Source: Ignavibacteriota bacterium
Lineage (GTDB): Bacteria; Bacteroidota; Ignavibacteria; Palsa-1295
Length of the DNA stretch: 64,000 nucleotides
Direction: 5' to 3'
NCBI GenBank assembly: GCA_963776895.1
Contig: CAVZOL010000001.1
Span: 25,321-89,320 of the forward strand
Each line of letters opens with the position of its first letter. Positions within the stretch are counted from its first letter, which is position 1. The position numbers and the translations under genes were made by a program. Shown one piece after another: positions 1 to 64,000 of this stretch. A model generated the notes under the pieces. The model ran no database searches. It was given only the letters and a program-made list of their open reading frames with translations, and had not been told where the DNA came from.

Positions 1-1516
1 CGCCAGGTGTATTATCCGTGCCACCCCAATAGGTACCCCATAGCCGCGATCCTTGGGAAGTAAATTTTGCAATAAAGAGATTAACGCCTGGCCCCGCAAG
101 GGTAGTCTCGAATGCTCCCGAAGTCGCAATGCCGCTGGTAGAGCCGCTTTCCCCAATAAGTACTATATTGGTGGCACTATCGATTGCGATGCCGCATCCG
201 ACCGTATTCGAAGGACAAGGGCACATGGGCCCGGGCGGCGTCAGTCCATTTCCACTGTAATACGTAGCCCACCTTCGCACACCGTTACTATCGAAGGATG
301 CCAGAAACGCATCTTCATTGCCAGTAAATGTTGTTTGAAATGCGCCGGATGAGGCGATACCACTCGTACTGGTCGTATTGCCTGTGATAAGAATCCCACG
401 CGATGTATCGCACGCAATAGCAGCAGAATAATCATCGCCTTTTCCACCGTAATACGTGGCCCACATCAAATTCCCGCTGGATCCGAATTTCGCGATGAAG
501 CAATCGTACGCGCCGCCCCCATACGTTGTTTGGTATGCGCCGCTCGTCGCAATGTTCGCCGTGCCATCGGTATAGCCGTAGAGATCGGCGTTACCGGAAC
601 GATCCACAACGAGATCGGTCGCCGGCGTATAGTTATCTGTATCGGCCCATCCGTAATACGTTCCCCACAACCGTTGCGGATCGATATAGAGATCGCGCGC
701 ATGGTCATAGTTGCCGGTTTCGAAACTCACGGTATTATCGTGAAGTTTAAAACCGCATGGCACGTTTTCGTTTGTGCTCGCGCCGATCTGATATCCGTTC
801 GGTTTCGTCTCGTCCACGTTGCCATACGGCGATGCCAGATGAAACACACCACCCTCATCCACCGAAAGTGATGTCGCGTGATCGTAGCTCATCCGTATCA
901 CATTCGGATCGCCGCCGGGATGCACGATGAAATCGTATTCCAGGTAATCTTTCTGGGAGGGATTGTTCGTGTAGAATACGAGATCGATCTCCGGATAAAT
1001 ATTCTTATACACGATCGTTCGGAATCCCGGAACGTGCGTAATCCCGTCCGGACAATTGGTGAGATAGTAATTGGTGTAATCGCCGGTGGTATCGCTCGCG
1101 GCGATCTCCGCATCGGGATTCGCGCCGATAAAATTCACATCCACGCGGTACAGGCTCAGGGTGTCCTGGTTCCCAGAACCCTCTATGTCCATTGCATTCG
1201 GCGTCAAGGGTCTTCCGAGCGAATCCTTCGCGCGCGAAAGTTTTGAAAACACATAGTGCATCGAGCCTTTGGTGAAATACGTCTTCATCCCATAGCCATC
1301 GAGCGTATAAAGCACTTCCGGCATCGGTGCTCCATTTTGATCGGAAAGCTGCCCTCGGTTCGGGATAAATTTCAGGCTGCCCGATTGATCGAATGATCCA
1401 AACGAGGTTATTGCGGAGCCCCGATTCTCAATGGATTGCGCAAACACGCTGTCCGCTTGAACGATCAAGCAGAAACAAAAGAACGCGAATAGTATGTGAC
1501 GAGTGGTCCACAACAT
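1..1516 (-). CDS. Secreted SBBP-like beta-propeller repeat protein (3' end lies beyond window start)
   Basis: The minus-strand frame is open from ATG 1516..1514 to the window edge, so it has no in-window stop and is absent from the ORF track. My own translation starts MLWTTRHILFAFFCFCLIVQADSVFAQ (signal peptide). Repeated blocks follow, such as DLVVDRSGNADLYGYTDG..IATSGAYQTTYGG..DCFIAKFGSSGNLMWATYYGG, typical of SBBP-type repeats. Confidence 0.7.
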   Translation of the reverse strand, partial: MLWTTRHILFAFFCFCLIVQADSVFAQSIENRGSAITSFGSFDQSGSLKFIPNRGQLSDQNGAPMPEVLYTLDGYGMKTYFTKGSMHYVFSKLSRAKDSLGRPLTPNAMDIEGSGNQDTLSLYRVDVNFIGANPDAEIAASDTTGDYTNYYLTNCPDGITHVPGFRTIVYKNIYPEIDLVFYTNNPSQKDYLEYDFIVHPGGDPNVIRMSYDHATSLSVDEGGVFHLASPYGNVDETKPNGYQIGASTNENVPCGFKLHDNTVSFETGNYDHARDLYIDPQRLWGTYYGWADTDNYTPATDLVVDRSGNADLYGYTDGTANIATSGAYQTTYGGGAYDCFIAKFGSSGNLMWATYYGGKGDDYSAAIACDTSRGILITGNTTSTSGIASSGAFQTTFTGNEDAFLASFDSNGVRRWATYYSGNGLTPPGPMCPCPSNTVGCGIAIDSATNIVLIGESGSTSGIATSGAFETTLAGPGVNLFIAKFTSQGSRLWGTYWGGTDNTPG

Positions 1517-1636
1517 ATAGGACGACGATTAACAGAACAGTGAATAATGCGTATTGTCCCAAAATAATGCCCCAACGAAACATACTTGCCATGTAAGTAC
1601 GCTCGGCTCTGCGCGTGATCGCTTCGAATCAAACAA

Positions 1637-1810
1637 ATGGAAACACATTATGAAAAGATATTAGCGATTCTCGCTTGCCTCGTTTTCGCCTCGTGCGCTA
1701 CAACCAACCGACTGGTAACCATCGCCAAGTTTGTCGCGAAAACCTATCCTGTCGGTACCTATATCTCAACGCTGCATCCGATCTATGACTCGGTGCTCAA
1801 GGCACGGTGA
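1637..1810 (+). CDS. Possible small lipoprotein (57 aa)
   Basis: Below the ORF-track size cutoff. Translation: METHYEKILAILACLVFASCATTN..., with a lipobox-like LVFASC. It overlaps the hisD stop by 14 nt. No homology recognised. Confidence 0.3.
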   Translation: METHYEKILAILACLVFASCATTNRLVTIAKFVAKTYPVGTYISTLHPIYDSVLKAR

Positions 1811-3107
1811 GCGGAATTCTCGAAGTGAAGGGGGCAAGCTCCATAGAATAGTTCGAATTCGAACGAATTGCCATTGACCGTGCATGCCCCTCCAGCCCCT
1901 CTATTCTGGCAAGCGATTGAATGTCACCAGAGAGTAAGGTGGATGGGTTTGACACATCGAGCCACGTTTGAATTTTGAGAAAGTCGAACACGGCAAGGCC
2001 GCCACGCACTCGTGCTGTGGCTTGGGTTGGAAGCACATGATTCGGGCCGATACCGTAATCGCCAAGAACCTCTGCACTACCGGCTCCGATGAATAATCCT
2101 CCATAATTTCTAAGCAACGGCTGGATGACAGCAATCGCATTGCGATCCAGTTGCAGCGAAAGATGTTCCGGTGCAAGCGCATTGCAAACGCTCGCCATTT
2201 GTTCGAAACCCTCAACAACGATGCAAATACTTTTGCCGATCGATTCGCTTGCAATGTTTTGGGTAGATAGATCCGCAAGCTGCATTTCGATCTCTATTTT
2301 AACTTTGGGGAGCACGGAAGGATCGAGTGAAATGAGTATCACGCGTGCGTCGGGATCGTGTTCGGCCTGTGCGAGAAGGTCTGCGGCAATAAGCGCAGGG
2401 TCTGCCGATGCATCCGCGCAGACGGCAAGTTCCGAAGGTCCGGCAAGCATGTCTATCTTCACAAATCCAGCGACAATCTGTTTTGCGGCAGTGACCCAGC
2501 GGTTCCCAGGCCCAACAATAATGTCGAACTTCGGAACGGTTTCCGTACCAAAGGCCATTGCGGCGATCGCATGTGCGCCACCGGTGGCCAGCACGGCATC
2601 CGCCCCGGCTATTGCTGCTGCTGCCAGCGTGTGTATTGATGGCTTTGGCGACGCCACCCAAACTTCACGAACGCCAGCAACGCGCGCCGTAACTGCGGTC
2701 ATAAGAACGCTCAATGGCAGCGGATAACGCCCTCCGGGCGCATAACACGCAGCGCGTTCCAACGGCAGAACGGTGTGACCGGTAAAACCGCCATCGACTT
2801 CGATCGAAAGATCCGAAAGCGATGCTCTTTGCGCCTCTGCGAAGCGGCGAATGCGGCTGGCAGTTCGCTCAAGCATGCCGCGATCCTGCTCGTTCAATGT
2901 GTTCAAAGCTTCGAGCAGTCCGGCGCGATCAATGATGAGCGGAGCAGATGGCGCGATGTCACCAAATCGTTCCGAGTAATTTCGCAGCGCCGCATCTTTG
3001 CCGATGCGCACATCTTGAACGATCTTCTGAGCTTGCGGCAAAATATCATCCAACGCTGACGTAAGATCGAGCCGGAGGGCTTCCTCAACCGATAGTTGTT
3101 TAAGCAT
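1797..3107 (-). CDS. hisD: Histidinol dehydrogenase
   Basis: 436-aa ORF that is HisD-like throughout (GGAHAIAAMAFGTE, QAEHDPDA, GDYGIGPNHVLPT). It is the last gene of the his cluster and overlaps the upstream gene by 8 nt. Confidence 0.95.
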   Translation of the reverse strand: MLKQLSVEEALRLDLTSALDDILPQAQKIVQDVRIGKDAALRNYSERFGDIAPSAPLIIDRAGLLEALNTLNEQDRGMLERTASRIRRFAEAQRASLSDLSIEVDGGFTGHTVLPLERAACYAPGGRYPLPLSVLMTAVTARVAGVREVWVASPKPSIHTLAAAAIAGADAVLATGGAHAIAAMAFGTETVPKFDIIVGPGNRWVTAAKQIVAGFVKIDMLAGPSELAVCADASADPALIAADLLAQAEHDPDARVILISLDPSVLPKVKIEIEMQLADLSTQNIASESIGKSICIVVEGFEQMASVCNALAPEHLSLQLDRNAIAVIQPLLRNYGGLFIGAGSAEVLGDYGIGPNHVLPTQATARVRGGLAVFDFLKIQTWLDVSNPSTLLSGDIQSLARIEGLEGHARSMAIRSNSNYSMELAPFTSRIPLTVP

Positions 3108-4380
3108 TGGCGGTCTCCTTTGGTGGTTTTGCTAATCCGGGGCGGCGCGTGAGTTTCAGCGCGCGCCGGTCCAATTCGCGCTCAACATCTGCAAGCCGGA
3201 CGTTCTGCTTTTTCATCGCGACCATCATAAAATACAGTAAATCGGCTGCTTCGTGAATGGCTTCTCTATCCGTTGCAACTGCAAGCTCGCCAGCTTCTTC
3301 CAGCAATTTCGATGCAAGCAGGTCTGGTGAGTTAAAAAGCTTCGAGGTGTATGAGCCTTCGGTTGCAACAGAGGAACGTTCCTGAATCCGCTTTTCTAAC
3401 GATTGCAACCCATGCTGATTTCCCCAACAGGTGTCAGTATTAGTATGGCAAAATCCAGCGCCCTGTTGGCGAACGGTAAAACGCAACGTGTCACGGTCGC
3501 AATCGAGATCGATCCGAATGAGTTCCTGCACGCTCCCGGAAGTTTCTCCTTTTCGCCACAATCCTCGGCGGCGTGAGAAGTAATATCCTTCTCTGTTTTC
3601 GATGGCATGATGAAGGCTTTCTTTGCTCGAATAAACAAGCCCTAGCGCTACGCCAAGCTCATCGGTCACGACGGTGGGCCATAATCCATCCAGCCTATCC
3701 GATTGAAGCAATGCGGCAAAAACATCGGCAAGATCGAAGCGGCCAGTGTATAATGCCATGCCAACTTGTGCGTCAACCCCCATAGCATCGAGCTTTGCGA
3801 TTTCTTCGGCAGAGGAAATTCCTCCAGCAATGGTAAGCTTGGCATCTCCGGCGGCTTCTCGTAATTGTTCGACAATTGAGAAATCCGTTCCCACCATTCT
3901 TCCTTCGCGCTCGATAAGCGTAACAAGGAACCCGCCGGTGTAAGGCGCTAGCTCGCGCATACGATCGAGCAATTGCGCGCCGGTTCCGCGCCGCCATCCT
4001 TCAACGAAGATTTCGCCATTGCGCGCATCGAGTGCAACGATCGTGCGTTCCTTCGGCAACTGTAGAAGCAGATCCCTACTGGCCGCAGTACCGAGAATAA
4101 TCTTGGAAGCACCTTGATCGAGCCATTCGATCGCTCGTTCGCGCGAACGAATTCCACCGCCAACACGGAATGATGCGAGCGAAAGCAGTTCCTGGAGCAA
4201 TGCTGCGTTCCCAACATTCGCATCATCGCGCGCCGCATCAAGATCGATCAACGCGACTTCACCAACAAGTCCGAATTTCTTAGCAATAGGACGCGGATCG
4301 CCTGCAACGAGAGCTTCCGTCTCGCCGCCGATGAGCTGCACTACTTGCCCGGCTTGAATATCGATAGAGGGAATGATCAT
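3100..4380 (-). CDS. hisA/hisIE: Fused ProFAR isomerase (HisA-like) / phosphoribosyl-AMP cyclohydrolase / phosphoribosyl-ATP pyrophosphatase (HisI-HisE)
   Basis: 426 aa. The N-terminal ~230 aa are a HisA-type barrel (MIIPSIDIQAGQVVQL, VGGGIRS, IAGGISS). The middle is HisI-like (RRRGLWRKGETSG, DCDRDTL, CHTNTDTCW). The C-terminus is HisE-like (GSYTSKLF, EEAGELA, EAADLLYFMMVAM). Confidence 0.88.
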   Translation of the reverse strand: MIIPSIDIQAGQVVQLIGGETEALVAGDPRPIAKKFGLVGEVALIDLDAARDDANVGNAALLQELLSLASFRVGGGIRSRERAIEWLDQGASKIILGTAASRDLLLQLPKERTIVALDARNGEIFVEGWRRGTGAQLLDRMRELAPYTGGFLVTLIEREGRMVGTDFSIVEQLREAAGDAKLTIAGGISSAEEIAKLDAMGVDAQVGMALYTGRFDLADVFAALLQSDRLDGLWPTVVTDELGVALGLVYSSKESLHHAIENREGYYFSRRRGLWRKGETSGSVQELIRIDLDCDRDTLRFTVRQQGAGFCHTNTDTCWGNQHGLQSLEKRIQERSSVATEGSYTSKLFNSPDLLASKLLEEAGELAVATDREAIHEAADLLYFMMVAMKKQNVRLADVERELDRRALKLTRRPGLAKPPKETANA

Positions 4381-5129
4381 AATCTGACTGGTACTCCGAA
4401 GGATTGTAATTCTTGTTTGATCGCGCGAATGGTATAATCCCCGTCATGAAAAAGTGAAGCAGCCAAAAGCCCGGATGCGCCTGCTGCAAACGCTTCTGCA
4501 AGGTGACGAGCATTTGCTGCTCCGCCGGACGCAATAACGGGAATCTTAACTGCGGTTGTGATCTTGGTGAGTAATTCGAGATCGTATCCGGAGCGTGTGC
4601 CATCCTTGTCCCAACTGGTAAGCAATATCTCACCAGCTCCACGCTCTTCCGCTTCCGTGGCCCACGCCATGACGGAACGCGGAGTTTCGGTTCTTCCACC
4701 ATCGGCGAGCACACGCCAATTGTCATTTTCCGCATGAGCATCGATGGCGAGCACTGTACATTGATTCCCAAAACGTTCGGCAATACGATTTATTAGATTG
4801 GGATCGCGCAGCGCGGCCGTGTTGATGCTAATCTTGTCTGCGCCGACAGATACTAACGCTTCGCAATCTTCTACAGAGCGAACGCCGCCACCTGCGGTCA
4901 ATGGGATAGAAACCTCTCGGCGAATGGCGCGGATGGTAGCGAGATTATTTTGCCTTGCTTCAAGAGTTGCAGAAATATCAAGAATGACAATTTCATCGGC
5001 TCCATCGGCTTCGTACCGTGCTGAAAGCTCGACCGGATCGCCGGCATCGCGCATATTGGAGAAACGCACGCCTTTCACCACGCGGCCTCCGTCGCAATCG
5101 AGGCATGGTATGACTCTCGCTTTCAGCAT
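4377..5129 (-). CDS. hisF: Imidazole glycerol phosphate synthase, cyclase subunit
   Basis: HisF-like: MLKARVIPCLDCDGGRVVKGVRF, GADEIVILDI, GADKISINTAA, IASGGA. I chose the start at the internal Met just after the hisH stop; the track ORF extends to 5177. Confidence 0.93.
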   Translation of the reverse strand: MLKARVIPCLDCDGGRVVKGVRFSNMRDAGDPVELSARYEADGADEIVILDISATLEARQNNLATIRAIRREVSIPLTAGGGVRSVEDCEALVSVGADKISINTAALRDPNLINRIAERFGNQCTVLAIDAHAENDNWRVLADGGRTETPRSVMAWATEAEERGAGEILLTSWDKDGTRSGYDLELLTKITTAVKIPVIASGGAANARHLAEAFAAGASGLLAASLFHDGDYTIRAIKQELQSFGVPVRL

Positions 5130-5737
5130 GATCCCTCCGCAGTGCAAAGCCATCGGCGCAGCAAGTCCAAACCCCATGCGCCAGACAGTTCCGGGTGAAA
5201 TTGACAGGCCAGAAGGTTCCCGCTCTCGAATGCAGAGACAAACGGCTCTTGATAGCAGGTCATACCAACCGTTGCAACGCCCGAAAGTGCAAGCAATCGG
5301 TAGGAGTGTGTGAAATACGCATCGCCGGTGCGAAGAAATTTTGCGTCATCCGACGGCTCAACGGTATTCCATCCGACATGTGTCTTCAGAACGCCGCTCG
5401 GAAATCCCACTAAATTCCCTTGCAGAATAGATAATCCTGCAACGCCAGGGCTTTCATCACTCAATGTAAATAGTAGCTGCATGCCAAGGCATATCGCAAG
5501 GATCGGAGTACCATCCGAAAACTTTTTCAGCAGCGGATCAATGATTTTTTCCTTTTCAAGTCGTTCCATAGCCGCTCCGAAGTTCCCGACGCCGGGAAGA
5601 AGAATACGCTCAGCTTGCAGAATATCCGGCGCATCCTGCGCAAGGCGTGGCGATGCACCGGCGCGCTTCAGCGCACTCATCACAGAGGCTGTATTCGCCG
5701 CACCTGTTGGAATGATCGTAACTTCAGGCGTTTTCAT
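5123..5737 (-). CDS. hisH: Imidazole glycerol phosphate synthase, glutamine amidotransferase subunit
   Basis: 204-aa class-I GATase: ILLPGVGNFG, ICLGMQLLF (Cys nucleophile), QFHPELS. Confidence 0.93.
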   Translation of the reverse strand: MKTPEVTIIPTGAANTASVMSALKRAGASPRLAQDAPDILQAERILLPGVGNFGAAMERLEKEKIIDPLLKKFSDGTPILAICLGMQLLFTLSDESPGVAGLSILQGNLVGFPSGVLKTHVGWNTVEPSDDAKFLRTGDAYFTHSYRLLALSGVATVGMTCYQEPFVSAFESGNLLACQFHPELSGAWGLDLLRRWLCTAEGSC

Positions 5738-6321
5738 CGAACCACGCCTTTCGTGCTTGGAATATCATTAAATGTGGTAAGAGCGATCGCATCTCGAAGC
5801 GCGCGAGCAAGGGATTTAAAAGCGGCTTCCGCTTTATGGTGATCGTTCTCTCCGCGAAGCGTATCGAGGTGAAGCGAACAACGAAGCGTATTCGCGAACG
5901 AGCTAAAAAAGTGCGTGATATTTTCCGTAGCTACGCCGCCGATCTGTTCGCGCTTAAGGTGGAGCGCAACAATGGCTGTTGAGCGTCCACAAAGATCAAT
6001 TACACAGCGGACAAGCGTTTCGTCCATCGGAACAAAACTTTGGCCGAACCGCTCAATGCCGCGCCCATCTCCGAGTGCTTTCCCAATGGCTTCGGCGATA
6101 ACAATCGCGCAATCTTCAACCGTATGGTGGTCGTCGCACGAAAGATCCCCGATACAGGTAAGTTCCAGATCCATTCGGCTGTGCTTCGCAAACGCATTCA
6201 GCATGTGATCGAAAAAGCCGAGACCGGTATTCACGGTGCTTTGTCCTGAGCCGTCAAGATTCAGCGTGCAGGTAATGCGAGTTTCTTTCGTAGTGCGTTC
6301 TATAGTGGCAGTTCGTGTCAT
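5734..6321 (-). CDS. hisB: Imidazoleglycerol-phosphate dehydratase (monofunctional)
   Basis: 195 aa with GFFDHML, DDHHTVED and NDHHKAEA motifs. ATGA overlap with hisH. No N-terminal phosphatase domain. Confidence 0.93.
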   Translation of the reverse strand: MTRTATIERTTKETRITCTLNLDGSGQSTVNTGLGFFDHMLNAFAKHSRMDLELTCIGDLSCDDHHTVEDCAIVIAEAIGKALGDGRGIERFGQSFVPMDETLVRCVIDLCGRSTAIVALHLKREQIGGVATENITHFFSSFANTLRCSLHLDTLRGENDHHKAEAAFKSLARALRDAIALTTFNDIPSTKGVVR

Positions 6322-6332
6322 GGGTGAATGGA

Positions 6333-7391
6333 TTAATTTAGTGAGCCAGCTCGTAGTGCTTCGTTTAGCGTTGATTGCAGAAGTGCGAATGCTTCCGAAT
6401 CACCCGGCATTGTAAGCCTGCGAGCGTTCTGTAATAGTGGTTGATCGGGAAATGCGCGTGTGCGAATCCCATTTGAGCGCAGAATGCTATCGAATCGCTC
6501 GGCAGCGCTTGGGAGCAAAAGTATAAAATTGGATTGAGATGGAATGAATCGTATTGCGCGAGTTGAGCACCATTGTTGAATCAAGTCCCGCTGAGATCGA
6601 ATCTTCTCAACGTACCTGCGCATTTCGATCTCAAATCGCTCGAAATTTGTGGAGACCATTTCAATGGAAGCAGCCGCTACCGAATACGGCCCACCAACAG
6701 CGAGCATCGCGCCGATCAGTTTTTCATTTCCGAGCGTGTACCCAACGCGAATTCCGGGCAGTCCCCATGCTTTTGAAAAACTTCTAACGAGTAGTACATT
6801 CGGAAATCGAAGGAGATCCATCGTTGGATCATTGTCCGCAAATTCGACATAAACAAGATCGATCAGAACTACAATGTTAGGATTTCGATTCGCGCATTGG
6901 GAAGCTATTTCCTTTATAGTATCGTCGGGAATTACTTGCCCTGTCGGATTATTCGGGCTTACCAACACCACAAGCCGAGTTTGATCGGATAATTTATCGA
7001 GGAGCGACGATGCAGAAACTTCCCCATCTAACCACGGTACCATTATGATCGATGCACCAGAAAGCGCTCCAAACCGAACGATCATCTCGAAAGAGGGAGC
7101 GAAAGTTAACAATTCGTCACCCGGAGTAAGAAAAGCACGGCAGGCCCGGTCGAGCGATTCATCGGCACCGGCGGTAACTATTACATTCTCTGAACGAACG
7201 CCGAAACGGTTCGCTATCTTGGATTCGAACTCGCGGGCTGACGGATAGTTCGAAGAAGATGCAAGTGAAATATTTCAGCGTTAGATCGCGGTAAGGAACG
7301 GGCGGTTCCGTCCTATCCAAATAGAGCCGAATGAGCGGATCTACCGTCGGAGCCTGATACCCAGTGCTAAGAAAATCTTCACCATACTCAT
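6333..7391 (-). pseudogene. hisC: Histidinol-phosphate aminotransferase, reading frame interrupted by two compensating 1-nt shifts
   Basis: The ATG 7391..7389 overlaps the hisG stop (ATGA) and gives MSMVKIF. The next ~35 codons (LSTGYQAPTVDPLIRLYLDRTEPPVPYRDLTLKYF) read in another frame. From ~7270 the original frame resumes (SSSNYPSAREFESKIANRFGV...TAGADESL... through the 259-aa track ORF containing SFSKAWGLPGIRVGY). Confidence 0.85.
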
Positions 7392-8265
7392 GGTACGATC
7401 TGGCTGGGATTGGTGATGATGATGTCCGTGCCGCCGGAACGCTTGAGTTGGGGGATGAGGCTTGGCAGCACCATCGGCTGATCGCGGCTTTCACGGCATA
7501 GCCTTGATTCCCGTGGAGTGCGGAGATCGTGGCCTCGCGCATGGCGGGAAGTAATTGTACCACGCGGTCCAGCGCATCGGCTGTGACATTGAGTTCCAGC
7601 ATCACCCGTTGGCGCGCATCCAGCACGGAGCGCAGCAGGAGCGTAAAGCTCTCGATCGCTTCGCGTTTGTCGGGAACTTGCCATGCCTGCCGACTGCAAT
7701 ACAGCCGCGTGGAGGATTTCATCAGCGTATCGATCACTTGCAAGCCGTTGGCTTGAAGCGTCGAGCCGGTGGCTGTAATATCTACTACGCAATCGGCGTC
7801 CTCGGGTGGGAACACTTCGGTCGCGCCGAACGAGCGGACGCACGTTGCGGCGAGGCCAGTCTGTTTGATCCATCGCGAAGTAAGGCTCAGATATTCCGTT
7901 GCAATGACGATCGGACGCGTGCTTCTCTCGCGTAGTGAGGCCGCAATTTCTCCGGGAGCAGCAGCAACGAGCGAGACGGGATCGAATTCTGTGTCGAGCA
8001 GTGAGATCAACTCGCCATCGAGTTCAGCGACCCAGTCAGCGCCTGCGAAACCGAGATCCCGGAAACCAAGATGCAACATCTCGACGATATTTTGCGGCTT
8101 GAGTATCTTCACCTCGAATCCGGGAACAGAAACCGTTGGGCGATAGCCACGGCTGCCTTGTTTCAGGTGAATTCCTGCATCTTCAAGCAGACGAAATACG
8201 GCTTCTTGCATGCGGCCTTTCGGCAGCGCAAGGCGAAGCGGAGCAGCGTTCGGTGTTGTCGGCAT
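7388..8265 (-). pseudogene. hisG: ATP phosphoribosyltransferase (long form), frame shifted near 7475-7486
   Basis: The N-terminal ~260 aa are HisG-like (LRLALPKGRMQE, DITATGSTLQANGL). The expected regulatory-domain end (RDQPMVLPSLIPQLKRSGGTDIIITNPSQIVP*) is in the -1 frame and stops at 7388. Confidence 0.88.
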
Positions 8266-8321
8266 TTGTTGTGCTTTGTGAAAAGCCGGAAGCGGTGCCG
8301 AGCGCAGCGAAGGAATTGCTG

Positions 8322-8354
8322 TAAAACAGCAGCGCCGGCATTACGGGCCGGCGC
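8322..8354 (-). terminator. his attenuator: intrinsic terminator between leader ORF and hisG
   Basis: The minus-strand RNA is GCGCCGGC-CCGUAAU-GCCGGCGC followed by UGCUGUUUUA. That is a perfect 8-bp GC stem plus U-tract, 28 nt after the leader stop and ~57 nt before the hisG ATG. Confidence 0.8.
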
Positions 8355-8382
8355 TTAAGAAACTCTGGAATAGGTTCAAACG

Positions 8383-8439
8383 TCACCGGCCACGCGTATG
8401 GTGGTGGTGGTGCTGGGTGGCGTTTGTACGTAAATTCAT
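8383..8439 (-). promoter_or_regulatory. hisL: his operon leader peptide ORF (18 aa, five consecutive His codons)
   Basis: ATG AAT TTA CGT ACA AAC GCC ACC CAG CAC CAC CAC CAC CAT ACG CGT GGC CGG TGA translates to MNLRTNATQHHHHHTRGR. AAGGGAGA lies 8 nt upstream. It is followed by the terminator hairpin. Confidence 0.85.
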
Positions 8440-8792
8440 AATTGTATCTCCCTTAACCTTTTACCCTCATCCGAAGTTCCGGCTCTAATGGAGAACCAAA
8501 TTATTCCACCGGCGCAAGTACAAATCGTACTAAAGCGAAAACAAATCGGCGGTTTCCAAAAGAATTGAAGTCAAATTCAATGCAGAATAGCAACGGTGGT
8601 ATTGGTCGGATGTTTCCAGATATGAACATAACTAATCGGGAGGTCTCATGTCATTTCGATCCATTACCGCATTTGTGCTTTTTTCTAATAGTTCGCATTA
8701 CTGGTGTTCTGCGCACGCAGGGTTGCGGCGGTGAGCAGAAGCAGCGAGGGAAGGATTCCGCGAATAGCGAGGGATTTGAGTGAAGTCATGAG

Positions 8793-8870
8793 TTAATGTT
8801 TAAATAAAAGCTTGCAAAGCACGATAAATACGAAGATAGCGCCGCCCGACACGGGTCTTGAAACTGTCAT
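8793..8870 (-). CDS. Tiny hydrophobic peptide (25 aa), paralogue of 9475..9546
   Basis: MTVSRPVSGGAIFVFIVLCKLLFKH. It shares the pattern MTVS-x2-VS-x2-AIF-x-FIVLC-[KR]-L-x-F and ~70% nucleotide identity with the second copy. Confidence 0.35.
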   Translation of the reverse strand: MTVSRPVSGGAIFVFIVLCKLLFKH

Positions 8871-9021
8871 TGTATTTTTAAAGAAAGATATACCTGCACC
8901 CAATGTTGGGTGTTAAAATCGTTTTTACACAAAGCGCTGCCCAGACCCGATAAAACGGGCTTGTTTAGCGAGAATTTTTCTATTGTTATTGAAGGTTAAG
9001 GAATAGCATCATTAACCGGAA

Positions 9022-9278
9022 CCATGCTCAGAGATCATCGCAACCACGTTCATCATCGCTGCTGATAATGATGCGCTACGACTAATCGTGGCGCTATGTG
9101 AGTCGCGCCACGACTAATCGTTGCGCGTTAAGCCCACCCTCAATGGTGTTACCCATCGCCGGTGAACCGTTCACGTTACGGATGCTTACCAAGCATCTCA
9201 CGGGATGATCGGCATCGTCGCCGATGGAGTTCATCCTTAGTGAACTATCTCAAGTATCGCAACCAAATTTGAGCATGG
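9022..9278. ncRNA. Candidate structured RNA or MITE-like element (family not recognised)
   Basis: A 9-bp closing pair CCATGCTCA/TGAGCATGG encloses at least five hairpins. These include two near-identical tandem hairpins GCGCuACGA-CTAA-TCGTgGCGC (9073-9094) and CGCGCcACGA-CTAA-TCGTtGCGCG (9104-9127). There is no convincing ORF, and the strand is undetermined. Confidence 0.25.
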
Positions 9279-9474
9279 AGAACTCATGTCAAGAGTTCAG
9301 CCATGGGATCGAACGCGCAGCTAAACGGAAGCGAGAACCCGCCTGACCTGCAGCGATCAATCGAAAACCGACCGATCATTTCGATTTTGAGCGGTGTAAC
9401 TAAAAGCGAGACTTACTTACACCGGAATTATTCTCCGAAAAAGGCTGACGTAAAAACCGCTATGCAAGCAGCGC

Positions 9475-9546
9475 TTAAAACGCAAGCCTGCACAAAACGA
9501 TAAACGCGAAGATTGCGAGAATCGAAACGGAATTGGATACAGTCAT
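9475..9546 (-). CDS. Tiny hydrophobic peptide (23 aa; may start further upstream at Met 9621)
   Basis: MTVSNSVSILAIFAFIVLCRLAF is the C-terminal part of track ORF 9475..9756. It is a paralogue of 8793..8870. Confidence 0.35.
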   Translation of the reverse strand: MTVSNSVSILAIFAFIVLCRLAF

Positions 9547-9699
9547 AGTAAGCAGCCCGTAACGAAAAACCATGCCGAACAATAAGTTGTTGAATTTTGC
9601 GTTTTTAGGCCGCTTTCTCATAGCTAATGTCGCATTATGAGAAATGCGGTTTGTATTTGACGCAAAATCGAACAGTCTTTTCAATTTCGTACACTCATA

Positions 9700-9757
9700 G
9701 TTGTGTAAACAACTATATATAGCTGTGTAAACAACTATATATGGTTGTGTAAACAAC
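9700..9757. repeat. Three tandem 22-bp repeats carrying the near-palindromic 14-mer GTTGTGTAAACAAC
   Basis: GTTGTGTAAACAACTATATATA / GCTGTGTAAACAACTATATATG / GTTGTGTAAACAAC. The 14-mers start at 9700, 9722 and 9744, a spacing of two helical turns. Confidence 0.85.
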
Positions 9758-10013
9758 CATTTTTTCCGAAATCAACCGCTCACTCGAAACCCGCATGACC
9801 GCTCATGCGGGAAAATCAATTTTCAAAAATCAAAAGGAACGCAGCAATCGACTCGCTTTATTCTATCACTGCTTTAACCTTATTCACAAATTTACGCACG
9901 GTAAATCTCGAAAGTCTTACAAATAAAGTACCAATCACATTAAGTATAAATTATGGAAATATCACGCCATAATTTCCCTCGAGTCCATAATTTCCATCGA
10001 GTATTGGTTCGAG

Positions 10014-10772
10014 TTACGAATCCTCTTGCACCATTCGCCCCGAGTGCGGTGCATGCACGATGGGTGCATGCGCCAAACTACGGCGTCCAGCTCGGCGAGA
10101 TCGCAACAGGTTGCTTCGCAGCGTGCGGTCCTGCGCATCGCGCGAGCGCTTGCTCGAGTGGTCGTGCAGCGGGCGTCCGTGCATCGCGCGGAACGAACGA
10201 ATCGTCTCGCCGGAAATGGTTTTAAATTCCGCAGATAGATGCGCGACGCTCGAATAATTCAGTTGGTAAGCGATGTCCGAAAGTGAAATAGGGTTCTCGG
10301 CCAGCAACAATACTTTTACGCGCTCGACCTTCTGGATAATGATGTAATGCTCGATCGTGATCTTCTCCGTCGAAGAAAACGCGCGCGAAAGATAGCGGTA
10401 ATTATAACCTGTCCGCTTGGAAAGAATACCGGTCATGTGATGCAGTTCCGAAAACTTCGGGCAGAAGATCACTTCTCTGATGATCTGTTTTACGTGTTCG
10501 ACCAGGAGTTCTTTCGGATTTCGGAGCACTGCATAGCCTTTTGCTGCAAGCGCCTCCCTGAGAGATGCCATGTCTGCTTCGGAGGTCTCTCCATCGATCT
10601 TCGCCTGACCGATGTCGTACCACTCCAGGGAAAAACCGCGCGCCTCAAGCTCGCGGCGTACACAGCAGAGATCGTCTGCCAAATCCATATTCGTTATGTG
10701 AAGAACCATAAATTTTCGTGAGACATAAATATCGCGCCACCGGCTGATCTCCTGCATCATGCTTGCACGCAT
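10014..10772 (-). CDS. AraC-family transcriptional regulator
   Basis: AraC-type HTH near the C-terminus (YRYLSRAFSS, SLSDIAYQLNYSSVAHLSAEFK). The likely true start is MVLHITNM (10709). A 57-aa Arg/Ser/His-rich GC-rich tail follows the HTH and is atypical. Confidence 0.75.
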   Translation of the reverse strand: MRASMMQEISRWRDIYVSRKFMVLHITNMDLADDLCCVRRELEARGFSLEWYDIGQAKIDGETSEADMASLREALAAKGYAVLRNPKELLVEHVKQIIREVIFCPKFSELHHMTGILSKRTGYNYRYLSRAFSSTEKITIEHYIIIQKVERVKVLLLAENPISLSDIAYQLNYSSVAHLSAEFKTISGETIRSFRAMHGRPLHDHSSKRSRDAQDRTLRSNLLRSRRAGRRSLAHAPIVHAPHSGRMVQEDS

Positions 10773-10870
10773 CGACGCGGTAATTCAGGCCGTGGGATAT
10801 TCGTTGTTCTCGCTCGAATCATTTTGATGAGATTCGACCGAGAAATATTGTTGCAACCAAAAGAATAGCA

Positions 10871-11272
10871 ATGCAAATGATGATTCACCTCTGTGTTCGC
10901 AACCGAGGTGCGTACCAAAACTTACATAATTTCGATCGCAGTGTACTTTTCCTTGTCGCTGCAATCGCGGTCGTTTTGAACAGTGCGAGTGTCTGTTCCG
11001 GTTCGGATGCTGAGTTCATCGGTAGCAAGAACCCAATAAACAATGGCTTTCGCGATTATCAACCGAACGAACCGAATACGAAACTACGACGACAATTATC
11101 CACACATGTTACAGATAAAGCATCGAGTTTTTCTTGTACGACGGGGCCGCGATCGGGCCCAGGTCGATTTGTGTCCTGCTTATTCCGACCTACTCTGAAA
11201 GATTGTATCGACTATTTCCCTTTGTGTATTCGCACAACGATCAAGTTGACAAACTGTGGAGATAAGTGGTAG
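10871..11272 (+). CDS. Hypothetical protein
   Basis: 133-aa ORF in an otherwise empty region. One hydrophobic segment; no recognisable motif. Confidence 0.2.
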   Translation: MQMMIHLCVRNRGAYQNLHNFDRSVLFLVAAIAVVLNSASVCSGSDAEFIGSKNPINNGFRDYQPNEPNTKLRRQLSTHVTDKASSFSCTTGPRSGPGRFVSCLFRPTLKDCIDYFPLCIRTTIKLTNCGDKW

Positions 11273-11730
11273 AATATGTTGATAAGTGAGTTATTAACAT
11301 TTCTTTCTGTCTGAAATCTGTTTTTCTCATGAATTCTCTTGCATTTTGTGGATAAATGTCGTAAGTTTGTATTCAGTCAGACGAAGATTGCCCCCTACGG
11401 CTGATTTTAGTTAGTATAGCCATTTTAGTTTAGTACATTAGTTTAGCTTTGCCGGGAGAAACCCATGAGGATTGCCATCCTCCTGTCCTTCAACCTGCAA
11501 CATTGCCACATTCAAGGGAATATTATGTTTGGACGACCCGAAATTTCTACGGGAAGACTATTCGTTGAAATTGCCTCTTTGGTGACGGTTCTCGTCGCGT
11601 TAGCAGCGATCCTCCTAAAGTAAGGGAGCGATCCTGTTGAACAGGAGCGATCCTGTTGAACGGAGTAGCAATCCACAGCGATTCTTCATCCGTGAGTCGC
11701 AATACTCTTAAGTAACGCTCATTGTATCCG

Positions 11731-12744
11731 TCATGTGCTTAAAGAGCGTGACTTACCTAAAGCTTCCCATAGCGTTCGTATGAGCACGTCGATATTTTCG
11801 CCGGAAACGGCGCTAATAACGAGGGGTTTTTGCTTATCGATCTTCATGCGTTTGCTTGCTTGGATCGCATGCTCTTCCATGGCATCCGATTTTGTGATTG
11901 CGATGATTCTGGGCTTTGCGAGCAGCGTGGGATTGAATTTTTCAAGTTCTCGCACTAACGTTTTGAACGCATCGCGGGGATGGGGTTCGGTTGAGGTGCC
12001 ATCGAGTAAAAAAAGAAGCAGACGGCTTCGCTCGATATGCCGCAGAAATTGCAATCCGAGCCCCTTCCCCGCGCTGGCGCCTTCGATCAGACCCGGAATA
12101 TCCGCCACCACGAACGACCGGTGTTCTTCCGGCGCTTGCACAATTCCCAGGTTCGGAACCAGCGTGGTAAAGGGATAATCTGCAATTTTGGGCCGTGCCG
12201 CCGAGATGCGCGAGATAAGCGTGGATTTTCCCGCGTTTGGGAACCCAACAAGCGCAACATCTGCCAAAAGTTTTAGCTCCAGATCGACATCGAAAGCTTC
12301 GCCGGGTTTGCCGTTCGTCTGCTTGCGCGGCGCCTGATTCGTAGGTGATTTGAATTCTGAGTTGCCAAGCCCACCCTTTCCGCCTCGCGCGACCAAAATG
12401 CGCTCGTGCGGTTCGGTCAGATCGGCAATAGTCTTACCGGATTCGGACGATCGAACGATAGTACCAACGGGTACGCGCACGATCATATCTTCGCCACTCC
12501 TGCCGGTACAATTTTTTCCAGCGCCTTTACCCCCATCTTCGGCTTTATGGGTGCGGCGATACCGAAAATCGAGCAGCGTACCAAGCTCCGGGTCGGCTTC
12601 GAAGTACACGCTGCCACCGTGACCGCCATTGCCGCCGTCAGGTCCGCCTTTGGGAACGTATTTCTCGCGCCGCCACGAGATGACCCCATCGCCGCCCTTG
12701 CCGGCTTCGATGCGAATGTGGGCTTCGTCGATAAACTGAACCAT
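11731..12744 (-). CDS. obg: GTPase Obg/CgtA
   Basis: FIDEAHIRIEAGKGGDGVISWRREKYVPKGGPDGGNGGHGG (Obg fold), GFPNAGKST (G1), DIPGLIEGA (G3). Confidence 0.95.
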   Translation of the reverse strand: MVQFIDEAHIRIEAGKGGDGVISWRREKYVPKGGPDGGNGGHGGSVYFEADPELGTLLDFRYRRTHKAEDGGKGAGKNCTGRSGEDMIVRVPVGTIVRSSESGKTIADLTEPHERILVARGGKGGLGNSEFKSPTNQAPRKQTNGKPGEAFDVDLELKLLADVALVGFPNAGKSTLISRISAARPKIADYPFTTLVPNLGIVQAPEEHRSFVVADIPGLIEGASAGKGLGLQFLRHIERSRLLLFLLDGTSTEPHPRDAFKTLVRELEKFNPTLLAKPRIIAITKSDAMEEHAIQASKRMKIDKQKPLVISAVSGENIDVLIRTLWEALGKSRSLST

Positions 12745-12745
12745 G

Positions 12746-12783
12746 ACCAGGATTTACAGGATGGGAAGGATGAAGCAGGATAG
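12746..12783. repeat. Left arm of 37/38-nt inverted repeat bracketing the GxxExxY gene
   Basis: ACCAGGATTTACAGGATGGGAAGGATGAAGCAGGATAG. Its reverse complement recurs at 13327..13363 with a single 1-nt indel. Confidence 0.9.
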
Positions 12784-12838
12784 ATTTAAGATCTTTTTAA
12801 TATTTGTCATACGCAAGAGATTCACTGAAAATTAGATA

Positions 12839-13222
12839 TTATCCTGAAATTCGATTGTTGAACAAACGTTTATATTCTAAACGGCGCGATCCAAAATTTA
12901 ACAATAAGCCAGAGCGTAAGTTATAAGCTTCGAGATAGTTTTTGGCTTGCGCAAGGTGAACGTCTTCGATCTTAATTACTGCTTTTAGTTCCACACAAAT
13001 ACGTTGTTGAACAAGAAAATCTACTCTGCGCGCACCTATTTTTTGACCGTCATAATAAATAGCCATTTCGAACTCGCGAATAAATTCGAGTTCGGTTTTA
13101 GCCAATTCAATTTCAAGCGCACGTTGGTACAACGCTTCAGGAAAACCGTTGCCAAGTGTAGAATGCACTTTCATAGCGCATCCGATGATAATACGAGTAG
13201 AATCGTTGTCTTCGAATTCCAT
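12839..13222 (-). CDS. GxxExxY protein (PD-(D/E)XK nuclease-like)
   Basis: 127 aa with GNGFPEALYQRALEIEL (GxxExxY motif), RRVDFLV...CVELK, and ...LLLNFG near the end. Confidence 0.8.
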   Translation of the reverse strand: MEFEDNDSTRIIIGCAMKVHSTLGNGFPEALYQRALEIELAKTELEFIREFEMAIYYDGQKIGARRVDFLVQQRICVELKAVIKIEDVHLAQAKNYLEAYNLRSGLLLNFGSRRLEYKRLFNNRISG

Positions 13223-13326
13223 AGAGGAAGATTCTTATTGGTTATAAACGAGAGCAGATATTGAACCTAACAGCTTGCCTAGGTCATTCATTGCGGCAAT
13301 AGTAATATTTTGCGTACATACGACCC

Positions 13327-13363
13327 CTATCCTGCTCATCCTTCCCATCCTGTAAATCCTGGT
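13327..13363. repeat. Right arm of inverted repeat bracketing the GxxExxY gene
   Basis: CTATCCTGCTCATCCTTCCCATCCTGTAAATCCTGGT. It ends at the first base of the stop codon (13363..13365) of the upstream outer-membrane gene. Confidence 0.9.
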
Positions 13364-16300
13364 TAAAAGTTGGCCCTTACTTCCGCTCTGGCATTATTGA
13401 TCGTTACGCGCTGGCCTGTTTCGCCGAGCAGGTCGCCGGCTTCGTTGCGGCCATCGTAAGAAATGGTTGCCACGATTCCGCTTCCGAACTGATAATCGAG
13501 GGCCAGGGTCCAGATCCAGGTTACGCCAACGGATTTTCCCTGCGTGAGTGAGTATGGCAATGACAACGTATCCGCCGGAGTTGCAGATAGATTTAGATCG
13601 TCATATTCCAATTGCGCTCGAACACGCGCGCGCGTTTCTATCGCATAGCTCGTTCGAAGCGTAAATGCTTCGGTAAGCGCGACTAACTCCGGCGAATAGG
13701 TATGCTCGACTCCGCGCGATAACGCAACCACAGCACCATAATCGAATTTGGAACCGATAGGATGATAGCTCCAATCCGATGAAATGCCAATGGTGGAAGT
13801 ATTATGCGGGGGATTGACCGAAAGCGTATCGCCAGTGGATTCATCCGTCGTGGACGAAATTGTGGTTTCATTCGATAGTTCAAACGATGGCCGGAAGCGC
13901 GCGCGAACTGACCGCTCCGCTTGAAACGCGCTTTCGAGTCCGGTGTTGTATTGCGCAGCAGATTCGCGCTCCAGATAATGTAACCGGAATGATTCGTTCG
14001 CATTGTTCTCTAAGATATTGAAATCCTGCCCGATCTCCATGATGCCATTGATCGTGGTGGAATCGTTCCGAAAGTGCGAAAGGCGAAAGAAATAAATATC
14101 GCTGGGAACAGTATCGGTGCTTGTTTCTTCGATTTTGATATAGGACTCGCTCGAAATATTTGCCAGTGCCGATTGCATGAAGTTCGTTGGATTCTGAAGT
14201 CCAAATAGATTTTTCGGATCGATATGCAAATGAAAATTCGATTTAAGATCGGTCGTTGGATAAAGCTGGGTCGTGGGCACGGTAATAAGTACGTAATCGC
14301 CCTAATCGGCATACACGGCAGGCGCAAAATCGTTGGGATCGGGCTTGCCGTCATGATTGAGATCGCCGAATATAATAATACTGTCCCAATCCTGCTGGCA
14401 CCGGAACGAATACGCGCTGAAGCTGTGCAGCGCGCTGATTGGAAATTTCATACAGTGCATCAGCGCTGATGCCATGCGAGGCAAGCGTGTAGCGCGGCTC
14501 GAAGCGAAGGAGCAGCGTCGATTGATTACCGCCATTGTTCGCATAAGAGGTGGAATCGCTGTAGCGTTTATCGCGGACGGTCAGATCGATATTCGAACTG
14601 AATCCACCCAGACCGAACATGGATGCCGTGATGTGGCTTGTATGGGCATCACTGATGGGCGTAAGCAAACCGTTTCGCGCGCTGTCGTCGGTGCGAATTT
14701 CGTAACTGCCGCTGAGTGTTAGTTTAGGTCCCAGCGTGATCGAAGCGATGGGACTAATAGATTTATATTCAAAACTATTAAGCGTCATCGAATCCACAGC
14801 AAGGCCAACGGTATCGAACGGCGTTGCTTGTTTCAATTCATGCCCGTATTTTAATCCGAGCATTAGGCCATCGCCACCGAGCCGAAACGACTTCGATACC
14901 TCACCCGACATCCGATCCCACACCGCCTGTTCCTGAATGGAAGAATCGTGCGTCGGCAAATGCTCGACGGTGAAGGCGGCATGAGGGATGAGCCCGGAAT
15001 CTTCAATAAGTTCCGCATGGCCGAACACACGAGTGGACAAAAATTGTAACTGTGGCTCTTCGAGATCGCCATATCCGCCTTCCAAAATAACAGCGCGCAA
15101 CGGATGTACGGTAAGGTCGGCTTCCTGATTGAGTTCGCCACTAACGGGCAATGTGGTAGAGTAGGAATTTGGCGATTGCTCGTCATTGCCATAGTCCCGC
15201 TCAAATTCCGCATCTTGAATGCGGTCGATGGGCGTAAATTGCGCGCCGAGATTTCGCTCGGTCGCAGTGAATTCCGTGTATCCCAAAAGTGGCAGTGTAT
15301 CGGCGAACAGCGCACCGAAGTGATACGCGTTTCCATTGATGGAAGGAATGTTCGCGAAACGATTCGGGTCGAGCAGCTTTCGGCAAACTCTCCTATCAAT
15401 CCAAAATTTTGTCGTGAGGCGCAAACTGCTGCTCACCGCCATCACCTGATGCAGTTGTGGCAGCGGTAGGAACGAAAGCGTATCGTAATTGCCCATTCCC
15501 GGCCCGACAAATTGATATTGCCCAATGGCAAGCTGCGAATAATCGCCCTGATTCGTTCCCGCGTAGCCGAATGCGATGTTGTACAGGGCATTAATGGTAT
15601 CGAGCGGCGCATAGCGGTAAAAAATGATCTGTTTCCCGGCAATGACTGTATCGGCAAGCGAATAACTTCCCTGCGCCCGCCCGGTTCGAGCTTACTCCGG
15701 CATACGTTACCGCCGAAGTCGTAGCCTTTGCCGGATTAGCGCCGGCATTCGCAAGAATGTTCTGATCCGTATCGGAAAGCGAGAGATCGAGCGGCGCATC
15801 CTGATTATCTCCCTCGCGTAAATAGGTCGTGGAAATCTTGAGCGCCCCATCCAGGAGATCACCCTTCACGTTCGCCGCAAACAGGGATTTATTATATTGC
15901 TGATCGGAATATTCGAAATCGACAACGATCCTTGAATCGCTGGTGATGAGGCGGCGTGGTTGGAACGTAATTTGATCCAGCGCGTAATCGATGATATAAT
16001 CGTTTTGCTCGCCGCGCACTTGCAGCACTCCATCGATATACACGTGTTCCGTTCCCGCAACAATAAGAATGGACGGCTCGCCATTTTGTCCCACGAGCGA
16101 GTAAGGACCTTGATAAGCCTCCTGCCCCTGAATCGTGTTGGTGGTAAATTCACCACGCGGCGCACCGCCTGCGATCGTGACCGAACCATCGTCGAATTGC
16201 GCCGTCGCTTCCGCTCCGATCAGCTTGCGCGAAATAACATCGAGTGTGCTCTGGCTGAACGCATTAAAGATCTGATCTCGCGTCTTCTCGATCGCAGCAA

Positions 16301-17198
16301 TAGGTTTAGATCGTGTCGCCACATTAGCCGTAGTATCGTGAATGGTGGTACTATCGTGAATGGACGTAGAATCGTGCTTGTTTAATCCACTATGGCTGAC
16401 GGTGCTATCACGACTGTTCGATCTTACAGAATCACTAATGATCGCATGATACCCTAATCGCGTAGGATCGGCTGGTGAATTTAGTTCAAGCGTGAAATCT
16501 CCTAACGTGGATGTAAAATGCTCTCCGGCTTTGATACGAATAAAGATGTTATCGATCTCGTTCAGTGTCTGTGTGGTGCCTTCCGGCTGAATGGGAGTCT
16601 GCTCCTCAGTGAGCGCGCCGGTGATGTTCACATCTTTTGCGACGTCTCCGGAAAATTGGAGATTGAATCCGCTCGTAAGATTAAGATCCTGATTTGAACC
16701 AACCTGAAATCCTCGGCTTATCGAACCGGATTTCTGAAAATTATTCAGTATGTCTGCGTGGGAGGTGTCCGTTTGCGTTGTGGCAATTTGCCGTAGTGCT
16801 TCTTTTGAGGTATCGAGCAAGGCACGCACCGAATCGTTGAGTTTTGGATTTTCAAGTTGATGCTGCGTGTAACTTGTTTTTAGGGTGAGCGGCAGCGCAG
16901 TATAATTCAAGGTAAGCGTGTGGTGCGTACCCGCCGCAGCATTCATCGGAAAAAGAAGCGACCGAATGCCCGGCAACAGAATAATAGATCGTCCTGTGGT
17001 ATCAATGATAAAATCTTTTTGATCGCGCAGAAAAAAAGAAGAATCGACTTGAATGCGCAGCGTCGAAAAATCTGGAAAATTATCGGAGAGCAGGACAACG
17101 GAATCCCTCATCGAGTGGAGGGTGACGGAAAGCGTTCGAGATTGCGCGTGCGTTACGGAACTAAAAAGCAAACACAAAGCAATCCAGCGTAAGAGCAT
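13363..17198 (-). pseudogene. Very large outer-membrane beta-barrel-like protein (~1,278 codons), split into three ORFs
   Basis: Track ORFs 15591..17321, 14351..15496 and 13363..14280 join into one frame under three conditions: 1-nt shifts near 15666-15672 (GGG run) and 14366-14371, and read-through of TAG 14302..14304. Signal peptide MLLRWIALCLLFSSVTHAQS. The C-terminus ...NNARAEVRANF ends in Phe. Confidence 0.7.
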
Positions 17199-17253
17199 CC
17201 GCAGCGGCGTACAGTGCGCCCAAAAATTAGCGGAGACGCATTCCCACGCACCG

Positions 17254-17991
17254 CTATGAGCGGCGACCCTCGATGATGACGACAAATTCGCCTTTGAATG
17301 GATTCGTTTGAAACAAATCACGTACTGCTAAGAGTGTCCCGCGGGCAACACGTTCCTTAGGCATTGAAATATCCATAGCCACGGCGGCGTGCCGGTCGGT
17401 GCCGAACCCGTGGACAAGATCGTCCAGCAATTGCGAGAGGCGGTATGGAGCTTCGAGCAAAACGATGGTTTCTTCACGCGCGGCAAGCTTTCGCGCTGCA
17501 TTTTTTCGCTCGGTTTTCTCACGCGGCAGCATTCCTGCGAAATAAAAACGATCGGACCGAAACCCGCTCACCACTAACGCCGCAAGTATGCTCGAAGCAC
17601 CAGGCACGGGCGATACTTCTATCCCCTCCTCGATGGCTTGCCGCACTAAGCGCTGGCCGGGATCGGCAATGAGCGGAGTTCCGGCATCCGAAATCAGTGC
17701 AAGATTTTTACCGGAACGCAGGAGGGTTATCGCTTCAGAGGTGACATCGGCTTCCGTGTGTTCATTAAGTGGTATTAAGGGCTTTTCTAACCACCCCCCA
17801 GCAGCATCGTCGGCGATGCTTCCCTCCTTGAAAAGGAGGGGGAGTTTATGCAAAAGGGCGCGCGCGGGTTTTAGATCTTCGCAAAGAATGGCATCGGCAT
17901 TTTTCAGCGCCTCAATGGCACGAAGGGTAATATCACCGCTATTCCCGATGGGAACGGAAACGATCTTGAGGCAGCCCGGCGAATGATCCAT
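17254..17991 (-). CDS. rsmI: 16S rRNA (cytidine1402-2'-O)-methyltransferase
   Basis: PIGNSGDITLRAIEAL, SDAGTPLIADPG and LLEAPYR motifs of the RsmI/tetrapyrrole-methylase fold. It contains the palindromic repeat insert at 17790..17847. Confidence 0.88.
   Translation of the reverse strand: MDHSPGCLKIVSVPIGNSGDITLRAIEALKNADAILCEDLKPARALLHKLPLLFKEGSIADDAAGGWLEKPLIPLNEHTEADVTSEAITLLRSGKNLALISDAGTPLIADPGQRLVRQAIEEGIEVSPVPGASSILAALVVSGFRSDRFYFAGMLPREKTERKNAARKLAAREETIVLLEAPYRLSQLLDDLVHGFGTDRHAAVAMDISMPKERVARGTLLAVRDLFQTNPFKGEFVVIIEGRRS
17790..17847. repeat. Palindromic repeat family copy 1 (inside rsmI, in-frame)
   Basis: ACCACCCCCCAGC-AGCATCGTCGGCGATGCT-TCCCTCCTT-GAAA-AAGGAGGGGGAGTTT. Translated on the minus strand as KLPLLFKEGSIADDAAGGW(L). 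Confidence 0.8.
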
Positions 17992-18074
17992 AGATGTTGC
18001 TTAACACCGGATGTGCCCGGAGTGCTCCGTAGCGGGGCCTCGTCAAGGATGAAACGTTCCATCATGGCTAAGCG

Positions 18075-18345
18075 CTACTTATCGTCGTAATGGAATTTGC
18101 AGGAGGCGATCTCAATAACATTGCCTTGCACACGATAGACAAGTCGGTCTTTCTTCGTAATTTTTCTCGACCAAAATCCCTTCCAGTCTTTTTGAAGTGC
18201 TTCCGGTTTTCCGATGCCGGAGTTTGGTGTTTCATCGATAGCGTTAATTAGCTCACCAATTTTTTTGAAGACCATAGGGATTAACGTGCTTCCACTCTTC
18301 CAATTGCTCATACGCCTCCTTCTGAAAACGGAGTTCGTGTTTCAT
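18075..18345 (-). pseudogene. yoeB: YoeB/Txe-family toxin, frame shifted near 18276-18290
   Basis: The C-terminus GIGKPEALQKDWKGFWSRKITKKDRLVYRV..CKFHYDDK is YoeB-like. The N-terminal MKHELRFQKEAYEQLEEWKHVNP reads in another frame from ATG 18345, which overlaps the antitoxin stop (ATGA). Confidence 0.75.
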
Positions 18346-18566
18346 TCGAAGATACGAGGATCGACCTCGATCATATTCTTTCCTTCACGAATATTGGCAA
18401 TGGATCGATCGAGATGCTCGCGGTTCGAGCGGGTGGTGGAAAGGTAATCAGTTTCGTCTTCCTCGTAAATCGTGACCGCAATATCCTTATGTGCGAAAAG
18501 CGTTTTGATCTTTTCCACGAAGGAAGGCTCTAATTCATCTGCATTAAGGCGGAATGTTGTGCTCAT
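18342..18566 (-). CDS. Antitoxin partner of YoeB (YefM-like C-terminus, distinct N-terminal module)
   Basis: From Met 18566: MSTTFRLNADELEPSFVEKIKTLFAHKDIAVTIYEEDETDYLSTTRSNREHLDRSIANIREGK... The C-terminal half resembles the YefM/Phd toxin-binding region. Confidence 0.65.
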   Translation of the reverse strand: MSTTFRLNADELEPSFVEKIKTLFAHKDIAVTIYEEDETDYLSTTRSNREHLDRSIANIREGKNMIEVDPRIFE

Positions 18567-18628
18567 ATTTAGAAAAAGCCTATTGTGCTGAGCTTGGTTC
18601 CTTCGAGCGGTAAGCCTACCAATCTTCT

Positions 18629-19873
18629 TCATTGCACGCTTTCCAGCGATGCGTTGCCCCTCCTATACTCATTGACAAAGAGCAAAATAACGCCCGTTGT
18701 GGGAACTGCTACGAGCAGCCCGATAAATCCGAAGAAAAATCCGAAGACAAGCAGCGCAAGGATCATGAGGATCGGCGGAACGCCAATGCCCGGCCCGATA
18801 ATGCGTGGGGCGATAATATACGTTTCTAAGAAATGAAGCGCTCCGATCACAAGCAACCCACTGGCGATCACGGCGAAATTCAACTCCATCGTCAGAAAGA
18901 TCACTAATTCGACGACGAAGACGCTGAAAAGCATCCCGACAATAGGAACTAAGTCGGCAAAGACGAGTATCACGCCGATCAACCCCGCATACGGGATCCC
19001 GAGAATGGAAAATGCGATCGCGCCCAAAATACCGACCATAAGCGCGACGGTCGCCTGCCCGCGCAGATATCCATAGAGCACCCCGTCCACATCGCTGACT
19101 ATTTTCTTTCGGCGTGCGGGATTGTTCGAAGGAAAAAGTTCATTTACGATGGGCATCAGTCTCGGCCAGTCTTTCAGGAAATAGAACATGGCGATCGGCA
19201 CGATGACAAGATTCAAGGTACGCTCTAAAATGCGCGGGAGGCTGGAAATAATACTCATGACAATAGATGGAACCACAGCAACCATCCTGCTGATCTGCGG
19301 ACCGGCCTGATTTAAAATAAAACGATCGATCAGACCTTCCGGCAACCCCATGCCGAGCAGCAAACGCCGCAGATGCTGCTCGTCGAGCGTGTTGGCATTC
19401 TGCCGAATAAAGTGGGTCAGCCGTTCGATAAACTCTTTCGTTTGCTTACCGAGGCTGGGCAGAAATATCCAACCGACTGCAACTAACACCCCGCAAAAGA
19501 GAATGACGATCGCGAGCGAACTCCACGTCCGGCTAATGTTTCGTTTCTCGTCAAGCTGACACACAACAGGATTGAAAAGATAGGCCAGCACCGCACCAAG
19601 CACAAACGGGACAAGAATTCCCGTCAGCGTAAATAACAACCAAAAACCAAAAAGGACAAAGCCTACCGTCATGAGCTTCCGAGCCGCCTTATAATCCCTA
19701 AACGACGCAAGAATAATGTAAAACAAAAAAGCGATGACGAACGGGTTCAAGATGGAACGAACCGTCCATGCTAACGCGATGAGCGCGACGCTGCCAACGG
19801 CAAGAACTATCCCGTCGAAACGGCGAGCCATCGGCTGCTCAATTATCTGTTGCGCTTGCTCTGCTTCTTCCAT
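18629..19873 (-). CDS. AI-2E family transporter (PerM/UPF0118-like membrane protein)
   Basis: 414 aa with multiple TM segments and an overall AI-2E-like pattern (...LNPFVIAFLFYIIL..., ...GIPYAGLIGVILVFADLVPIVG...). Confidence 0.75.
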   Translation of the reverse strand: MEEAEQAQQIIEQPMARRFDGIVLAVGSVALIALAWTVRSILNPFVIAFLFYIILASFRDYKAARKLMTVGFVLFGFWLLFTLTGILVPFVLGAVLAYLFNPVVCQLDEKRNISRTWSSLAIVILFCGVLVAVGWIFLPSLGKQTKEFIERLTHFIRQNANTLDEQHLRRLLLGMGLPEGLIDRFILNQAGPQISRMVAVVPSIVMSIISSLPRILERTLNLVIVPIAMFYFLKDWPRLMPIVNELFPSNNPARRKKIVSDVDGVLYGYLRGQATVALMVGILGAIAFSILGIPYAGLIGVILVFADLVPIVGMLFSVFVVELVIFLTMELNFAVIASGLLVIGALHFLETYIIAPRIIGPGIGVPPILMILALLVFGFFFGFIGLLVAVPTTGVILLFVNEYRRGNASLESVQ

Positions 19874-20016
19874 TAAGATGGGAAAGGATTTTGGGAATTA
19901 TCATCCGCATGTGTCGAGGTATCCGGTCGTTTTATTTCATCTTTGGGTTTATGGCGCACGAGTCTATCGAATACAATAAAACCAAGAATCACCAGGATCA
20001 GATAAATCGTGTTCAT
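19873..20016 (-). CDS. Small membrane protein (47 aa) translationally coupled to the AI-2E gene
   Basis: MNTIYLILVILGFIVFDRLVRHKPKDEIKRPDTSTHADDNSQNPFPS. Its TAA overlaps the downstream ATG (TAATG). Below the track cutoff. Confidence 0.4.
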   Translation of the reverse strand: MNTIYLILVILGFIVFDRLVRHKPKDEIKRPDTSTHADDNSQNPFPS

Positions 20017-20021
20017 AGAAA

Positions 20022-20052
20022 CAAAAAACCCCCGCTAATTAATTGCGAGGGT
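20022..20052 (-). terminator. Intrinsic terminator after rlpA
   Basis: Minus-strand CCCUCGC-AAUUAAUUA-GCGGGGG followed by UUUUUUG, 29 nt downstream of the rlpA stop. Confidence 0.7.
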
Positions 20053-20080
20053 TCATAGTAACAATAGTTTCATGAGAAGT

Positions 20081-20908
20081 TCAGTGCCCGGCATTCTCTG
20101 CGCCGGTTGAAGAAAAGTCCATCGTGCGGCCATCAGATGGTAAGGGCTTTGCGTAGCTCAGAACCATGGGAGCAAGCCGATCCGTAGCCGGTGACTGCAT
20201 CACAAATGAAAGTTCTTGAGAAACAAGCGAGGGCGTAGCACCAATAACTTCAAGCTGAACCTTTGCTATTCCCGATTCCATCATTCCGAGTTCTTGGGCT
20301 GCTGCGTAGCTAAGATCGATGATACGGTGATGGGAAAATGGTCCCCGATCGGTGATCTCCACCACGCAGGATTTGCGATTCGCAAGATTGGTTACGCGTA
20401 CTTTTGTTCCGAACGGCAGGGTCCGGTGAGCGGCCATCATGGCATGGGTATCGAAAAGAACTCCGCTGGCGGTCTTTCGATTATGAAATTCGTTTCCGTA
20501 CCACGATGCAACCCCACGCATTGAGGAGTTGCTCTTGCCCTTTGCCAATCGGCTTCGATAGTGATGTTTCGAAGAATGTCTGTGATGAACAGCCTTGATC
20601 TGCGATCCGGCTCGTTTGGCATGTGGCAGAATACTATTGCTCCCCCGATGAGGCGTGACTTTTTTTGCAAATGCCGTTGTGACATTAGCCCCTAATGAAA
20701 TGAGACCCGAAATGCCGAAAAAGATCGTTGCCAGCCCCACACGCAACACTGAGCGAATGCGCTGCCGCAATCGCTCCTCCGCTGTAATAATGATGCGAAC
20801 CGTGCTTACCGCATGATCGCTCATACGCGCTGCATGGTCGCTCATTCGGGTGGCAGCATCCATCATTTTGAATGGGGCAACGATGGGTATGTCTTTTCGA
20901 ATTAGCAT
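20081..20908 (-). CDS. rlpA: Septal-ring lytic transglycosylase RlpA-family protein (DPBB domain)
   Basis: GVASWYGNEFHNRKTASGVLFD...FGTKVRVTNLANRKSCVVEITDRGPF. N-terminal TM segment. Confidence 0.85.
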   Translation of the reverse strand: MLIRKDIPIVAPFKMMDAATRMSDHAARMSDHAVSTVRIIITAEERLRQRIRSVLRVGLATIFFGISGLISLGANVTTAFAKKVTPHRGSNSILPHAKRAGSQIKAVHHRHSSKHHYRSRLAKGKSNSSMRGVASWYGNEFHNRKTASGVLFDTHAMMAAHRTLPFGTKVRVTNLANRKSCVVEITDRGPFSHHRIIDLSYAAAQELGMMESGIAKVQLEVIGATPSLVSQELSFVMQSPATDRLAPMVLSYAKPLPSDGRTMDFSSTGAENAGH

Positions 20909-21051
20909 TCGATAGTAATACGATTATGAACGCTTAAAGGTTCAGGGTAATACTTTTCTGCATGAATAGCTCGTTGTCATCAATGACAGGGCGACCGCTG
21001 TTATTTGCAATCCCGGAAGCCAAACAGCAATTTCAATGGTTAATCCCGGCC

Positions 21052-21911
21052 ATGAACGAATCCATCAATTTTTTCGACGCTCATTGCCATTTGCAGGATA
21101 CAGCCTTCGATGAGGATCGCGAGGCAATGTTTGCCGAATCTCGCATGGCGGGCGTTTCCCATTTCCTCGTTCCGGCAACGGATTCCGCAAGTTTTGCCAA
21201 AACGATCGACTTCTCCAATACTCACGAAAATGTGTTTTGCGCACTGGGAATCCATCCGCATTCTGCTAACGAGTGGAACAATGAGATACGCGAACAGATC
21301 CGAGCCAGCGTTCGGGATAACGATAAGATCGTCGCTATTGGGGAGATCGGGCTGGATTATCATTATGATTTCTCACCTCGCAACGTTCAACAAAAGGCAT
21401 TTTCGGAGCAAATTGCATTGGCTATCGAGCTTAAAAAACCCATTGTTATTCATACTCGTGAATCGGAAGAGGATGTATTTCGGATCGTTGAAGAGCAGTA
21501 TGCTTCTATTCCGATGGAAATTCCTCGAGGACAATTCCACTGCTTTTCCGCTGGCGTTGAATGGATGAAACGAGCTATTTCGCTCGGATTTTATGTGAGC
21601 TTTACCGGCAATATTACGTTTAAGAATAGCAATTTGGCAGAAGTTGTTCGGGAAACCCCACTCGACCGGCTTCTCATTGAGACAGATTCCCCTATTTGGC
21701 GCCATCGCCAAATCGCGGCAAACGAAACTCACCGGCGATGCTTCCGTTCATTGCACAGAAGGCCGCCGAGCTTCGACAACAGGATATTTCAATCATAATG
21801 CAGCAAACGTTCAGGAACGCTATCTCTCTTTTTTCGCCTCCCGACAAAATCCATTCAAAACACTTTTGGATCATTACTGCTTGTACTCGGATTGCTTATG
21901 GGCGCTGCTAA
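21052..21911 (+). pseudogene. tatD: TatD-family metal-dependent hydrolase, frame shifted at a C4 run near 21688-21691
   Basis: FFDAHCHLQD, GEIGLDYHYD, IHTRESE and LLIETDSP are followed by a frame break. The expected continuation YLAPSPNRGKRNSPAMLPFIAQKAAEL is in the next frame (track ORF 21696..21911). Confidence 0.85.
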
Positions 21912-22929
21912 TGTATATGCCCAACAACCCACGCAGCCTGCCGGACAGCCGGCTGGACAGCCCGCCGGTATAGCACCACCGGACTCCATCCTTACGGGCG
22001 AGCGACGTAAAGCGGAAGAACTGCGCAACAAGCAGGCGGCCGAACTTGCCCGTGAAGCCGAACAACACCGGCAAGATAGCCTCAAAGCTGCACAGCAGGA
22101 TCAACTCAATGCACAAGCCAAAGCCCGCGAGCAGGTACGCGAAGACTCTATTCGAGTTGCCCAGGAAACGGCCGAAGAGGAACGTCACGCAGCGTTCCTT
22201 CTTACCCCGGAACCCTGGCGCGCGATCGGATTAGGAGTAAATGCCGGCGTTGCAAGCATACCAGGCACAGCGGTCAATAGCGGCATATTGTCTCCTACAT
22301 CTGTATTTGCGGATGGTTTTCAGATCAGGTCGGAAATAACTCGCAGACTCAATATTGCCGCTTCGTTTACCCATTCCGAGTTCAGCCAGAGTTACCCATC
22401 AAACTATATTTATAACTATACCGACACCGCAGCCGGCGGTGGCCCTCCCACACCACCCAATCACCCCTATTCGCCCGGCCAGGATTATCAGCCGAATACA
22501 ACGAGAATGATACAGAGCGAAAGCTTCGGCATTTCCGTGATCGGTATCGACGTCGATTATACTATTACCAGACCGGCATCTATCATTAAATTCTATTTTG
22601 GGCTGGGATATCAACATTATATGATGGCGAGCGTTCAGAACTATCTTTTGATGAAGGATTCCCTGAATCCTTATCCAGGAATTGATACCTATGAACAGGA
22701 TTGGAGCCGCAATGGGATCGACATTGTGTTTGGAGCAAAGGGCGAGATCGAGCTTGGTAATGGACTGACCTTGGAACCTTATGCGGAAGTTACAGCCACG
22801 GGATTGTTCAACGGGCCGACACAGTTCGATTCATTTATCTTTCAACCGCTCAAGACCACTCTCATCACCGATAATGTCCGGGCGGGCTTCACGGTTTATT
22901 TCGGCTGGTGGGGCGTTCCTCGCCAATAA
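21892..22929 (+). CDS. Hypothetical secreted/outer-membrane protein with (QPAG)3 repeat and coiled-coil-like segment
   Basis: 345 aa. The in-frame upstream residues ...SLLLVLGLLMGAANVYAQQ resemble a signal peptide, but I see no clear start codon for it. The C-terminal half is beta-rich. Confidence 0.5.
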   Translation: MLMGAANVYAQQPTQPAGQPAGQPAGIAPPDSILTGERRKAEELRNKQAAELAREAEQHRQDSLKAAQQDQLNAQAKAREQVREDSIRVAQETAEEERHAAFLLTPEPWRAIGLGVNAGVASIPGTAVNSGILSPTSVFADGFQIRSEITRRLNIAASFTHSEFSQSYPSNYIYNYTDTAAGGGPPTPPNHPYSPGQDYQPNTTRMIQSESFGISVIGIDVDYTITRPASIIKFYFGLGYQHYMMASVQNYLLMKDSLNPYPGIDTYEQDWSRNGIDIVFGAKGEIELGNGLTLEPYAEVTATGLFNGPTQFDSFIFQPLKTTLITDNVRAGFTVYFGWWGVPRQ

Positions 22930-23015
22930 CGAGTTGTAACCTTCCAACAGCGATTCCTTTTTGTTCCCTTTAGCGAAACCTTGCTGGGTTTACCGCACGT
23001 TGCAATATAAGCACT

Positions 23016-25354
23016 ATGGACGCAGCAACCCACGAAGGCGCTATTGCCGCCTCAACAGCATCGCAAACCAACGGCCGCATCTCTGCCGATGGCCGGGACG
23101 TGCGCGGCCAGCGTGCCAGTGATGGTCGTACACCCGCCCGATTAGCGCTCCGATGGTCCGGTGCAACGAACGATGAACTCTATGCCGACAAGCTGAACGA
23201 ACTGCTGGCAGCCTGCCGAAAAAATCTTCACTTTCTCGACGAAGAACTGGTCATTCGTGCCTTCCGGCTTTGTTACGAAGCACATAAGAACGATCGCCGC
23301 GCTTCAGGTGAGCCGTACTTTATTCATCCGTTCGAAGTCTCGATGATCGTCGCGCAGGAAATTCCGCTCAATGATATTTCCATCGTTGCCGCTTTGCTGC
23401 ACGATGTCGTGGAAGATACTGCGTATCAGATCGAGGAAATACGCGAAGAGTTTGGCGCGGAAATAGCAGACATCGTCGATGGCGCTACCAAGATCACAGA
23501 CATTTTCAAATCCCGCGAGATCACGCAGGCCGAAAGTTACCGCAAGCTGTTGCTCTCCATGATCGGCGATGTCCGTGTGATGCTCGTGAAATTCGCCGAT
23601 CGCCTGCATAACATGCGGACGATCGAATATCTTGCCGCCCAAACGGCAGTTCCGCATGGCGAAGGAAACGCTGGATATTTATGCGCCCTTCGCGAACCGT
23701 TTTGGACTTGGAAAAGTAAAGTGGGAACTGGAAGATCTCGCATTCAAAGTCCTGAATCGTGAAGCCTATACGGATATTAAGCGTGCGCTTGCCGAAAAAC
23801 GGATCGAGCGCGAAACGTATATCGCCGGTTTCATCGAGCCGATCGTCGAAGCCCTGAAAGAGCAACATTTAAAATTTGAGATCGTGGGACGGCCAAAACA
23901 TATTTTCTCGATCTACAACAAAATGATGCGCCTCGGTAAAGGGCTGGACGAGGTCTATGATCTCTTCGCCGTTCGCATTTTGCTCGATACGCCCAACGAT
24001 AACGATTGCTTCGCCGTTTTCGGACTCGTCTCTTCTATTTATACCCCGGTTCCCGAACGATTTAAGAACTATATTTCGCTTCCAAAGAAGAATGGCTATC
24101 AATCGTTGCACACGACGGTTATTGGTCCGGATGGAAGAATGGTGGAAGTGCAAATTCGCAGCGCGCGCCATGCATGAGATCGCGGAAAAAGGCGTTGCAG
24201 CACATTGGAAATACAAAGAGCATATTTCTGCGACCGATCCTGATCTTGAAGAATGGGTTACCTGGGTACGCGATGTCTTTGAGCAACATGGCGAGGATGC
24301 ACCGAGCGCGCTCCTCGAAAGCTTCAAGCTCAATCTCTATCAGGATGAGATCTATGTGTTTACTCCTAAAGGGGAGTTACGCATCCTGCCGAAAGGCGCA
24401 ACCGCAGTCGATTTTGCCTTTGAAATTCATTCCCAAGTCGGCCTGCGTACTATTGGCGCAAAAGTGAATGGACGCATCGTGCCCTTGCATCAAAAACTGG
24501 CGAGCGGCGATCAGGTGGAGATCATCACTTCGAAGAACCAATCCCCGAATGCAGACTGGGAAAAATTTGTAGCGACACACAAAGCGCGCCAATATATTCG
24601 AAAATTCTTAAATGAAGAACAACGCGCTCGCGTTGCGCAAGGGCGCGAAATGTGGCAAAAGCGCCTTACGAAAGCAAAGCTGCATGTCAATGAAGACACG
24701 CTGATCCGCTTTGCCGCTACCACTCCTTTCGGAACCGTTGGTAAATTCTACGCTGCCATTGCGGCAGCCGACATTGACATTGAAGAATACTTCAAGCGTC
24801 TGCGCGACTGGCTGCGCCCGGGTAATCGACCGGTTCCCACTGCGGAAACGGAAGCAGAAGAACCGACGACTGTCAACTACCTCGACACATCTCGCGCCAC
24901 AACGGGCATTCTCATTCAAGGTCGGCGCGATAATTTTCTGTATAGCTATGCAAAATGTTGCAATCCTGTACCGGGCGATGATGTCGTTGGCGTCGTTACG
25001 ATCGGCCAGGGCATCAAGATCCATCGGGCAAGTTGTAAAAATATTCAGAAGCTGCAGGCAGATTCCGAGAAACGCCTCATCGACGTATCGTGGCCCAGCA
25101 CCGACGAAGGCGCCGATTATCTCGTCGGAATTCGCATCTTTGGCGAAGACCGGCCCGGAATGTTAAGCGATCTCACGCATACTATTTCGACATACAATAA
25201 TACCAATATCCGCTCCGTTAATATCGACTCGCGTGATGCCATGTTCGATGGCAAAGTAACCGTCTTTGTAAAAAATACCTATCATCTCGCCCGGTTGATG
25301 GAAAAATTGAAAAAAGTACGCGGCGTAACCAGCGTAGAACGATTTGAAGAATAA
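23016..25354 (+). pseudogene. relA: Bifunctional (p)ppGpp synthetase/hydrolase RelA/SpoT homologue, split by two 1-nt shifts (~23631-23637, ~24165-24170)
   Basis: HD domain (HPFEVSMIVA, LLHDVVEDT); synthetase (GRPKHIFSIYNKM, YQSLHTTV, EVQIR); then MHEIAEKGVAAHWKYKE, TGS and ACT-like regions. Three overlapping track ORFs cover one ~779-codon gene. Confidence 0.88.
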
Positions 25355-25778
25355 CGGCCGCATCCTCGCCATCGACTACGGCACCAAACGCCTCGGCATC
25401 GCCATATCGGATGAGATGCAAATGCTTGCCTCTTCGCGCGGAGTCATTGCGAATGGGCCAACGATGATCCCCGAAATTCTAACGCTCGTTCGTTCCGAGC
25501 ATGTCCACACAGTCATCCTCGGAGTTCCACGAACGCTTCGCAACACGGAAAGTGAAATGACGGCCGAAGTTCTCCGTTTCCGCGATAAGCTTGCAAAATC
25601 CCTTGAACCGCTCGGAGTGCTGCTTGAAACACGCGACGAGCGGCTCACCTCGCTCATTGCCGAAACCAACATTCGATCCCGCGAACTGCCCAAGTACAAG
25701 CGTGAGAAAAAATCCCTGCGCGATGAAGAAGCCGCAAGGATTTTATTGCAGGAGTACTTGGATGCGAAGGTAAAATAA
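25344..25778 (+). CDS. ruvX: Putative pre-16S rRNA nuclease / Holliday-junction-resolvase-like YqgF
   Basis: ILAIDYGTKRLGIAISD... 144 aa, a typical YqgF size and N-terminal motif. Confidence 0.85.
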   Translation: MKNNGRILAIDYGTKRLGIAISDEMQMLASSRGVIANGPTMIPEILTLVRSEHVHTVILGVPRTLRNTESEMTAEVLRFRDKLAKSLEPLGVLLETRDERLTSLIAETNIRSRELPKYKREKKSLRDEEAARILLQEYLDAKVK

Positions 25779-25781
25779 AAT

Positions 25782-25806
25782 AAAAACCCGCCGATGGGCG
25801 GGTTTC
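25782..25806. terminator. Bidirectional intrinsic terminator between convergent ruvX and the tail-fibre-like cluster
   Basis: AAAAACCCGCC-GATG-GGCGGGTTT: a 7-9-bp stem with A-tract and T-tract on either side. Confidence 0.75.
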
Positions 25807-25831
25807 GAGGTATTAAAACTAAGATGAGATA

Positions 25832-27655
25832 CTACTCTTGCTCTGATCCCGCGAGAGGCATGGCCTGCCTCAATTCCATTGCACAATCGTGAGCTGCCGT
25901 GCGTGTTTGAGGATCCGGATGTAAAAGATACTCCTTCACTTCCTTTCTTAGATCATCTGCTGAGCCGGCAGATGTGGCTATTGCTCCTATTTTTGTTTTC
26001 ATGATCCGAACCAGACCATCGAACGACTTGAGATGTCGGATATTTTTATCAAGCTCCCCAGCCGCAGACGAAGAACCAGCGACAGGCCTCATATCTTCAG
26101 GAACTATTGAAATCGCATCCTTTGGACCCATTCCCGATTGTGATGCCAGAATCGCATCCGAACTTTCCGTCTCATTCCTCAATTGGCTTTCCGATACTAC
26201 TTCACGCAGCAATTCGGATCGTTGTTGCGGATCGGTCTGCAGCATGGCTTCTGCTAACGTGTTCAGTCTTACATTCCTCGAAGCTACTTCTGCTTTCTGC
26301 GCAGCAACTTCCGCGTGCAGCGAATCGAGTTCCGCCTGTTCCTTGCTTGCAATTTCACTGATATCGTTCGCACTTAATCCGATCGCTACATTGATAAGGC
26401 TAACTCCCTGACCCTCGGAAGCGGACCACGCTCTGCCCAGAACCGTTGTAAATTGTTTCGGGGTAATACTGCCAGGTGCAAGGGCCATGCCCACACCATC
26501 GTTCCGTCCGGAAGGGACAATAAAATCACCCTTATGTACGATGCCCCGCACCTTCACGGGTACCTGGCCAAGGAATGCGACTTTGCTATACTCGGACTCT
26601 TCGCCTTTCGCAGGAACGTTTCCCAACACGATCGGCGCCAAAGAAATAGCAAACACACTTTGGGCACCGGTAGTCGTCTTTGCAATTAGTCCATCGGTCA
26701 TTCCTACAATATCACCGGGATACAAATGTTCGTCCGCATCGGCGTGTTTCAGGTATTCTGCATAATCTCCGGCCGACGAAGTGTAGGCAACTCCTAAGCT
26801 GGAGGTTTTCGAAGCGATTTCAGCGGCCCAATTCGCGAGATCGTCAGCATCGGCAATAGCCTTCGCGGCATTCCCAGCAGAAACAGCTGGATCGTCACTT
26901 GCCGCGGCCTCTTCGACATCTTCGGCGGTTTCTTTCAGCCCGATAACGAGTTCTGTAGCCTCGCTCAGAACATAGAACGGATCATTTCCCAGATCCGTCA
27001 TATCTTGTCCTTGAATCGAACCGCGAGGGTTGCCAGCTCCATCGATAAAATCAATAAAGTGCGTACCGCTGTTAAGCCCACCCCCCGAAGCAGAGCAGTT
27101 TACAGTAAGCCCGGGGGTTCCTGCGGCCGGAGGAGCATCGATCACGAGCGGTTCCGACGATGTAACCGTACCACTGGCATCGCTTATGTGGGAATCGCCG
27201 ATGGCCGTGTCACCCACTTTCCATAGGGGAATCGTATTCAGCGTTCCGGTGCCATTGACCAGCCCAAGCTGGCCCGAGGCGGCATAATCCCAGGCTCCCG
27301 ATGGGCCTCCGGTATTGCCATCTGCTGTGATGCTGTTCTGGTTCGGCGGGATCCAATACAAGAGCTGAGGAACAACAGAACCACCCGATGGCCCCGAATA
27401 AACAAACCCCGCCTGGGCGTTACTCAATGGAGGCAGTGAGGGGATCAAGGTGAGGGGCAGAAACGGTGGAGTCGTGGTAGCCCATTGATTCCATTCCAAA
27501 GACCCGGAAATGGGGGTACGGTAGATCATCGTATGACCATGGGAATCATCAAGAATGAGCGCACCGGCACCGATTGCGCGTACTTGGCTCTTTGCCGAAC
27601 CAATCCAGGCAGTATAAACCACCAATGAGAAAAATGCAAGTAGAATGCGTTTCAT
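25832..27655 (-). CDS. Secreted tail-fibre/appendage-like protein, paralogue 1
   Basis: Likely start MKRILLAFFSLVVYTAWIGSAKSQ (signal peptide). The N-terminal domain is shared with 27666..29504 and 31158..33311. The block YTSSAGDYAEYL..PGDIVG..FLGQVPVKVRGIVHKGDFIV resembles phage appendage C-terminal autoproteolytic (peptidase G2-like) domains. A coiled coil and a ~110-aa C-terminal module follow. Confidence 0.7.
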   Translation of the reverse strand: MKRILLAFFSLVVYTAWIGSAKSQVRAIGAGALILDDSHGHTMIYRTPISGSLEWNQWATTTPPFLPLTLIPSLPPLSNAQAGFVYSGPSGGSVVPQLLYWIPPNQNSITADGNTGGPSGAWDYAASGQLGLVNGTGTLNTIPLWKVGDTAIGDSHISDASGTVTSSEPLVIDAPPAAGTPGLTVNCSASGGGLNSGTHFIDFIDGAGNPRGSIQGQDMTDLGNDPFYVLSEATELVIGLKETAEDVEEAAASDDPAVSAGNAAKAIADADDLANWAAEIASKTSSLGVAYTSSAGDYAEYLKHADADEHLYPGDIVGMTDGLIAKTTTGAQSVFAISLAPIVLGNVPAKGEESEYSKVAFLGQVPVKVRGIVHKGDFIVPSGRNDGVGMALAPGSITPKQFTTVLGRAWSASEGQGVSLINVAIGLSANDISEIASKEQAELDSLHAEVAAQKAEVASRNVRLNTLAEAMLQTDPQQRSELLREVVSESQLRNETESSDAILASQSGMGPKDAISIVPEDMRPVAGSSSAAGELDKNIRHLKSFDGLVRIMKTKIGAIATSAGSADDLRKEVKEYLLHPDPQTRTAAHDCAMELRQAMPLAGSEQE

Positions 27656-27665
27656 AAAAGTACTT

Positions 27666-29504
27666 TTATTGTTTAATTGAAAAAATGTTGAACAACCGGT
27701 CGATCGGCTCACCGGAACTTTCCATTTCATTTCCCGATTGCGTTCCTGATACTACTTCATGGAGCAACGCTACTCGTTGTTGCGGGTCGGTTTGCAGCAT
27801 GGCTTGCTCTAACCTGTCTTGCCACACGTTTTGTGAAGCCACTTCTGCCTTCTGCGCAACCACTTCCGCGTGCAGCGAGTCGAGTTCCGCCTGCTCATTA
27901 CTTGCAATTTCACTAATATCGTTCGCACTTAATCCGACCGCTACCTTTATAAGGTTAACTCCTTGACCCTCGGAAGCGGACCACGCCCTGCCCAGAACCG
28001 TTGTAAATTGTTTCGGGGTAATACTGCCGGGTGCAAGGGCCATGCCCACACCATCGTTCCGTCCGGAAGCGACAATAAAATCACCCTTATGTACGATGCC
28101 CCGCACCTTCACGGGTACCTGACCAAGGAATGCGACTTTGCTATACTCGGACTCTTCGCCTTTCGCGGGAACGTTTCCCAACACGATCGGCGCCAAGGAG
28201 ATAGAGAATACACTTTGCGCACCGGCGGTCGTCTTCGAAATTAGTCCATCGGTCATTCCTACGACATCGCCAGGAAAGAGATGTTCATTACTATCGGAGC
28301 GCATCAGGTATTCCGCATAATCTCCAGCCGACGAAGTGTAAGCAACTCCTAAGCTACCGCTTAGCGAAGTGATTTGAGCTCCCCAATTCACGATACCGTC
28401 ACCATCGGCAGCAGCCTTCGCGACATTCCCAGCAGAAACGGCATAATCGTCCTCTGCCATGGCTTCTTCGGCAGCGCCCAAAACCTCTTCGGCAACGCCC
28501 GCAGCATCTTCGGCAACGCCCGCAGCTATTTCTGCAATGCCCAGACCTACATCGATGGCCCCCTCGGCCGCGGTAATGGGGTCCACGAGGAGAACATCTC
28601 CGATACCCTCTTCTATACCGCCATCGGTTTCCTCGACGGTGGCCTCGGCTTCATCGGCGACACCCTCGGCCTCATCGGCAACGGCCTCGGCAGTCTCGGC
28701 GTCGCCCTCGGTCTCGGCCGCGGCCGCTTCGACATCTTCGGCGGCTTGTTTCGCCACGCTAACGGCTTTTGAAGCCTCATCCAGAACATAGAAGGGATCA
28801 TTGTCGAGATCAGTCTGATCCTGTCCTTGAATCGACCCACGCGTGTTGCCGGCACCATCGATAAAGTCAATAAAGTGCGTACCGCTATTAAGGTCAGTCG
28901 AAGCCGTGCAATTTACGGTAAGCCCGGGCGTTCCTGGGGCTGGCGGAGCATCGATCACGATCGGTTCCGACGATGTAACCGTCCCGCTGGCATCGCTTAT
29001 ATGGGAATCGCCAATGTCGGTGTCGCCCACTTTCCATAGGGGAATCGTGTTCAGCGTTCCGGTGCCGTTCACCAGCCCGAGCTGGCCCGAGGCGGCATAA
29101 TCCCAGGCTCCCGATGGGCCTCCGGTATTGCCATCTGCAGTGATGCTATTCTGGTTCGCAGGGATCCAATACGAGAGTTGAGGTACAACAGAACCACCCG
29201 GTGGTCCTGCATAAACGAACCCTGCCTGGGCGTTATTCGATGGAGGAAGCGAGGGAATCAAGGTCAGTGGCATAAACGGTGGAGTCGTGGTACCCCACTG
29301 AGTCCATTCCAAAGACCCTGCAATTGGGGTACGGTAGATCATGGTATGACCTACACCATCATCGAGAATGAGTGCACCGGCGCCGATCGCACGAGGTGTT
29401 TGTGCATACAGTTTCGACGATCCAAATAATGAGAAACTGCTTAGAAACAGAACGACAAAAGAAATACGTCGCATCGAACCTCCGGAATAGATGAAAAGGG
29501 ACAA
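27666..29504 (-). CDS. Secreted tail-fibre/appendage-like protein, paralogue 2 (C-terminally truncated, acidic repeat insert)
   Basis: Signal peptide ...SFSLFGSSKLYAQ. There are ~300-nt blocks at ~97% nucleotide identity to paralogue 1. It has an extra Ala/Glu/Gly/Val-rich insert and lacks the final module of paralogues 1 and 3. Confidence 0.7.
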   Translation of the reverse strand: MSLFIYSGGSMRRISFVVLFLSSFSLFGSSKLYAQTPRAIGAGALILDDGVGHTMIYRTPIAGSLEWTQWGTTTPPFMPLTLIPSLPPSNNAQAGFVYAGPPGGSVVPQLSYWIPANQNSITADGNTGGPSGAWDYAASGQLGLVNGTGTLNTIPLWKVGDTDIGDSHISDASGTVTSSEPIVIDAPPAPGTPGLTVNCTASTDLNSGTHFIDFIDGAGNTRGSIQGQDQTDLDNDPFYVLDEASKAVSVAKQAAEDVEAAAAETEGDAETAEAVADEAEGVADEAEATVEETDGGIEEGIGDVLLVDPITAAEGAIDVGLGIAEIAAGVAEDAAGVAEEVLGAAEEAMAEDDYAVSAGNVAKAAADGDGIVNWGAQITSLSGSLGVAYTSSAGDYAEYLMRSDSNEHLFPGDVVGMTDGLISKTTAGAQSVFSISLAPIVLGNVPAKGEESEYSKVAFLGQVPVKVRGIVHKGDFIVASGRNDGVGMALAPGSITPKQFTTVLGRAWSASEGQGVNLIKVAVGLSANDISEIASNEQAELDSLHAEVVAQKAEVASQNVWQDRLEQAMLQTDPQQRVALLHEVVSGTQSGNEMESSGEPIDRLFNIFSIKQ

Positions 29505-29623
29505 GAGTAATAAAGAATAGCGTTAGTAATACGCTACAAAGATACGTACATTTTTATCATGTTCGATTAAATATGTAAAAATAATTTTAAAACATTTATT
29601 ATTGTGATTTAAAAAATTTTTGA

Positions 29624-29791
29624 TTAAATTCCAATCTCATACAGCAACCCTTCAAATCCTTTTACGCCATCGGAATGCTCGGCATAAAACGTCTCTTCGC
29701 CCTCATCTAATTGGGTTAGCTCACTCTTCAGATATTCGAATGCCTCCTGCGGTGTGTCGGAAAAGAGGATATTCATATTTTCTACCTTCAT
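29624..29791 (-). pseudogene. Remnant of the 3' end of a LOG-family gene (duplicate of 33646..33729)
   Basis: (MKVEN)MNILFSDTPQEAFEYLKSELTQLDEGEETF... parallels the frame-corrected LOG C-terminus LIHFSDTPKEAFEYLKSELTRLDEGEETF. About 85% nucleotide identity over ~84 nt. Confidence 0.7.
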
Positions 29792-29850
29792 TAGACGACG
29801 GAGCCGAGAGAGGTTTGTCCGGGGATATCTACGCGAGAGCAAATTAAAAT

Positions 29851-29873
29851 GGGCCGGAGCAAAGCTCCGGCCC
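29851..29873 (-). terminator. Intrinsic terminator after the 230-aa tail-fibre-like gene
   Basis: Minus-strand GGGCCGGAGC-UUU-GCUCCGGCCC followed by AUUUUAAUUU, 35 nt after the stop at 29908. Confidence 0.75.
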
Positions 29874-29907
29874 ATGCGCTCTTTCTGTTATTTTTTACAG
29901 ATTAGAA

Positions 29908-30600
29908 TCAGTGAATCACAATATAATTGAACACCGCCGACGTAACTCCCGTACCATTGTCCTTGACATTCAGAATGAAGTTATTGGCAGAGGGCGTCAC
30001 ATAATACCCGGTTATATTTCCACCCTGCTGGGCATTGAGGGAAGCCGGCGTAATCACCACGACAGGAGAGCCTGTGTAAGAAGTACCGAAGGGAACTGTC
30101 ACAGTACCTTCCCCAGCAGAAGAGGCGGTGGTTAACGTGATCGTCCCGGAAACATCGCTGCCAGAGACAGTCGCACTGGTGACGATCGTTCCATCGTCAG
30201 TAGCCGTCTGTGCGGAACCCGAACTTAACACATGGGTTGCAGTGATCTCAGATCCGGCGAAATTACCGGAAGCATCGCGCTCCACGAGTGTACTTGCCGT
30301 ATTGGTAGATCCATAAGCAAGCGAAATGAGTTGCTTGCTGCCATTGGTGGCAACGGCCTGGTTCGCGGAGAGCGAAGAGACCGTTACGTTCCCAGTGAAT
30401 GTCCTATTTCCACCAAAGCTTTGATTGCCCTGATCCAGAACGAAATTCGCCGTCGCCGTGCCCGGATCGGGGATGGTGTACGTGGTGTTCTGGGCAAGTG
30501 TTGGCTCGACAATGACCGTACCGCCATTGGCCGTTCCTAATAGCCCTAAGGAACTGCCTATTATGATTCCTTTCGTCCCCATTCCGTCGCTAAAAACCAC
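29908..30600 (-). CDS. Tail-fibre-like beta-rich protein (230 aa)
   Basis: Gly/Thr/Ser/Asn-rich, with no signal peptide. The motif TLVERDASGNFAGSEITA is of the kind seen in phage tail-fibre shafts (from memory). Confidence 0.55.
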   Translation of the reverse strand: MVFSDGMGTKGIIIGSSLGLLGTANGGTVIVEPTLAQNTTYTIPDPGTATANFVLDQGNQSFGGNRTFTGNVTVSSLSANQAVATNGSKQLISLAYGSTNTASTLVERDASGNFAGSEITATHVLSSGSAQTATDDGTIVTSATVSGSDVSGTITLTTASSAGEGTVTVPFGTSYTGSPVVVITPASLNAQQGGNITGYYVTPSANNFILNVKDNGTGVTSAVFNYIVIH

Positions 30601-30626
30601 GGAGGTGTCCGTTGGAGTCGAAAGCG

Positions 30627-31124
30627 TTAAAACCCTCCCCGTGGCCCACCGTGGCGAGTTCCAAACCAGCTTGCAACATCATCCCCCCACGACTCGATCG
30701 TGCCACCGATCGAGCTCACGCCACTGCTGATTCCACCGCCAATTTCACTCTCGATCCACGGCCAGGCTGTATTTTCCAGCCAATTGAGAATCATATTCCC
30801 AATATCCCCGAATTCGGATGTCAACTGGTCGCTCCACGAATTATCCACGCTGTCTTCGAGCGCCGTAGAATCCGCTAAGGTAGGCGTATCGCTAAAAACC
30901 ACGATCTCGTTTAAGTCCATCGCGCTCTTGGCACGATTGGCGAAGAGGCAGTCATGTACCGGATTCGCCTTTTCCATAATTCCGGCAGCAAACAACGCTG
31001 GGGTACATAATGGCATGTTCTCCGAAAGGACAACAGTCCTGCCACTGGCATAATGCGCTTCCGATGGCATGGCCGAAAAGGAAGAGAGCGCTACGAAAAC
31101 CAATAAGATTACTAAATTTCTCAT
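30627..31124 (-). CDS. Secreted hypothetical protein (165 aa), Trp/Gly/Ser-rich C-terminus
   Basis: Signal peptide MRNLVILLVFVALSSFSAMPSEA. No recognised domain. Lies between paralogue 3 and the 230-aa gene. Confidence 0.5.
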   Translation of the reverse strand: MRNLVILLVFVALSSFSAMPSEAHYASGRTVVLSENMPLCTPALFAAGIMEKANPVHDCLFANRAKSAMDLNEIVVFSDTPTLADSTALEDSVDNSWSDQLTSEFGDIGNMILNWLENTAWPWIESEIGGGISSGVSSIGGTIESWGDDVASWFGTRHGGPRGGF

Positions 31125-31157
31125 AAAATCTCCTCAATAAATAATGATAAAGATAAA

Positions 31158-33311
31158 TTAGTGAGTCTGGTTTGAAGGACTGTTAGCCACAGAGCTATTC
31201 ACTCTGGATTTCGCCATTTGAACCGATTCCATGGCACAGTCAATTATCGCAGACGCCGTCGTCGGATCATTAGTCGGATGCAAGAGTAATTGCTTAATCC
31301 GGTCGGACTTGGATTGACGGGTATCCGAGGAGGTCATAATCTTTCGAATGTTGTCCTTCATAGCCTGCATCGCACGATCGTAAGATTGAAGGTGCTGGAT
31401 GTTACCCATTTCCTTCAGATCTGAGGCCGTTATTGTAAAACCCTTGGTATAATCTGTTAAAGGTTTCCCTGTAGCAAACGACGGATTTTTTAGAACCGGC
31501 ATCGTGGAAACGATCGGTTTCGAAACGATCGGTTGTGCCAACGGCTGAGGTGATGCCGGCGGTTGAGATGATGCCGGCGGCTGTGCCATTGGCTGAACCG
31601 GAGGTTGCTGCTGTGCCTCGGCAAGGAGCGTTTGCTTCTTTGCCGGATCCGATTCCGTCATCGCCTGCTCCAGCTTCTGAAACCGTGTGTTCATCGAGGC
31701 GATCTGCGACTCGGACTCGGATTTCACTGCTGCGATCTCAGCCTCCTGCCGGCTCACGATCTCGCTCATGTCCTTTGCGCTGAGTCCGATCGCAACTTTA
31801 ACGAACCCGACATCGCCACCCTCTGAAGAAGTCCAGGCTCTGCCAATCACTTGCGTGAATTGCTGCGGTGTAATCTTGTCCTCAGCGATAGCCACTCCAA
31901 AGCCATCGTTCAGGCCGGAAGCCACAATAAAATCGCCGGGATGCACTGCGCCATGCACCTTGACCGGAACCTGACCCAGGAAGCCAACCTCATTATAATT
32001 AGCGGCTTCGCCCGATGGCGGTTGGTTACCGAGCACGATGGGAGCCGTGGATATGGAATAAATACTTTGCGCGCCCTCGGTATTCTTCGATATCATGCCA
32101 TTCTTGACACCCACGACATCTCCGGGAAAGAGAAATTCCGAAGTATCGGCTCGCCGAAGGTATTCGGCATAATCCGCACCCGACGAGGTGTACTGCACTC
32201 CTGCATCGATGGACTCCGCAGCAACAATCGCTGCGTCCGTCGCATCCGTGGCTATAATTCCCGGAATCTGGGCTGCAAAGATGAGCGCATTGATAAGGGC
32301 AACCGGCGCCTCGAAAATGTCTGCGGCTGCGATAGTCGAAGAATAGGAACCGGCGACATAGACGATGAGCAGGATGGTATAAACGATCGAGGCTGCAATG
32401 TACCCATCGTAGGTGGGACTCTCTAAAAGATCGACGTTGCTCTGCCCTTTTACGGATCCACGAGTCGAGCCGGATCCATCCACAAAATTGAGGAAGTATG
32501 AATTATGATCGAGCGACGTGCCCGACGCGGTAGAATGTATATTGATCGTGCCGGTATCATCGAAGGTTCCATTATTGTATTCGCCCTGTGGAAGGAAGAT
32601 CGGGCTGTTCGCATTACCAAGCGTGACCTTGCCCGTCGCCGACCCGTTCAATATAAGAGAGCCAGTTGTGGCATCTTCAAGATCAACGGTAGAACCATTG
32701 ATGTAAACGTCATTACCCGTGTTTCCAATTGACGTGGTGGCGGTTCCCGTCGTGTTTATGGTGGTCGTTCCTGTAACATTCATCCCGCCGGTGAAATCCA
32801 CCTTCTCGGTCGTGGAAACCGTCGTTCCGTCATCATTGAGGCTGGAAGTTCCCAGGCTGGTATCCGTGGACCAGATTGGGAGATAGGTGGGCGTCGTGGT
32901 ATGACCGCTAATGATGTTGAGCTGCCCCTCACCGGCGTAATCCCATGCACCGGCATACCCTCCGGTATTTCCATCCCCACTCCAGCTCGTCTGCCCTGGT
33001 GGAAGCCAGTAGGCAAGCTGAGGAACTGTTGTCCCACCCAAAGGACCGGCATAAATGAAACCGGCCTGAGCATTATTAGCAGGAGGCACCGGAACACTCC
33101 ACTGTAGTGGCTTGAACGCAGGTGATGTCAGTGACCACGCCGTCCACTCCGGAGATGGATCAACAGGCGCGGTAAGCGTCACGACGTGACCGTGGTTATC
33201 ATCGAGGACCAACGCACCAGCCCCAACACCCCGGGTTTGTGCATGTGTTGTACCTATACCGAAGGCCATGGCAAGCCCCAGTGCGATTGCAAAAATGAAT
33301 TTAGATCTCAT
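31158..33311 (-). CDS. Secreted tail-fibre/appendage-like protein, paralogue 3
   Basis: Signal peptide MRSKFIFAIALGLAMAFGIGTTHAQ. It has the same N-terminal domain, the same YTSSGADYAEYL..GDVVG..FLGQVPVKVHGAVHPGDFIV block, a coiled coil and the C-terminal module (NIQHLQSYD..LLLHP..IIDCAMES). It also has an extra Thr/Gly/Asn-rich segment and a Pro/Gln-rich linker. Confidence 0.7.
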   Translation of the reverse strand: MRSKFIFAIALGLAMAFGIGTTHAQTRGVGAGALVLDDNHGHVVTLTAPVDPSPEWTAWSLTSPAFKPLQWSVPVPPANNAQAGFIYAGPLGGTTVPQLAYWLPPGQTSWSGDGNTGGYAGAWDYAGEGQLNIISGHTTTPTYLPIWSTDTSLGTSSLNDDGTTVSTTEKVDFTGGMNVTGTTTINTTGTATTSIGNTGNDVYINGSTVDLEDATTGSLILNGSATGKVTLGNANSPIFLPQGEYNNGTFDDTGTINIHSTASGTSLDHNSYFLNFVDGSGSTRGSVKGQSNVDLLESPTYDGYIAASIVYTILLIVYVAGSYSSTIAAADIFEAPVALINALIFAAQIPGIIATDATDAAIVAAESIDAGVQYTSSGADYAEYLRRADTSEFLFPGDVVGVKNGMISKNTEGAQSIYSISTAPIVLGNQPPSGEAANYNEVGFLGQVPVKVHGAVHPGDFIVASGLNDGFGVAIAEDKITPQQFTQVIGRAWTSSEGGDVGFVKVAIGLSAKDMSEIVSRQEAEIAAVKSESESQIASMNTRFQKLEQAMTESDPAKKQTLLAEAQQQPPVQPMAQPPASSQPPASPQPLAQPIVSKPIVSTMPVLKNPSFATGKPLTDYTKGFTITASDLKEMGNIQHLQSYDRAMQAMKDNIRKIMTSSDTRQSKSDRIKQLLLHPTNDPTTASAIIDCAMESVQMAKSRVNSSVANSPSNQTH

Positions 33312-33619
33312 GACAAGTGTCTCCTAAAAAATAGCAAAAAGGTGTACTGACCGACGGCAAGGCAGCAGAATTTTTACAAAAATACGAAATTTTTACAAAC
33401 CCTCAAAAGAAACGACCGTTCGTTGTGATGTTACACGCTGAATTGCATTGCACTTACACAACTATTATCAGGAGAAAATCACCTTACCTGCGCGAATAAA
33501 CAGGATTATGGCAATCGAATTAATCATGAAGAATGAAAATTATTTTTTTTTCTATCCTATTTTTTTTGATTTAAATTTGGCAAGAAATGCAACTTTCTGA
33601 CAGCAATCTTTCTATTGCT

Positions 33620-34607
33620 TTATGACAACGGGTTGCTCTGTAAAAACGTCTCTTCGCCTTCATCTAAGCGGGTTAGCTCGCTCTTCAGATATTCGAATGC
33701 TTCCTTGGGTGTGTCGGAGAAGTGGATAAGATTCGAGATCGCTTCGCGCGATCATGCCGTAGTATTCGAGCTTATCGAAATCAATGATCTCATCCCAATA
33801 ACTTTTACCATAAATAACGACCGGCATTTTCTTTCGAATTTTTCCCGTCTGGATGAGTGTGAGGCATTCAAAAAGTTCGTCAATAGTTCCAAATCCTCCG
33901 GGAAACACCACAAGCGCCTTGCTGAGGTACGCAAACCAGAATTTGCGCATAAAAAAGTAATGGAACTCAAAATTCAGTTCATCGGTGATAAAGCTGTTCG
34001 GCATTTGCTCGAATGGGAGCGAAATGTTAAAGCCTATAGATTTTCCACCGGCGAGCGTAGCGCCTTTATTCGCAGCTTCCATGATCCCCGGACCTCCGCC
34101 GGAACAGATCACATACCGCTGCTTGAACGAATGCGTTTTTATGGTAGCGACGTTCACGTAAGGAATTTGCTCCTTGACTTGTGCGGCAGCGACCATTCCT
34201 TTTGTCAACTGTGCTTTTTCATACGTCTGCGCGGCCTCCGTGATGGACCAATCCGTGATCATACGCGCAAGCTCGACCGCTTCTTCGTAGTAACGCGAAA
34301 GTTCCTTATGCCGCGTGGCGCGCCGAACGGCTTCCGTCAGTTCCGCTTCCACTTCGGGCGTGCAGGAGTTCGTTTGGAGCGCAAGCGCGCGAGCGTTTTC
34401 GAGCTGATGCAGCGCAGCGCTAACTTCTTCCGGCGATTGAATGCGCGCAGAACCGAAGAACACGATGGTATCTTTCACACGCGCATGTGCGAGTCGCGTT
34501 CTCGGCTCAATATACTCCGCCAAAAGGCGAATGACCCGCGCCTCCGGGCTGGTGAGAAAATCTTCGTTCAAATAGGCCTTTTCGGCACGTTGTTTTACTG
34601 CTGACAT
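33620..34607 (-). pseudogene. LOG-family (TIGR00730-type) nucleotide phosphoribohydrolase-like protein, frame shifted near 33729-33734
   Basis: GGGPGIMEAANKGA and FPGGFGTIDELFE motifs. After ...ARSDLE the expected end LIHFSDTPKEAFEYLKSELTRLDEGEETFLQSNPLS* reads in another frame and stops at 33620. Confidence 0.82.
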
Positions 34608-34612
34608 GTGAA

Positions 34613-34854
34613 AATGCTAAAGTGCTGAATGCTAAAGTGCTGAATGCTAAAGTGCTGAATGCTAAAGTGCTGAATGCTAAAGTGCTGAATGCTAAAGTGC
34701 TGAATGCTAAAGTGCTGAATGCTAAAGTGCTGAATGCTAAAGTGCTGAATGCTAAAGTGCTGAATGCTAAAGTGCTGAATGCTAAAGTGCTGAATGCTAA
34801 AGTGATGAATGCTAAAGTGCTGAATGCTAAAGTGCTGAGTGCTTATGTAATGCT
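34613..34854. repeat. Tandem array of a 15-bp unit (TGCTAAAGTGCTGAA), ~15 copies plus a degenerate one
   Basis: Read directly from the sequence. Copies are perfect except one G->A variant (~34805) and the last two units. The array starts 6 nt upstream of the LOG start codon. Confidence 0.95.
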
Positions 34855-34895
34855 CTTTTAGCTAAACGCTTAAAAGCAAAGATTCGGTTGACATC

Positions 34896-35411
34896 TCACC
34901 AAAGAATAGCCATTGAGACCGAGAACCCGACAACAGCCTGAGCTATTAATGCAGAGCGAGCTATGGGAGCATATTTGGGTCGCAGGAGACCGATGGGAGT
35001 CCACCATGCCCAATAGGGTGACCGATCCAACAGCCCGCTGTTCGATCTGTTCTCCCAATCGGACGTAGGAAGGGCATCGGATGGTAGATTGAACAAATCA
35101 GCCCATCCGTAATAGAGAAGATCGTCATTCCATGTCCACCAGATCAGATTGAATGCGATGGCAGAACTCAGTCCGCATTGTTTATAGAGAAAATAAGAAA
35201 TCGCAGCCTGAACCGTTCCTTCCAGGATGCGATACGTGGGAAGAAAGCTTGTCCGATTCGCTAAATTATATCCCACATAATCGAAAAGGGAATACGCAAG
35301 CGAAGCGCCGACGACGTATTCATAGCATGCAATGCGGTTGCTATCGGCCTGCGCGCGCACCGGTGGAATAAAAACGAATGCAAGAAGAATAGCAACGACA
35401 AGTGTTCGCAT
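34896..35411 (-). CDS. Membrane/secreted protein of unknown family (paralogue A)
   Basis: Signal peptide MRTLVVAILLAFVFIPPVRAQA. It shares CGLSSAI.FNLIWWT..DD..YYGW.DL...WTPIGLLR...ALIAQAV.GFSVSMAI.W with the next gene. Confidence 0.6.
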   Translation of the reverse strand: MRTLVVAILLAFVFIPPVRAQADSNRIACYEYVVGASLAYSLFDYVGYNLANRTSFLPTYRILEGTVQAAISYFLYKQCGLSSAIAFNLIWWTWNDDLLYYGWADLFNLPSDALPTSDWENRSNSGLLDRSPYWAWWTPIGLLRPKYAPIARSALIAQAVVGFSVSMAILW

Positions 35412-35417
35412 GGATAA

Positions 35418-35972
35418 TTACCAGATAATAGCCATCGAAACGGAGAATCCAATAACAGCTTGCGCAATAAGCGCATTTTTTGCAATATAGCTCCCTTGTT
35501 GCCGAAGCAACCCGATGGGAGTCCATCCCGCGGAATTATATTCTGTAAATCGCAGGCCACTTTGCGCGCGGCTCTCCCATGGGAACCAGCTTAACAGATC
35601 GCCCCATCCATAATATGCAAAATCATCCCCACAGGTCCACCATATAAGATTGAACGAGATCGCAGAACTAAGTCCGCACATTTTATACAAAAAATAGGTG
35701 ATGGCTGCCTGCGTGATGCCGGCGCACAGCCTATAGGCAAAGGGAACTTGAAAGTCGCCGCCGCCGTAGGATTTCTTTACCAGATTGAATGCAGCATAAT
35801 CCGCAAGCGAAAAAGCCAGTGTCGCTCCGACAACGTATCCATAACGCTCGACCGGGGTGCTATCGGCCTGTGCTTTCGCAGAATCGTTAATGATCAGGAG
35901 AATCGCGCCGGCGAAAATTAGAAGGGTGTAGCGCCCAACTTTAGTTGGGCGAAATAATTTTTGCAGCATCAT
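35418..35972 (-). CDS. Membrane/secreted protein of unknown family (paralogue B)
   Basis: 184-aa tandem paralogue of 34896..35411. Its first ~15 codons (MMLQKLFRPTKVGRY) are encoded by the left REP hairpin and overlap the RayT 3' end. Confidence 0.6.
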   Translation of the reverse strand: MMLQKLFRPTKVGRYTLLIFAGAILLIINDSAKAQADSTPVERYGYVVGATLAFSLADYAAFNLVKKSYGGGDFQVPFAYRLCAGITQAAITYFLYKMCGLSSAISFNLIWWTCGDDFAYYGWGDLLSWFPWESRAQSGLRFTEYNSAGWTPIGLLRQQGSYIAKNALIAQAVIGFSVSMAIIW

Positions 35973-36588
35973 ATCGTGACGATAAATAAGTCCCCGGCCA
36001 ATCCTGCCACTGAGCCACCATCCCCGCTTTCACGGGATTCATAATAACATACCGAATAATTCGTTCCAGAGAACCGCGCCGCACGACATGGTCGTAGCTC
36101 TCATATTGCCAAAAATGTTGCCCAATGTGGCCGAGGAGTTTATTACAATTGCGGGCAGTTGCGCCCTTGAGCAGCCTCATGATTTCGAAGAGCTTGGCCT
36201 CACCCACGACATCTATGACAAGATGAATATGATTCGGCATGATACAAAAGGCATGAATGAATATAAGTCCTCGCGCTTCCAGCTCCATTAGTTTTTCGCG
36301 CACGATTCCGAGAATGGCGCGCCGCTGGAGATAATCGACCCCGCCATGAAGCATGTCAAGCGATTCATCGTAGGAATTAAAAAACTGACCCTCCCCTACA
36401 CTCCCACGAAGCGACTTCAACCTCGCGATCTCGATGGGAGAAAGTGAACCCGCAAGCCGCGTCGTCACAAAATATGGCGCGTCGTTCGGTAAATAATGCG
36501 GGAGCTTTCGACGGTAATCGTTGCTTCCGGGACGTTTTAACATTGTGCATAGAACAATTTCGACCAACTAAAGTTGGTCGCTACACCC
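35924..36588 (-). mobile_element. REPtron-like unit: RayT (REP-associated tyrosine transposase) gene flanked by inverted REP hairpins
   Basis: Left: GGGTGTAGCGCCCAACTTTAGTTGGGCGAAAT (35924-35955). Right, reverse complement: GGGTGTAGCGACCAACTTTAGTTGGTCGAAAT (36557-36588). Identity is 30/32, and each contains a 9-bp hairpin. Confidence 0.75.
35941..36567 (-). CDS. IS200/IS605-like Y1 transposase of the RayT (TnpA-REP) type
   Basis: 208 aa: KLPHYLPNDAPYFVTTRL, HAFCIMPNHIHLVIDV (HUH), WQYESYDHVV (catalytic Tyr region), IRYVIMNPVKAGMV. Confidence 0.8.
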   Translation of the reverse strand: MVEIVLCTMLKRPGSNDYRRKLPHYLPNDAPYFVTTRLAGSLSPIEIARLKSLRGSVGEGQFFNSYDESLDMLHGGVDYLQRRAILGIVREKLMELEARGLIFIHAFCIMPNHIHLVIDVVGEAKLFEIMRLLKGATARNCNKLLGHIGQHFWQYESYDHVVRRGSLERIIRYVIMNPVKAGMVAQWQDWPGTYLSSRYDAAKIISPN

Positions 36589-37753
36589 GCGCCGTTATCT
36601 CCAACATTCGCTCCAGCGCAACTCGCGCCCATTTTTTCTCAGAATCCGAAACGACGATCTGATTTTTCACCACGCAAATTTTCAAATTTTCTAAAATATC
36701 CAACAGCGATTCCGGTGAAATGCGGTACATCGTTGCGCACTCACAAGCATACGGCGCAAGCGTGGTAATAAACTGTTCTGGATGGTCTTTCTTCAGCCTA
36801 TTCACCAGATGATGCTCCGTTCCGATCGCCCATTTACTTCCCGGCGATGCTTCATCGACCGTCTTCATGATGTACGATGTGGAACCAACTTTATCTGCTT
36901 GCCGCACAACCTCGAAATTACACTCCGGATGCACCATTACTTGTATGCCGGGATACAGCGCGCGCATGATATTTGGATGCGATGGCTGAAAATGCTGATG
37001 CACGGAGCAATGTCCGCGCCACAGTAAAATTTTTGCACTCTTTAATTCATCCTCGGAAAGACCACCCCCCGGCCCCCTCCTATTCCGCTCCGCTGCATAG
37101 GAGGGGGAGTTCGTTTGGTCGTATAGTTTTATCTCTTCAAGGGGAATATTCATCTGATAGAACGCGGTATTGCGGCCAAGATGCTGATCGGGAAAGAAAA
37201 ATACTTTTTCAAATCCCTGATCGAACGCCCATTGAAAAATTGCGCGATTATTAGAGCTGGTAGATACTGCGCCGCCATGCTCACCGCAAAATGCTTTTAT
37301 TGCGGCACTTGAATTCATGTAGGTTATCGGGCACACTTTTTGGGTATCGATATACTCCCCTATTTCATCCCACGCATCTTGCACTTGCTCAAGACGTGCC
37401 ATATCGCTCATAGAACAGCCGGCTTTGAGATCGGGAAGGATTACTTTCTGGTGCGGCGCGCTCAACACATCGGCCGTTTCTGCCATGAAATGAACGCCGC
37501 AGAAAATGATAAATTCCCTATCGTGAAGTTCCGATGCAAAGCGTGAAAGTTCGAAGGAATCTCCCATCCGGTCGGCAAATTGGATAATATCGTCGCGCTG
37601 ATAGTGGTGGCCGAGGATGACGATCCGATCGCGCAGTTCTTCTTTCAGCGCGTGAATGCGGCGAACGACTTCTTCCGAAGTTGTTTCGGCCACGAGCGCA
37701 TCCTCGACCGTCCCGGTCTCAGAAATTACATCAAGTTCCAGAATATCAGACAT
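36581..37753 (-). CDS. nadA: Quinolinate synthase
   Basis: GHHYQRDDIIQFAD, FCGVHFMAETADVL, FFPDQHLGRNTA, WRGHCSVH, HPECNFEV. It carries the palindromic repeat insert at 37061..37111. Confidence 0.92.
   Translation of the reverse strand: MSDILELDVISETGTVEDALVAETTSEEVVRRIHALKEELRDRIVILGHHYQRDDIIQFADRMGDSFELSRFASELHDREFIIFCGVHFMAETADVLSAPHQKVILPDLKAGCSMSDMARLEQVQDAWDEIGEYIDTQKVCPITYMNSSAAIKAFCGEHGGAVSTSSNNRAIFQWAFDQGFEKVFFFPDQHLGRNTAFYQMNIPLEEIKLYDQTNSPSYAAERNRRGPGGGLSEDELKSAKILLWRGHCSVHQHFQPSHPNIMRALYPGIQVMVHPECNFEVVRQADKVGSTSYIMKTVDEASPGSKWAIGTEHHLVNRLKKDHPEQFITTLAPYACECATMYRISPESLLDILENLKICVVKNQIVVSDSEKKWARVALERMLEITARV
37061..37111. repeat. Palindromic repeat family copy 2 (inside nadA, in-frame, exactly 17 codons)
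   Basis: ACCACCCCCCGG-CCCCCTCCTAT-TCCGCTCCGCTGC-ATAGGAGGGGG-AGTT. Translated on the minus strand as NSPSYAAERNRRGPGGG. Confidence 0.85.
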
Positions 37754-38780
37754 GAAATGGTAGTTGAACGAGCGTTGCAGATAATTTATTTCCAGCGCTA
37801 TCCTTTACGGAAACAACTGCGCCGGGATTCGCATACTTCGCGCGGATATAACCTAATCCGATATTGCCATGCTCTGGAGAATTTGCGATGCTGGTTATAT
37901 CGCCGATTTCATCTCCAAGCGGTGTTTCGGCCAACGATTCCACAGATATTCGATCTCCGATGTTCGGAGTTCCATCCGGGAATTTCAATCCGACCAATTG
38001 CCGCTGCACTTTATTCTGCGCGTCGAGCCGCGCGACCACTTCCTGACCGATGTAGCATCCTTTCGTAAAACTCACCGCTTCGGAAGCAAGCGGGAGTTCC
38101 AATGGATTGTGCTTATCGTTTATTTCATTCGGTGCGATAGGAGTTCCATTCTCGATGCGTAATATCTCAAAAAGCTCAGAATCAAAAATGGCTCCATCAT
38201 GATCCCAAATATCCAATTCGAGTTTGCTCCAAACTTTTGAAGCGGCCTCGGATGCTGTAAGAACAAACCACGCATTTCCTGCAAGACTTGGAGCTTTTAC
38301 CAACGTGGCAGCCATGGAATCTATCTGCAGATCAAAAACGCTCGATCGATCTGCTCCCGTTAAATCTTGACTTGCATATTTACTAACGATTGCCGTTGCA
38401 TTCGGACCGCAAATTAGAAATTGAGCGATCTTCTCGGTTGCCGGTTCAAAGTGCGCGTCCTCCATGATCGTGAATTTATCGAGCCAGCGAATAACGGTTT
38501 CTTCCAAACCTTTGCTCGTAATTAACAAAACCTTCCCATCACTATCTCGAACCACTTTCAGCACATCGATGAACCGGCCTTTTTCATTGGTGAGAACCGT
38601 CAGCGAGGCTTGCGGTTTAGCCTCTTCGAGCGGCTTCATATCGTTGGTGGACATACGGTGCAGCAGATCAATGGCATCCTTTCCCTTAGCAAAAAGGCGG
38701 CCATACGTGCTCGTCGCATCGAAAAGCCCCGCATTCTTTTGCACTCGAAAATAACTATCATTTGCATCCAGCATAACCAT
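37746..38780 (-). CDS. ygfZ: Folate-binding YgfZ/GcvT-fold protein
   Basis: 344 aa with the KGCYIGQEVVARL motif typical of the YgfZ/aminomethyltransferase fold. Overlaps the nadA start by 8 nt. Confidence 0.7.
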   Translation of the reverse strand: MVMLDANDSYFRVQKNAGLFDATSTYGRLFAKGKDAIDLLHRMSTNDMKPLEEAKPQASLTVLTNEKGRFIDVLKVVRDSDGKVLLITSKGLEETVIRWLDKFTIMEDAHFEPATEKIAQFLICGPNATAIVSKYASQDLTGADRSSVFDLQIDSMAATLVKAPSLAGNAWFVLTASEAASKVWSKLELDIWDHDGAIFDSELFEILRIENGTPIAPNEINDKHNPLELPLASEAVSFTKGCYIGQEVVARLDAQNKVQRQLVGLKFPDGTPNIGDRISVESLAETPLGDEIGDITSIANSPEHGNIGLGYIRAKYANPGAVVSVKDSAGNKLSATLVQLPFHV

Positions 38781-38901
38781 ACAACATTGCCCCGTTCCCT
38801 AATATCTCAAAGGATTTTTATGATAGGCACGAGGTTTGTGGGATACTCTAAGTAGTTAGATAGTGTACCAGAAATTTTCATTTACATTAATGCACATTAA
38901 T

Positions 38902-39207
38902 ATGAATAAGACAATCAGAAAATGGTCGAAACAGGTCATGAAGCGCTCGAGGGCGCTTGACCTTCGCAAAAACGTGTTCAACCTCAGAAGCGCGAAACGG
39001 ATCGCGAGATCGCTCAAACGTTCTGCCGAACGCAGTATGCGACGCCACGTCCCGGCATTCCGGTCTGCCATGTCGATGCTCAATTTCTATATTAACAGAG
39101 CCGGCAAAAACCTGACGGCCAATCGAAAAGTAGTACTCGAACGCGCCAAGGTGGAACTAAGAGTTCTCTATCGCAAGCCGCGAATGGGAATGAGAGCGAT
39201 GCATTAA
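38902..39207 (+). CDS. DUF3175-like protein
   Basis: From MNKTIRKWSKQV. ALDLRKNVF, SLKRSAERS and SAMSMLNFYINRAGKNL resemble DUF3175 (from memory). Confidence 0.5.
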   Translation: MNKTIRKWSKQVMKRSRALDLRKNVFNLRSAKRIARSLKRSAERSMRRHVPAFRSAMSMLNFYINRAGKNLTANRKVVLERAKVELRVLYRKPRMGMRAMH

Positions 39208-39309
39208 TACAAAGCGCCCCTCTCACTCCGAATTAGGGATGATAATGAATAACGCCGGGATAAAATTTTCATCCTGGCGCTAACTTCGGCAATTATTCGT
39301 TCTTCGGGA

Positions 39310-40137
39310 ATGAAGATCGTCGATCTTACTCTTGATTATTCAAAATTTCTTGCCGGAGAAACCAGCTTCGAGAAATATCGCGCCGAGAATGCTGCGATAT
39401 TCGATCATTACCTGAAATTTTGGTCAGGTGGCGATAACGTTGTCCCAACTCTGTCTATCGATGAAATAGAAATCCGCCGAGCGCTTCTTCTCGATCATTT
39501 AGCTGCGGCAGAGATACTGCTTCGTGAGCATGGTTTTTCAACCGATGATGTAAATGTTGTTCTCTTTGTGGGAAATAATTCTGCAAACGGCCACGCATTT
39601 CTCGACACTGGCAAACCCGTAGCATGGTTTGCGATCGAATGTTTCAAGAGCGATCTTGATGCAAAAGTATTTACGATGCATGAACTCATTCATGCATTGC
39701 ATTATGCGGCTTTTCCAGGGTTTGCATTCAATGATGTAAGAGAACAGCGAAACGTCGCGCGGCAATTGATAACCGAAGGAATTGCAACGTATCTCACAAA
39801 ACACCTTTTGAATGTAACAGACGAAATCGCACTGTGGGCGGATAAACTTCCTAATTCTCAAATCCATTCTTGGATGATACGTTGCCAACATTGCGAGAGA
39901 GAACTATTCCTATTTATTGCAACACATTTCGATTCTTCCGATCCATCCATCCAAATATTCTATGCTGCAAATCCTGAAGATATTCATTCCTACCGCGCAG
40001 GATATTATGTCGGGTTGAAATTGATTGAATCAATAGCTGCTAAAAATGATTTTAGTGCCAGAGACTTGCTAAATCTTCCGATGCAAGAGATGAAGCAGTT
40101 CGTTTGGAATGAACTTCAATCGTTCATCTCAAATTGA
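39310..40137 (+). CDS. Putative Zn-dependent protease (HExxH; DUF2268-like)
   Basis: 275 aa with a single HELIH motif (FTMHELIHALHY). The family assignment is from memory only. Confidence 0.45.
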   Translation: MKIVDLTLDYSKFLAGETSFEKYRAENAAIFDHYLKFWSGGDNVVPTLSIDEIEIRRALLLDHLAAAEILLREHGFSTDDVNVVLFVGNNSANGHAFLDTGKPVAWFAIECFKSDLDAKVFTMHELIHALHYAAFPGFAFNDVREQRNVARQLITEGIATYLTKHLLNVTDEIALWADKLPNSQIHSWMIRCQHCERELFLFIATHFDSSDPSIQIFYAANPEDIHSYRAGYYVGLKLIESIAAKNDFSARDLLNLPMQEMKQFVWNELQSFISN

Positions 40138-40178
40138 CAATTTCCCAGCAAGCGCTCCCAAATTTCGTATTTTAGTCT

Positions 40179-41207
40179 ATGCTGAATTACATCTGGCTTG
40201 GCCTGATCGCCATCGCTATCGTCGTAGCCGTTGGGCGCGACGTGAGTGAAGAAACGAGCGACCGCTTCCGAAATAACGAGCCGATCGCGCTCCACGTTGC
40301 GCCCGGCGCGATGAAAATAGCGGGACCAAATCACTTTACCGGCACAGCTTTTCTCACCAAAGCAGAAATTGCGCGTTTCTACGGCGCGGATGAAGCGCAG
40401 CCGATCAAAGGCGATACGGTATTTTTTTCTGCCGATCTCGTCGAGTCACCAACGAATGCGAAATCAGGCGCGCTTACACTCACACTTCCAGCCAATGCGC
40501 CGCAAGTGATGGTCGATGCCGCTACTGCTGGCGGCGATGCATCAAAAATTATCGGGCAAACTACCATTTCTCTGAATCTTCAAAACACCACCGTCCAGCC
40601 CCCTGCTCTTATAGAGGAGGGGGAGTTAGACTTTACCCCACCATCCGTTCACTTTCGTATTCTCGCAAAAGTTGGGAACGATGGGATTTTGAAGATTGCA
40701 GATACCGCTGTTCAACTTGCCATCGGCCTCATCGGCATTATGGCGCTGTGGCTGGGAGTTATGAAGATCGCGGAGGCAGCGGGACTTGTGCTGCTACTGG
40801 CGAGAATTGTCAGACCGATCATGGTGCGCGTGTTTCCAGACGTCCCGCCCGACCACCCCGCTATGGGAGCGATGGTAATGAATATGGCGGCGAATTTCCT
40901 CGGCCTTTCTAACGCCGCCACGCCGCTTGGACTCAAAGCAATGGAGGAATTAAACAAGCTGAATCCTGTCGCGGGAACTGCTACGAACGCGATGTGCATG
41001 TTCCTCACGATCAATACGACGGCGCTTACGCTTGTGCCCGCGACCGTTATTGCGATTCGGCTTACGCTTGGCTCAACCAATCCAACGGATATTATCATGC
41101 CAACGTTTTTGGCAACGTTTGTGAGTCTTATTCTTGGCATTTTATTTACGCGATTCATTCAGAGATTTTTTCCTATTCAAAGGACAGAAGGGACGCAAGG
41201 GACTTAA
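40179..41207 (+). CDS. Nucleoside-recognition (Gate) domain membrane protein, SpmA-like
   Basis: 342 aa. The hydrophobic C-terminal half resembles the SpmA family, and it pairs with a downstream SpmB-like gene. It contains the palindromic repeat insert at 40587..40627. Confidence 0.6.
   Translation: MLNYIWLGLIAIAIVVAVGRDVSEETSDRFRNNEPIALHVAPGAMKIAGPNHFTGTAFLTKAEIARFYGADEAQPIKGDTVFFSADLVESPTNAKSGALTLTLPANAPQVMVDAATAGGDASKIIGQTTISLNLQNTTVQPPALIEEGELDFTPPSVHFRILAKVGNDGILKIADTAVQLAIGLIGIMALWLGVMKIAEAAGLVLLLARIVRPIMVRVFPDVPPDHPAMGAMVMNMAANFLGLSNAATPLGLKAMEELNKLNPVAGTATNAMCMFLTINTTALTLVPATVIAIRLTLGSTNPTDIIMPTFLATFVSLILGILFTRFIQRFFPIQRTEGTQGT
40587..40627. repeat. Palindromic repeat family copy 3 (inside SpmA-like gene, read on the + strand)
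   Basis: ACCACCGTCCAG-CCCCTGCTC-TTATA-GAGGAGGGG-GAGTT, translated as TTVQPPALIEEGEL. A shorter variant with one stem mismatch. Confidence 0.7.
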
Positions 41208-41753
41208 ATGGATAGCACCTTTATTGTCATAGTAAAAATTCTTTCTAGCGCGGCCATTCCGATGATCGTGTTTACGGTCGTTGCGGTTGCAGCGATTCGC
41301 AAAGTGAAAGTGTATGAGGAATTTGTTGAAGGCGCGAAGGATGGATTTACGACGGCAGTGCGCATCATCCCCTATCTTGTGGCTATGTTGGTTGCGATCG
41401 GGATGTTCCGAGCATCCGGCGCGATGGATCTCCTTACGAAAGCCATCAGCCCATTCACGGATGCTATTGGGTTCCCAAGCGAACTGATGCCGCTTGCCAT
41501 TATCCGCAATCTTTCGGGTTCCGGCTCGCTCGGCCTTATGACAGACATCATGAAAACCCACGGCCCCGATAGTTTCATGGGAAGGCTTTCCGGCGCGATG
41601 ATGGGAAGCCATGAAACCACATTTTACGTGCTCGCCGTGTATTTTGGTTCGGTAAATATCAAGCGAACGCGTCATGCAGCACTGGGTGGGATCTTCTCTG
41701 ATGTCGTTGCACTTATTATGAGTGTGATTCTGGTGAAATGGCTATTTCCATGA
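41208..41753 (+). CDS. Nucleoside-recognition domain membrane protein, SpmB-like
   Basis: 181 aa. It starts 1 nt after the previous stop and is hydrophobic throughout. Confidence 0.6.
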   Translation: MDSTFIVIVKILSSAAIPMIVFTVVAVAAIRKVKVYEEFVEGAKDGFTTAVRIIPYLVAMLVAIGMFRASGAMDLLTKAISPFTDAIGFPSELMPLAIIRNLSGSGSLGLMTDIMKTHGPDSFMGRLSGAMMGSHETTFYVLAVYFGSVNIKRTRHAALGGIFSDVVALIMSVILVKWLFP

Positions 41754-41815
41754 TAACGGATAGTGGAAAAGTGGATAGTGGATAGTAAAGGAAGTTCTGA
41801 GTAAGTGCCAATACT

Positions 41816-41908
41816 GGATTCCCGCTTTCGCGGGAATGACAGAAACGTGTCGTTTTGCGCTTCGCGCAGTGATTCCAAACCTTGTCATCCCCGCGAAGGC
41901 GGGGATCC
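41816..41908. repeat. MITE-like element with terminal inverted hairpins (GGATTCCCGC..GCGGGAATGAC / GTCATCCCCGC..GCGGGGATCC)
   Basis: Read directly. The 93-bp element lies between the convergent SpmB-like and cytochrome c genes. It generates the spurious ORFs 41672..41878, 41716..41910 and 41836..42024. Confidence 0.8.
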
Positions 41909-41911
41909 ACA

Positions 41912-42775
41912 TCACTTCCCTAATTGCTGCTGGATATACGCCAGCACATCCGCGATCTGCTGATCGGAAAGAATATCGCTGGTATAAAATGGCATCGCGC
42001 CGGAGCCACAGCGAACCGACTTAGCAGCAGCTCGAACATCGTCCATTTCCTTTGCCATCGCAGGACCCACTTTTTTCTCATTCAACTCGTGACAATACTG
42101 GCAAGAGTTAGTGAACACCGACTTGCCCGCCGCAGGATCGCCCGGCAGCATCATGATCTTTTTCGCGGCAGCGGTTGCTGCTTTATCATCTATGTTATCT
42201 TCCTCGTGCAATGCAGGCTTTGTGACCCAAGCAATGTTTAAATTGCTCGTTATCGCTCCGGAATTATTTTTAATGGCGTCGAAATAAGCATTCAGCGCAT
42301 CGATGTCAGCTTTCGGCATAACGGTTGCAACATCATCACCTTTGTGCTGATACATTACTGCGCACATCGTTGCACCATAGGCATTTTTTGCAAGTGCATC
42401 GCCTTTGAATGCGCCGTTCCATGTGCTTGCGCGGCTTGTGATACCAACAAGAGTCTTCCCGGCGCGGATACGGGTATCCTTCGTAGCGGGCTCACCGTCG
42501 GTGTGGCAGGAGGCGCAGGCATCTTTGATCGGGCCATAGCTTGTATTGTAGAAGATTTTCTGTCCTGCAAGCGCAGGGCCGGAAATCACGTTGGATGGCG
42601 GCGTTGATGCTGGTTTAGCTGTAGCAACAACAGCACTTTTTGAAGTTGAATCCGCATTAGCAGGAGCAGCCTGTTCATCTTTGCTGCAACCGGAATACAG
42701 CGCAAGCACAATCGCGCAAGCTGCGATCATGAGCATCGCAACACTGCGGTTATGAGGAATTTTATTTTTTCTCAT
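41912..42775 (-). CDS. Dihaem c-type cytochrome lipoprotein
   Basis: Two CxxCH motifs (CASCH, CQYCH). Lipobox LALYSGC. Confidence 0.8.
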   Translation of the reverse strand: MRKNKIPHNRSVAMLMIAACAIVLALYSGCSKDEQAAPANADSTSKSAVVATAKPASTPPSNVISGPALAGQKIFYNTSYGPIKDACASCHTDGEPATKDTRIRAGKTLVGITSRASTWNGAFKGDALAKNAYGATMCAVMYQHKGDDVATVMPKADIDALNAYFDAIKNNSGAITSNLNIAWVTKPALHEEDNIDDKAATAAAKKIMMLPGDPAAGKSVFTNSCQYCHELNEKKVGPAMAKEMDDVRAAAKSVRCGSGAMPFYTSDILSDQQIADVLAYIQQQLGK

Positions 42776-42818
42776 TATCTAATTTCGGGGAATTGAAAGA
42801 AAATTATTGATGATCCAC

Positions 42819-43274
42819 TCAAAGAGTATCTAAACTTCGGCGGGATTGAAAACCACCTTCTACGGTGTGCCATGCAACAATGGCCGGCTCGCCGAGCAGG
42901 TAACAGAGGAACACGATCTTGCCATTGGCGCGGCGATGCGGGAAGTCGATAAGTCCCTTATCAAGATCTTTGATTTCGATGCCCATTTCGCTCAATTCCT
43001 CCGCTATTGCCGCGAGCAGCTCCATCTCGGGAGGGAATGCTTTTTGGCCGTTCGGTCCCATGCCACCAAAATACTGATGACGGTGAACGTCATACCCTTT
43101 GCGGTCGCATTCTTGCTTGAGCCTGACCATTTCTGCAAGTTTCTGCTGCACATCCGGCACAGCGGCCTGGGCTTCTTCGAGTGTAAAAAGATGCTTGAAT
43201 TGCACGTAGCTGTTATAAAGTAAATAAATTCGCCGATAGAAACGATGATGAGGGGGGTAATTAATCCCGTTCAT
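42819..43274 (-). CDS. DUF2203-like protein
   Basis: FTLEEAQAAVPDVQQKLAEMVRLKQE... resembles DUF2203 (from memory). The start codon is uncertain. Confidence 0.45.
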   Translation of the reverse strand: MNGINYPPHHRFYRRIYLLYNSYVQFKHLFTLEEAQAAVPDVQQKLAEMVRLKQECDRKGYDVHRHQYFGGMGPNGQKAFPPEMELLAAIAEELSEMGIEIKDLDKGLIDFPHRRANGKIVFLCYLLGEPAIVAWHTVEGGFQSRRSLDTL

Positions 43275-43402
43275 GATTTTCTCTGTTACAATGCCCTGAA
43301 ACTCGCGTTATACAAGAGAAGGAAGATTTATAGCCGAATCTTGTAATTTTGATACATCCTTCAGAGTCTTTATTTCATGAAGAGGCACTTATTACTAATA
43401 CC

Positions 43403-44095
43403 ATGAAAAGCGTTAATATTTTGACCCGATTTCGTTCAATACTTAGCATCGCTGCCCTGAGCATTGCTGCCCTGCTCTTTCTCAGAGTGGGAACTGTAGC
43501 ATCACAGAGCTTCAATGTACCCGGCGGCGGAGAAAAACTGGTTACGATCAATGACAAGGTAAACCAAAATCAATTCATTTGGGTGAGCGAGGCACCACTG
43601 GAAAATACCAGAGGATCGAGCGAAGGCGTAGCCGGAACCCTCACGATGGATACGCGCGATCTTACAAAGATCCGTGGCACGGTCACCACGCAAGTTTCCA
43701 CGATGAAGTCCGGCAATGATACTCGCGATCATCATCTGAAAAGCGCGGAATGGCTGGATGCTTCGCATTTCCCTCTTATTTCCTTTAAGATCACCTCTGT
43801 TGCTAACATATCGGTGAATGGGAATACAGCAACCGGGACTGCGACCGGCAACTTCACGATGCATGGCGTAACGAAACAAATGTCCATCCCCTTTACGATG
43901 AAATACATTCCCGAAAGCGCAAAAACACGCGAGCGAGCGCCCGGTGACCTCGTAATGATCTCCGCTGATTTCAATGTCTCGCTCAAAGATTATAAAGTTA
44001 CCGGCCAGGAAGGTACGATCGGCAGCAAAGTGGGCGAGACGATAAAGATCACGGCGCAGCTTTTCGGGAATGCGTTACCGAAAACAGCTCAATAA
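43403..44095 (+). CDS. YceI-like periplasmic polyisoprenoid-binding protein
   Basis: Signal peptide from MKSVNILTRF... KSGNDTRDHHLKSAEWLDASHFPLISFK is typical of YceI. Confidence 0.75.
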   Translation: MKSVNILTRFRSILSIAALSIAALLFLRVGTVASQSFNVPGGGEKLVTINDKVNQNQFIWVSEAPLENTRGSSEGVAGTLTMDTRDLTKIRGTVTTQVSTMKSGNDTRDHHLKSAEWLDASHFPLISFKITSVANISVNGNTATGTATGNFTMHGVTKQMSIPFTMKYIPESAKTRERAPGDLVMISADFNVSLKDYKVTGQEGTIGSKVGETIKITAQLFGNALPKTAQ

Positions 44096-44132
44096 CCATC
44101 GAATGGTTAAAAATTCATTTATTAAAAGAGCT

Positions 44133-44297
44133 TGTCATCCTGAGCGGAGTTCTTCTCGACGCGCATCGCCCACGATGCTTGGAGAGAAGAACGGAGTCGA
44201 AGGATCTCGTGAAGTATGGCTGTCAGTTAAGCCGCATGAGATTCTTCGACTACGCAAAACTCCGCTGTCGCTCCGTTTTGCTCCGCTCAGAATGACA
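44133..44297. repeat. MITE-like element, family with TGTCATCCTGAGCGG...CCGCTCAGAATGACA termini (copy A)
   Basis: 165 bp; terminal inverted repeats match 14/15; nested internal hairpins. A related 125-bp copy lies at 58845..58969. Confidence 0.85.
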
Positions 44298-44304
44298 TGT
44301 TATT

Positions 44305-44658
44305 ATGAATACTAAACAAATCATCTCCATTGTTCTCTTCGCCATTGCTGCGGCATTGTTGATATGGTGGTTCGCCAGCGGCCACCATCCCTGGACAACG
44401 ACACAAACCATGGTAGAAGTAAAAACAACGGACGAACTCTTCGGCACCACGGTAACGACTCAGAAATGGGTAGATGATTTCACTCCCGGATTGCTTCCCT
44501 TTTCTGATATGAGCACTGGCAGCCAGGCTTCTGGCGCGCCAAACATCCTCTATAGCATTGTTGGATTTCTTGGTATCGGCCCCATGGCGTTCCTGTTCAT
44601 TGTGGCGGGATGTTGGCCGTGGTTCCTTGCATGGAGGCGTGCAAGACGAGGCGTTTAG
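44305..44658 (+). CDS. Hypothetical two-TM membrane protein
   Basis: 117 aa with N- and C-terminal hydrophobic segments. No motif recognised. Confidence 0.4.
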   Translation: MNTKQIISIVLFAIAAALLIWWFASGHHPWTTTQTMVEVKTTDELFGTTVTTQKWVDDFTPGLLPFSDMSTGSQASGAPNILYSIVGFLGIGPMAFLFIVAGCWPWFLAWRRARRGV

Positions 44659-46226
44659 TCCAGCACCAACTCGACGGTTACACCAAAGGCTTCTTCGAAC
44701 ATATCTTTCTTATGTTCGATAGCCCATATTTCGTGATCGCAGCGCCGCGAGCTGTGAAGCGCAAGTCGGATATTCCCACCCCGCAATACAGCCTTAAAAT
44801 TCTTAATTCGTGATTCGTGGCTGCGATCCATCGCATCGGCCAGACGAAGAATCCCTCCCAGCATCCACACTTTGCCCTGATCTTCCATACTCAGACTGCT
44901 GAAAAATTCATGATTCGGTTTTGGGAACGCGCGCCGGTGATAGCGCGCGATATTCGCAATGATCTGCCGTTCGAGATCGGTGAATCCTGTGAGTTCCGAA
45001 TTCAAAATGAGATACAACGAATGTTTGTGATGCGATTCCGGGGAGATCACATAACCAATATCATGCAGGATCGCGGCGGCGGCAAGCAGGGTACGGTCAT
45101 GCGGCTTCAGCCCGTGAAGGGAACGTATCTGGTCAAAGAGCATGGTCGAAAGCTTTGAGACCTGCTTGCCATGTGCGGCTTCATATCCAAACCGCTCTCC
45201 TAATGCTTCAGCGCCTGCCAGACGCGCATCGAGTTCCTTTGAGCGCGTTGCGCGCACGCCGCTCCATTCGGACAACCGGTCGAGCAAAACGCCTTCTCGA
45301 AGGCCCCAATCGCAGGTAGTAATGCGCGTGATCTTAAAGGCGCGCATGATCTGCTCAATGATCTGACCGCCGGCCACGATAATTTCCGCGCGCTGTTCTG
45401 AAATGCCGCGAATCTTCTTGCGCTCCGCCAATGAGAGCGAAGCAAGATGCTGATTGAATTCCGACAGCGCGCTGCGTGTCATGACCACGCTCGGGAGTTG
45501 GCCGGAAGATCTGCCATCGGATATCGACTCGTTATCGGGATACGCCAGGGACTGAAACGCGGCTCCTATGGACATGATCGTTCCAGATGTACCCGTAACC
45601 ATTTGCCACTTCATCGATTTCATCTCGCGCATGGGACGTTCGAGGGCGCCTTCGATCTCGCGCTGCATGGCAAGCAATTCTTTGGGCCTGGGAGGATCGG
45701 AAGTGAGGAACTGTTCCGACAGCCGAACCGCTCCGATTTTCATCGATTCGAGCATCAGCGCCTTTGTTCCGCGCATGAGCGAAAGTTCCGTAGAACCGCC
45801 ACCCACGTCGATATTCAAAAGGCTTTTTCCGCGTGAAGACGCTCCATTCATCCCGCAGCCACGGACTGCTGCGATCCCGATGAGTCGCGCTTCTTCCACG
45901 CCGGAAAGCACTTCGATGCGAATACCGGTGCGGCTTTCTACTTCACGAATAAAGGCCTGGGCGTTATCTGCTTCGCGTACCGAAGCTGTTGCCACGGCTA
46001 TGATCTGCTCCGCGCCAAGATTTTGCGAGAGCGTTTTGAACACACTGAGCGTGCGAATAGCCTGCACGATCGCCTCGCTGGAAAGATGCCCTTTCAGCAG
46101 TGTTTCATGCCCAAGCCGCACCATCGACTTTTCGCGACGGAGCGGAAGTAATGTCCCATTGGCAGCCGTCTCGGCAACGAGCAGCTTGATGGAATTCGAC
46201 CCAATATCTATCGCTGCGACTCTCAC
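44655..46226 (-). CDS. ppx: Exopolyphosphatase / guanosine pentaphosphate phosphohydrolase family protein with C-terminal HD domain
   Basis: AAIDIGSNSIKLLV, DVGGGSTEL (ASKHA fold), LHDIGY (HD). Confidence 0.85.
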   Translation of the reverse strand: MRVAAIDIGSNSIKLLVAETAANGTLLPLRREKSMVRLGHETLLKGHLSSEAIVQAIRTLSVFKTLSQNLGAEQIIAVATASVREADNAQAFIREVESRTGIRIEVLSGVEEARLIGIAAVRGCGMNGASSRGKSLLNIDVGGGSTELSLMRGTKALMLESMKIGAVRLSEQFLTSDPPRPKELLAMQREIEGALERPMREMKSMKWQMVTGTSGTIMSIGAAFQSLAYPDNESISDGRSSGQLPSVVMTRSALSEFNQHLASLSLAERKKIRGISEQRAEIIVAGGQIIEQIMRAFKITRITTCDWGLREGVLLDRLSEWSGVRATRSKELDARLAGAEALGERFGYEAAHGKQVSKLSTMLFDQIRSLHGLKPHDRTLLAAAAILHDIGYVISPESHHKHSLYLILNSELTGFTDLERQIIANIARYHRRAFPKPNHEFFSSLSMEDQGKVWMLGGILRLADAMDRSHESRIKNFKAVLRGGNIRLALHSSRRCDHEIWAIEHKKDMFEEAFGVTVELVLD

Positions 46227-46244
46227 GCGTAACGTTCGATCATG

Positions 46245-47057
46245 CTATGATATATCCGAGACCTTTTGTTTTTTTTGCTTTCGAGGAGCTTCTGTCACGG
46301 ATCCATTGCTCATGCCATTGCGCGGAGCAAGGGACATTGGCTCCGTTAAACCTTTGGAGTCCGAAGGCGCATGGATCACGGCCGTGATCGCACGTCGAAG
46401 ATCGGCCGATACGCGCGCAATAGTGCGCGATGCGCGAATGACTTTGAACCCATACTCGGCAGTCATGCGGTCGAACTCCTTCAACAATTTGGATTGATAC
46501 CCAACAAAGCTATCGTAAAAATCCTCGCCAAAACCGACATCCATTCCGGATTCCCAATAATCGAATCCTTTGCCGGTTTCGAGCAATCGGAGCACGAGAT
46601 CGGAGATGCTGTCAATGCGAAGATAAAAAATAGCGTTCGGCACGAGCGCGATCTGATAAATATCGCGTACCCATTCGGGATCCATGCCGCGTGCAACAGC
46701 GCGGGCAATGGCAGAATAAATATAGCGGTCCGTAAGCACGATAAATCCGGCTTTGAGCGCGGGAATGATCTCGTTATCCAAACGGTCGGCAAAATCGGTA
46801 GCATAAAAAAGCTGCATCGTCAGTTTGCCGAGCGTATGCCCCATCTTCGCCTCTTTAATTCCACGTCCGGCAAGTTCGGAGCGCGTCATGCCGGTATCGG
46901 CAACGGCATAGCCTTGCGCTTCGAGCCATGTCCGAAGCTCGGCAATATGCGTAGAACGGCCCACACCATCGGTTCCCTCAATAACGATGAGCTTGCCGGG
47001 ATAGGGTTTGAGATCGACATCCGGCAAGGTCGTCCCGTAAAATCGCATTGGTGTCAT
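46245..47057 (-). CDS. Thymidylate-kinase-like protein with degenerate P-loop (GTDGVGRST)
   Basis: 270 aa, similar to the neighbouring Tmk-like gene (DRYIYSAIA, ALKAG), but the Walker-A Lys is replaced by Arg. Lys/Gln-rich tail. Confidence 0.65.
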   Translation of the reverse strand: MTPMRFYGTTLPDVDLKPYPGKLIVIEGTDGVGRSTHIAELRTWLEAQGYAVADTGMTRSELAGRGIKEAKMGHTLGKLTMQLFYATDFADRLDNEIIPALKAGFIVLTDRYIYSAIARAVARGMDPEWVRDIYQIALVPNAIFYLRIDSISDLVLRLLETGKGFDYWESGMDVGFGEDFYDSFVGYQSKLLKEFDRMTAEYGFKVIRASRTIARVSADLRRAITAVIHAPSDSKGLTEPMSLAPRNGMSNGSVTEAPRKQKKQKVSDIS

Positions 47058-47069
47058 TTAAGATCTCTT

Positions 47070-47741
47070 TTAAAATTTTTTAAGCCCCTTCAATTGCGGT
47101 GCAATGATCTTTCGCATTTCCTGCTGTTGCTGCAAGATCGAGCGCGTGGCATCGATCACCGTCAGTCCAAATTCCTTGACCATTTTATCGTATTCATCGA
47201 GGATCTTTCCTTGAAAGATACGAAAGCTGTCTTCTTCGTTGTCCGCAAACCCGCGATCCATGCCAGCCTCGTAAAATTTCAACTCCGGGCGTCCAGAAAG
47301 AATGCGTTCCAACGCTACTTCGAGCGGCGCGCGGAAGAAGAACCTCACCGCCGGCTCGACTGCAAAACGATAAACCTGCCGCACCCATTTCGGATCGCAT
47401 CCACGCACGACATCGCGGGCGAACGCCGTGTAAATATACCGGTCTGCAAGCACGATAGCACCCGCTTTGAGCGGAGGGATAATATCGCGCTCCGTTCGAT
47501 CGGCGAAATCGGTGGCGTGAAGTAAGGAAAAGGTCGCGGGGGTGAACAGGGTCTTCTTCTTCGCCCGTTTCGTCGTTTGCATGACGAGCGGGGAGGAATT
47601 CCATTCGGAAAAAATGACGGGATATCCTTCGCTCTTCAGCCACTGATAGAGCAAGGCAAGCTGCGTGGATTTTCCGCTGCCATCGGTGCCTTCGACAACG
47701 AATAGGCGTCCGGGGAATTTATGATTACCGTAAGAGATCAT
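47070..47741 (-). CDS. Thymidylate-kinase-like P-loop kinase
   Basis: FVVEGTDGSGKSTQ (P-loop), DRYIYTAFA. 223 aa. Whether it is the housekeeping tmk cannot be decided here. Confidence 0.7.
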   Translation of the reverse strand: MISYGNHKFPGRLFVVEGTDGSGKSTQLALLYQWLKSEGYPVIFSEWNSSPLVMQTTKRAKKKTLFTPATFSLLHATDFADRTERDIIPPLKAGAIVLADRYIYTAFARDVVRGCDPKWVRQVYRFAVEPAVRFFFRAPLEVALERILSGRPELKFYEAGMDRGFADNEEDSFRIFQGKILDEYDKMVKEFGLTVIDATRSILQQQQEMRKIIAPQLKGLKKF

Positions 47742-47825
47742 GAATTAAAAAAAGTCCTCATTTAACAATTGAATGACCTGTAACATCAATTAGTGGAAGA
47801 TGAATGTTAAATAATCATTATCAGA

Positions 47826-48758
47826 TTAGGCGATAGTCCTGCTGGCTTTGCTGGATTGCCCGGTCATCCATTTCTTATTACCGAGTTCGCGGGCGGCTCG
47901 CCACAACTTTGGAAATTTTCGGCGCGCTTTATCTTCCAGACGGTCTTGAGAACGGATCAAATCACGAAGCCCATCGAGGTGCTCTGTCTCAGAATCTAAC
48001 ATCTGTGTGAGCGTCTTCGATGCCACTTCTGCATCCTGTAGCTCGCCGAGATCGTTCTGCAGCTTTTTCATGCTGTCAATAAAACGGAGTGCGCGCTCTC
48101 TCTCCCTGTGAGGAAAGTTGGTACTCAGTAACTCTGTAGCGTACCGAATTCGTTTTCCCATTTTGCGAACACGATGAAATTCAGGGGCGGGATCCGAGAA
48201 CTTTAATTTATCTGCCGCACGGGAAAGTGTTTTCCATGCACGATTCAGCCGCGGAAGCAATACTTCAATCGCGGGAGCACCTGCTTCGAGCGTAACCTGC
48301 GGAGCAAGCACACCGGATTGTAGGCGCTCCAATAGTGCTTGGTAGCGTTCCGTGTTCAGTCCTTCCAGCATGGCCGACTTTGCATCGTGATGACGCACGG
48401 CAAGCACTCTTTCAACTCGCTTACACGCGGCTTGTACTTCCACATCTTCCTGCCTCACCGATTCACGAAGCGCTGCCCGAAGCACATCGAGATCGCGCAC
48501 GCTGCCGAGCAAATGGGCAAGCCATCGCAACTCGGATTCGAGTTCAGATGCCCATTGTGGGTCCATCACGTCGGAGAATATGCGCAGAATCGCTCGAAGT
48601 CTGCGAGTTCCGACCCGCATCTGATGGATCGGCTCCGCTTGAAATCTCATGGCGCGCGCACGATATTGCTTCATGGCCGCCAGCGATTCCGCGCACCCGC
48701 TCTGCACAAGGGTGGCGGCTGATCGTGGATTCATTTTCTCCTTACTTTTTGGGGGCAT
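47826..48758 (-). CDS. CHAD domain protein
   Basis: The IHQMRVGTRRLRAILRIF signature and an all-helical Arg/Leu/Glu-rich sequence are typical of CHAD. Confidence 0.75.
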   Translation of the reverse strand: MPPKSKEKMNPRSAATLVQSGCAESLAAMKQYRARAMRFQAEPIHQMRVGTRRLRAILRIFSDVMDPQWASELESELRWLAHLLGSVRDLDVLRAALRESVRQEDVEVQAACKRVERVLAVRHHDAKSAMLEGLNTERYQALLERLQSGVLAPQVTLEAGAPAIEVLLPRLNRAWKTLSRAADKLKFSDPAPEFHRVRKMGKRIRYATELLSTNFPHRERERALRFIDSMKKLQNDLGELQDAEVASKTLTQMLDSETEHLDGLRDLIRSQDRLEDKARRKFPKLWRAARELGNKKWMTGQSSKASRTIA

Positions 48759-48818
48759 TAATGAATAAACAAGAGGTACGCCTTGTGATACTCCGGCAAT
48801 TTTGCGAAGATGAAAGAT

Positions 48819-49478
48819 TTAATATTGGCTTTTTGGGGGCTCGTGAGTAACTTTAAATTCCGTAAGATAGAGCGGCTCCAATGAATTCAGCGCAACCCCG
48901 CTGATTACGTTTAAAGAAGACTCGGCTAAACGCGCCATCGACGCTAGCGAAAGAGAGGCGAATGAGGACGACAGCGGAATAAAAGACGAAGCACGACTCA
49001 GAAACGAATCGTGTGCCAGAATTGGGCGAGGTAAACCATTCAGAAACTCGGCGCTTGTCTCTAAACGAATCTCTTTCGGAGCATTCGCTTCCGAAACGTA
49101 GCATAATTCTTCTCGGTAAGCAGTCGAAACAATAAGCCCATCGAAATTTCCTGCTTCTGCGCCCAGAACCTCATGAGCCGTCAACGGGACAATGACTGCG
49201 CTGACAGCAAACGCCAATCCCTTCGCGAACGATAACCCAATTCTGAGTCCCGTAAAACTTCCAGGACCGATGATGATCCCAATGCGGGTAATTTCGTTTG
49301 GCGATACATTGCCATCTCGAAGCAGTTTTGACGTTTCAAACGCCAGTCTCGCATCGTGAATGGCGCGTTCGCCAGCTTCCGCAGATGGCTCGGCATGAAA
49401 TTCGCGAAGCAACGCGCCATCCTGCGACGCAAGACCGATGGAAAGCTGTGAACTGGATGTATCTATGACTAAGATCAC
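48819..49478 (-). CDS. tsaB: tRNA t6A37 biosynthesis protein TsaB
   Basis: MILVIDTSSSQLSIGLA..., GPGSFTGLRIG. Confidence 0.82.
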   Translation of the reverse strand: MILVIDTSSSQLSIGLASQDGALLREFHAEPSAEAGERAIHDARLAFETSKLLRDGNVSPNEITRIGIIIGPGSFTGLRIGLSFAKGLAFAVSAVIVPLTAHEVLGAEAGNFDGLIVSTAYREELCYVSEANAPKEIRLETSAEFLNGLPRPILAHDSFLSRASSFIPLSSSFASLSLASMARLAESSLNVISGVALNSLEPLYLTEFKVTHEPPKSQY

Positions 49479-49494
49479 GAAAAATTCTTACTTC

Positions 49495-49950
49495 TTACCT
49501 CTTACCTCTTACTTGAATAGACCGTTCTGTTTCTGAAAAAACGCTTATCTTCACATGAATTGCACCTTCCGGAATCAACCCCGCGATCCGTTCCGGCCAT
49601 TCGATGATCGTTGCGGCGTGGTGAGGGTAGAGATAATCTTCCACTCCCAATTCAAGCAGTTCTTCCGGTTTTTCGAAACGGTAGCAATCCAAATGATACA
49701 AAAAATCCAATACTCCTCGGCTCCCCGTTGCGAGGGAGTATTCATTCGCAAGCGCATACGTCGGCGAAGTCAGTTCCCGCTCATCTATGCCAAGCGAGCC
49801 AGCGATGCCTTTGATGAAGTGTGTTTTACCTGCGCCAAGCTCGCCATGCACGCACACGACCACTCCATCGCGTATGAATTTCGCGCCGAATTCCTCGCCG
49901 AAGCGCACGGTGTCTGCTTCGGAGTGGCTCATCCATTGCATCTCCTTCAT
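49495..49950 (-). CDS. tsaE: tRNA t6A37 biosynthesis ATPase TsaE
   Basis: HGELGAGKTHFIKGI, SPTYAL. The start is set at MKEMQW, immediately after the alr stop; the track ORF extends to 50031. Confidence 0.85.
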   Translation of the reverse strand: MKEMQWMSHSEADTVRFGEEFGAKFIRDGVVVCVHGELGAGKTHFIKGIAGSLGIDERELTSPTYALANEYSLATGSRGVLDFLYHLDCYRFEKPEELLELGVEDYLYPHHAATIIEWPERIAGLIPEGAIHVKISVFSETERSIQVRGKR

Positions 49951-51062
49951 ACCGCAACCCTCGGCACCCGTGCCGCGATGCCAGTGAGAATCTCGTATGG
50001 AATCGTTCCAATTGTGTTTGCAAGCGACCACGCATTCAGCGCAGGGTTCGACGCAGAAATAAATTCCACACGATCTCCAATTGCAATATCATCACCACCG
50101 ACATCTATCATCACTTGATCCATACAGATGGCGCCGACGACGGGATAAAGCTTTCCTTTAATCATTGCAGAGGCTCTCCCTGTAAGCAGGCGCGGATACC
50201 CATCGCCATAGCCGATGGGAACCGTTGCGATGCGGGTCGGGCGCGCGGCTCGCCAGCGGAGATTGTAGCTTACGCCTTCACCTTCGTTGATTTCCTTGAC
50301 GAGCACGACCGTACTCACAAGCGTCAGGCACGCCTCAAGTTTATCTGCATATAAATCCTGCAATTCCAAACTCGGCGCATAGCCATAGAGCATAATTCCC
50401 GGACGCACCATATCGAATGCCGATTCTTTCGGCAATTGCAGGATCGCACCGCTGTTCGCAGCATGGACGAGCGGAATAGAAATCCCAGCATCGCGGGCTT
50501 CGCGCACTACGGATTCAAACTCTGCTATTTGTTTGCGAAAAAAAGTTTGGTCAAGCTCATCGCTGGTAGCGAAGTGAGTGGAAAGTCCGACAAGCTCGAC
50601 GTGCGCGGAATGCCGCACGATCTCTTGCAGAAACGCGATCACCTCCGCAGGTTCGACGCCCATGCGACGCATTCCGGTATCGACTTTCAGATGCACGCGC
50701 GCGCGAATGCCGGTAGCCGAAGCTCGCGCAGCGATCGCCTCGAGCGTCTGCCAATCTGAGAGCGTAAAATCTAACTGGTGATCCAGGAAGGCATCGATAT
50801 CATGAGTGGTTGCGCCGGTGAGAACAAGGATGGGCAGCATAGTGAGGCGGCGCAGACGCATCCCCTCTTCTTCGGTCGCCACGCCGAAGAAATCGATCTC
50901 TTCGCTTCCAATGGCAGCTTTCGCGATAATATCGAGGCCATGCCCATACGCATTCGCCTTCACGATCGGCATAATACGCGCACGCTCGCCGATCTGCTTG
51001 CGAACAGCCCGCAAATTAGCGAGAAAAGAATCCGTCTGTATTTCGGCGCGCGTGGGTCTCAT
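49947..51062 (-). CDS. alr: Alanine racemase
   Basis: PIVKANAYGHG (PLP lysine), ...VSYN..., GYGDGYPR. Confidence 0.92.
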   Translation of the reverse strand: MRPTRAEIQTDSFLANLRAVRKQIGERARIMPIVKANAYGHGLDIIAKAAIGSEEIDFFGVATEEEGMRLRRLTMLPILVLTGATTHDIDAFLDHQLDFTLSDWQTLEAIAARASATGIRARVHLKVDTGMRRMGVEPAEVIAFLQEIVRHSAHVELVGLSTHFATSDELDQTFFRKQIAEFESVVREARDAGISIPLVHAANSGAILQLPKESAFDMVRPGIMLYGYAPSLELQDLYADKLEACLTLVSTVVLVKEINEGEGVSYNLRWRAARPTRIATVPIGYGDGYPRLLTGRASAMIKGKLYPVVGAICMDQVMIDVGGDDIAIGDRVEFISASNPALNAWSLANTIGTIPYEILTGIAARVPRVAV

Positions 51063-51223
51063 TGGGCGACGATAACAATGGAAGAGGGAATCTCATTGCG
51101 AAGCACCCAAAAAATCATGATCCTGACAATGAGTTAATGTTCGAAATCGAAACATTCATAATTATTGTTCGAAGAATAAGAAGTAAGATAGAAACATTCA
51201 CACAAGTTACATCTTAATACCTT

Positions 51224-51940
51224 ATGAAAAAACATCTCAACCGATCATTCAAGTTCAAACAAGTTCCCGTTATGCTCGCACTTGCTGCGGCATTCGCGTG
51301 CTTCACGATTCCAAGCCATGCGCAACTACACGTTGGCGTGAACCTCGGCGTTGACGTTCCCACTTACGTGCCGCCGCCGTGGGCGCCACCGTACGATAAT
51401 GTCAGCACGGTGCGGTACTATTACCTTCCCGATTACGACGTCTATTACGATGTGTGGGACGGCTTGTTCTGGTATCTCGGCCCGGACGGGGTTTGGATTT
51501 CCACTCCGCAGCCGCCGCCACAATGCGCCGGAGTCGATCTGAGCGGAGCGTTCATTGTGCTCATCGACCGTAATATTTCTCGTCCGTGGCTGAACGAGGC
51601 GTATTACCGCGCTAATTATCCGGCGCATGGGTACGATAATTACAGGGACATCGTGGTCCGCAACCGAATTATTACGAACACCGAGCCGGGCCATGAATTA
51701 GTTCCGCGCGCGTTCAACGAGAATACGAATCGCGTGACGTTCATGCAGCGTCCGACTGCGGCTCCGGGTGCAGCGCATGCTCCGGCGAACAACTATCACC
51801 GCGTTGCTCACATGGTACCGATGAAATCGATTTCACCTTCGATGCCGGCAGCAAGCAGGAAGCTAAATTATGGCGGGGGGTATCATCCTGCACCGGCACG
51901 AGGCGGCGGAGCACCTAAAGGTGGCGGCGGCAGGAGATAA
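51224..51940 (+). CDS. Secreted Pro/Tyr/Trp-rich hypothetical protein with Gly-rich tail
   Basis: Signal peptide ...LALAAAFACFTIPSHAQ. No recognised domain. Confidence 0.45.
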   Translation: MKKHLNRSFKFKQVPVMLALAAAFACFTIPSHAQLHVGVNLGVDVPTYVPPPWAPPYDNVSTVRYYYLPDYDVYYDVWDGLFWYLGPDGVWISTPQPPPQCAGVDLSGAFIVLIDRNISRPWLNEAYYRANYPAHGYDNYRDIVVRNRIITNTEPGHELVPRAFNENTNRVTFMQRPTAAPGAAHAPANNYHRVAHMVPMKSISPSMPAASRKLNYGGGYHPAPARGGGAPKGGGGRR

Positions 51941-51945
51941 TCTTG

Positions 51946-52128
51946 TTATTTACGTCTGCGGGCAAACAGGAACGTTCCGGCACCGACAACGATCATGATG
52001 ATGCCGATGACGGCCCATTTGGAGTCATCGGTCATTACGCTGCCGTGGATCAAGCCGATGCCTTGTCCGAACCAGACGATACCGATGAGCGCGATGAGCA
52101 CAGCGAGGATCTGCAATATTCTTTTCAT
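51946..52128 (-). CDS. Small two-TM membrane protein (60 aa)
   Basis: MKRILQILAVLIALIGIVWF...VIGIIMIVVGAGTFLFARRRK. Confidence 0.4.
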   Translation of the reverse strand: MKRILQILAVLIALIGIVWFGQGIGLIHGSVMTDDSKWAVIGIIMIVVGAGTFLFARRRK

Positions 52129-52141
52129 TAGGGATTAGACA

Positions 52142-53051
52142 TTATGGAATTCTGGAAAGTTCATCGCGCGCCCGGCGGGCATCGTCTGGTGGGCGGCGAC
52201 CAGTGCGGAACATGCTGTCGGCAATGTGTATGGAGGCACGGAAAGCATCGCGGGCATCGAAGGGTTTTTCTTCTTTAAGGAAAAGCTCCCCGATGTTATA
52301 GTAGGCTACGACGAGATTGGAATCGCCGTGCATCTGGCGTGAAAGCACTTCGAGCGTTTGGGCATATTGCCCTTGCCTGAACAAGGCATAGGACAGGTTC
52401 CCGATCACGGTATCGTTTCCGGGAGCTTTCTTGAGATACGCCTCGGTAATATTTCGACGCCGAATGGAACTCGCCGAGATTGAACAGAATATCGCCAAGA
52501 CGACGAAGTTTCGGAGCGCTATCGTCGGGAATAGAGACGGTATCGCGAAAAGTGGCGATGGTATCGCCAAAGACATCGCGATTCGAATTACGGTATCGCT
52601 CGACGATGTCCTTAATGGGGTCGCCAGAAAAGGAGCGCGGCGCAGAGACGATCTCGTAGGAGATAATTCCCACTGCTGCCAGGATCACCGCAGCGGCTAT
52701 GCCGAACGCGAATTGTTTCCAGCGTTTATCCCACTTGCTGCGGGGACGGGGTGGCACCGGGGGCGCTTTGTAGGTAGTCGTTCCTTGAAATCTTGAATTT
52801 CGGCGGAGTTCCTCAATGTGCTCGGCGGAAAAAGTTTCCCGCATTCGAAGCGCAACGCGGTGCTCTTCACGGCGAACAGGATCGAAGAGGACGGATTTGG
52901 CCTCGTTGATCTCCTGCATGTGGCGCTCGGCTTCGGGATCGCCGGGATGCGAATCGGGGTGGTACTTTTTAGCCAGCGCACGATACGCGGCCTTGACTTC
53001 CCGATCGGAAGCATTCCGCTTTATGCCAAATACCTGAAAATAATCTACCAC
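52142..53051 (-). pseudogene. J-domain (DnaJ-like) membrane protein with C-terminal TPR region, frame shifted near 52445-52455
   Basis: J-domain: DYFQVFGIKRNASDREVKAAYRALAKKYHPD. A TM segment follows. The TPR-like continuation EAYLKKAPGNDTVIGNLSYALFRQGQYAQTLEVL is in the frame of track ORF 52142..52576. Confidence 0.75.
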
Positions 53052-53085
53052 GCTCTATGCTTACAAAGCGGAGAGTGAGATTGTT

Positions 53086-53307
53086 TCAGAACAACCAAGA
53101 TATTGGGAACAAATTATGTTTTTCGAGGAGACGGAGAGACGGAATATGGAGATCCTTACAAATCTTACGGACTAATAACTCGTTAATTTCCGTATGGCGT
53201 GGAACTGAAGAAGAAGCACGAGCTTCTCGTTGACATACACCGAATGATTGCCGAAGGAACTGGCAACCATTCGAGTCGAGGTGTCGAAGAAGCTCTTTTA
53301 TCTTCAA
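53086..53307 (-). CDS. hicA: HicA-like toxin
   Basis: MKIKELLRHLDSNGCQFLRQ...VPRHTEINELLVRKICKDLHIP. Four-nt overlap with the upstream hicB-like gene. The C-terminal tail is longer than usual. Confidence 0.6.
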   Translation of the reverse strand: MKIKELLRHLDSNGCQFLRQSFGVCQREARASSSVPRHTEINELLVRKICKDLHIPSLRLLEKHNLFPISWLF

Positions 53308-53528
53308 ACAAATGAGGCCGCAATAGGCTCGCGAATGACTTCGAATCCAAGGATGGATTCTTCAGCAAGTTCTTTATTGGCCTGAAGCACCAGCCAAATG
53401 GCTTCCCGTAAGTTTCGACGGGCTTCATCGAGGGTTGCACCCTGAGTATTAGCTCCGGGAAGTTCCTCCACGAAGCCGATGTAGCCCTCGGGGACTTTCT
53501 GAAAAATAGCGGTCAAATTTGGTGGCAT
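53304..53528 (-). CDS. hicB: HicB-family antitoxin (UPF0150-like)
   Basis: YIGFVEELPGANTQGATLDEARRNLREAIWLVL is typical of the HicB N-terminal domain. Confidence 0.7.
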   Translation of the reverse strand: MPPNLTAIFQKVPEGYIGFVEELPGANTQGATLDEARRNLREAIWLVLQANKELAEESILGFEVIREPIAASFV

Positions 53529-53570
53529 ATTGAAATTAACGGCTCGACTAAGTGCATTGGTTCCTCAACA

Positions 53571-53618
53571 ACCATCCCCCAGCCCCCTCCTATTCGCAAG
53601 CTCATAGGAGGGGGAGTT
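53571..53618. repeat. Palindromic repeat family copy 4 (intergenic, abutting the prfB stop codon)
   Basis: ACCATCCCCCAG-CCCCCTCCTAT-TCGCAAGCTC-ATAGGAGGGGG-AGTT. The last T is the first base (plus-strand sense) of the prfB TAA complement. Confidence 0.85.
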
Positions 53619-54770
53619 TATAGTTCCTCTTCCGCTGCATCGCTGACTTTCAGCTTGCCGCCTTCGTATAGCAAATAGGCCTTCATGAAATCGGTGATGT
53701 CGCCATCCATGACGGCCTGCACATCGGTTTTTCCGACTTTGGTACGGTGATCTTTGACCATCGTGTAGGGCTGGAAAACATAGGAGCGAATCTGCGAACC
53801 CCATGTGATCTTTTTCTTCGAGCCTTCGATGGCCGTGAGGCGTGCTTCTTCGATTTCCCGATCGATGGCAACAATGCGGGATTTCAGCATTTTCATAGCC
53901 CGCTCGCCATTTTGGAATTGCGAGCGTTCTTCCTGACATGCAGCGATTACGGTGTGCTGTCCACCGATGGCATCGGTGTATTTATAGGTGAGGCGAACTG
54001 CCGTTTCTACTTTGTTGACGTTCTGCCCGCCTTTTCCGCCGGAACGATATGTATCGCGCTGCAACAGAGCGGGATTGAGAACAATATCGGCATTTTCCTC
54101 TTCGATCACGGGGTAGGCATAGACGCTTGCAAAGCTGGTATGCCGACGCGCATTGGCATCATACGGAGAAATACGTACAAGACGATGCACGCCGTTTTCG
54201 GTTTTCAGATAGCCGAAAGCGTTTTCGCCATTGAATTCGAGCGTTGCGGATTTTATTCCGGCACTTTCGCCGGCAAGCTCATCGAGCATCCGGACTTTGT
54301 AGCCATTGCGTTCGCCCCAGCGAGTGTACATGCGTTCGAGCATTTCGGCCCAGTCGCAGGCTTCGGTGCCACCCTGCCCGGCATTGATGGTCAGGATAGC
54401 ATCTTTATGATCGTCCGGCTTGCTTAGCATGACGGCCACTTCCTGCGCGGTTAGCTCATCCGTGAGGCGCGTGAATTCCTCCGCAACTTGCGCTGTAAGC
54501 GATTCATCCTCGCGGGCAATTTCGAAGAGTTCTTCGGCGTCGTCTAAACGAGAGCGGAGTTTTTGGAAGTCATCTCGCTCTTTTTTCAGGCGGGAAAGCT
54601 CCTGCATTCTCTGCTGAGCTTTTTTCGGGTCGTTCCAAAATTCGGGCTGACCGGATTCGTCTTCGAGGGTATTTATTCGGCGTTCTTTTAGAGCGAGGTC
54701 AAAGAGAGTCGCCAAGCTCTGCGAGGCGTGCCCGCAGATCGGCGATTTGGGTGGTGGTAATTTCGCTCAT
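53618..54770 (-). CDS. prfB: Peptide chain release factor 2 (requires programmed +1 frameshift)
   Basis: Frame 0 is MSEITTTQIADLRARLAELGDSL-TGA (54770..54699). The +1 frame continues DLALKERRINTLE... through SGGKGGQNVNKVETAVR (GGQ motif) to 53618. Confidence 0.93.
54698..54704 (-). promoter_or_regulatory. RF2 autoregulatory +1 frameshift site CTT TGA C
   Basis: The canonical heptamer is read directly on the minus strand. The in-frame TGA occupies 54701..54699. Confidence 0.9.
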
Positions 54771-54918
54771 AATGGGTAATGTATAAATTCGGGCCTCTTA
54801 ACCCGATGCCTTCGCATAAGATTCAAATGCGCATGAAATGAACCTTACTTCATTCACACTTGTCAAAATAACGGAAAATTTTCTCTTGTGAGCTTACCCA
54901 TCCTCAGGAGTTATATTT

Positions 54919-57900
54919 ATGGAGAGCATCCCAGCATACATGAGAGCACGAAATCGATTTATGAATCGGCTTTTGAACCCACGGGCCTTGTCCGTGGGGG
55001 TTTTGGTGCTCGTGATGTTTTTTCTTAATGTCGGGGCAAGTTATTGCCAGCCGAATTGGCAACTCCTTTTCACTCAACCGAATGGCGACGGTTTTAGCGC
55101 CGCATTCTTTTTTAATGAATCCGTTGGCTTTATTGGTGGAGAATTGACAGATGGCGTTTATAAAACTACAAATGGCGGACAGACATGGATTAATACACTT
55201 CTTCCAAATTACCCCAATGGGCCGCAGCCCAACGGATTCATCACTCAAATTTTGATGACCGACCAGCTCAATGGCTGGCTTACTTGTGAACCAAAGGCAG
55301 ATACGTCTAACCCAAACGAGCCTTCGGTTTATCAAACGAGTAACGGTGGCCTTTCTTGGGAACCTACCGGCCTAACGGGAGGTGCGTCCGATATTTATAT
55401 AACTCCATCTGCAATTATCATCATAAGCCGGAATCTATTGGGAAGCGGGTATATCTCAACCGATGGTGGGAATACTTGGCGGCCATCCTTAGATACAACT
55501 AATGGTATTGATTTCGTGGATGATTTGCATGGAGTTGCAACTGGATTCCAAGAGCAAGTTTGGTATAACACAGTTGATGGCGGCCTGAACTGGGTTACCC
55601 TTTCGCCCGCAGACACCATTGAAACTTGGGGCATTTATGGGGTGAAGGGTTTCTCTTGGTTTTTCACAGCCGGTGAAGGAGATGGGCGCAATGGACATCC
55701 TTTCCCATTCTCATCGGTGCGGCATTCCCGGGATTTCGGAGCAACATGGGTAATTGGTACCGAACTTCCTTTTCATACAACTGGTGACATGGAAGGATTT
55801 GGGTTTACTCTCTACGTGCAGCCTTATAATGGTGATAAGATACCCGGTTCGGGTCTGTATCGATCGAAAGACAGCGGGCAAACATGGGTGAGTATTGGCG
55901 GGCCTGTTAATACAAAAGACACCCGTTTCGCCGTAACCGGATGCAGAGGCGAAGTAATTTATGCTTTTGACACTAAAGGCAACGTGTGGAAAACTTCCGA
56001 TGGCGGCGATGGTTCCCTGCCGCAATTTTCGCTTCCTCCTTCGCCGCTAAATATAGATTCGATCGATGTGTGCAACCCGCAATACCGTGATAGCCGTAAC
56101 GGATCTTGGTTGCGATACGGTGCTCATTACGAACGCCAGCGCACCAGCAACCCCAACGCTCGCGATTCTCGATCCTAAAACTGGTAACCCACCGATCTTT
56201 CCAATCGTGATCGCCGACTCTGGCGAGACCGGCAGCCTGGAACTTGAGCTTAGTTCCTTCACGGCAGGAGCGTATGAAACGAAGGTTGTTCTTCAGATCG
56301 AACGCGAAGGATTCGTGACCTACGACACGGTGACCGTCAATTCGGCGCTCAAATTTTACAATCCGTTGCGCCTCGTTGCCAATATCAATTATGACTCGAC
56401 AGATCTCTGCGGCAGCACCGATAGCGCGCTGACCATTTCGAACGATAGCTGCTTTTCGGTTCAAATTGTGAATTCGGGAATGAAATATGGCACCAGCTTT
56501 CTGCTCGATTCTACTTATACGAACGATTCCATCTCGGCGTTCTCTACTAAATCATTCCCAATTCGGTTTGCTCCGGCGCAGCAGGGCAAGCTCGTCGATT
56601 CTTTAGTGCTCAATCTTATCGTGCTCGGGCGACCGGTGCGCGTAAGTTATCCCGTCACCGGCATTGGGAGGTCGGATAATCCTAAGCTTGTACTGGAAGA
56701 TGCCTCTGGCAATCCTCTACCGAATGAGATCGATTTCGATACTATTACCCGATGCGATAGCTCGATCTTTGCGTTCACCATTTTTGAGCAAGGATGTGAT
56801 TCCCTGTATGTTTCGATTGAGTGGCTCGATTCCACGCAAACAAAACCTCCGCCTTTTAACCAGTTTCATTGGTTTACTCCGAAAAGCCAGTGGGTTGTGA
56901 CCGGCGATACGGTTGTTGCCGGGATCGAAGCGCTGCCGCCTATAGCCGGGAGCTATGAAGGATATTTACGCGTCAGCGACAGCATCAAAGGTGGCACAGC
57001 TACCCTTATTACCCTAATCCCCTATAAGGTGTTTGTCGAACCGGGAACGCGGACGCTTTCGCTCGAAGACTCGATCTACCATTACGATACGATCGCATTT
57101 TGCGATCAAATTGATTCCCTCATTCCGATCGTGAATTTGGGATGCGACACCATTCACGATTCGGTGCTCTCGATCGCAGGACCCGACTTCATTCTTGTCA
57201 ATCCGCCGAACACACCGTTCATTATAAATCCGCACGATACATTCTATGTAGCGGTTCGATATCTACCTGTCAATAGTGGGGCAGGTTCGGATACACTCAC
57301 GATCCGAACCGATGCCGATTCCGCGCCCATGCGCCAGATCGTACTCACCGGATACGCTACACCAACCGATACCATACAATTTAGCGCAGTGACGCCTAAT
57401 TTAACGGTCATTCCAGGCGATACGGCAACGCTTATCGTCATGCCAAATGCGAAATTCAAAAATAATGGACTGAACTCGGTTGCGATCACTCTGTCATACA
57501 ATGGGGACATTATGACGCCCTATCCCGTCGCCACACCGTTGGCTACGACACAAATGGCAGGCGCACTGACGCCCTTTGTCGGGCCAGAGATCATTGTCAG
57601 CCCGGAACTCAGGAACTTGCCCATTACGATCGATGGCACGAATATGACCTTCGATTCGGCCACGCCTATGCTGACCATCAAGTTCCTGATCTCGCTCTCG
57701 GATTCTCTTTCAACCGATTTTCATATTGCGAGTTTCGTGCTCAACAACGGGGATAACGTATTCAACAAATGCCTGCTCGGCGCTACGGTGGATACGGGAA
57801 GCATTGCACTTCAATTCGTATGCGGCGATACCGAACTCTATAATTTACTTCGCTATGGCGCGAACTGGTCGCCGGAGGATGGTATCGTTCCCATCAGCGG

Positions 57901-58162
57901 AGCCGTTCATCCCAATCCGGTGATGGCAGGTTCACCGATCTCCGTTCCCTTCACTGCTTTGCGGGCCGTTGCCGTCAAAATAGAAATTATGGATGAAACC
58001 GGTTCTGTCGTCTATTCCGATCTGTGTAATGTTCCGCAGGCCGGAGCGACAAGCTATATGATACCAGGAGCGGCGATCAGGAGCGGGGCGTATCATTACC
58101 GACTGCATCCGATCGATGGCGGAACCGGCGTTACAACGGGAAGCTTTGTTGTTATTCGGTAG
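54919..58162 (+). pseudogene. BNR/Ycf48-like beta-propeller plus Ig-like repeats plus T9SS C-terminal sorting domain protein, frame shifted near 56066-56090
   Basis: Repeated T.(N/D)GG.TW motifs (TTNGGQTW, STDGGNTW, TVDGGLNW, SKDSGQTW). The second ORF continues ...VIAVTDLGCDTVLI. The C-terminus ...HPNPVMAGSPISV...GAYHYRLHP...GSFVVIR is T9SS-CTD-like. Confidence 0.72.
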
Positions 58163-58169
58163 CGGGTGC

Positions 58170-58769
58170 TTACTCTGCCGCCACTTCCCTTGCAAAAGAA
58201 AGGATATACTGCTCACTCGGCATTTCGCCGGTTACTGTATAAACCAGCCTTCCTTCGGGATCGATAAAGCACGATTGAGGCAGCACGAATTCCGATTCAT
58301 CGGGAAAATATTTGTAGTACAGCGTGAAAAGCGAGTCGATTGCGAATTGATAGGAATAGTTATTACTTTTTACATAACTGCTGACTGTATTGAAGGGATT
58401 GCCGGGACTATCGTCCGAAACACCGATCACCAAAAGACTGTCTCCCATTTGATTTACGACCGATTGTATGGCCGGCATTTCCGATTTGCAATACACGCAC
58501 CACGTAGCCCAAAAATTGATCAGCACCACCTGACCGTGATGGTTGCTCAAACTATCGAGCGTACTATCGGCGCGGTACCATCGGAAATCAGGCGCGTAAA
58601 GCACGCTATCGTTTGCGCGGGCCGCCCCGGCAGGCCAGAGAATGGTCGAGATATTCCCGGAAACTTCCTGGGTATAAACCAGCGGCCCCAGCGAACTGGG
58701 TTCTGTAGTACACCCACTCACTGCGAGCACGCACGCTGAGAGTAAAACCGGTATGAATCGCCTGACCAT
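58170..58769 (-). CDS. TlpA/ResA-like thiol:disulfide oxidoreductase lipoprotein
   Basis: VVLINFWATWCVYCKSEMP (CxxC). The likely start is MVRRFIPVLLSACVLAVSGC (lipobox). The track ORF start at 58850 lies inside the MITE. Confidence 0.8.
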   Translation of the reverse strand: MVRRFIPVLLSACVLAVSGCTTEPSSLGPLVYTQEVSGNISTILWPAGAARANDSVLYAPDFRWYRADSTLDSLSNHHGQVVLINFWATWCVYCKSEMPAIQSVVNQMGDSLLVIGVSDDSPGNPFNTVSSYVKSNNYSYQFAIDSLFTLYYKYFPDESEFVLPQSCFIDPEGRLVYTVTGEMPSEQYILSFAREVAAE

Positions 58770-58844
58770 TACTATTAGTAATAACCCCGTTTTGCGGGTT
58801 TTGTTACCAGTACGACTTTGCGGAGGTGTGCTGGTTTCTATATT

Positions 58845-58969
58845 TGTCATCCCGAACGGAGTCGAAGTATCTCGTGAGGTTTGGCTCGATGGTGACGACC
58901 GGAGATTCTTCGACTTCGCAAAACGGAGTCCGCTGAGGCGGACTCCGTTTTGCTTCGCTCAGAATGACA
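58845..58969. repeat. MITE-like element, same family as 44133..44297 (copy B)
   Basis: TGTCATCCCGAACGGAGTCGAAGTATCTCGTGAGG...GAGATTCTTCGAC...CCGTTTTGCTTCGCTCAGAATGACA. Confidence 0.85.
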
Positions 58970-58989
58970 TTGTAATCTAACTATAACTC

Positions 58990-60909
58990 TTATTTAAGCA
59001 TCACGACACGCGCACTTTGGATCTGTTCTCCCATTCTGATCTGGCAGACATAACTTCCTGCCAATAGCCCAGAGCCATCCCAAAGGTATTCGTTCGTACC
59101 AGCGGGAAGCATTCCCAGATTGAGCGTTTGCACTTGTTCGCCTAACGTATTAAATACGCGAAGCGAAACATCTTCCGAAATTGGAAGTGTAAATTGGATG
59201 AGTGCCGAACCAGCCGATGGATTCGGTGAAATAGTTACCGCATCCAAGCCGTCAGTATTGGATGGAGTTACGGATGAGGGCGCGCCGAACGTAAAGCTCC
59301 ATGGCGTACCGGGGTTGCTCAAGCCATTACCATTCACAGCCAAAACTTCCCAATAATACGTTTGCCCAACCGTGAAATAGAAAGAGGAAGCAGTTTCGTA
59401 CGTATTGCCCTGTGTGCTGGGATCTTGATAAACGGTGTCCAGCATGTTTATGTTAGAATCCAGGATGAACCAATAGTCGTCGGCTTCGTTGTTTGCAGAC
59501 CATGTAAAGGAGACATTGCTATCACCGACGCTCGATCCATTGGGTGGAGTGAGTAGCACAACGCTGCTCGGCGGAAGCGCGACAGAAAACGAGGCAATGG
59601 GTGACCACGGGCCGATGTATTCCTTCGTGGTATTTTCAGCCAGCACGCGCCAGAAGTAAGTATTGGTATCGTTAAGATTGCTAAATACGACGGAAGTATC
59701 GGCCAGCGAGTCGTTGAAAACTAAATTTTTCATTCCCGCATCGGTCGCGATCTGAACATGGTATTTCGTGGCAACCGGAATACTGTCCCAAACAAAATCA
59801 ACGACATTCGTATTGACCACCGTATCATCCACCGGCGTTACGAGCGTAACCTGCGACGGAAACCCCGTCAAATCAGGACCGAAATCAACTTTAACATTTA
59901 CCCCGGATAAGGTAACGGTTTTCATAACCGGAGTCTTGAATATTCCGCCCGAAGCCGTCACGGTAACTTGGCCGCTTCCTGTATAAGGAATCGCATACCC
60001 GCCGGATGCAGAAGTAACGGCATAATACGAAGAACCGGATGAGAGCGTAATCTTAACACCCGCATCGCCTTCGCCTTCGTCATAAAATCCATTTTGATTG
60101 GAATCGCTATAAACTACGCCGAGCACAAACACATTTGGCCCGGTCACAAAATCTTCTGTCGTGAGAACCGGGCCTACGTTGCCATTAGGGTTTCCGTTCC
60201 CATTACCGGCGACCATCCCTAACCCGACTTCGGTATAAATCGCATCTGTCGAGGCAAAGTTCATTATATTATGCCGATGCCCGAGATCCGAATTGCCAAA
60301 ATCAATGAGAAACGCAGCATCGTCATAGAATACATCGGAATCGCCAAACGCAAAGACATTTTCGCCCCACGCGCTCCAGTCGGTGTATCCGGCTGCTTCA
60401 ATGCGGCTGCCGGGATTGCCATCCGGACCAACATGATATTGGCTATCCACGATAATCATTTCATTATCGTGACCGCGCGCGGCGGTAAGCAGATCGGCAT
60501 TCATTGCTAATGGCGGACGGGCGGGATACGTCGGAAAATCCGTGGCCACCTCACTTCGGCTCGACGAAGGATATCCATTATATTCGTTCACGACTCCGGG
60601 ATCCTGTGTGGTAGAAAGAATAATACCTTCGGAATCGGGATACGCGCGCGCAAAATTGATGTATTCAAGCATGAGCTGCTCTTCGTCCGTCGGATTGCCG
60701 CAGTTGTATTGCGTATTGGAAAGCGTATGATCGTTTGAAAGGGTCTGCATATTCCCTTTCTTATCGATTACTTTTTTAGACCTGATCGCCGTGCATGGAA
60801 CACGCGGCGAGGGTGCAGTCTGCGAAATTGCCTGGTCGGGCTGGGAAAGCGAAACAACTACGGCAAGCGATGCGAAAACAATGAATCGAATATTGGCGGT
60901 TTTATTCAT
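58990..60909 (-). CDS. CAP/SCP-like domain protein with Fn3/Ig-like repeats and T9SS C-terminal sorting domain
   Basis: Signal peptide. EEQLMLEYINFARA...LLTAARGHDNEM...GHRHNIMN (CAP-like, from memory). The C-terminus ISPNPSAGSALIQFTL...LRVFNTLGEQV...GSYVCQIRMGEQIQSARVVMLK is T9SS-CTD-like. Confidence 0.65.
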   Translation of the reverse strand: MNKTANIRFIVFASLAVVVSLSQPDQAISQTAPSPRVPCTAIRSKKVIDKKGNMQTLSNDHTLSNTQYNCGNPTDEEQLMLEYINFARAYPDSEGIILSTTQDPGVVNEYNGYPSSSRSEVATDFPTYPARPPLAMNADLLTAARGHDNEMIIVDSQYHVGPDGNPGSRIEAAGYTDWSAWGENVFAFGDSDVFYDDAAFLIDFGNSDLGHRHNIMNFASTDAIYTEVGLGMVAGNGNGNPNGNVGPVLTTEDFVTGPNVFVLGVVYSDSNQNGFYDEGEGDAGVKITLSSGSSYYAVTSASGGYAIPYTGSGQVTVTASGGIFKTPVMKTVTLSGVNVKVDFGPDLTGFPSQVTLVTPVDDTVVNTNVVDFVWDSIPVATKYHVQIATDAGMKNLVFNDSLADTSVVFSNLNDTNTYFWRVLAENTTKEYIGPWSPIASFSVALPPSSVVLLTPPNGSSVGDSNVSFTWSANNEADDYWFILDSNINMLDTVYQDPSTQGNTYETASSFYFTVGQTYYWEVLAVNGNGLSNPGTPWSFTFGAPSSVTPSNTDGLDAVTISPNPSAGSALIQFTLPISEDVSLRVFNTLGEQVQTLNLGMLPAGTNEYLWDGSGLLAGSYVCQIRMGEQIQSARVVMLK

Positions 60910-61032
60910 AAAGCAGGAATGAAAATTTCTTCGGAATCAAACCACGCGGGGCTCAGTATTAATCCCGAATTTTATTTTTTAGGAATTTCCGATTAAGCAG
61001 TTTTTCCCATCATTGCGAGAAAAACCCCGAGT

Positions 61033-61086
61033 GCGACGAAGCAATCTCGTGAGATCAAGCATAATCTCAAGGGATTGCTTCGCCGC
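61033..61086. repeat. Strong intergenic hairpin belonging to a dispersed-repeat type (CATTGCGAG...GCGACGAAGCAATC...GATTGCTTCGCCGC)
   Basis: A 14-bp stem with one mismatch and a 26-nt loop. Only one copy is present in this window. Confidence 0.6.
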
Positions 61087-61179
61087 ATTCAGCTCACACA
61101 CGCATGAGCGATCAGGCGGATGGCTTAATATTCTTCTATAAGGCTTTTCTGGAAGACAAGCCGCTTTCGGTTGAATCGC

Positions 61180-61806
61180 TCACCGAAAATACCCTACAAA
61201 ACCGATCGAAGGCGTTGGGATAATATCGCCGGATGGCATAAAGGCAGTGAACATAAGGTTCAGGGTCATGCCAACGTTGCGGCCATACGGAACTTCATAC
61301 CCGATGCCAAAACCGAGGCGGTATGGTGAACTAAGCTCATTCCCGCTTGAATTATTCGCATTCGAATTATTATTGTTGAAATTAAAGCCGTTCTGATTAT
61401 TGCTATTCGTCGAGCCATCGTTGTAATAATAATACCCCGCTGCTCCGACGAGATACAACCGTGTATAACCTAAAAATAGATCGTACTGAAGTTCCCCACC
61501 GATGTCGTACATGCCGACATTGCCATCTTTGAATGGCATCCCCGTGATCTGAATTGCGATCGGGCTGTATGGGAGATGATCTTTCAGCGTCAGTCCTACA
61601 CCCGAGACGAAGCTCGCGCTGAAACCGACGCCCATGTAATTATCGGCAAAAACGCGCTGTACGCCGGCTTGTCCTGCGGTGAGCAACGTTTGGCTGTTCG
61701 CCGGATCACTCATGAGTGCAAGTAGGACGATGGGAACGGGAATTAATAATGCACTTAATCGAAATGATTTAATGTGGTGTGATTTTTGTGTGTGTATCAT
61801 GGCCAT
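61180..61806 (-). CDS. Small outer-membrane beta-barrel-like protein with Asn-rich loop
   Basis: Signal peptide ...LALMSDPANSQ, alternating hydrophobic pattern, and an NSNNQNGFNFNNNNSNANNSSGN insert. Confidence 0.5.
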   Translation of the reverse strand: MAMIHTQKSHHIKSFRLSALLIPVPIVLLALMSDPANSQTLLTAGQAGVQRVFADNYMGVGFSASFVSGVGLTLKDHLPYSPIAIQITGMPFKDGNVGMYDIGGELQYDLFLGYTRLYLVGAAGYYYYNDGSTNSNNQNGFNFNNNNSNANNSSGNELSSPYRLGFGIGYEVPYGRNVGMTLNLMFTAFMPSGDIIPTPSIGFVGYFR

Positions 61807-63146
61807 ATTCTTGTTAGCGTCCTCGGGAATGGAATCGCTTCACGAATATGCTCCAGATCGCAGACCCACATGACGAGTCGTTCGAGTCCGAGTCCAAAAC
61901 CTGCGTGTGGCACGCTTCCATATCTCCGAAGGTCGAGATACCATTCAAAGACGGATTCCGGAAGGTGATGTTCCGCTAACCGGGCCTGCAATTTCATTAA
62001 ATCGTCTTCACGTTGGGAACCACCGATAATTTCGCCAAATTCGGGAAAAAGCACATCCATGGCAAGCGCTTTATCCGGCTCGTTTGGGTCGCGCTTCATG
62101 TAAAATGCTTTTACGGCTGCGGGGTAATGGTGAACTATTACCGGGGAATCATAAAGGGAAGTTAATGCCACTTCATCGTACGCGCCGAAATCATCGCCAT
62201 ATTCGAACCGCTTGAAGGTCGGTGGTAACTCTTCTCCCGATGCCAACTTCTCATCCCAATATTTATCCAAAATTTTTGCAGCTTCATCGTAATGCATTCG
62301 TACAAATGGTTTCAACACGCGCTCGCAACGTTGAACGAGTCCTTTGCCTTCATTGAGCATAGCGAGTTCCGATTTGCGGTCTTCCAGCACACGGCCGACG
62401 ACATAATGCACGAAATCCTCTGCAAGCTTCATATCTCCTTCCAGATCCATGAATGCAACTTCCGGTTCGACCATCCAGAATTCGTTCAGATGCCGCTTGG
62501 TCTTCGAGCGCTCTGCCCGAAACGTAGGACCGAACACATAAACCTTCCCAAATGCCATCGCGCCGGCCTCGCCATAAAGCTGACCGGATTGTGAAAGGTA
62601 GGCCATCCCTTCATCGAAATATTTAGTTTCGAACAGTGTGCTGGTTCCCTCGGCAGCATTCGGAGTGAGAATGGGTGCATCGAAGCAAATAAAATCCCTC
62701 TTATGGAAAAAATCCCGAATCGCAACGATGATGGTGTCACGAATTTTCATCGTGGCCCACGGACGCGAATGCCGCAGCCACAGATGCCGATGCTGCATCA
62801 GATATTCGATGCCATGTTCTTTCGGCGTGATGGGGTAATCGGTCGCGGCCGAGATCATTTCAAGCTTCGAAACGAACAGCTCGACATCGCCCGGAGCCTT
62901 CCCTTTCGCTTCCTGAACCTTACCGGTTACGGCAAACGTGGATTCCTGCGTCAGTTCGTTGGCAATGGTATACGTGGCTTCGTCCACGGCATTCTTCATC
63001 ACAACGCACTGGCATACGCCCGTGCCATCGCGGAGCATCAAAAATTGTATCTTCCCGCTCGACCGCTTATTCGAAAGCCACCCGCGCAGGGTTACTTCCT
63101 CGCCGACGTGTTTGCTTAAGTCTGTAATGTAATCGCGCTGCATCAT
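61797..63146 (-). CDS. asnS: Asparagine--tRNA ligase
   Basis: 449-aa class-II aaRS: FRAERSKTKRHLNEFWMVEPE, GGSQRE, WYLDLRRYGSVPHAGFGLGLERLV. Confidence 0.88.
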   Translation of the reverse strand: MMQRDYITDLSKHVGEEVTLRGWLSNKRSSGKIQFLMLRDGTGVCQCVVMKNAVDEATYTIANELTQESTFAVTGKVQEAKGKAPGDVELFVSKLEMISAATDYPITPKEHGIEYLMQHRHLWLRHSRPWATMKIRDTIIVAIRDFFHKRDFICFDAPILTPNAAEGTSTLFETKYFDEGMAYLSQSGQLYGEAGAMAFGKVYVFGPTFRAERSKTKRHLNEFWMVEPEVAFMDLEGDMKLAEDFVHYVVGRVLEDRKSELAMLNEGKGLVQRCERVLKPFVRMHYDEAAKILDKYWDEKLASGEELPPTFKRFEYGDDFGAYDEVALTSLYDSPVIVHHYPAAVKAFYMKRDPNEPDKALAMDVLFPEFGEIIGGSQREDDLMKLQARLAEHHLPESVFEWYLDLRRYGSVPHAGFGLGLERLVMWVCDLEHIREAIPFPRTLTRIWP

Positions 63147-63183
63147 AAAATCAGAGTACTCTTTTTATTTGCAATAATAATAG

Positions 63184-63579
63184 TTAGGCAAGCCTAAGAC
63201 CGGGAATACGCTCAAAATCACGTAGATTGAGAGTAATTAGAGTGTGACCATAGTAAAGACAGGATGCTGCAATCCACGAATCGTGAACGCCGATCATTTC
63301 ATGTCTCTCCTGGAGACCTGCCCAAATTTTCGCGTGAATTTTTGCAGTTTCGGGATCAATGGATATTACATGAAAATTATTGAGGATCGATTCGATAAAT
63401 TGTTTCCGTTCATCGCGTACCGTTTCATTCGTCGCGCGTTCATATCCATGAAATAGTTCACTTACTGTTATCACCGAAATAAAATACTCCGCGGTGGGGT
63501 CCTGTATAATAAGATCGGAAAGTTTTTTGCGCTGACGTTCCGCATTGATTACAACGTCAGAATCGATCACGAAGCCCAT
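63184..63579 (-). CDS. vapC: PIN-domain toxin VapC
   Basis: MGFVIDSDVVI (Asp), ISVITVSEL (Glu), HDSWIAASCLYYGHTLITLNLRDFERI. Confidence 0.82.
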   Translation of the reverse strand: MGFVIDSDVVINAERQRKKLSDLIIQDPTAEYFISVITVSELFHGYERATNETVRDERKQFIESILNNFHVISIDPETAKIHAKIWAGLQERHEMIGVHDSWIAASCLYYGHTLITLNLRDFERIPGLRLA

Positions 63580-63860
63580 GGTTCGGATGTTAGCGGAGCG
63601 TTGCCTAAATGGCGAATTTCACGAATATCGTGTGCGAAACTCTCGGCATTCTCTTTTGATAAACGAGGAAGCGCGTCAATCACTCGAAGCAAATCTTTGC
63701 CGATAACACCTTGTGGAGATGCAGGTGTGCTCAGAAGTGCAGAAGAAGGTTCTTCTTCCGAAACTGAAATATATATATTCTTATGAGCAAACATCCCCCT
63801 TAGCATATCAAAAAAAGAAGGGGTCAATTCATCTCCGTTTAGCCGAAATGTCGTATTCAT
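63567..63860 (-). CDS. Antitoxin partner of VapC sharing an N-terminal module with the YoeB antitoxin
   Basis: MNTTFRLNGDELTPSFFDMLRGMFAHKNIYISVSEEE... Overlaps vapC by 13 nt. Confidence 0.65.
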   Translation of the reverse strand: MNTTFRLNGDELTPSFFDMLRGMFAHKNIYISVSEEEPSSALLSTPASPQGVIGKDLLRVIDALPRLSKENAESFAHDIREIRHLGNAPLTSEPWAS

Positions 63861-64000
63861 GTCCTATTAAAGCGTAGGAATTGGAGCTTTGTTCCTTAAG
63901 CTTTCATGAAGTCCGTTAAGGAAAAATCCCTCGTAAATCTGTCGGCAGTAACCGGCACTAATTAGACTTTCCACTGGACAGTTTATTCGAAAACCCGCCG

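Follow-up and report, generated by a model that had tools for sequence, protein, structure and literature searches.

How does a palindromic repeat come to lie, in frame, inside the conserved gene rsmI, and what kind of element is it? In the window (the whole stretch of 64,000 nt that was analysed) we found four copies of this repeat, all on the + strand and at the sites listed in the earlier note, except that the last base of the 57-nt copy in rsmI is 17846 and not 17847 (Table 1). In each of them the layout is ACCAYCCCCCRG-CCCCCTCCT-loop-AGGAGGGGG-AGTT. In-frame residence, which had been proposed for the family, holds for the copies in rsmI, nadA and the gene of a Gate-domain membrane protein; the fourth copy lies outside any gene, and its last T is the final base of the prfB TAA stop codon.

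The element consists, in order, of box 1 (ACCACCCCCCRG) and box 2 (CCCCCTCCT), both C-rich, a loop that varies, the G-rich box 3 (AGGAGGGGG), which pairs with box 2, and the tail AGTT; across copies it measures 39-57 nt. It starts with ACCA and finishes with AGTT; the two ends, ACCACCCCCC and AACTCCCCC, form an imperfect inverted pair (8 of 12 positions). Within the arms, CCUCCU of box 2 and AGGAGG of box 3 make a perfect pair, and the arms are free of stop codons in all six frames. The pattern GGAGGGGGAGTT has 4 matches in the window versus 0.14 expected, and CCCCCTCCTAT, with up to one mismatch, has 7 versus 0.50; no shuffled sequence scored as high in either case. Single-strand folding of each copy gave stems of 8-11 bp (DNA z-scores -2.3 to -3.7) rather than the 9-13 bp claimed before, and the Gate-protein copy has four arm mismatches. 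With the additional copies found within other loci, the density is about one copy per 16-26 kb. The element is an imperfect, high-copy palindrome, as are REP sequences, which measure 20-40 nt; its hairpin has a pyrimidine arm, then a loop and a purine arm, and another C-rich box flanks it on one side. No Rfam family matched anywhere in the window at gathering score. The G-rich strand has just two runs of three or more G and so lacks a canonical G-quadruplex motif, and we dropped this idea.

Table 1. Repeat copies, their parts and the neighbouring genes in the window
Feature	Position	Strand	Evidence
rsmI (16S rRNA C1402 2'-O-methyltransferase, 245 aa)	17254..17991	-	Pfam TP_methylase E = 4e-34; homologues named RsmI
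Element copy in rsmI, 57 nt, composite	17790..17846	+	sequence, folding
Box 1 of rsmI copy, ACCACCCCCCAG	17790-17801		
Mini-hairpin AGCATCG-TCGG-CGATGCT, 18 nt, between box 1 and box 2 of rsmI copy	17803..17820	.	
Box 2 of rsmI copy, TCCCTCCTT (degenerate left arm)	17821-17829		
Loop of rsmI copy, GAA	17830-17832		
Box 3 and tail of rsmI copy, AAGGAGGGGGAGTT	17833-17846		
nadA (quinolinate synthase, 390 aa)	36581..37753	-	Pfam NadA E = 1e-93
Element copy in nadA, 51-nt type, perfect 11-bp arms; minus strand encodes NSPSYAAERNRRGPGGG	37061..37111	+	
Gate-domain membrane protein, 342 aa	40179..41207	+	Pfam Gate E = 1.6e-10
Decayed element copy, 41-nt type, in Gate / nucleoside-recognition membrane protein; encodes TTVQPPALIEEGEL	40587..40627	+	
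Element copy, 48 nt, perfect 11-bp arms, directly 3' of prfB	53571..53618	+	
prfB (release factor 2), neighbour of fourth copy	53618..54715	-	Pfam PCRF and RF-1

The inserts are polymorphic among relatives. Read on the minus strand, the rsmI copy corresponds to residues K49-W67 of RsmI, and the peptide ...CEDLKPARALLH-KLPLLFKEGSIADDAAGGW-LEKPLIPLNEHTE is translated as previously quoted; an exact look-up of the window RsmI protein returned no identical entry on record. AlphaFold models the insert with low confidence, as a loop that joins helix 40-53 to strand 72-74 (pLDDT < 50 at residues 57-65). The earlier note held that enterobacterial RsmI lacks residues here. Among the RsmI orthologues that we compared, the majority reads LLHELKI-EKPLLPL with nothing at the insert site, proteins 80-88% identical to that of the window included. 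A search for a homologous peptide in distant RsmI orthologues likewise left the interpretation standing. The element, or a variant of it, occurs in RsmI of some close relatives only, and the closest full-length relative is P0001 of locus L059. For NadA, the insert is missing in most orthologues, close relatives differ in carrying it, and at least three different insert versions occupy one and the same loop. Most orthologues of the Gate protein also have no insert and relatives are polymorphic: an intact orthologous copy is present in MAG palsa_1295 (locus L010, peptide TTPQPPPLAEEGEL); L061 has an empty site.

What is conserved is the nucleotide palindrome, in line with the earlier suggestion: the arms are kept and the peptide varies with frame and orientation. 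At least five frames are used to read identical nucleotides (five inside genes of the Kapabacteria-type group), giving peptides such as TTPQPPP..EEGE, PPPSPLL.., NSPS..RRGLGGG, LTPPP..EGAGGW and KLPLL..EGAGGW. Hence DNA, not peptide, is the conserved unit, and the differing frames rule out conservation at the peptide level as an explanation. Copies are found in both orientations, and they lie inside coding loops of unrelated genes. All in-gene copies have a single open host frame without a stop, and the decayed copy in the Gate protein is still open for reading through.

The repeat reaches far beyond this genome. We scanned 185,579 species genomes for the arms and obtained 57 matching stretches, of which 56 are real, versus about 0.5 matches expected by chance (our own estimate); copies therefore exceed chance, as the earlier reading demanded. 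A match in Bipolaricaulota (L009) has no hairpin and is a chance match. Kapabacteria/Ignavibacteriota-type MAGs account for 32 of the 57 stretches, Geobacteraceae and relatives for 15, and Novosphingobium for 3, one of them on the complete chromosome of a cultured strain; the remaining stretches come from Lunatibacter, Thiotrichaceae and others. An annotated Novosphingobium capsulatum plasmid carries the element at eight places, and the one copy examined there in its annotated context is intergenic, directly after the treA stop codon. Copies in complete genomes of cultured strains rule out an assembly artefact. Inverted doublets of the element occur in Geobacteraceae. In the Kapabacteria-type group, long ORFs contain 26 of the 36 copies. 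Hosts confirmed by Pfam are UbiE, an XerC-like integrase, MgsA, Mfd, SpoU, TsaD, LysA and a Geobacteraceae Eco57I methylase, and in several hosts the element sits within the domain itself. IMG/VR viral contigs (exact pattern) and GenBank phages (blastn) contained no copy, with no sign of a phage vector in either collection. At L056, however, a copy is located within a phage portal-like ORF.

Comparison of filled and empty alleles gave a net gain of 30 nt for rsmI (element 39 nt), 36 nt for nadA (51 nt) and 27 nt for the Gate protein (41 nt), that is, 9-15 nt below the length of the element. The target is partly replaced at the insertion sites, and the junctions have short similarity, a few bases, between target and element ends. 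We found no 2-7-nt direct repeat above the permutation level in 86 copies. The junctions thus show no target-site duplication, and their exact boundaries, which alignment of RsmI orthologues had been proposed to define, stay ambiguous because the compared genomes are 15-20% diverged. The lack of duplication, the short net inserts and the end similarity together suggest a break-and-repair or copy-in route, which would differ from classical DDE transposition.

The repeat is physically associated with one kind of gene. The 57 element-selected loci contain five DUF559 (PF04480) genes of about 120 aa (Pfam E = 1e-26 to 1e-35). Inverted copies of the element bracket four of these genes, found in Thiotrichaceae, Alphaproteobacteria, Geobacteraceae and Kapabacteria. 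The fifth, a second paralogue in one MAG, has a different but like-built element as its bracket, and this second family has solo in-gene copies in the same MAG too. The usual bracket is [F][R]-gene-[F][R], in which box-1 ends point toward the DUF559 gene; the gene has an R copy on one side and an F copy on the other, as part of alternating arrays. Brackets with the same arms were found at L050, L143 and L144 (Kapabacteria) and at L028, L030 and L020. L143 and L144 hold intact Kapabacteria DUF559 genes with the same bracket, and L143 shares its sample with L059, the locus of the RsmI relative. The DUF559 copy of MAG palsa_1295 has a premature stop, and there is no DUF559 gene within the window. 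No transposase gene adjoins the copies in the loci inspected, where DUF559 is the sole bracketed gene found.

The association is also seen in 80 metagenomic DUF559 loci that were selected by protein alone. Pyrimidine-arm hairpins occur there at 3.25-3.5 per kb within 300 nt of the DUF559 gene versus 0.79 per kb in far non-ORF DNA and 0.17 per kb in all DNA more than 300 nt from the gene, an enrichment of about 4 to 20 times. At least one hairpin is present in 63 of the 80 loci, and 38 loci have hairpins on both sides; by the strict criterion used, 17 have none, and the flank geometry varies between loci. Arms match from flank to flank in 31 of 47 loci versus 22% between loci. Moreover, arm sharing follows DUF559 protein similarity (0 of 2000 permutations), a covariation that is modest (protein distance 0.517 versus 0.546) and may partly reflect host phylogeny or GC content. 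The same pattern is found in annotated isolates of Sphingomonas, where the DUF559 gene separates sufB from sufC, Deinococcus, Azospirillum and Picosynechococcus, and overall the adjacency occurs in at least six lineages. The DUF559 fold is related to PDB 3HRL, I-Bth0305I and Vsr, a homing endonuclease being the nearest, and its conserved residues D...E-x-D-G-x-x-H are common to I-Bth0305I / EDxHD enzymes and Vsr (PMC3239194; PDB 3R3P, 1CW0). However, those enzymes reside in group I introns or inteins or serve mismatch repair, whereas the predicted DUF559 nuclease is free-standing and bracketed by hairpins.

Several features are shared with REP/REPIN-RAYT systems: a short hairpin with a conserved 5' box, inverted doublets, many solo copies and no target-site duplication (PMC2817692, PMC3116915, PMC3337134), as well as a low-copy enzyme gene with cognate repeat flanks and a repeat sequence that differs by enzyme lineage. 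Different DUF559 lineages carry different cognate arms, which resembles RAYT genes with their own REP/REPIN flanks. In contrast to those systems, the flanked gene encodes a DUF559 PD-(D/E)xK Vsr-like nuclease and not a Y1 HUH transposase, the conserved GTAG or CGTC terminal tetranucleotide (PMC3733652) is missing, copies are often intragenic and in a translated frame rather than extragenic, and the arms are identical across phyla. REPIN-RAYT systems are described as mostly inherited vertically (PMC2817692, PMC3116915, PMC3337134). Unlike MITEs, the element comes without target-site duplication in the copies surveyed.

The parallel with Rickettsia palindromic elements (RPEs) drawn in the earlier note is fair as a functional analogy but does not extend to membership. 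RPEs are about 100-150 bp long, have one conserved peptide and frame per family and are reported from Rickettsia. Both kinds of repeat lie in frame in unrelated housekeeping genes, add peptide to tolerant loops, vary in presence among relatives and reside within genes whose function is presumably kept. The element differs in its length of 39-57 nt, its use of at least five frames, the occurrence of the same arms in several phyla and its candidate partner nuclease. The in-frame residence of RPEs within housekeeping genes goes back to Ogata et al. 2000, summarised in PMC10969869. Repeats built in the same way are the 'class 4 putative global regulator binding sites' of Geobacter metallireducens (Aklujkar et al. 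2009, PMC2700814, Fig. S6), in which CCCTCACCC is followed by CCCTCTCCC, with or without a small hairpin between them, and a loop then leads to GGGAGAGGG. Their arm sequence is different, however, and they are described solely as intergenic and read as protein-binding sites, with no tie to any gene or coding insertion. Apart from this alignment, the searchable literature contained neither a link between DUF559 and a repeat nor a description of the element, which agrees with the earlier statement that no equivalent was known for this kind of organism.

We consider it likely that a hairpin repeat, high in copy number and non-autonomous, is kept and spread together with a small DUF559 endonuclease, and that rsmI holds one of its solo copies. 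Alternatively, the repeats could be landing pads, with DUF559 a free-standing homing-endonuclease gene that inserts between dispersed copies, and the repeats themselves spreading by template switching at hairpins, microhomology-mediated copying or some transposase. The affinity of the fold to a homing endonuclease, the place of the gene between an R and an F copy in alternating arrays, and targets that briefly resemble the element ends and are partly replaced would all fit. Yet the covariation of arms with DUF559 lineage is left unexplained unless the nuclease also constrains the repeat, and no source is offered for the identity of arms across phyla; we regard this alternative as unlikely. It is less probable still, and in our judgement quite improbable, that the element belongs to the ordinary REPs or MITEs, mobilised by a RAYT / IS200-IS605 Y1 or DDE transposase encoded elsewhere in the genome, with DUF559 adjacent by accident. 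A hairpin with a conserved single-stranded 5' box, the absence of target-site duplication and the REP/REPIN-like inverted doublets of Geobacteraceae speak for such an origin, but the GTAG/CGTC head is absent, no transposase gene stands beside any copy in the inspected loci, and the adjacency recurs in at least six lineages and in 63 of 80 unbiased loci.

Two further explanations fare worse. The hairpin could benefit the host as an mRNA-stabilising or terminator-like structure, as a mimic of Shine-Dalgarno / anti-Shine-Dalgarno pairing that pauses ribosomes, or as a nucleoid-protein site of the kind that Aklujkar et al. suggested for the Geobacter class. Some copies do lie directly after stop codons (prfB in the window, treA in N. 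capsulatum), the arms contain the perfect AGGAGG/CCUCCU pair, and the like-built Geobacter class was named for putative global-regulator sites (PMC2700814). However, the copies come in both orientations and occupy coding loops of unrelated genes, Rfam gives no match, presence differs among close relatives, and the hairpin on the prfB transcript has no U-tract, which rules out an intrinsic terminator at that copy; a host signal of this kind seems very improbable. Ribosomes are known to skip the 50-nt gap of T4 gene 60 and the GC-cluster 'byp' elements of yeast mitochondria, and short GC-rich hairpins in coding sequence resemble such bypass elements, so one may ask whether the inserts are untranslated, being skipped or removed from the RNA. 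In translational bypass, however, the coding gap breaks the frame or has stops, whereas each in-gene copy is open and stop-free in its host frame, the decayed Gate-protein copy included; bypass is therefore unnecessary, and we give this idea almost no credence.

Overall, we read the repeat and DUF559 as a REP/RAYT-like system with a different enzyme, whose solo copies would colonise coding loops as RPEs do. The DUF559 protein would recognise and cut the element and so drive its copying, and the solo in-gene copies would be products of this activity. As the arms are stop-free in six frames, copies that keep the frame in tolerant surface loops would survive, lengthening the protein by 9-19 residues among which proline, glycine and charged ones abound; this would account for all three in-gene copies of the window. 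We infer the mobilising role of DUF559, of which adjacency is no proof, and likewise the mode of movement, from sequence comparison. DUF559 is not a known transposase, and we know of no stand-alone PD-(D/E)xK enzyme that transposes DNA. A wider proposal, which we put forward tentatively and hold to be plausible rather than probable, is that C-box hairpin repeats make up a pan-bacterial superfamily and have DUF559 proteins as their cognate nucleases. This would be the second partnership of the REPIN-RAYT type, independent of the first and based on a Vsr / homing-endonuclease fold, with repeats shared horizontally between phyla and, in some lineages, rewriting surface loops of essential proteins in frame at large scale.

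The cross-phylum spread and the DUF559 partner go beyond the earlier reading, and the partner gene is the new result. If the proposed explanation is true, it would give an origin for many lineage-specific loop insertions in conserved bacterial proteins, with a bearing on annotation, alignment and phylogeny, and would make the repeat a source of new protein sequence; heavy in-frame colonisation by palindromes would not be peculiar to Rickettsia. It would also provide a testable function for DUF559, a very widespread domain without an assigned role, and a repeat-enzyme partnership on a nuclease fold not known to move DNA alone. An enzyme of 120 aa and a hairpin substrate of about 40 nt make the mechanism accessible to direct biochemistry. 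Multicopy sequences that are alike across many genomes, mentioned in Geobacter genome papers, would be accounted for as well.

The rsmI copy also contains a nested mini-hairpin that belongs to another small repeat family, GCATCG-N4-CGATGC, and that is translated as SIADDA in rsmI and as ASPTMR in other genes. The orthologous rsmI element of the closest relative (L059) is present without these 18 nt, and the mini-hairpin is found inside other copies of the element (L017, L043, L057) and elsewhere.

The window carries four copies of the GC-rich hairpin element (C-rich box 1, C-rich box 2, a loop, G-rich box 3 and an AGTT tail), and on re-reading the sites we found all of them on the + strand, where the earlier note had placed them. 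Every copy folds, as single-stranded DNA or RNA, as that note proposed; the computed stems measure 8–11 bp rather than the 9–13 bp it gave. The window contains four matches to GGAGGGGGAGTT (0.14 expected) and, with one mismatch allowed, seven to CCCCCTCCTAT (0.50 expected), and the copy density is about 1 per 16 kb. The closest homologues of the window proteins carry Candidatus Kapabacteria names, which puts the organism in that group. The long prfB ORF begins with TTG at 54715, without the customary N-terminal portion; release factor 2 is typically made through a programmed +1 frameshift, which may be located a short way upstream of this ORF.

Positions of element copies, host genes and related hairpin families in the window and in compared genomic loci (L-numbers)
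Feature	Location	Strand	Sequence, state or basis
Element copy in rsmI	window 17790-17846	+	ACCACCCCCCAGC-AGCATCGTCGGCGATGCT-TCCCTCCTT-GAA-AAGGAGGGGGAGTT
Element copy in nadA	window 37061-37111	+	ACCACCCCCCGGCCCCCTCCTAT-TCCGCTCCGCTGC-ATAGGAGGGGGAGTT
Element copy in Gate-domain protein gene	window 40587-40627	+	decayed
Element copy adjoining prfB stop codon	window 53571-53618	+	perfect arms
rsmI, host gene	window 17254-17991	-	Pfam
nadA, host gene	window 36581-37753	-	Pfam
Gate-domain membrane protein gene, host	window 40179-41207	+	Pfam
Mini-hairpin	window 17803-17820, 44163-44178; L017, L035, L042, L043, L057, L059		GCATCG-N4-CGATGC
Second C-box family	L007 5040-5760; L004 5121-5145; L029 2230-2254; L043 4793-4817		ACCTCTCCCC..CCCCTCTCCTT-GGTA-AAGGAGAGGGG

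The in-gene sequences of the window are insertions that vary among relatives. Typical RsmI orthologues lack the insert, as had been supposed for enterobacterial ones: most of 36 aligned proteins, some of them 80–88% identical to that of the window, read LLHELKI-EKPLLPL uninterrupted, and the window protein has 19 extra residues at this site. The insert takes a 13-residue form in two homologues (P0001 and P0003) and a decayed form in P0005; P0017 and P0022 have different, longer inserts at the same position. At the DNA level, the empty rsmI allele (L058) is GAACTC-CAAATC-GAAAAG, the closest full-length relative (L059) has a plain 39-nt element, and the window gene has an L059-type element plus 18 nt that form a separate small hairpin. 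In the gene of P0017 (L060) a forward copy is nested within the remnants of a reverse copy. For NadA, the sequence is YDQTQ-P-L-GGL, with no insert, in about 100 of 120 homologues. The 51-nt element type is found in the window and six others, a 39-nt type with other junctions occupies the same loop in P0157 and in palsa_1295, a Kapabacteria-type MAG (L038), and other, longer inserts are present there in P0134 and P0225 (e.g. SASVVAGSPSLPREGAGTAPLQLVS); several kinds of insert make this loop a hot spot. Of the Gate-protein copy, palsa_1295 (L010) has an intact version and L061 has none. The mini-hairpin family, 16–18 nt long, is nested inside element copies and also stands alone; it translates to ASPTMR or SIADDA and probably accounts for the additional ASPTM... 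inserts close to the RsmI C-terminus in P0007 and P0015.

Comparison of filled and empty alleles gave net gains of 30, 36 and 27 nt in rsmI, nadA and the Gate-protein gene for elements of 39, 51 and 41 nt, respectively, with a few target bases similar to the element ends. Conservation ends precisely at ACCA... and ...AGTT, and no target-site duplication was found across 86 copies. The missing duplication, partial target replacement and junction microhomology fit break-and-repair or copy-in better than DDE transposition.

The element family is common to several phyla. A scan of 185,579 species-representative genomes, using a pattern with about 23 bases of information, bore out the expectation of copies beyond chance, returning 57 matching stretches against about 0.5 by a rough hand estimate. 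All except one (L009) have full arms with loop types of their own. Kapabacteria, Ignavibacteriota and 'Bacteroidetes' MAGs account for 32 stretches (palsa_1295 alone for 16), Geobacter, Geobacteraceae, Desulfuromonadaceae and Pelobacter for 15, Novosphingobium for three (including one complete chromosome of a cultured strain), Lunatimonas/Lunatibacter for two, and Thiotrichaceae, Zixibacteria, an alphaproteobacterium and a candidate-phyla-radiation genome for one each. Counting extra copies in element-selected loci, the density is about 1 copy per 26 kb. An annotated N. capsulatum megaplasmid has the element in eight places, and the one looked at closely lies directly past the treA stop codon. 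Viral collections yielded no copies, and Rfam no match. The nearest published sequence that we found, of the same build, is the 'class 4' multicopy set of the Geobacter metallireducens genome paper (PMC2700814), described there as similar to sequences of many genomes and read as regulator binding sites.

Members of this hairpin family reside in frame in essential genes. The arms, read from sequence, are stop-free in all frames. Among 36 exact-pattern copies from Kapabacteria/Ignavibacteriota-type genomes, 26 are embedded in long ORFs, with 30 codons or more to either side, six are at an ORF end and four outside any long ORF. The in-gene copies of this set use five frames with constant arms, which upholds the proposal that the nucleotide palindrome, not the peptide, is conserved. 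Pfam-confirmed hosts are UbiE, a XerC-like integrase, MgsA/RarA, Mfd, a SpoU methylase, TsaD and LysA, several with the element within a Pfam domain; one Geobacteraceae genome has an inverted pair of copies, in frame, within an Eco57I methylase domain. Copies occupy equivalent positions in differing frames in distant GlcF-like paralogues (L008 and L043) and in secretion-tail domains (L004, L016 and L027); such placement in distant paralogues is compatible with selection for tolerant loops. In the AlphaFold model of the window RsmI (mean pLDDT 80.9), the insert lies between helix 40–53 and strand 72–74 and residues 57–65 fall below pLDDT 50, as expected of a floppy surface loop. In function the in-gene copies resemble Rickettsia palindromic elements (RPEs); the element does not share the defining size and single frame of RPEs. 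A XerC-like integrase in L007 (palsa_1295) has a tandem peptide repeat, SQHSALSTQHSALSTQHSAL.

The element is also associated, physically and with co-variation, with a small Vsr-like nuclease gene. In a locus with six copies (L028), an element copy encodes the C-terminus of a 130-aa DUF559 ORF (PF04480). DUF559 relatives occur in five of the 57 element-selected loci, and in four of these (Thiotrichaceae, the alphaproteobacterium, Geobacteraceae and palsa_1295) the element brackets the gene, usually as [forward][reverse]-gene-[forward][reverse] with box-1 ends pointing toward it. The fifth is a second palsa_1295 paralogue with the same kind of bracket, formed by another element of identical build (ACCTCTCCCC-TAA-CCCCTCTCCTT-GGTA-AAGGAGAGGGG), solo copies of which lie in frame in the palsa_1295 genes for PGI and an FAD oxidase. 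Kapabacteria have intact 124-aa DUF559 relatives, with the bracket present in both loci inspected; one of these two (L143) shares its sample of origin with L059. The modelled Kapabacteria protein (pLDDT 89.7) is nearest in fold to PDB 3HRL, followed by homing endonuclease I-Bth0305I and then Vsr; invariant DUF559 residues include D and E-x-D-G-x-x-H, among others.

In 80 metagenomic DUF559 loci chosen by protein similarity alone, perfect hairpins with one all-pyrimidine arm and a length of 8 bp or more numbered 155 in the 44.3 kb within 300 nt of the gene (3.5 per kb) versus 21 in all 123.9 kb beyond (0.17 per kb). A stricter recount gave 144 in the near 44.3 kb (3.25 per kb), 10 in 12.6 kb of far DNA outside ORFs (0.79 per kb) and 8 in 111.2 kb of far DNA inside ORFs (0.07 per kb). 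At least one such hairpin is present in 63 of the 80 loci; in 38 the gene has hairpins to either side. Arms vary by locus (CCCCCTCC, CCCTCTCCC, CCCTCCCC, CCCCCTCTT, TCCCCCCTT and others), the two flanks of one gene agree in 31 of 47 loci (22% for flanks from different loci), and a shared arm word goes with greater similarity of the DUF559 proteins (0 of 2000 permutations). On a Sphingomonas parapaucimobilis plasmid (NZ_CP155753.1, 112589–112999; L145), DUF559 lies between sufB and sufC of the Fe-S assembly operon with CCCCTCCCC hairpins on either side, and in annotated isolates of Deinococcus, Azospirillum and Picosynechococcus each DUF559 gene has its own hairpin version.

By analogy with the logic that tied RAYT transposases to REP/REPIN repeats, we suggest that the DUF559 nuclease acts on the element and drives or maintains its spread. 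The main rival explanation is that the repeats are mere preferred landing sites of a selfish DUF559 gene. An ordinary RAYT-driven REP is an unlikely alternative, to which nothing in the loci data points. The arrangement of gene and flanking repeats resembles REPIN-RAYT systems. The element departs from REPs in their defining features, which are a GTAG/CGTC head, an extragenic location and a Y1 enzyme. No DUF559-repeat link was found in the literature searched, which took in only a minority of subscription-journal papers.

Other repeats were noticed in the window. One dispersed repeat has two intergenic copies there (44133–44297 and 58845–58969) with terminal inverted repeats TGTCATCC(T/C)GAxCGGAG ... 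CGCTCAGAATGACA and looks like a MITE. In the space separating two ORFs (34613–34843), a 15-bp unit, AATGCTAAAGTGCTG, recurs 15.4 times with 98% identity, and nearly three tandem copies of a partly palindromic 22-bp unit, ATAGTTGTGTAAACAACTATAT, at 9697–9757 resemble an operator or iteron. Two neighbouring ORFs on the minus strand (25832–27730, 632 aa, and 27666–29504, 612 aa) share stretches that are 83–91% identical in nucleotides, which suggests that a gene was duplicated in tandem, and an 86-nt segment occurs twice at 90% identity, 4 kb apart (29686–29771 and 33643–33728).

What the first reader, a model, noticed from the sequence alone, without database searches (positions are those of the whole stretch)
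25832..33311. Accessory cluster of three paralogous signal-peptide-bearing tail-fibre/appendage-like proteins with no other phage genes
Three large minus-strand genes (25832..27655, 27666..29504, 31158..33311) share several parts. (i) A Sec-type signal peptide. (ii) A ~230-aa N-terminal domain (AIGAGALILDD..GH..., NAQAGF[VI]Y[AS]GP.GG..VPQL.YW.P, DGNTGG..GAWDYA..GQL). (iii) A block Y[TS]SS[AG][GA]DYAEYL...PGD[IV]VG...FLGQVPVKV.G.VH.GDFIV.SG.NDG.G.A, which from memory resembles the autoproteolytic C-terminal chaperone region of phage appendage/tailspike proteins (peptidase G2 type). (iv) A coiled coil. (v) In two of the three, a ~110-aa terminal module. A 230-aa Gly/Thr-rich protein with a tail-fibre-shaft-like motif (VERDASGNFAGSEITA) and a 165-aa secreted protein lie between them. 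I see no capsid, terminase, tube, sheath, baseplate or integrase genes nearby. Phage fibres normally lack signal peptides. This looks like a host-owned family of secreted fibre-like proteins of unknown role (adhesin, surface appendage or bacteriocin-like receptor binder).
Basis: partly seen in the sequence, partly recalled or inferred. Interest (0 to 1): 0.68.

Follow-up and report, generated by a model that had tools for sequence, protein, structure and literature searches.

The report
Host-encoded self-cleaving fibre-like secreted proteins
A soil or water bacterium of the Ignavibacteriota group carries, in its own chromosome and far from any phage genes, three copies of a secreted protein whose core is the self-cleaving folding cap known from a phage tail appendage; they are probably surface adhesion fibres of a kind recently described in the predator Bdellovibrio, but built with a different cap.

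Summary
Three minus-strand paralogues exist (A 25832-27655, B 27666-29474, C 31158-33311). They share signal peptides, an N-terminal domain, a conserved central block and a coiled coil.

The central block is a true homologue of the self-cleaving intramolecular chaperone D4 of phage phi29 gp12 (Peptidase_G2). Profile alignment, AlphaFold plus Foldseek, and alignment of the known cut site (S691|D692) onto the invariant G/A|DYAEYL all support this.

Three corrections:
- The "165-aa" and "230-aa" proteins are one gene, split by a single-base deletion. It ends in a probable H-type-lectin domain.
- The 83-aa ORF is a duplicated remnant of the neighbouring LOG gene.
- The G2 domain is internal, not terminal.

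The 64-kb window is otherwise housekeeping, and the island sits at the same chromosomal site in three related genomes. The G2 module belongs to a large, mostly unannotated cellular family (about 1,900 clusters at 50% identity, mainly Bacteroidota and Ignavibacteriota). That family occurs in tandem arrays next to type-IX-secretion cargo genes. Its usual N-terminus matches the Bdellovibrio mosaic-adhesive-trimer (MAT) N-domain; the window proteins carry a different, lineage-restricted one.

Best reading: Sec-exported trimeric adhesin fibres matured by G2 autocleavage. This is a new variant of a known kind. The function is inferred, not shown.

The parts
31158..33311 (-). Gene C, 717 aa. Layout: signal peptide (aa 1-25); lineage-specific N-domain (~26-170); Gly/Thr-rich shaft (~171-271); beta-hairpin motif YFLNFVDGSGSTRGSVKG (272-289); hydrophobic helical linker (290-379); G2 domain (380-~510); coiled coil (~511-570); Pro/Gln-rich spacer; helical C-terminal module (~629-710).
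32172..32177 (-). Predicted autocleavage site in C, between Ala379 and Asp380 (YTSSGA|DYAEYL).
   Evidence: The family HMM aligns this D with phi29 gp12 D692. PDB chains show mature gp12 ending at 691 and the released fragment starting at 692. D380, Y381, A382 and E383 are invariant in the 22-sequence alignment.
31782..32174 (-). G2-type (phi29 gp12 D4-like) intramolecular chaperone domain of C.
   Evidence: AF2 pLDDT is above 90 here. Foldseek top PDB hits are 3gqh_A and 3suc, both probability 1.00. Twelve BFVD hits have E<=1e-3, the best 4e-8. Pfam PF11962 scores 22.9 bits, below the 25-bit cut-off.
27666..29474 (-). Gene B, 602 aa. Same plan as A, with a 167-aa strongly acidic linker (41 D/E). 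Predicted cut is Gly384|Asp385. It lacks the C-terminal helical module.
25832..27655 (-). Gene A, 607 aa. Signal peptide, N-domain, short shaft, hairpin FIDFIDGAGNPRGSIQG (aa 200-216), 80-aa acidic linker, predicted cut Gly296|Asp297, G2 domain, coiled coil, C-terminal helical module.
29908..31124 (-). One gene (~405 aa), broken by a 1-nt deletion near 30628. Layout: signal peptide; ~160-aa N-part; Gly/Thr-rich shaft with the fibre repeat ...NTASTLVERDASGNFAGSEITA...; C-terminal ~100-aa beta-sandwich, probably an H-type lectin.
   Evidence: tblastn of the L001 and L003 orthologues. Full-length homologues P0098, P0099, P0100 and P0102. AF2 of P0098 gives pLDDT 73-89 for the last 100 aa. Foldseek top hits are discoidin II and Helix pomatia agglutinin. 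Pfam H_lectin is sub-threshold.
29598..29771 (-). Remnant copy of the LOG gene's 3' end plus spacer. It is 77% identical over 173 bp to 33560-33728. It marks the segmental duplication that created the B-A unit, and it explains the spurious 83-aa ORF 29624-29875.
29849..29875 (-). Terminator-like hairpin (12 pairs, 9 G-C, then a T-run) just after the E/D gene. It ends the first transcription unit, C-E/D.
25783..25806 (-). Terminator-like hairpin (10 pairs) just after gene A. It ends the second transcription unit, B-A.
33377..33384 (-). TATTTTTG, a TAnnTTTG element (the Bacteroidetes-type -7 box, recalled from memory), about 66 nt upstream of the C start codon.
   Evidence: Read. Function not tested.
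29537..29544 (-). TATCTTTG, a TAnnTTTG element about 63 nt upstream of the B start codon.
   Evidence: Read. Function not tested.

Best explanation
This is a chromosomal, lineage-conserved island of an Ignavibacteriota/Kapabacteria-like bacterium. It encodes Sec-exported, phage-fibre-like surface proteins.

Each of the three paralogues would follow these steps:
1. Export by its signal peptide.
2. Trimerisation, nucleated by an internal phi29-gp12-type (Peptidase_G2) intramolecular chaperone together with the coiled coil that follows it.
3. Self-cleavage at the invariant G/A|DYAEYL.

Cleavage would leave a mature N-terminal piece of about 275-355 residues: the lineage-specific N-domain (probably the end that docks on the cell), a short Gly/Thr shaft, a conserved beta-hairpin and a variable helical tip. 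The cap (G2 domain, coiled coil and helical tail) would be shed.

The fourth gene (E+D) is a companion fibre ending in a probable sugar-binding H-type-lectin domain. Tandem duplication, traceable through the LOG-gene remnant, and divergence of shaft and linker give a small repertoire of binding specificities.

Shown: paralogy; homology and fold of the G2 domain; conservation of the cut-site motif; chromosomal synteny; absence of phage genes; tandem arrays in relatives.

Inferred: export, trimerisation, cleavage, surface location and adhesion.
For: G2 homology:
- The family HMM against phi29 gp12 gives two collinear pieces, E 2.7e-9 for a single-target search. DFAEYFE aligns with DYAEYL.
- PDB chain limits place the gp12 cut at 691|692.
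- The AF2 model has pLDDT above 90 over residues 380-570.
- Foldseek returns 3gqh_A and 3suc at probability 1.0 and 12 viral models at E<=1e-3 with rmsd about 3.4 A.
- D-Y-A-E is invariant in the 22-sequence alignment and present in 146 of 146 diverse family representatives.

Host ownership:
- The context is housekeeping throughout.
- The island is flanked by the same LOG and ruvX/relA genes in L001-L003.
- tblastn of the module against 50,697 phage genomes finds nothing.
- In 79 viral ORFs the G2 domain is terminal (129-176 aa after the cut) and none has the upstream hairpin. The cellular proteins have 160-359 aa after the cut, and most have the hairpin.

Analogy to known secreted fibres:
- 63 of 65 Bacteroidota-type relatives match the Bdellovibrio MAT N-domain model.
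- MAT fibres are signal-peptide-bearing trimers, many matured by a self-cleaving S74 chaperone (PMC10769870).
- phi29 gp12 D4 is needed for trimer folding and is then cut off (PMC3357383). The same was reported for Dpo31 D4 (PMC13317679).

Companion lectin tip.

Duplication history.
Against: - No experiment bears on cleavage, trimerisation, location or binding.
- All three window proteins score below Pfam's Peptidase_G2 cut-off (13-23 bits against 25).
- The N-terminal 250 residues were modelled at pLDDT below 50, so "fibre" is not structurally shown. The mature piece would also be short for a fibre.
- The part that would be discarded (218-338 aa, with a conserved helical tail in A and C) is about as large as the part kept. 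That is odd for a throw-away cap and suggests it has its own role.
- From memory of Xiang et al. 2009, release of the gp12 cap needs ATP, which is absent outside the cytoplasm.
- No route across the outer membrane is evident: A, B and C have no T9SS C-terminal domain, no autotransporter barrel and no lipobox.
- The window N-domain is unrelated to the MAT N-domain (no NCBIfam hit at E<=1; hhalign probability 0.1).
- C has two uncharged hydrophobic helices in its linker that could instead anchor it in the inner membrane.
- Several frameshifts in this stretch warn that the assembly has indel errors.
Confidence: 0.55

Rival explanations
1. The proteins are envelope-anchored rather than surface fibres. 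The hydrophobic helix-loop-helix between the hairpin and the cut site inserts into a membrane: the cell's own inner membrane as a helical hairpin, or a target membrane once the cap is removed. G2 cleavage then acts as a switch that frees or arms one part. The C-terminal fragment (G2, coiled coil, helical tail) is a functional product, not waste.
For: - C has two uncharged hydrophobic helices of at least 17 residues in the linker (KD19 maximum 1.97).
- 82 of 121 family members scored (113 representatives plus the 3 window proteins and 5 syntenic relatives) have at least one such segment.
- 44 of 113 representatives have a Cys pair in the linker, and many of the linkers printed show a conserved C.GLGAC.T.PIPSLI turn between the two helices.
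- The post-cleavage part is long and conserved.
Against: - A and B, in the same island, have acidic, non-hydrophobic linkers (KD maximum 0.71 and 1.30), so membrane insertion cannot be the common mechanism here.
- The hydrophobic stretches are Ala/Val/Gly-rich, often contain Asp or Glu, and could simply be the buried core of a trimeric helical bundle.
- No transmembrane predictor was available.
Confidence: 0.15
2. The genes are leftover or domesticated fibre genes of a prophage, tailocin or contractile injection system. They serve a particle encoded elsewhere in the genome.
For: - The G2 chaperone is otherwise known from phage appendages and tailspikes.
- The E/D shaft repeat (STLVERDxSGNFSAG) also occurs in proteins carrying the phage-type S74 chaperone (P0106).
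Against: - There is no capsid, terminase, portal, tube, sheath, baseplate, integrase or lysis gene in 64 kb.
- The chromosomal position is conserved in genomes whose orthologues are only 39-74% identical.
- All members carry signal peptides. That fits export, not cytoplasmic particle assembly.
- The hairpin-linker-G2-coiled-coil module is absent from 79 viral G2 ORFs and from 50,697 phage genomes.
- In 60-odd other genomes the neighbours are T9SS cargo and outer-membrane proteins, not phage genes.
Confidence: 0.05
3. The proteins are secreted toxins or bacteriocin-like effectors. The fibre part binds a receptor, and the cleaved C-terminal part, or the small ORF between the genes, acts as toxin or immunity.
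For: Tandem, diverging paralogues with a processing site resemble polymorphic toxin loci in outline. There is a small acidic ORF between the two units.
Against: - No toxin, immunity, lysis or dedicated secretion domain was found in Pfam, NCBIfam or PHROGs.
- The small ORF is a pseudo-ORF made of a terminator and a LOG-gene remnant.
- The C-terminal parts are conserved, not polymorphic.
Confidence: 0.04
4. The proteins are structural cell-envelope or matrix proteins, such as S-layer-like or sheath components, with no specific ligand. The G2 domain serves only as an assembly aid.
For: They are exported, probably oligomeric and multi-copy, and they are widespread in filamentous or gliding Bacteroidota such as Saprospiraceae and Haliscomenobacter.
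Against: - The companion gene has a lectin-like tip.
- Relatives carry carbohydrate-binding, collagen-like or YadA-head N-parts, typical of adhesins.
- The copy number and sequence of shaft and linker vary between close genomes. That fits a ligand-facing role better than a uniform lattice.
Confidence: 0.1

Closest known systems
Bdellovibrio bacteriovorus mosaic adhesive trimer (MAT) fibres (Caulton et al. 2024, PMC10769870; NCBIfam NF053851 Bdello_MAT_N)
   Same: - Both are cell-encoded, multi-copy and carry signal peptides.
- Both have a conserved domain directly after the signal peptide, a phage-fibre-like shaft and variable distal parts.
- In most MAT members a self-cleaving intramolecular chaperone ends the protein.
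- The wider family that shares the window's G2 module usually carries a MAT-type N-domain (63 of 65).
   Different: - The window proteins have another N-domain.
- The chaperone is the phi29 G2 type, not S74. None of the MAT tips listed in the paper's text or Supplementary Table S3 is of the G2 type.
- The chaperone is internal and is followed by a coiled coil and a helical tail.
- The pre-cleavage part is much shorter (about 300-380 aa, against about 1,000).
- No link to predation is known for this organism.
Phage phi29 gp12 pre-neck appendage, domain D4 (Peptidase_G2, PF11962; PDB 3GQH, 3SUC), and the D4 of tailspike Dpo31
   Same: Same fold, same collinear sequence motifs and the same cut-site motif x|D-[YF]-A-E-[YF]. 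In phages the domain drives trimer folding and is then cut off.
   Different: - In phages the domain is the very C-terminus (129-176 aa after the cut in 79 viral ORFs) and follows a beta-helix or prism.
- Here it is preceded by a conserved beta-hairpin and a 80-167-aa helical linker, and followed by 70-190 more residues.
- The protein is exported, so it folds outside the cytoplasm.
- Scores fall below Pfam's cut-off.
S74-type intramolecular chaperone proteins (K1F endosialidase, T5 pb1, eukaryotic MYRF)
   Same: Same logic: a C-terminal trimerising cap that cleaves itself off once the fibre is folded.
   Different: The fold and catalytic motif are unrelated (Ser-Lys SDxxxK in S74). No S74 match was found in A, B or C.
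Trimeric autotransporter adhesins (YadA family)
   Same: Both are exported, probably trimeric, and have a head-stalk-coiled-coil organisation. Some family relatives carry YadA-head repeats (PF05658 in P0059 and P0073).
   Different: There is no C-terminal beta-barrel anchor domain. The self-cleaving G2 domain has no counterpart in autotransporters.

Membership tests
Peptidase_G2 / phi29 gp12 D4-type intramolecular chaperone | Fold of the gp12 C-terminal fragment | tested here: met
   The AF2 model of C has pLDDT above 90 over this region. Foldseek gives 3gqh_A at E 3e-4, probability 1.0, TM(target) 0.56, and 3suc. BFVD's best hit is E 4e-8 over ~142 columns at rmsd 3.4 A.
Peptidase_G2 / phi29 gp12 D4-type intramolecular chaperone | Cut-site motif x|D-[YF]-A-E-[YF], aligned with gp12 S691|D692 | tested here: met
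   The HMM alignment puts gp12 W690-S691-D692-F-A-E-Y on the family's G/A-D-Y-A-E-Y. PDB chains give the cut position. The motif is invariant in A, B and C.
Peptidase_G2 / phi29 gp12 D4-type intramolecular chaperone | Score above Pfam PF11962 gathering threshold (25 bits) | tested here: not met
   A scores 18.0, B 13.3 and C 22.9 bits. Some relatives pass, for example Flavivirga L020 at 31.9 bits. The window proteins are therefore a divergent branch.
Peptidase_G2 / phi29 gp12 D4-type intramolecular chaperone | Domain forms the C-terminus of the protein | tested here: not met
   218-338 residues follow the cut in A, B and C, against 129-176 in 79 viral ORFs and 163 in gp12.
Peptidase_G2 / phi29 gp12 D4-type intramolecular chaperone | Trimerisation, autoproteolysis and ATP-dependent release | not testable with these tools
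   Only monomer prediction was available.
MAT (mosaic adhesive trimer) fibre family | Signal peptide directly followed by the conserved ~130-aa MAT N-domain (NF053851) | tested here: not met
   Signal peptides are present by inspection. No NCBIfam hit at E<=1 for A, B or C. hhalign of the window N-domain against the Bacteroidota MAT-like N-domain gives probability 0.1. By contrast, 63 of 65 Bacteroidota relatives hit NF053851 (best E 4.5e-13, below the 60-bit cut-off).
MAT (mosaic adhesive trimer) fibre family | Trimeric beta-helical fibre shaft | tested here: inconclusive
   The shaft region has pLDDT below 50 in the monomer model. Its Gly/Thr-rich repeats are compatible with a fibre but prove nothing.
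MAT (mosaic adhesive trimer) fibre family | C-terminal S74 chaperone or an adhesive tip domain | tested here: not met
   A, B and C have no S74 match and carry a G2 domain instead. The companion E/D protein does have a lectin-like tip.
Prophage / tailocin / contractile injection system fibre | Neighbouring structural, assembly or lysis genes of a phage-like particle | tested here: not met
   The Pfam-scanned ORFs flanking the island across the 64-kb window (30 in all) are housekeeping or carry no phage-type domain. Syntenic loci show the same flanks.
Type IX secretion cargo | C-terminal T9SS sorting domain | tested here: not met
   A, B, C and E/D have no Por_Secre_tail or TIGR04183 match. In relatives the sorting domain sits on neighbouring genes, not on the G2 proteins.
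Trimeric autotransporter adhesin | C-terminal YadA-type membrane anchor | tested here: not met
   No such Pfam match. The C-termini are helical.
H-type lectin (for the C-terminus of the E/D gene) | H_lectin domain (PF09458) sequence and fold | tested here: inconclusive
   Pfam is sub-threshold in three homologues (E 0.22, 0.084, 0.048). Among the five best Foldseek matches are discoidin II (rank 1, probability 0.94) and Helix pomatia agglutinin (rank 4, probability 0.97, TM(target) 0.58), but E-values are only 0.06-0.2.

The most novel reading that the evidence does not exclude
The hairpin, helix-loop-helix, G2 and coiled-coil module is not just a folding cap. It is a cleavage-armed device found across the FCB superphylum. 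Removing the G2 cap would expose a hydrophobic, often disulfide-looped helical tip that inserts into a target (or own) membrane. In addition, the conserved operon partners in Bacteroidota (a ~170-aa T9SS-sorted protein, and in Flavobacteriia a small outer-membrane barrel) would form a new route that carries proteins lacking a sorting domain to the cell surface.
Probability: 0.12. Interest if true: 0.8.

Novelty: new variant of a known kind. Interest (0 to 1): 0.55.

Why it matters
Cell-owned copies of phage fibre machinery were shown only in 2024 to be working surface adhesins, in the predator Bdellovibrio. This locus, and the roughly 1,900-cluster family it led to, indicates three things:

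- A second, unrelated self-cleaving chaperone (the phi29 G2 type) has been recruited for the same purpose.
- The recruitment is on a large scale, in Bacteroidota, Ignavibacteriota and some other phyla.
- The recruited module has additions that no phage version has.

Most members fall below Pfam's threshold and are annotated as hypothetical. The family is common in environmentally important gliding, filamentous and possibly predatory bacteria, and several members are in cultured strains (Flavivirga, Psychroserpens). Cleavage, surface display and binding targets are therefore directly testable. For the window itself the practical gain is a corrected gene map and a concrete, falsifiable function for four unannotated genes.

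Tried and rejected
- A single-sequence search of C against the PDB found nothing. A full-length family profile against the PDB returned only coiled-coil noise such as haemagglutinin HA2. Homology to gp12 appeared only with a profile trimmed to the block and a direct comparison.
- NCBIfam found nothing meaningful for the window proteins. PHROGs gave only weak hits to an unannotated family.
- A search with A's N-terminal region found only two further proteins, so the N-domain could not be placed or modelled. hhalign to the MAT-like N-domain was negative.
The 22-sequence alignment worked.
- I suspected that the 277-aa gene upstream of the C orthologue in L001 was a T9SS cargo. Pfam does not support this.
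- I considered the 83-aa ORF as an immunity or partner gene. It is a pseudo-ORF.
- Cluster-member and contig look-ups gave no names or provenance for the window proteins.
- Literature searches for Peptidase_G2 in bacteria, for T9SS plus intramolecular chaperones, and for Ignavibacteria fibres found no study of this family.
- The prophage, toxin and autotransporter readings were rejected for the reasons given under the rival explanations.

Full report
**What is there**

ORF listing confirms three large minus-strand genes at the stated coordinates:
- A: 25832-27655, 607 aa.
- B: 27666-29474, 602 aa from the ATG that the public gene call also uses.
- C: 31158-33311, 717 aa.

A and B are 80% identical, and C is 44% identical to A. 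Pairwise BLASTP E-values run from 1e-94 to 1e-137, so the paralogy is not chance.

All three start with a typical export signal: a basic n-region, a hydrophobic core, then ...AKS|Q, ...YAQ|T and ...HAQ|T. This was judged by eye, because no predictor was available.

They share:
- an N-terminal domain of about 150 residues;
- a Gly/Thr-rich stretch, about 85 residues longer in C;
- a conserved motif HFIDFIDGAGNxRGSIQGQ;
- a variable linker;
- the block YTSS..DYAEYL...FLGQVPVKV...GDFIV.SG.NDG;
- a long helix.

A and C also share a helical C-terminal module.

**Corrections to the gene map**

The 165-aa "secreted protein" (30627-31124) and the 230-aa "Gly/Thr-rich protein" (29908-30600) are two halves of one gene.
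- Orthologues in two syntenic loci (410 and 398 aa) align to both halves in two reading frames.
- A search with the rejoined sequence finds four full-length proteins of 398-410 aa at 100% coverage.
- The junction (GGPRGGF-S-TLSTP in the closest relative) shows that the window lacks one base near 30628.

The 83-aa ORF 29624-29875 is not a gene.
- It begins inside a strong terminator-like hairpin (29875-29849, 12 pairs).
- Its conserved part is a 173-bp, 77%-identical copy of the 3' end of the LOG gene and of the spacer upstream of C (29598-29771 against 33560-33728).
- It is the scar of the segmental duplication that produced the B-A pair.

The island therefore has two transcription units, C-E/D and B-A. 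Each is preceded by a TAnnTTTG element about 65 nt before the start codon (the promoter consensus is from memory). Each is followed by a hairpin terminator.

The window also has other genes read in more than one frame:
- relA is read in three frames.
- LOG has its true C-terminus in another frame.
- TatD and the next ORF form one gene in a relative.

The frameshifts may therefore be assembly errors.

**The conserved block is a phi29-type self-cleaving chaperone**

- Pfam gives only sub-threshold Peptidase_G2 hits: 13-23 bits against a cut-off of 25.
- Many homologues carry that Pfam assignment.
- An HMM of the block, compared directly with phi29 gp12, aligns two collinear pieces (E 2.7e-9 for the one target). 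It places gp12 S691|D692-FAEYFE on the family's G/A|D-YAEYL.
- The PDB holds mature gp12 as residues 88-691 and the released fragment as 692-854, which fixes the cut.
- An AlphaFold2 model of C built on 70 homologues has pLDDT above 90 across residues 380-570.
- Its best Foldseek matches in the PDB are that released fragment (3gqh_A, probability 1.0, TM 0.56) and premature gp12 (3suc).
- Twelve predicted viral structures match at E<=1e-3, the best at 4e-8 over about 142 columns at 3.4 A. They include "preneck appendage" proteins.
- D-Y-A-E is invariant in the close family and present in all 146 diverse representatives examined.

In phages this domain is needed for trimer folding and is then removed (PMC3357383; PMC13317679).

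**Not phage, but a chromosomal island**

The Pfam-scanned ORFs flanking the island, 30 across the 64-kb window, are housekeeping or unremarkable: the his operon, obg, relA, ruvX, LOG, nadA, gcvT, ppx, tmk, alr, a release factor and a tRNA synthetase.

Three other contigs have the same arrangement (nadA, two small membrane proteins, LOG, island, ruvX, relA). One of them is titled an Ignavibacteriota MAG. The numbers of paralogues differ.

The N-terminal domain of A, B and C is confined to this narrow lineage. Its first ~40 residues (R.IGAGAL.LDD..GHT) are also shared by neighbouring non-G2 genes of the island in relatives. That fits a common docking end.

**The wider family**

A scan of 185,579 species genomes returned 65 loci. 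They are mainly Bacteroidota: Saprospiraceae, Flavobacteriaceae (including cultured Flavivirga and Psychroserpens), Chitinophagales and Cytophagales. Ignavibacteriota and Kapaibacterium are also represented. A few loci come from Planctomycetota, Anaerolineae, a cyanobacterium and others.

My own ORF calling and clustering of these loci gave the following:
- The G2 genes sit in same-strand tandem arrays of one to six.
- They are very often preceded by a ~165-190-aa protein with a type-A T9SS sorting domain and a conserved N-part.
- In Flavobacteriia an outer-membrane beta-barrel gene lies between that protein and the G2 gene.
- They are often followed by a giant T9SS cargo gene.
- None of the recurrent neighbour families that I scanned is a phage gene family.

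A profile search of 1.84 billion representative proteins gives 1,881 clusters at E<=1e-30 and 34,206 at 1e-10. The weaker tier may include unspecific coiled-coil or fibre matches. Most strong members stay below Pfam's G2 threshold.

The cellular module differs from the phage one in a consistent way.
- In 79 G2-bearing ORFs from viral contigs, the domain is the C-terminus (129-176 residues after the cut), and none has the upstream hairpin motif.
- In the cellular proteins, the cut site is preceded by the hairpin F..F.D....GRIEG and a helix-loop-helix linker of a few discrete lengths. This linker is usually hydrophobic and often has a Cys-bridged turn.
- The cellular domain is followed by a coiled coil, giving 160-359 residues after the cut.
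- tblastn of C's module against 50,697 phage genomes finds nothing.

**Link to the known kind**

The N-termini of the Bacteroidota-type members match NCBIfam's Bdello_MAT_N model in 63 of 65 cases (best E 4.5e-13, below the curated cut-off).

Bdellovibrio MAT fibres are the published precedent (PMC10769870):
- signal peptide;
- conserved ~130-aa N-domain, thought to sit at the cell surface;
- trimeric fibre;
- swappable tips;
- in 13 of 21 members, a self-cleaving S74 chaperone, shown experimentally.

That paper lists relatives in the FCB group with collagen-like, beta-sandwich, invasin or S74-like tips, but no G2 type.

The window proteins share the G2 module of this superfamily but not its N-domain. 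I therefore do not file them as MAT members. They most probably work like them.

**The companion gene**

Only the last ~100 residues of the rejoined E/D protein (modelled through its 71%-identical relative) are confidently predicted. They form a beta-sandwich.
- Among its five best Foldseek matches are the H-type lectins discoidin II (rank 1) and Helix pomatia agglutinin (rank 4), at probabilities 0.94-0.97 but E-values of only 0.06-0.2.
- Three homologues give sub-threshold Pfam H_lectin hits.

A sugar-binding tip is therefore probable but not established.

**Mechanism and its weak points**

The most likely mechanism has four steps: export, trimerisation templated by the G2 domain and coiled coil, self-cleavage at G/A|DYAEYL, and display of the N-terminal piece as an adhesin.

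Open problems:
- There is no evident path across the outer membrane.
- The mature piece is short.
- The "discarded" piece is large and conserved.
- The phage cap needs ATP for release (my memory of Xiang et al. 2009).
- C, unlike A and B, has two membrane-like helices in its linker.

These points keep alive a rival in which the module is a membrane-directed, cleavage-armed device.

**Verdict**

The remembered G2 resemblance is right. The host-owned reading is right, but the kind is already known since 2024. This is a new variant, with a G2 chaperone instead of S74, an elaborated internal module and a lineage-specific N-domain. It led to a large uncharacterised family.

Noticed in passing
window 23016-25354; 33660-33760; 20962-22929: Several housekeeping genes are read in more than one frame. 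relA/spoT is read in three frames. The LOG gene's true C-terminus (…FSDTPKEAFEYLKSEL…) is in another frame from about 33700. TatD plus the next ORF form one 624-aa gene in locus L003. Together with the E/D break, this suggests indel errors of a long-read assembly rather than pseudogenes.
   Followed up: partly
window 35941-36567 (-): An IS200-like Y1 transposase ORF (Pfam Y1_Tnp, E 2.5e-10) lies between nadA and the small membrane-protein pair. It is absent from the syntenic loci L001-L003.
   Followed up: no
window 34896-35411 and 35418-35972 (-): Two paralogous ~170-184-aa proteins (51% identical) each have an N-terminal signal-like segment and a hydrophobic C-terminus. They have no Pfam match. 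They are conserved next to LOG and the island in L001-L003. Whether they belong functionally to the island is unknown.
   Followed up: no
window 58990-60909 (-): A 639-aa protein has weak FlgD_ig and T9SS sorting-domain matches at its C-terminus, so the organism probably has a type IX secretion system.
   Followed up: no
loci L010-L066 (for example L014:1889-2419, L020:7944-8441, L034:7240-7755): A ~165-190-aa protein lies directly upstream of the G2 gene arrays in most Bacteroidota and Ignavibacteriales loci. It has a signal peptide, a conserved N-part (…GG…l.WTlGE…t.GF.QP) and a type-A T9SS sorting domain. It may be a dedicated partner. The window's island has no such gene.
   Followed up: partly
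loci L011, L018-L020, L026, L029, L030, L032, L033, L037, L057: In Flavobacteriia a ~215-aa outer-membrane beta-barrel gene (one member scanned: Pfam OMP_b-brl, E 6e-7) sits between the small T9SS protein and the G2 gene, in places overlapping the G2 gene by a few bases.
   Followed up: partly
family representatives P0109-P0123 and loci L016, L018, L032 and others; linker between hairpin and cut site: A conserved Cys-x5-Cys turn, …S.S..C.GLGAC.T.PIPSLI…, lies between two hydrophobic helices. 44 of 113 representatives have a Cys pair in the linker. 82 of 121 proteins scored (113 representatives plus the 3 window proteins and 5 syntenic relatives) have an uncharged hydrophobic segment of at least 17 residues. 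The function is unexplained.
   Followed up: partly
loci L046, L056 (Haliscomenobacter), L059, L028: Up to six tandem ~610-aa G2 paralogues occur in one array, followed by a 2,500-2,850-aa gene. This is the largest expansion of the family seen.
   Followed up: no
loci L048, L060, L068: Giant (~3,500-aa) proteins end in the same G2 module. They come from Marinamargulisbacteria and unclassified bacteria and lack the hairpin motif.
   Followed up: no
proteins P0086, P0087, P0090; P0041, P0062; P0059, P0073; P0060, P0077: Family members carry N-parts other than the MAT-like domain: CBM96 carbohydrate-binding module, collagen repeats, YadA-head repeats, and FG-GAP or beta-propeller domains. The G2 module therefore acts as a portable cassette.
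   Followed up: no

Follow-up and report, generated by a model that had tools for sequence, protein, structure and literature searches.

How a short palindromic repeat came to lie in frame within the quinolinate synthase gene (nadA) of an Ignavibacteriota bacterium, and what kind of element it represents, are the questions raised by a 64-kb stretch of DNA, referred to here as the window. The answer that we favor, with a probability of roughly 0.8, is that the nadA element is a copy of a non-autonomous, REP/RPE-like hairpin that is tolerated in frame, and that it belongs to a DUF559-linked superfamily of which solo hairpins of this type are the miniatures. The evidence comes from the comparison of filled and empty nadA alleles, from related copies in the window and in other genomes, from the genes that neighbor these copies, and from the junctions at which they were inserted.

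A palindromic insert in the nadA gene

The host gene occupies positions 36581..37753 of the minus strand and is an intact ORF of 390 aa, which matches the Pfam family NadA (PF02445) over positions 2-295 of 295 (E = 1.2e-93) and retains every column that is invariant among 46 aligned NadA proteins. Within this gene, the full family-consensus element, which reads ACCACCCCCCGGCCCCCTCCTATTCCGCTCCGCTGCATAGGAGGGGGAGTT on its C-rich strand, covers 51 nt of the plus strand (37061..37111) and is recovered over its full length by a covariance model (56 bits, E = 2.6e-10). The first-pass annotation had described a palindromic repeat of 51 nt at this position, and both its sequence and its context are confirmed. 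The element opens with a 5' module, ACCACCCCCCGG (ACCACCCCCC followed by GG; 37061-37072), continues into a hairpin (37073..37107) composed of a first arm (CCCCCTCCTAT, 37073-37083), a loop (TCCGCTCCGCTGC, 37084-37096) and a second arm (ATAGGAGGGGG, 37097-37107), and closes with an AGTT tail (37108-37111). The loops of the element are variable, and for this reason its precise boundaries are ambiguous at each site. The arms are complementary at 11 of 11 positions, in agreement with the 11-bp stem noted previously, although the description of this stem as nearly pure G:C was slightly too strong, as three of the pairs are A:T and eight are G:C. The hairpin is predicted to fold with energies of -11.6/-13.5 kcal/mol as DNA and -24.5 kcal/mol as mRNA. 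On the minus strand, the element is translated as NSPSYAAERNRRGPGGG, between ...EEIKLYDQT and LSEDELKSAKILLWRGHCSVH.

Filled and empty alleles of nadA coexist among Kapabacteria NadA that are 84-93% identical, as seen at both the protein and the DNA level, and the insert is missing from all distant NadA and, among those that are 80-92% identical, from the majority. The reading found in most close and all distant NadA is DQTQ-PL-GGL. The segment is therefore polymorphic between relatives and is not conserved across NadA orthologues, which upholds its earlier description as an insert. Empty-site DNA is available from L001, L002, L005, L006, L009, L010, and L014, and the alignment of the window with the L001 gene (81% nucleotide identity) contains a single clean 36-nt gap that places the net insertion at 37074..37109 of the plus strand, a position that is alignment-dependent by a few bases. 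The insert had been counted as 17 codons, which holds for the 51 nt of family-consensus sequence but not for the net gain relative to empty alleles, which amounts to only 12 codons (36 nt) because the last five codons (P-G-G-G and part of the flank) overlie a native P-x-G-G. Both glycines of this native P-L-G-G are invariant in the alignment of 46 NadA, or nearly so (at least 90%). In a second clade of filled alleles, the net gain is 13 codons.

These alleles bear on the proposal that the segment is a native, lineage-specific part of NadA or an artefact of assembly, which would be compatible with its in-frame position and the intact ORF. The proposal is refuted by the empty alleles described above and by the presence of the insert in several independent assemblies (JGI, ENA, NCBI), which shows that it is not an artefact of one assembly. 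An intein is excluded, as twelve added residues are too few. An intron or translational bypass was likewise discarded, since no Rfam family reached its gathering threshold anywhere in the window and, with the insert in frame and stop-free, no bypass is needed; a tRNA scan of the window found none.

The filled alleles fall into two clades in a neighbor-joining tree that carries no support values. Between these clades, the element is identical at 48 of 51 positions (94%), compared with 75-78% in the flanks and 53% at third codon positions, and the contrast between element and flank has a binomial P of 0.002-0.005. The filled alleles may alternatively trace back to a single gain that was followed by several precise losses, or to a recombinational exchange of alleles. 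The site itself is variable in other respects. The nadA gene of L008 holds a decayed copy of the element, L003 and L004 carry a different, GTAG-tagged palindrome at the same position, and a second NadA site with family copies in other lineages is found near the N-terminus.

The possibility that the insert occupies a surface loop, raised in the first-pass annotation, was examined with an AF2 model of NadA (pLDDT 86, pTM 0.84) that resembles the solved NadA structures 4zk6 and 4p3x in Foldseek comparisons (TM 0.87-0.90, normalised to the target). In this otherwise confident model, the insert is predicted to form a low-confidence coil (pLDDT 56-71) in the connector between two domains, as the surface-loop idea would have it. 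The solved structures align to the window's NadA by HMMER only over residues 28-194 and 245-387 and thus lack this inter-domain connector, so the insert cannot be placed on them; the length of the inter-domain loop differs between phyla. Because the insert keeps the frame, contains no stops and lengthens a coil that is already flexible and variable, it is most likely translated, as judged from the frame, the intact ORF and the conserved residues, and the enzyme most likely remains functional with the insert as a harmless addition. We conclude that the insert is tolerated in a permissive loop of NadA, where it would add a Pro/Gly/Arg-rich peptide to the variable coil between the two domains, and where a copy that is in frame and stop-free would be expected to persist.

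A dispersed family of hairpin elements

The covariance model of the family identifies four copies in the window and no further matches. The two-arm pattern is found twice (0.00 expected) and the 3' 12-mer GGAGGGGGAGTT has four exact occurrences (0.14 expected), and these copies are thus not a product of chance. The second copy (17790..17846, plus strand) lies in frame in the rsmI ORF (17254..17991, minus strand), where it is read as KLPLLFKEGSIADDAAGGW, in a different frame from the nadA copy as had been pointed out earlier. It contains a nested 18-nt hairpin, AGCATCGTCGGCGATGCT (17803-17820), is also polymorphic between relatives, and has a counterpart of the same two-hairpin composite form in L160, another MAG, within the Lnt gene. 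The third copy (40587..40627, plus strand; 48.3 bits) is slightly decayed and lies in frame, read as NTTVQPPALIEEGEL, in a Gate-domain membrane gene (40179..41207, plus strand), whose orthologue in L139 carries the element intact at this position and whose orthologues in L002 and L001 have none. The fourth copy (53571..53618, plus strand; 55.1 bits) is intergenic and abuts the stop codon of prfB, the TAA of which (53618-53620) overlaps the terminal base of the element.

Beyond the window, the family follows the consensus ACCACCCCCCAGCCCCCTCCT...AGGAGGGGGAGTT, with copies of 39-57 nt built as ACC(A/T)CCCCCC, two variable nucleotides, a hairpin with arms CCCCCTCC and GGAGGGGG around a loop, and AGTT. 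A genome scan with a pattern in which the hairpin and the AGTT tail alone were fixed returned at least 115 matches, the distribution of which represents a sample. The 5' module ACC[AT]CCCC, which was left unconstrained, is present in 60 of the 115 matches listed, for a chance expectation of ~0.0006 per site. The matches listed include Desulfuromonadales, Sphingomonadales, Cytophagia, Kapabacteria/Ignavibacteria, Armatimonadota, Patescibacteria, and Zixibacteria, and the architecture of the element is present in at least five phyla. A search of all loci for the 12-mer with two mismatches allowed was too noisy for use.

Many of these copies lie within genes. In-frame copies were found in hosts verified with Pfam, namely Lnt (twice), UbiE, a Xer-type recombinase, TsaD, a radical-SAM protein, and an SBP, and also in LeuRS, MnmG, GlnE, DnaE, and a type IIG RM enzyme. 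In the Kapabacteria/Ignavibacteria lineage, three of the four window copies are intragenic, as are 11 of 17 copies sampled in related MAGs, the latter figure comprising ten Pfam-checked genes and the L139 Gate orthologue. In unrelated genes, copies are seen in both orientations and in several reading frames. The conserved modules are free of stops in all six frames, and their translations are 42% Pro and Gly. Whole copies have 4-5 open frames and are only slightly more stop-free than random segments of 40-50 nt, which makes a special stop-free design of the element less likely.

The dispersal of the family bears directly on the suggestion that the palindrome was born within nadA, at a G-rich run of glycine codons subject to slippage or local template switching, and resembles the other copies through convergence. 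The native site does contain GGTGG/GGAGGG, a sequence similar to a portion of the element. However, near-identical copies with the same long loop, TTCCGCTYCRCTSC, are found in unrelated genes of other MAGs (UbiE in L094, as well as L099 and L170), the 5' module recurs in the scan without having been constrained, and the rsmI composite reappears in L160 Lnt. A convergent local origin is effectively refuted by these dispersed, near-identical copies.

The same copies must be considered in asking whether the hairpin is kept for a benefit to the host as DNA or RNA, through the slowing of ribosomes between domains, mRNA stability or protein binding. The perfect stem, the strength of the predicted mRNA hairpin and the excess of element over flank identity between the nadA clades fit such a role, as do the placement of the nadA copy between two domains and of the prfB copy exactly at a stop codon, and the high nucleotide conservation could reflect a selected role of the hairpin. 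Recent or repeated copying explains this identity equally well, however, and most close relatives have no insert in nadA, while some copies are decaying (L008, P0125), unrelated palindromes are found at the same sites, and the host genes are unrelated and hold the element in both orientations and in several frames. A host function is accordingly considered unlikely, and the reading of the element as a tolerated mobile hairpin is preferred.

Association with DUF559 and the insertion junctions

When the neighbors of 110 hairpin loci were clustered, DUF559 was the sole neighbor recurring across taxa, and its domain was counted 14 times in 822 kb of loci with a hairpin hit and not once in 828 kb of control loci of different taxonomic make-up. 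The DUF559 genes carry hairpins on both flanks, as inverted copies. The exact family, a C-run/G-run hairpin with the ACCNCCCC module and AGTT tail, flanks DUF559 genes at eight loci (L125, L165, L105, L122, L136, L151, L174, and L129). Close variants flank DUF559 in three further loci that were chosen without a hairpin criterion and examined at the DNA level, where L190 has inverted copies at both sides, L196 has the same pair of variant hairpins at each side, and L192 has a copy downstream only. An extension-peptide test, which used 120 DUF559 homologues taken by protein similarity alone, is consistent with this arrangement: the long N-terminal extensions of these proteins read like translated hairpins in 43 of 72 cases (9/240 in controls), and the C-terminal extensions in 18 of 42 by a strict regular expression, with most of the others recognised by eye (0/240 in controls). 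No DUF559 gene is present in the 64-kb window, and a tblastn search for DUF559 in the window and the NadA loci returned only the element itself, which matched the hairpin-encoded N-terminus of the seed.

The first-pass annotation had anticipated neither the spread over several phyla nor the link to DUF559. Another multicopy candidate, a 330-aa 'ORF' at 13 loci of the Kapabacteria chromosome OY762428, proved to be a satellite made of tandem repeats, has no genuine Pfam match and is not a transposase.

A different candidate partner for the element is encoded directly downstream of nadA. RAYT proteins are Y1/HUH enzymes that excise and insert single-stranded hairpins, and a Y1_Tnp/RAYT-like gene at 35941..36567 abuts nadA (Pfam 2.5e-10; NCBIfam REP_Tyr_transpos 1.6e-21), raising the possibility that the element is simply an ordinary REP that owes its mobility to this enzyme. 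All four window copies share one orientation, as single-strand transposition might yield, and REPs that are intragenic and, for some copies, translated are on record (PMC3733652). Nevertheless, four of four copies in the same orientation is not significant (p = 0.125), and GC skew gave no usable replication-strand signal for it. The window's RAYT gene is bracketed by inverted, GTAG-tagged REPs of its own, GTGTAGCGCCCAACTTTAGTTGGGCG and CGACCAACTAAAGTTGGTCGCTACAC, which are unrelated in sequence to the element; the element itself carries neither a GTAG nor a CGTC tag, and the clustering of hairpin-locus neighbors yielded DUF559 and no Y1 transposases. Mobilisation by RAYT is for these reasons considered quite improbable, and a DUF559-linked element is favored.

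The insertion junctions, analyzed from alleles at ~80% nucleotide identity, provide some indication of how the hairpins may be copied. No target-site duplication was found at the nadA, rsmI or Gate junctions. One end of the element overlaps 5-9 nt of similar native sequence: native GAACTC underlies the AACTC end in rsmI (a gain of 30 nt), native GGAGAGTTG underlies GGGGGAGTTG in the Gate gene, native CCG-CTC-GGT-GG underlies CCGGGGGGTGG in nadA, and the TAA stop supplies the AA of the element at prfB. Across the four sites, native AACTC or GGTGG lies under one element end, and the end concerned differs between sites. The lack of duplication, the terminal microhomology and the movement of the flank toward the consensus point to a mode of copying unlike classical transposition.

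A survey of PD-(D/E)xK enzymes groups DUF559 with the fold of Vsr and I-Bth0305I (PDB 1cw0, 3hrl, 3r3p) (PMC3424549), and on these grounds the partner gene could plausibly encode an enzyme with nicking or homing-type activity. In the explanation that we propose, the gene-carrying form of the element would be a Vsr-like DUF559 endonuclease gene bracketed by inverted hairpin copies, and solo hairpins such as the nadA copy would be its miniature derivatives. Copying would begin at a nick or break, would be guided by 5-9 nt of microhomology (AACTC or GGTGG) at an element end, and would be accompanied by a short co-conversion of the flank; in nadA, it would have pasted a very small non-autonomous hairpin into the coding sequence with a net addition of 36 nt. 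That DUF559 itself supplies the nuclease for hairpin copying is a tentative suggestion, to which we give somewhat less than even odds, and DUF559 cassettes and hairpins could merely share a target or accumulate together. The broader proposal, that DUF559 proteins are the dedicated nucleases of an unrecognised cross-phylum class of miniature elements whose hairpins are copied by nick or break and microhomology with no duplication of the target, is put forward as possible rather than probable.

Relation to known repeats and significance

In-frame palindromic inserts are of a known kind, found in Rickettsia and among some REPs. RPE-1, of ~100-150 bp, is known only from Rickettsia. The element resembles the RPEs, which are palindromic repeats in frame inside protein-coding genes (PMC3733652), in being dispersed, in entering genes that include essential ones whose products are thought to be functional, and in being polymorphic between relatives. 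It differs from them in being 39-57 nt long, G/C-rich and DUF559-linked and in occurring in free-living bacteria of several phyla, so that membership is excluded on size and lineage alone. With REPs and REPINs, the element shares the form of dispersed, G/C-rich imperfect palindromes of 20-40 nt that are often paired and inverted, and with REPtrons the arrangement of a single-copy enzyme gene bracketed by inverted repeats. It nonetheless lacks the GTAG/CGTC tag, which is present in the REPs flanking the window's RAYT gene and in the L003/L004 insert, and the bracketed gene is a DUF559 nuclease rather than an HUH/Y1 transposase. Furthermore, the window's RAYT has its own distinct REP, and a large share of the sampled Kapabacteria/Ignavibacteria copies of the element is intragenic.

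MITEs are also small, non-autonomous and dispersed, and insert in frame on occasion. They typically measure 70-300 bp and have terminal inverted repeats and target-site duplications (PMC3733652), whereas the present element is shorter than 60 nt, has ends (AACTCCCCC and ACCACCCCCC) that are inverted only loosely, and displays no duplication at four junctions. Palindromic elements derived from IS200/IS605 have a Y1 TnpA partner, and none was found here among the neighbors of hairpin loci. Such elements insert 3' of a fixed tetra- or pentanucleotide. Vsr works in mismatch repair and I-Bth0305I is located in phage introns or inteins; DUF559, known here from sequence, shares their fold grouping, and I-Bth0305I does not lie between hairpin repeats. 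The cyanobacterial small dispersed repeats reportedly described by Elhai in 2008 are likewise very short mobile palindromes that occur in genes and in other repeats and lack target duplications. They differ from the element in sequence and lineage, and they are not known to have a nuclease partner.

The hairpin family and its link to DUF559 appear to be undescribed in the literature searched. Its recognition extends the phenomenon of in-frame palindromic inserts to free-living Kapabacteria and to core genes of unrelated phyla, and identifies hairpin inserts as a recurring source of variation in protein length, and also as a cause of artefacts in annotation and alignment, among them spurious extensions at the N- and C-termini and fragmented assemblies. 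Under the broader proposal, hairpins would regularly come to rest within essential genes and form additional surface loops, because the sequence that they encode is rich in Pro and Gly and contains no stops. The link to DUF559 also offers this domain, which is very widespread and of unknown function, a concrete and testable role as the possible partner nuclease of a hairpin repeat. If this role is correct, DUF559 and its hairpins would parallel RAYT and its REPs, forming a functional counterpart of the RAYT/REPIN system on a different, Vsr-like PD-(D/E)xK fold.

Palindromic insertions in nadA and rsmI

The nadA gene of the window (36581–37753, minus strand) encodes a full-length quinolinate synthase of 390 residues (Pfam NadA, E = 1.2e-93) and contains at 37061–37111 the segment ACCACCCCCCGGCCCCCTCCTATTCCGCTCCGCTGCATAGGAGGGGGAGTT (plus strand), which is read on the minus strand as NSPSYAAERNRRGPGGG between ...EEIKLYDQT and LSEDELKSAKILLWRGHCSVH, as the first-pass annotation had translated it. 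The arms of its hairpin, CCCCCTCCTAT and ATAGGAGGGGG, are complementary at 11 of 11 positions (8 G:C and 3 A:T pairs), with folding energies of -11.6/-13.5 kcal/mol as DNA and -24.5 kcal/mol as mRNA. The palindrome is not a product of chance: the two-arm pattern is observed twice in the window versus 0.00 expected, and the 12-mer GGAGGGGGAGTT occurs exactly four times versus 0.14 expected.

Four copies of the element are written in the same orientation on the plus strand of the window, namely in an RsmI-type methyltransferase gene (17790–17846, read as KLPLLFKEGSIADDAAGGW, in the different frame claimed for it earlier), in nadA, in a Gate-domain membrane gene on the opposite strand to nadA (40587–40627, read as NTTVQPPALIEEGEL), and in an intergenic position that touches the prfB stop codon (53571–53618). 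With a covariance model of 33 family members, no window matches were found beyond these four. In the family architecture, a 5' ACC(A/T)CCCCCC module is followed, after two variable bases, by a hairpin CCCCCTCC...GGAGGGGG whose loop varies, and then by an AGTT tail; in the rsmI copy, an additional nested hairpin of 18 nt, AGCATCGTCGGCGATGCT, separates the module from the main hairpin. A second, smaller palindrome type (GCATCG-TCGG-CGATGC or GCATGA-GCG-ATCATGC), present at window 17803–17820 and in loci L007 (a NadA N-terminal copy), L082 and L160 of other genomes, is nested in some main-element copies, where it invariably has the hairpin on one side and the ACCACC/GGTGGT module on the other, and may be a separate tiny mobile unit. 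The prfB ORF is listed as 53618–54715 with a TTG start codon; just within it is CTTTGAC (54698–54704, minus strand), the canonical motif for RF2 +1 frameshifting, and the real start is probably upstream in a different frame.

The nearest NadA proteins are from Candidatus Kapabacteria. In an alignment of 46 NadA sequences, all distant homologues and most relatives at 80–92% identity read DQTQ-PL-GGL and lack the segment; the window protein and homologues P0001 and P0002 read DQTN-SPSYAAERNRRG-PG-GGL, and homologues P0004, P0007, P0009 and P0011 read DQSA-NSPSYEAERNRRG-LG-GGL. Direct reading of the DNA covered seven empty alleles and three filled ones; among the latter is L008, whose broken stem indicates a decaying copy. 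With both allele types found among relatives in protein and DNA, the nadA segment is a polymorphic insertion. Because a single clean 36-nt gap separates the window gene from the syntenic empty allele L001 (81% nucleotide identity), and because the final five codons of the 51 nt sit over native P-L-G-G, in which both glycines are invariant or almost so (at least 90%) across the 46 aligned sequences, the net gain is 12 codons (13 in the second filled group). The in-frame palindromic insert proposed by the first-pass annotation is thus real and its interpretation right in substance, with the length of 17 codons corrected to a net 12. The rsmI insert is polymorphic too: most relatives read HELQI-EKPLL, without an insert, while homologue P0121 carries a single hairpin, the window gene the same hairpin plus the nested one, and P0125 a decayed form. 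In three related Kapabacteria contigs (L199, L200 and L201), rsmI is directly preceded by a gene for a YoeB-type toxin.

Solved NadA structures align by HMMER only to residues 28–194 and 245–387, which places the insert in an inter-domain connector without a counterpart in those structures. An AlphaFold2 model made from the 46-sequence alignment (overall pLDDT 86.2, pTM 0.84; TM 0.87–0.90 against solved NadA, normalised to the target) predicts residues 211–230 at pLDDT 56–71, with 223–225 below 50, as a coil between strand 208–211 and helix 234–239; the insert lies in this low-confidence stretch of the connector. Every invariant alignment column is kept in the window protein, and the length of the loop is variable in other phyla too. 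The same loop is a landing site hit repeatedly by unrelated palindromes. In other Kapabacteria (L003:5683-6900, L004:4552-5769 and protein P0014) it holds an unlike, GTAG-tagged palindrome of ~81 nt, SASVVAGSPSLPREGAGTAPLQLVS, which resembles a GTAG-type REP in its ends, GTAGTGGC...GCCACTAC, and in the small hairpins inside, and P0037 has a short variant at this position. Copies of the present family occupy a second NadA site, near the N-terminus (ENPLLFKEG...), in nine other sequences.

Nucleotide conservation and junctions

Between the window and L007, one from each filled group, the element is identical at 48 of 51 positions, versus 75–78% for the flanking 150-nt blocks, 79.8% for the whole gene and 52.6% at third codon positions (binomial P, 0.002–0.005). 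In a neighbour-joining NadA tree, computed with the insert columns removed and carrying no support values, the two filled groups fall in separate clades amid empty alleles. A passively drifting loop would not account for this combination of element identity and clade pattern, and the comparison argues that the element is kept up or renewed at the nucleotide level, and any one of repeated insertion, allele exchange, selection on the hairpin or gene conversion between copies could be the cause.

No target-site duplication was seen at the rsmI, Gate gene, nadA or prfB sites; at each of the four, one element end overlies similar native sequence. The empty rsmI allele reads CAT GAA CTC CAA ATC GAA and the filled one CAT GAA CTT CCC CTC CTT ... 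GGG TGG TCA GAT (+30 nt), with the AACTC end of the element coinciding with native GAACTC. The Gate gene reads ...TTT GAA GGA GAG TTG CGA when empty and ...GAG GAG GGG GAG TTG AGG when filled, native CCG CTC GGT GGA in nadA becomes CCG GGG GGT GGT, the flank having moved toward the family consensus, and at prfB the first A's of the element come from the TAA stop. From these four sites, with flanks of ~80% identity, we infer that copying may be steered by 5–9 nt of microhomology at the element end and accompanied by short co-conversion of the flank.

Spread of the hairpin family

The family is wider than this lineage. A scan of species-representative genomes, using the fixed hairpin and AGTT tail only, found at least 110 loci, and the unconstrained ACC[AT]CCCC module lies just upstream in 60 of the 115 matches listed (chance, ~0.0006 per site). 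Among these matches, full-architecture copies occur in Geobacter, Desulfuromonadales, Novosphingobium, Sphingomonadales, Pontibacter, Lunatimonas, Cyclobacterium, Kapabacteria, Ignavibacteria, Armatimonadota, Patescibacteria and Zixibacteria. The hairpin loop is specific to the lineage. Other MAGs (L094, L099 and L170) have the long loop of the nadA copy in genes unrelated to nadA, and L160 has the two-hairpin rsmI form, which together exclude a local origin of the nadA palindrome.

In Kapabacteria/Ignavibacteria-type MAGs, 11 of the 17 copies among the matches listed lie deep within long ORFs. Pfam checks on ten of these hosts upheld every one as a genuine gene (Lnt twice, UbiE, a Xer-type recombinase, a CCG-domain protein, an SBP, TsaD, a radical-SAM protein and two Por-tail proteins); the remaining host, L139, is orthologous to the window Gate gene and holds an intact copy at the corresponding position. 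The copies in Lnt (apolipoprotein N-acyltransferase) of two MAGs share one protein position in opposite orientation (L082:3643-5370 versus L160:5509-7206) and differ in variant (IDHASPPPLSEEGEF versus QTPPPFQGGEASPTM), which suggests independent hits or an inversion. Hosts in other phyla include LeuRS, MnmG, GlnE, DnaE, a DUF1501 protein and a type IIG restriction-modification enzyme. Intragenic copies run in either orientation and are read in several frames. None of the six frames of the conserved modules contains a stop codon, and the translations are 42% Pro+Gly, but whole elements are open only a little more often than random segments of equal length. On the Kapabacteria chromosome OY762428.1, a hairpin ends a ~1-kb multicopy block built from tandem repeats of 21 nt and 60 nt (L179:3930-4900 and 12 other loci), and some loci have hairpins at 168-nt tandem spacing (L134, L159 and L186); a 330-aa ORF of the block is false, being a tandem-repeat translation without a real Pfam match.

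The proposed DUF559 partner gene and known repeat systems

When all ORFs of the hairpin loci were clustered, the only neighbour recurring across taxa among the matches listed was DUF559 (PF04480), a Vsr-like PD-(D/E)xK endonuclease domain, which a survey groups with Vsr and the fold of the homing endonuclease I-Bth0305I (PMC3424549). DUF559 genes lie 0–300 nt from hairpins, which flank them on both sides, in Sphingomonadales, Desulfuromonadaceae, Cytophagia, Armatimonadota and Kapabacteria loci. An HMM search found 14 domains in 822 kb of hairpin loci versus none in 828 kb of control (NadA-centred loci and the window). Because the two sets differ taxonomically, a second, independent test used 120 homologues of the Kapabacteria DUF559 chosen by protein similarity alone. 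Among N-terminal extensions long enough to judge, 43 of 72 read NSPPxKGGVxxGRGG or similar, which is the translated hairpin AACTCCCCCC...GGGGGGAGTT followed by the GGGGTGG tail, and 18 of 42 C-terminal extensions resembled TTPSLRATPPLEGGEL and NHPAPSGHPSLERRG by strict regular expression (most did by eye); 240 control proteins gave nine N-terminal matches, all NadA N-terminal inserts, and no C-terminal ones. The DNA of three such homologue loci bears this out: inverted copies (L190) or paired variant hairpins (L196) stand on both sides of the gene, and in L192 a hairpin lies downstream only. No DUF559 gene was found within the 64-kb window. The association suggests that the element may be mobilised by DUF559, a mechanism that is the weakest link of the account.

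Gene callers often run the DUF559 ORF through the hairpins, creating false extensions at both termini, and many homologues are known solely from contigs of ~0.5–3 kb, as expected if flanking repeats break metagenome assemblies. Chromosome OY762428.1 carries three identical DUF559 genes in tandem, ~840 nt apart, with hairpins near each (L129:2485-4569). Four Sphingomonadales genomes (L105, L122, L136 and L165) have a hairpin-flanked DUF559 gene just upstream of a putative NAD-dependent DNA ligase gene, identified by its N-terminal sequence; the shared position indicates vertical inheritance of this cassette rather than recent mobility. In the MAG palsa_1295 (L107:5168-5752), the gene is flanked by several forward and reverse copies of another hairpin family of the same architecture (ACCTCTCCCC-TAA-CCCCTCTCC-TTGGTAA-GGAGAGGGG-AAC); the pairing of gene and repeat seems to have branched into several such families.

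A hairpin-bracketed DUF559 gene has the layout of a REPtron, although the enzyme differs. The window itself holds a classical REPtron at 35926–36586, directly downstream of nadA, in which a RAYT-like gene (35941–36567, minus strand; NCBIfam REP_Tyr_transpos 1.6e-21, just under cut-off) is bracketed by an inverted pair of GTAG-tagged palindromes, GTGTAGCGCCCAACTTTAGTTGGGCG (35926–35951) and CGACCAACTAAAGTTGGTCGCTACAC (36561–36586, overlapping the nadA stop). These REPs are unrelated in sequence to the nadA element, and the window has no further copies of them. Rickettsia RPEs and some GTAG/CGTC-tagged REPs are established cases of palindromic repeats lying in frame within ORFs (PMC3733652), so this kind of event is already known. 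The nadA element has neither tag. Titles and abstracts of papers naming DUF559 yielded no link to repeats, and further searches found neither such a description nor repeats in Kapabacteria; coverage of the literature was incomplete, and novelty is unproven by this absence. The RPE/REP-like nature of the phenomenon is thus known; what is new, as far as checked, is the hairpin family, its cross-phylum spread, its partnership with DUF559 and its junctions free of duplication. What nadA carries is one copy of a small, selfish hairpin repeat that a flexible loop between domains tolerates, and it is one of many in-frame inserts of this kind in the lineage.
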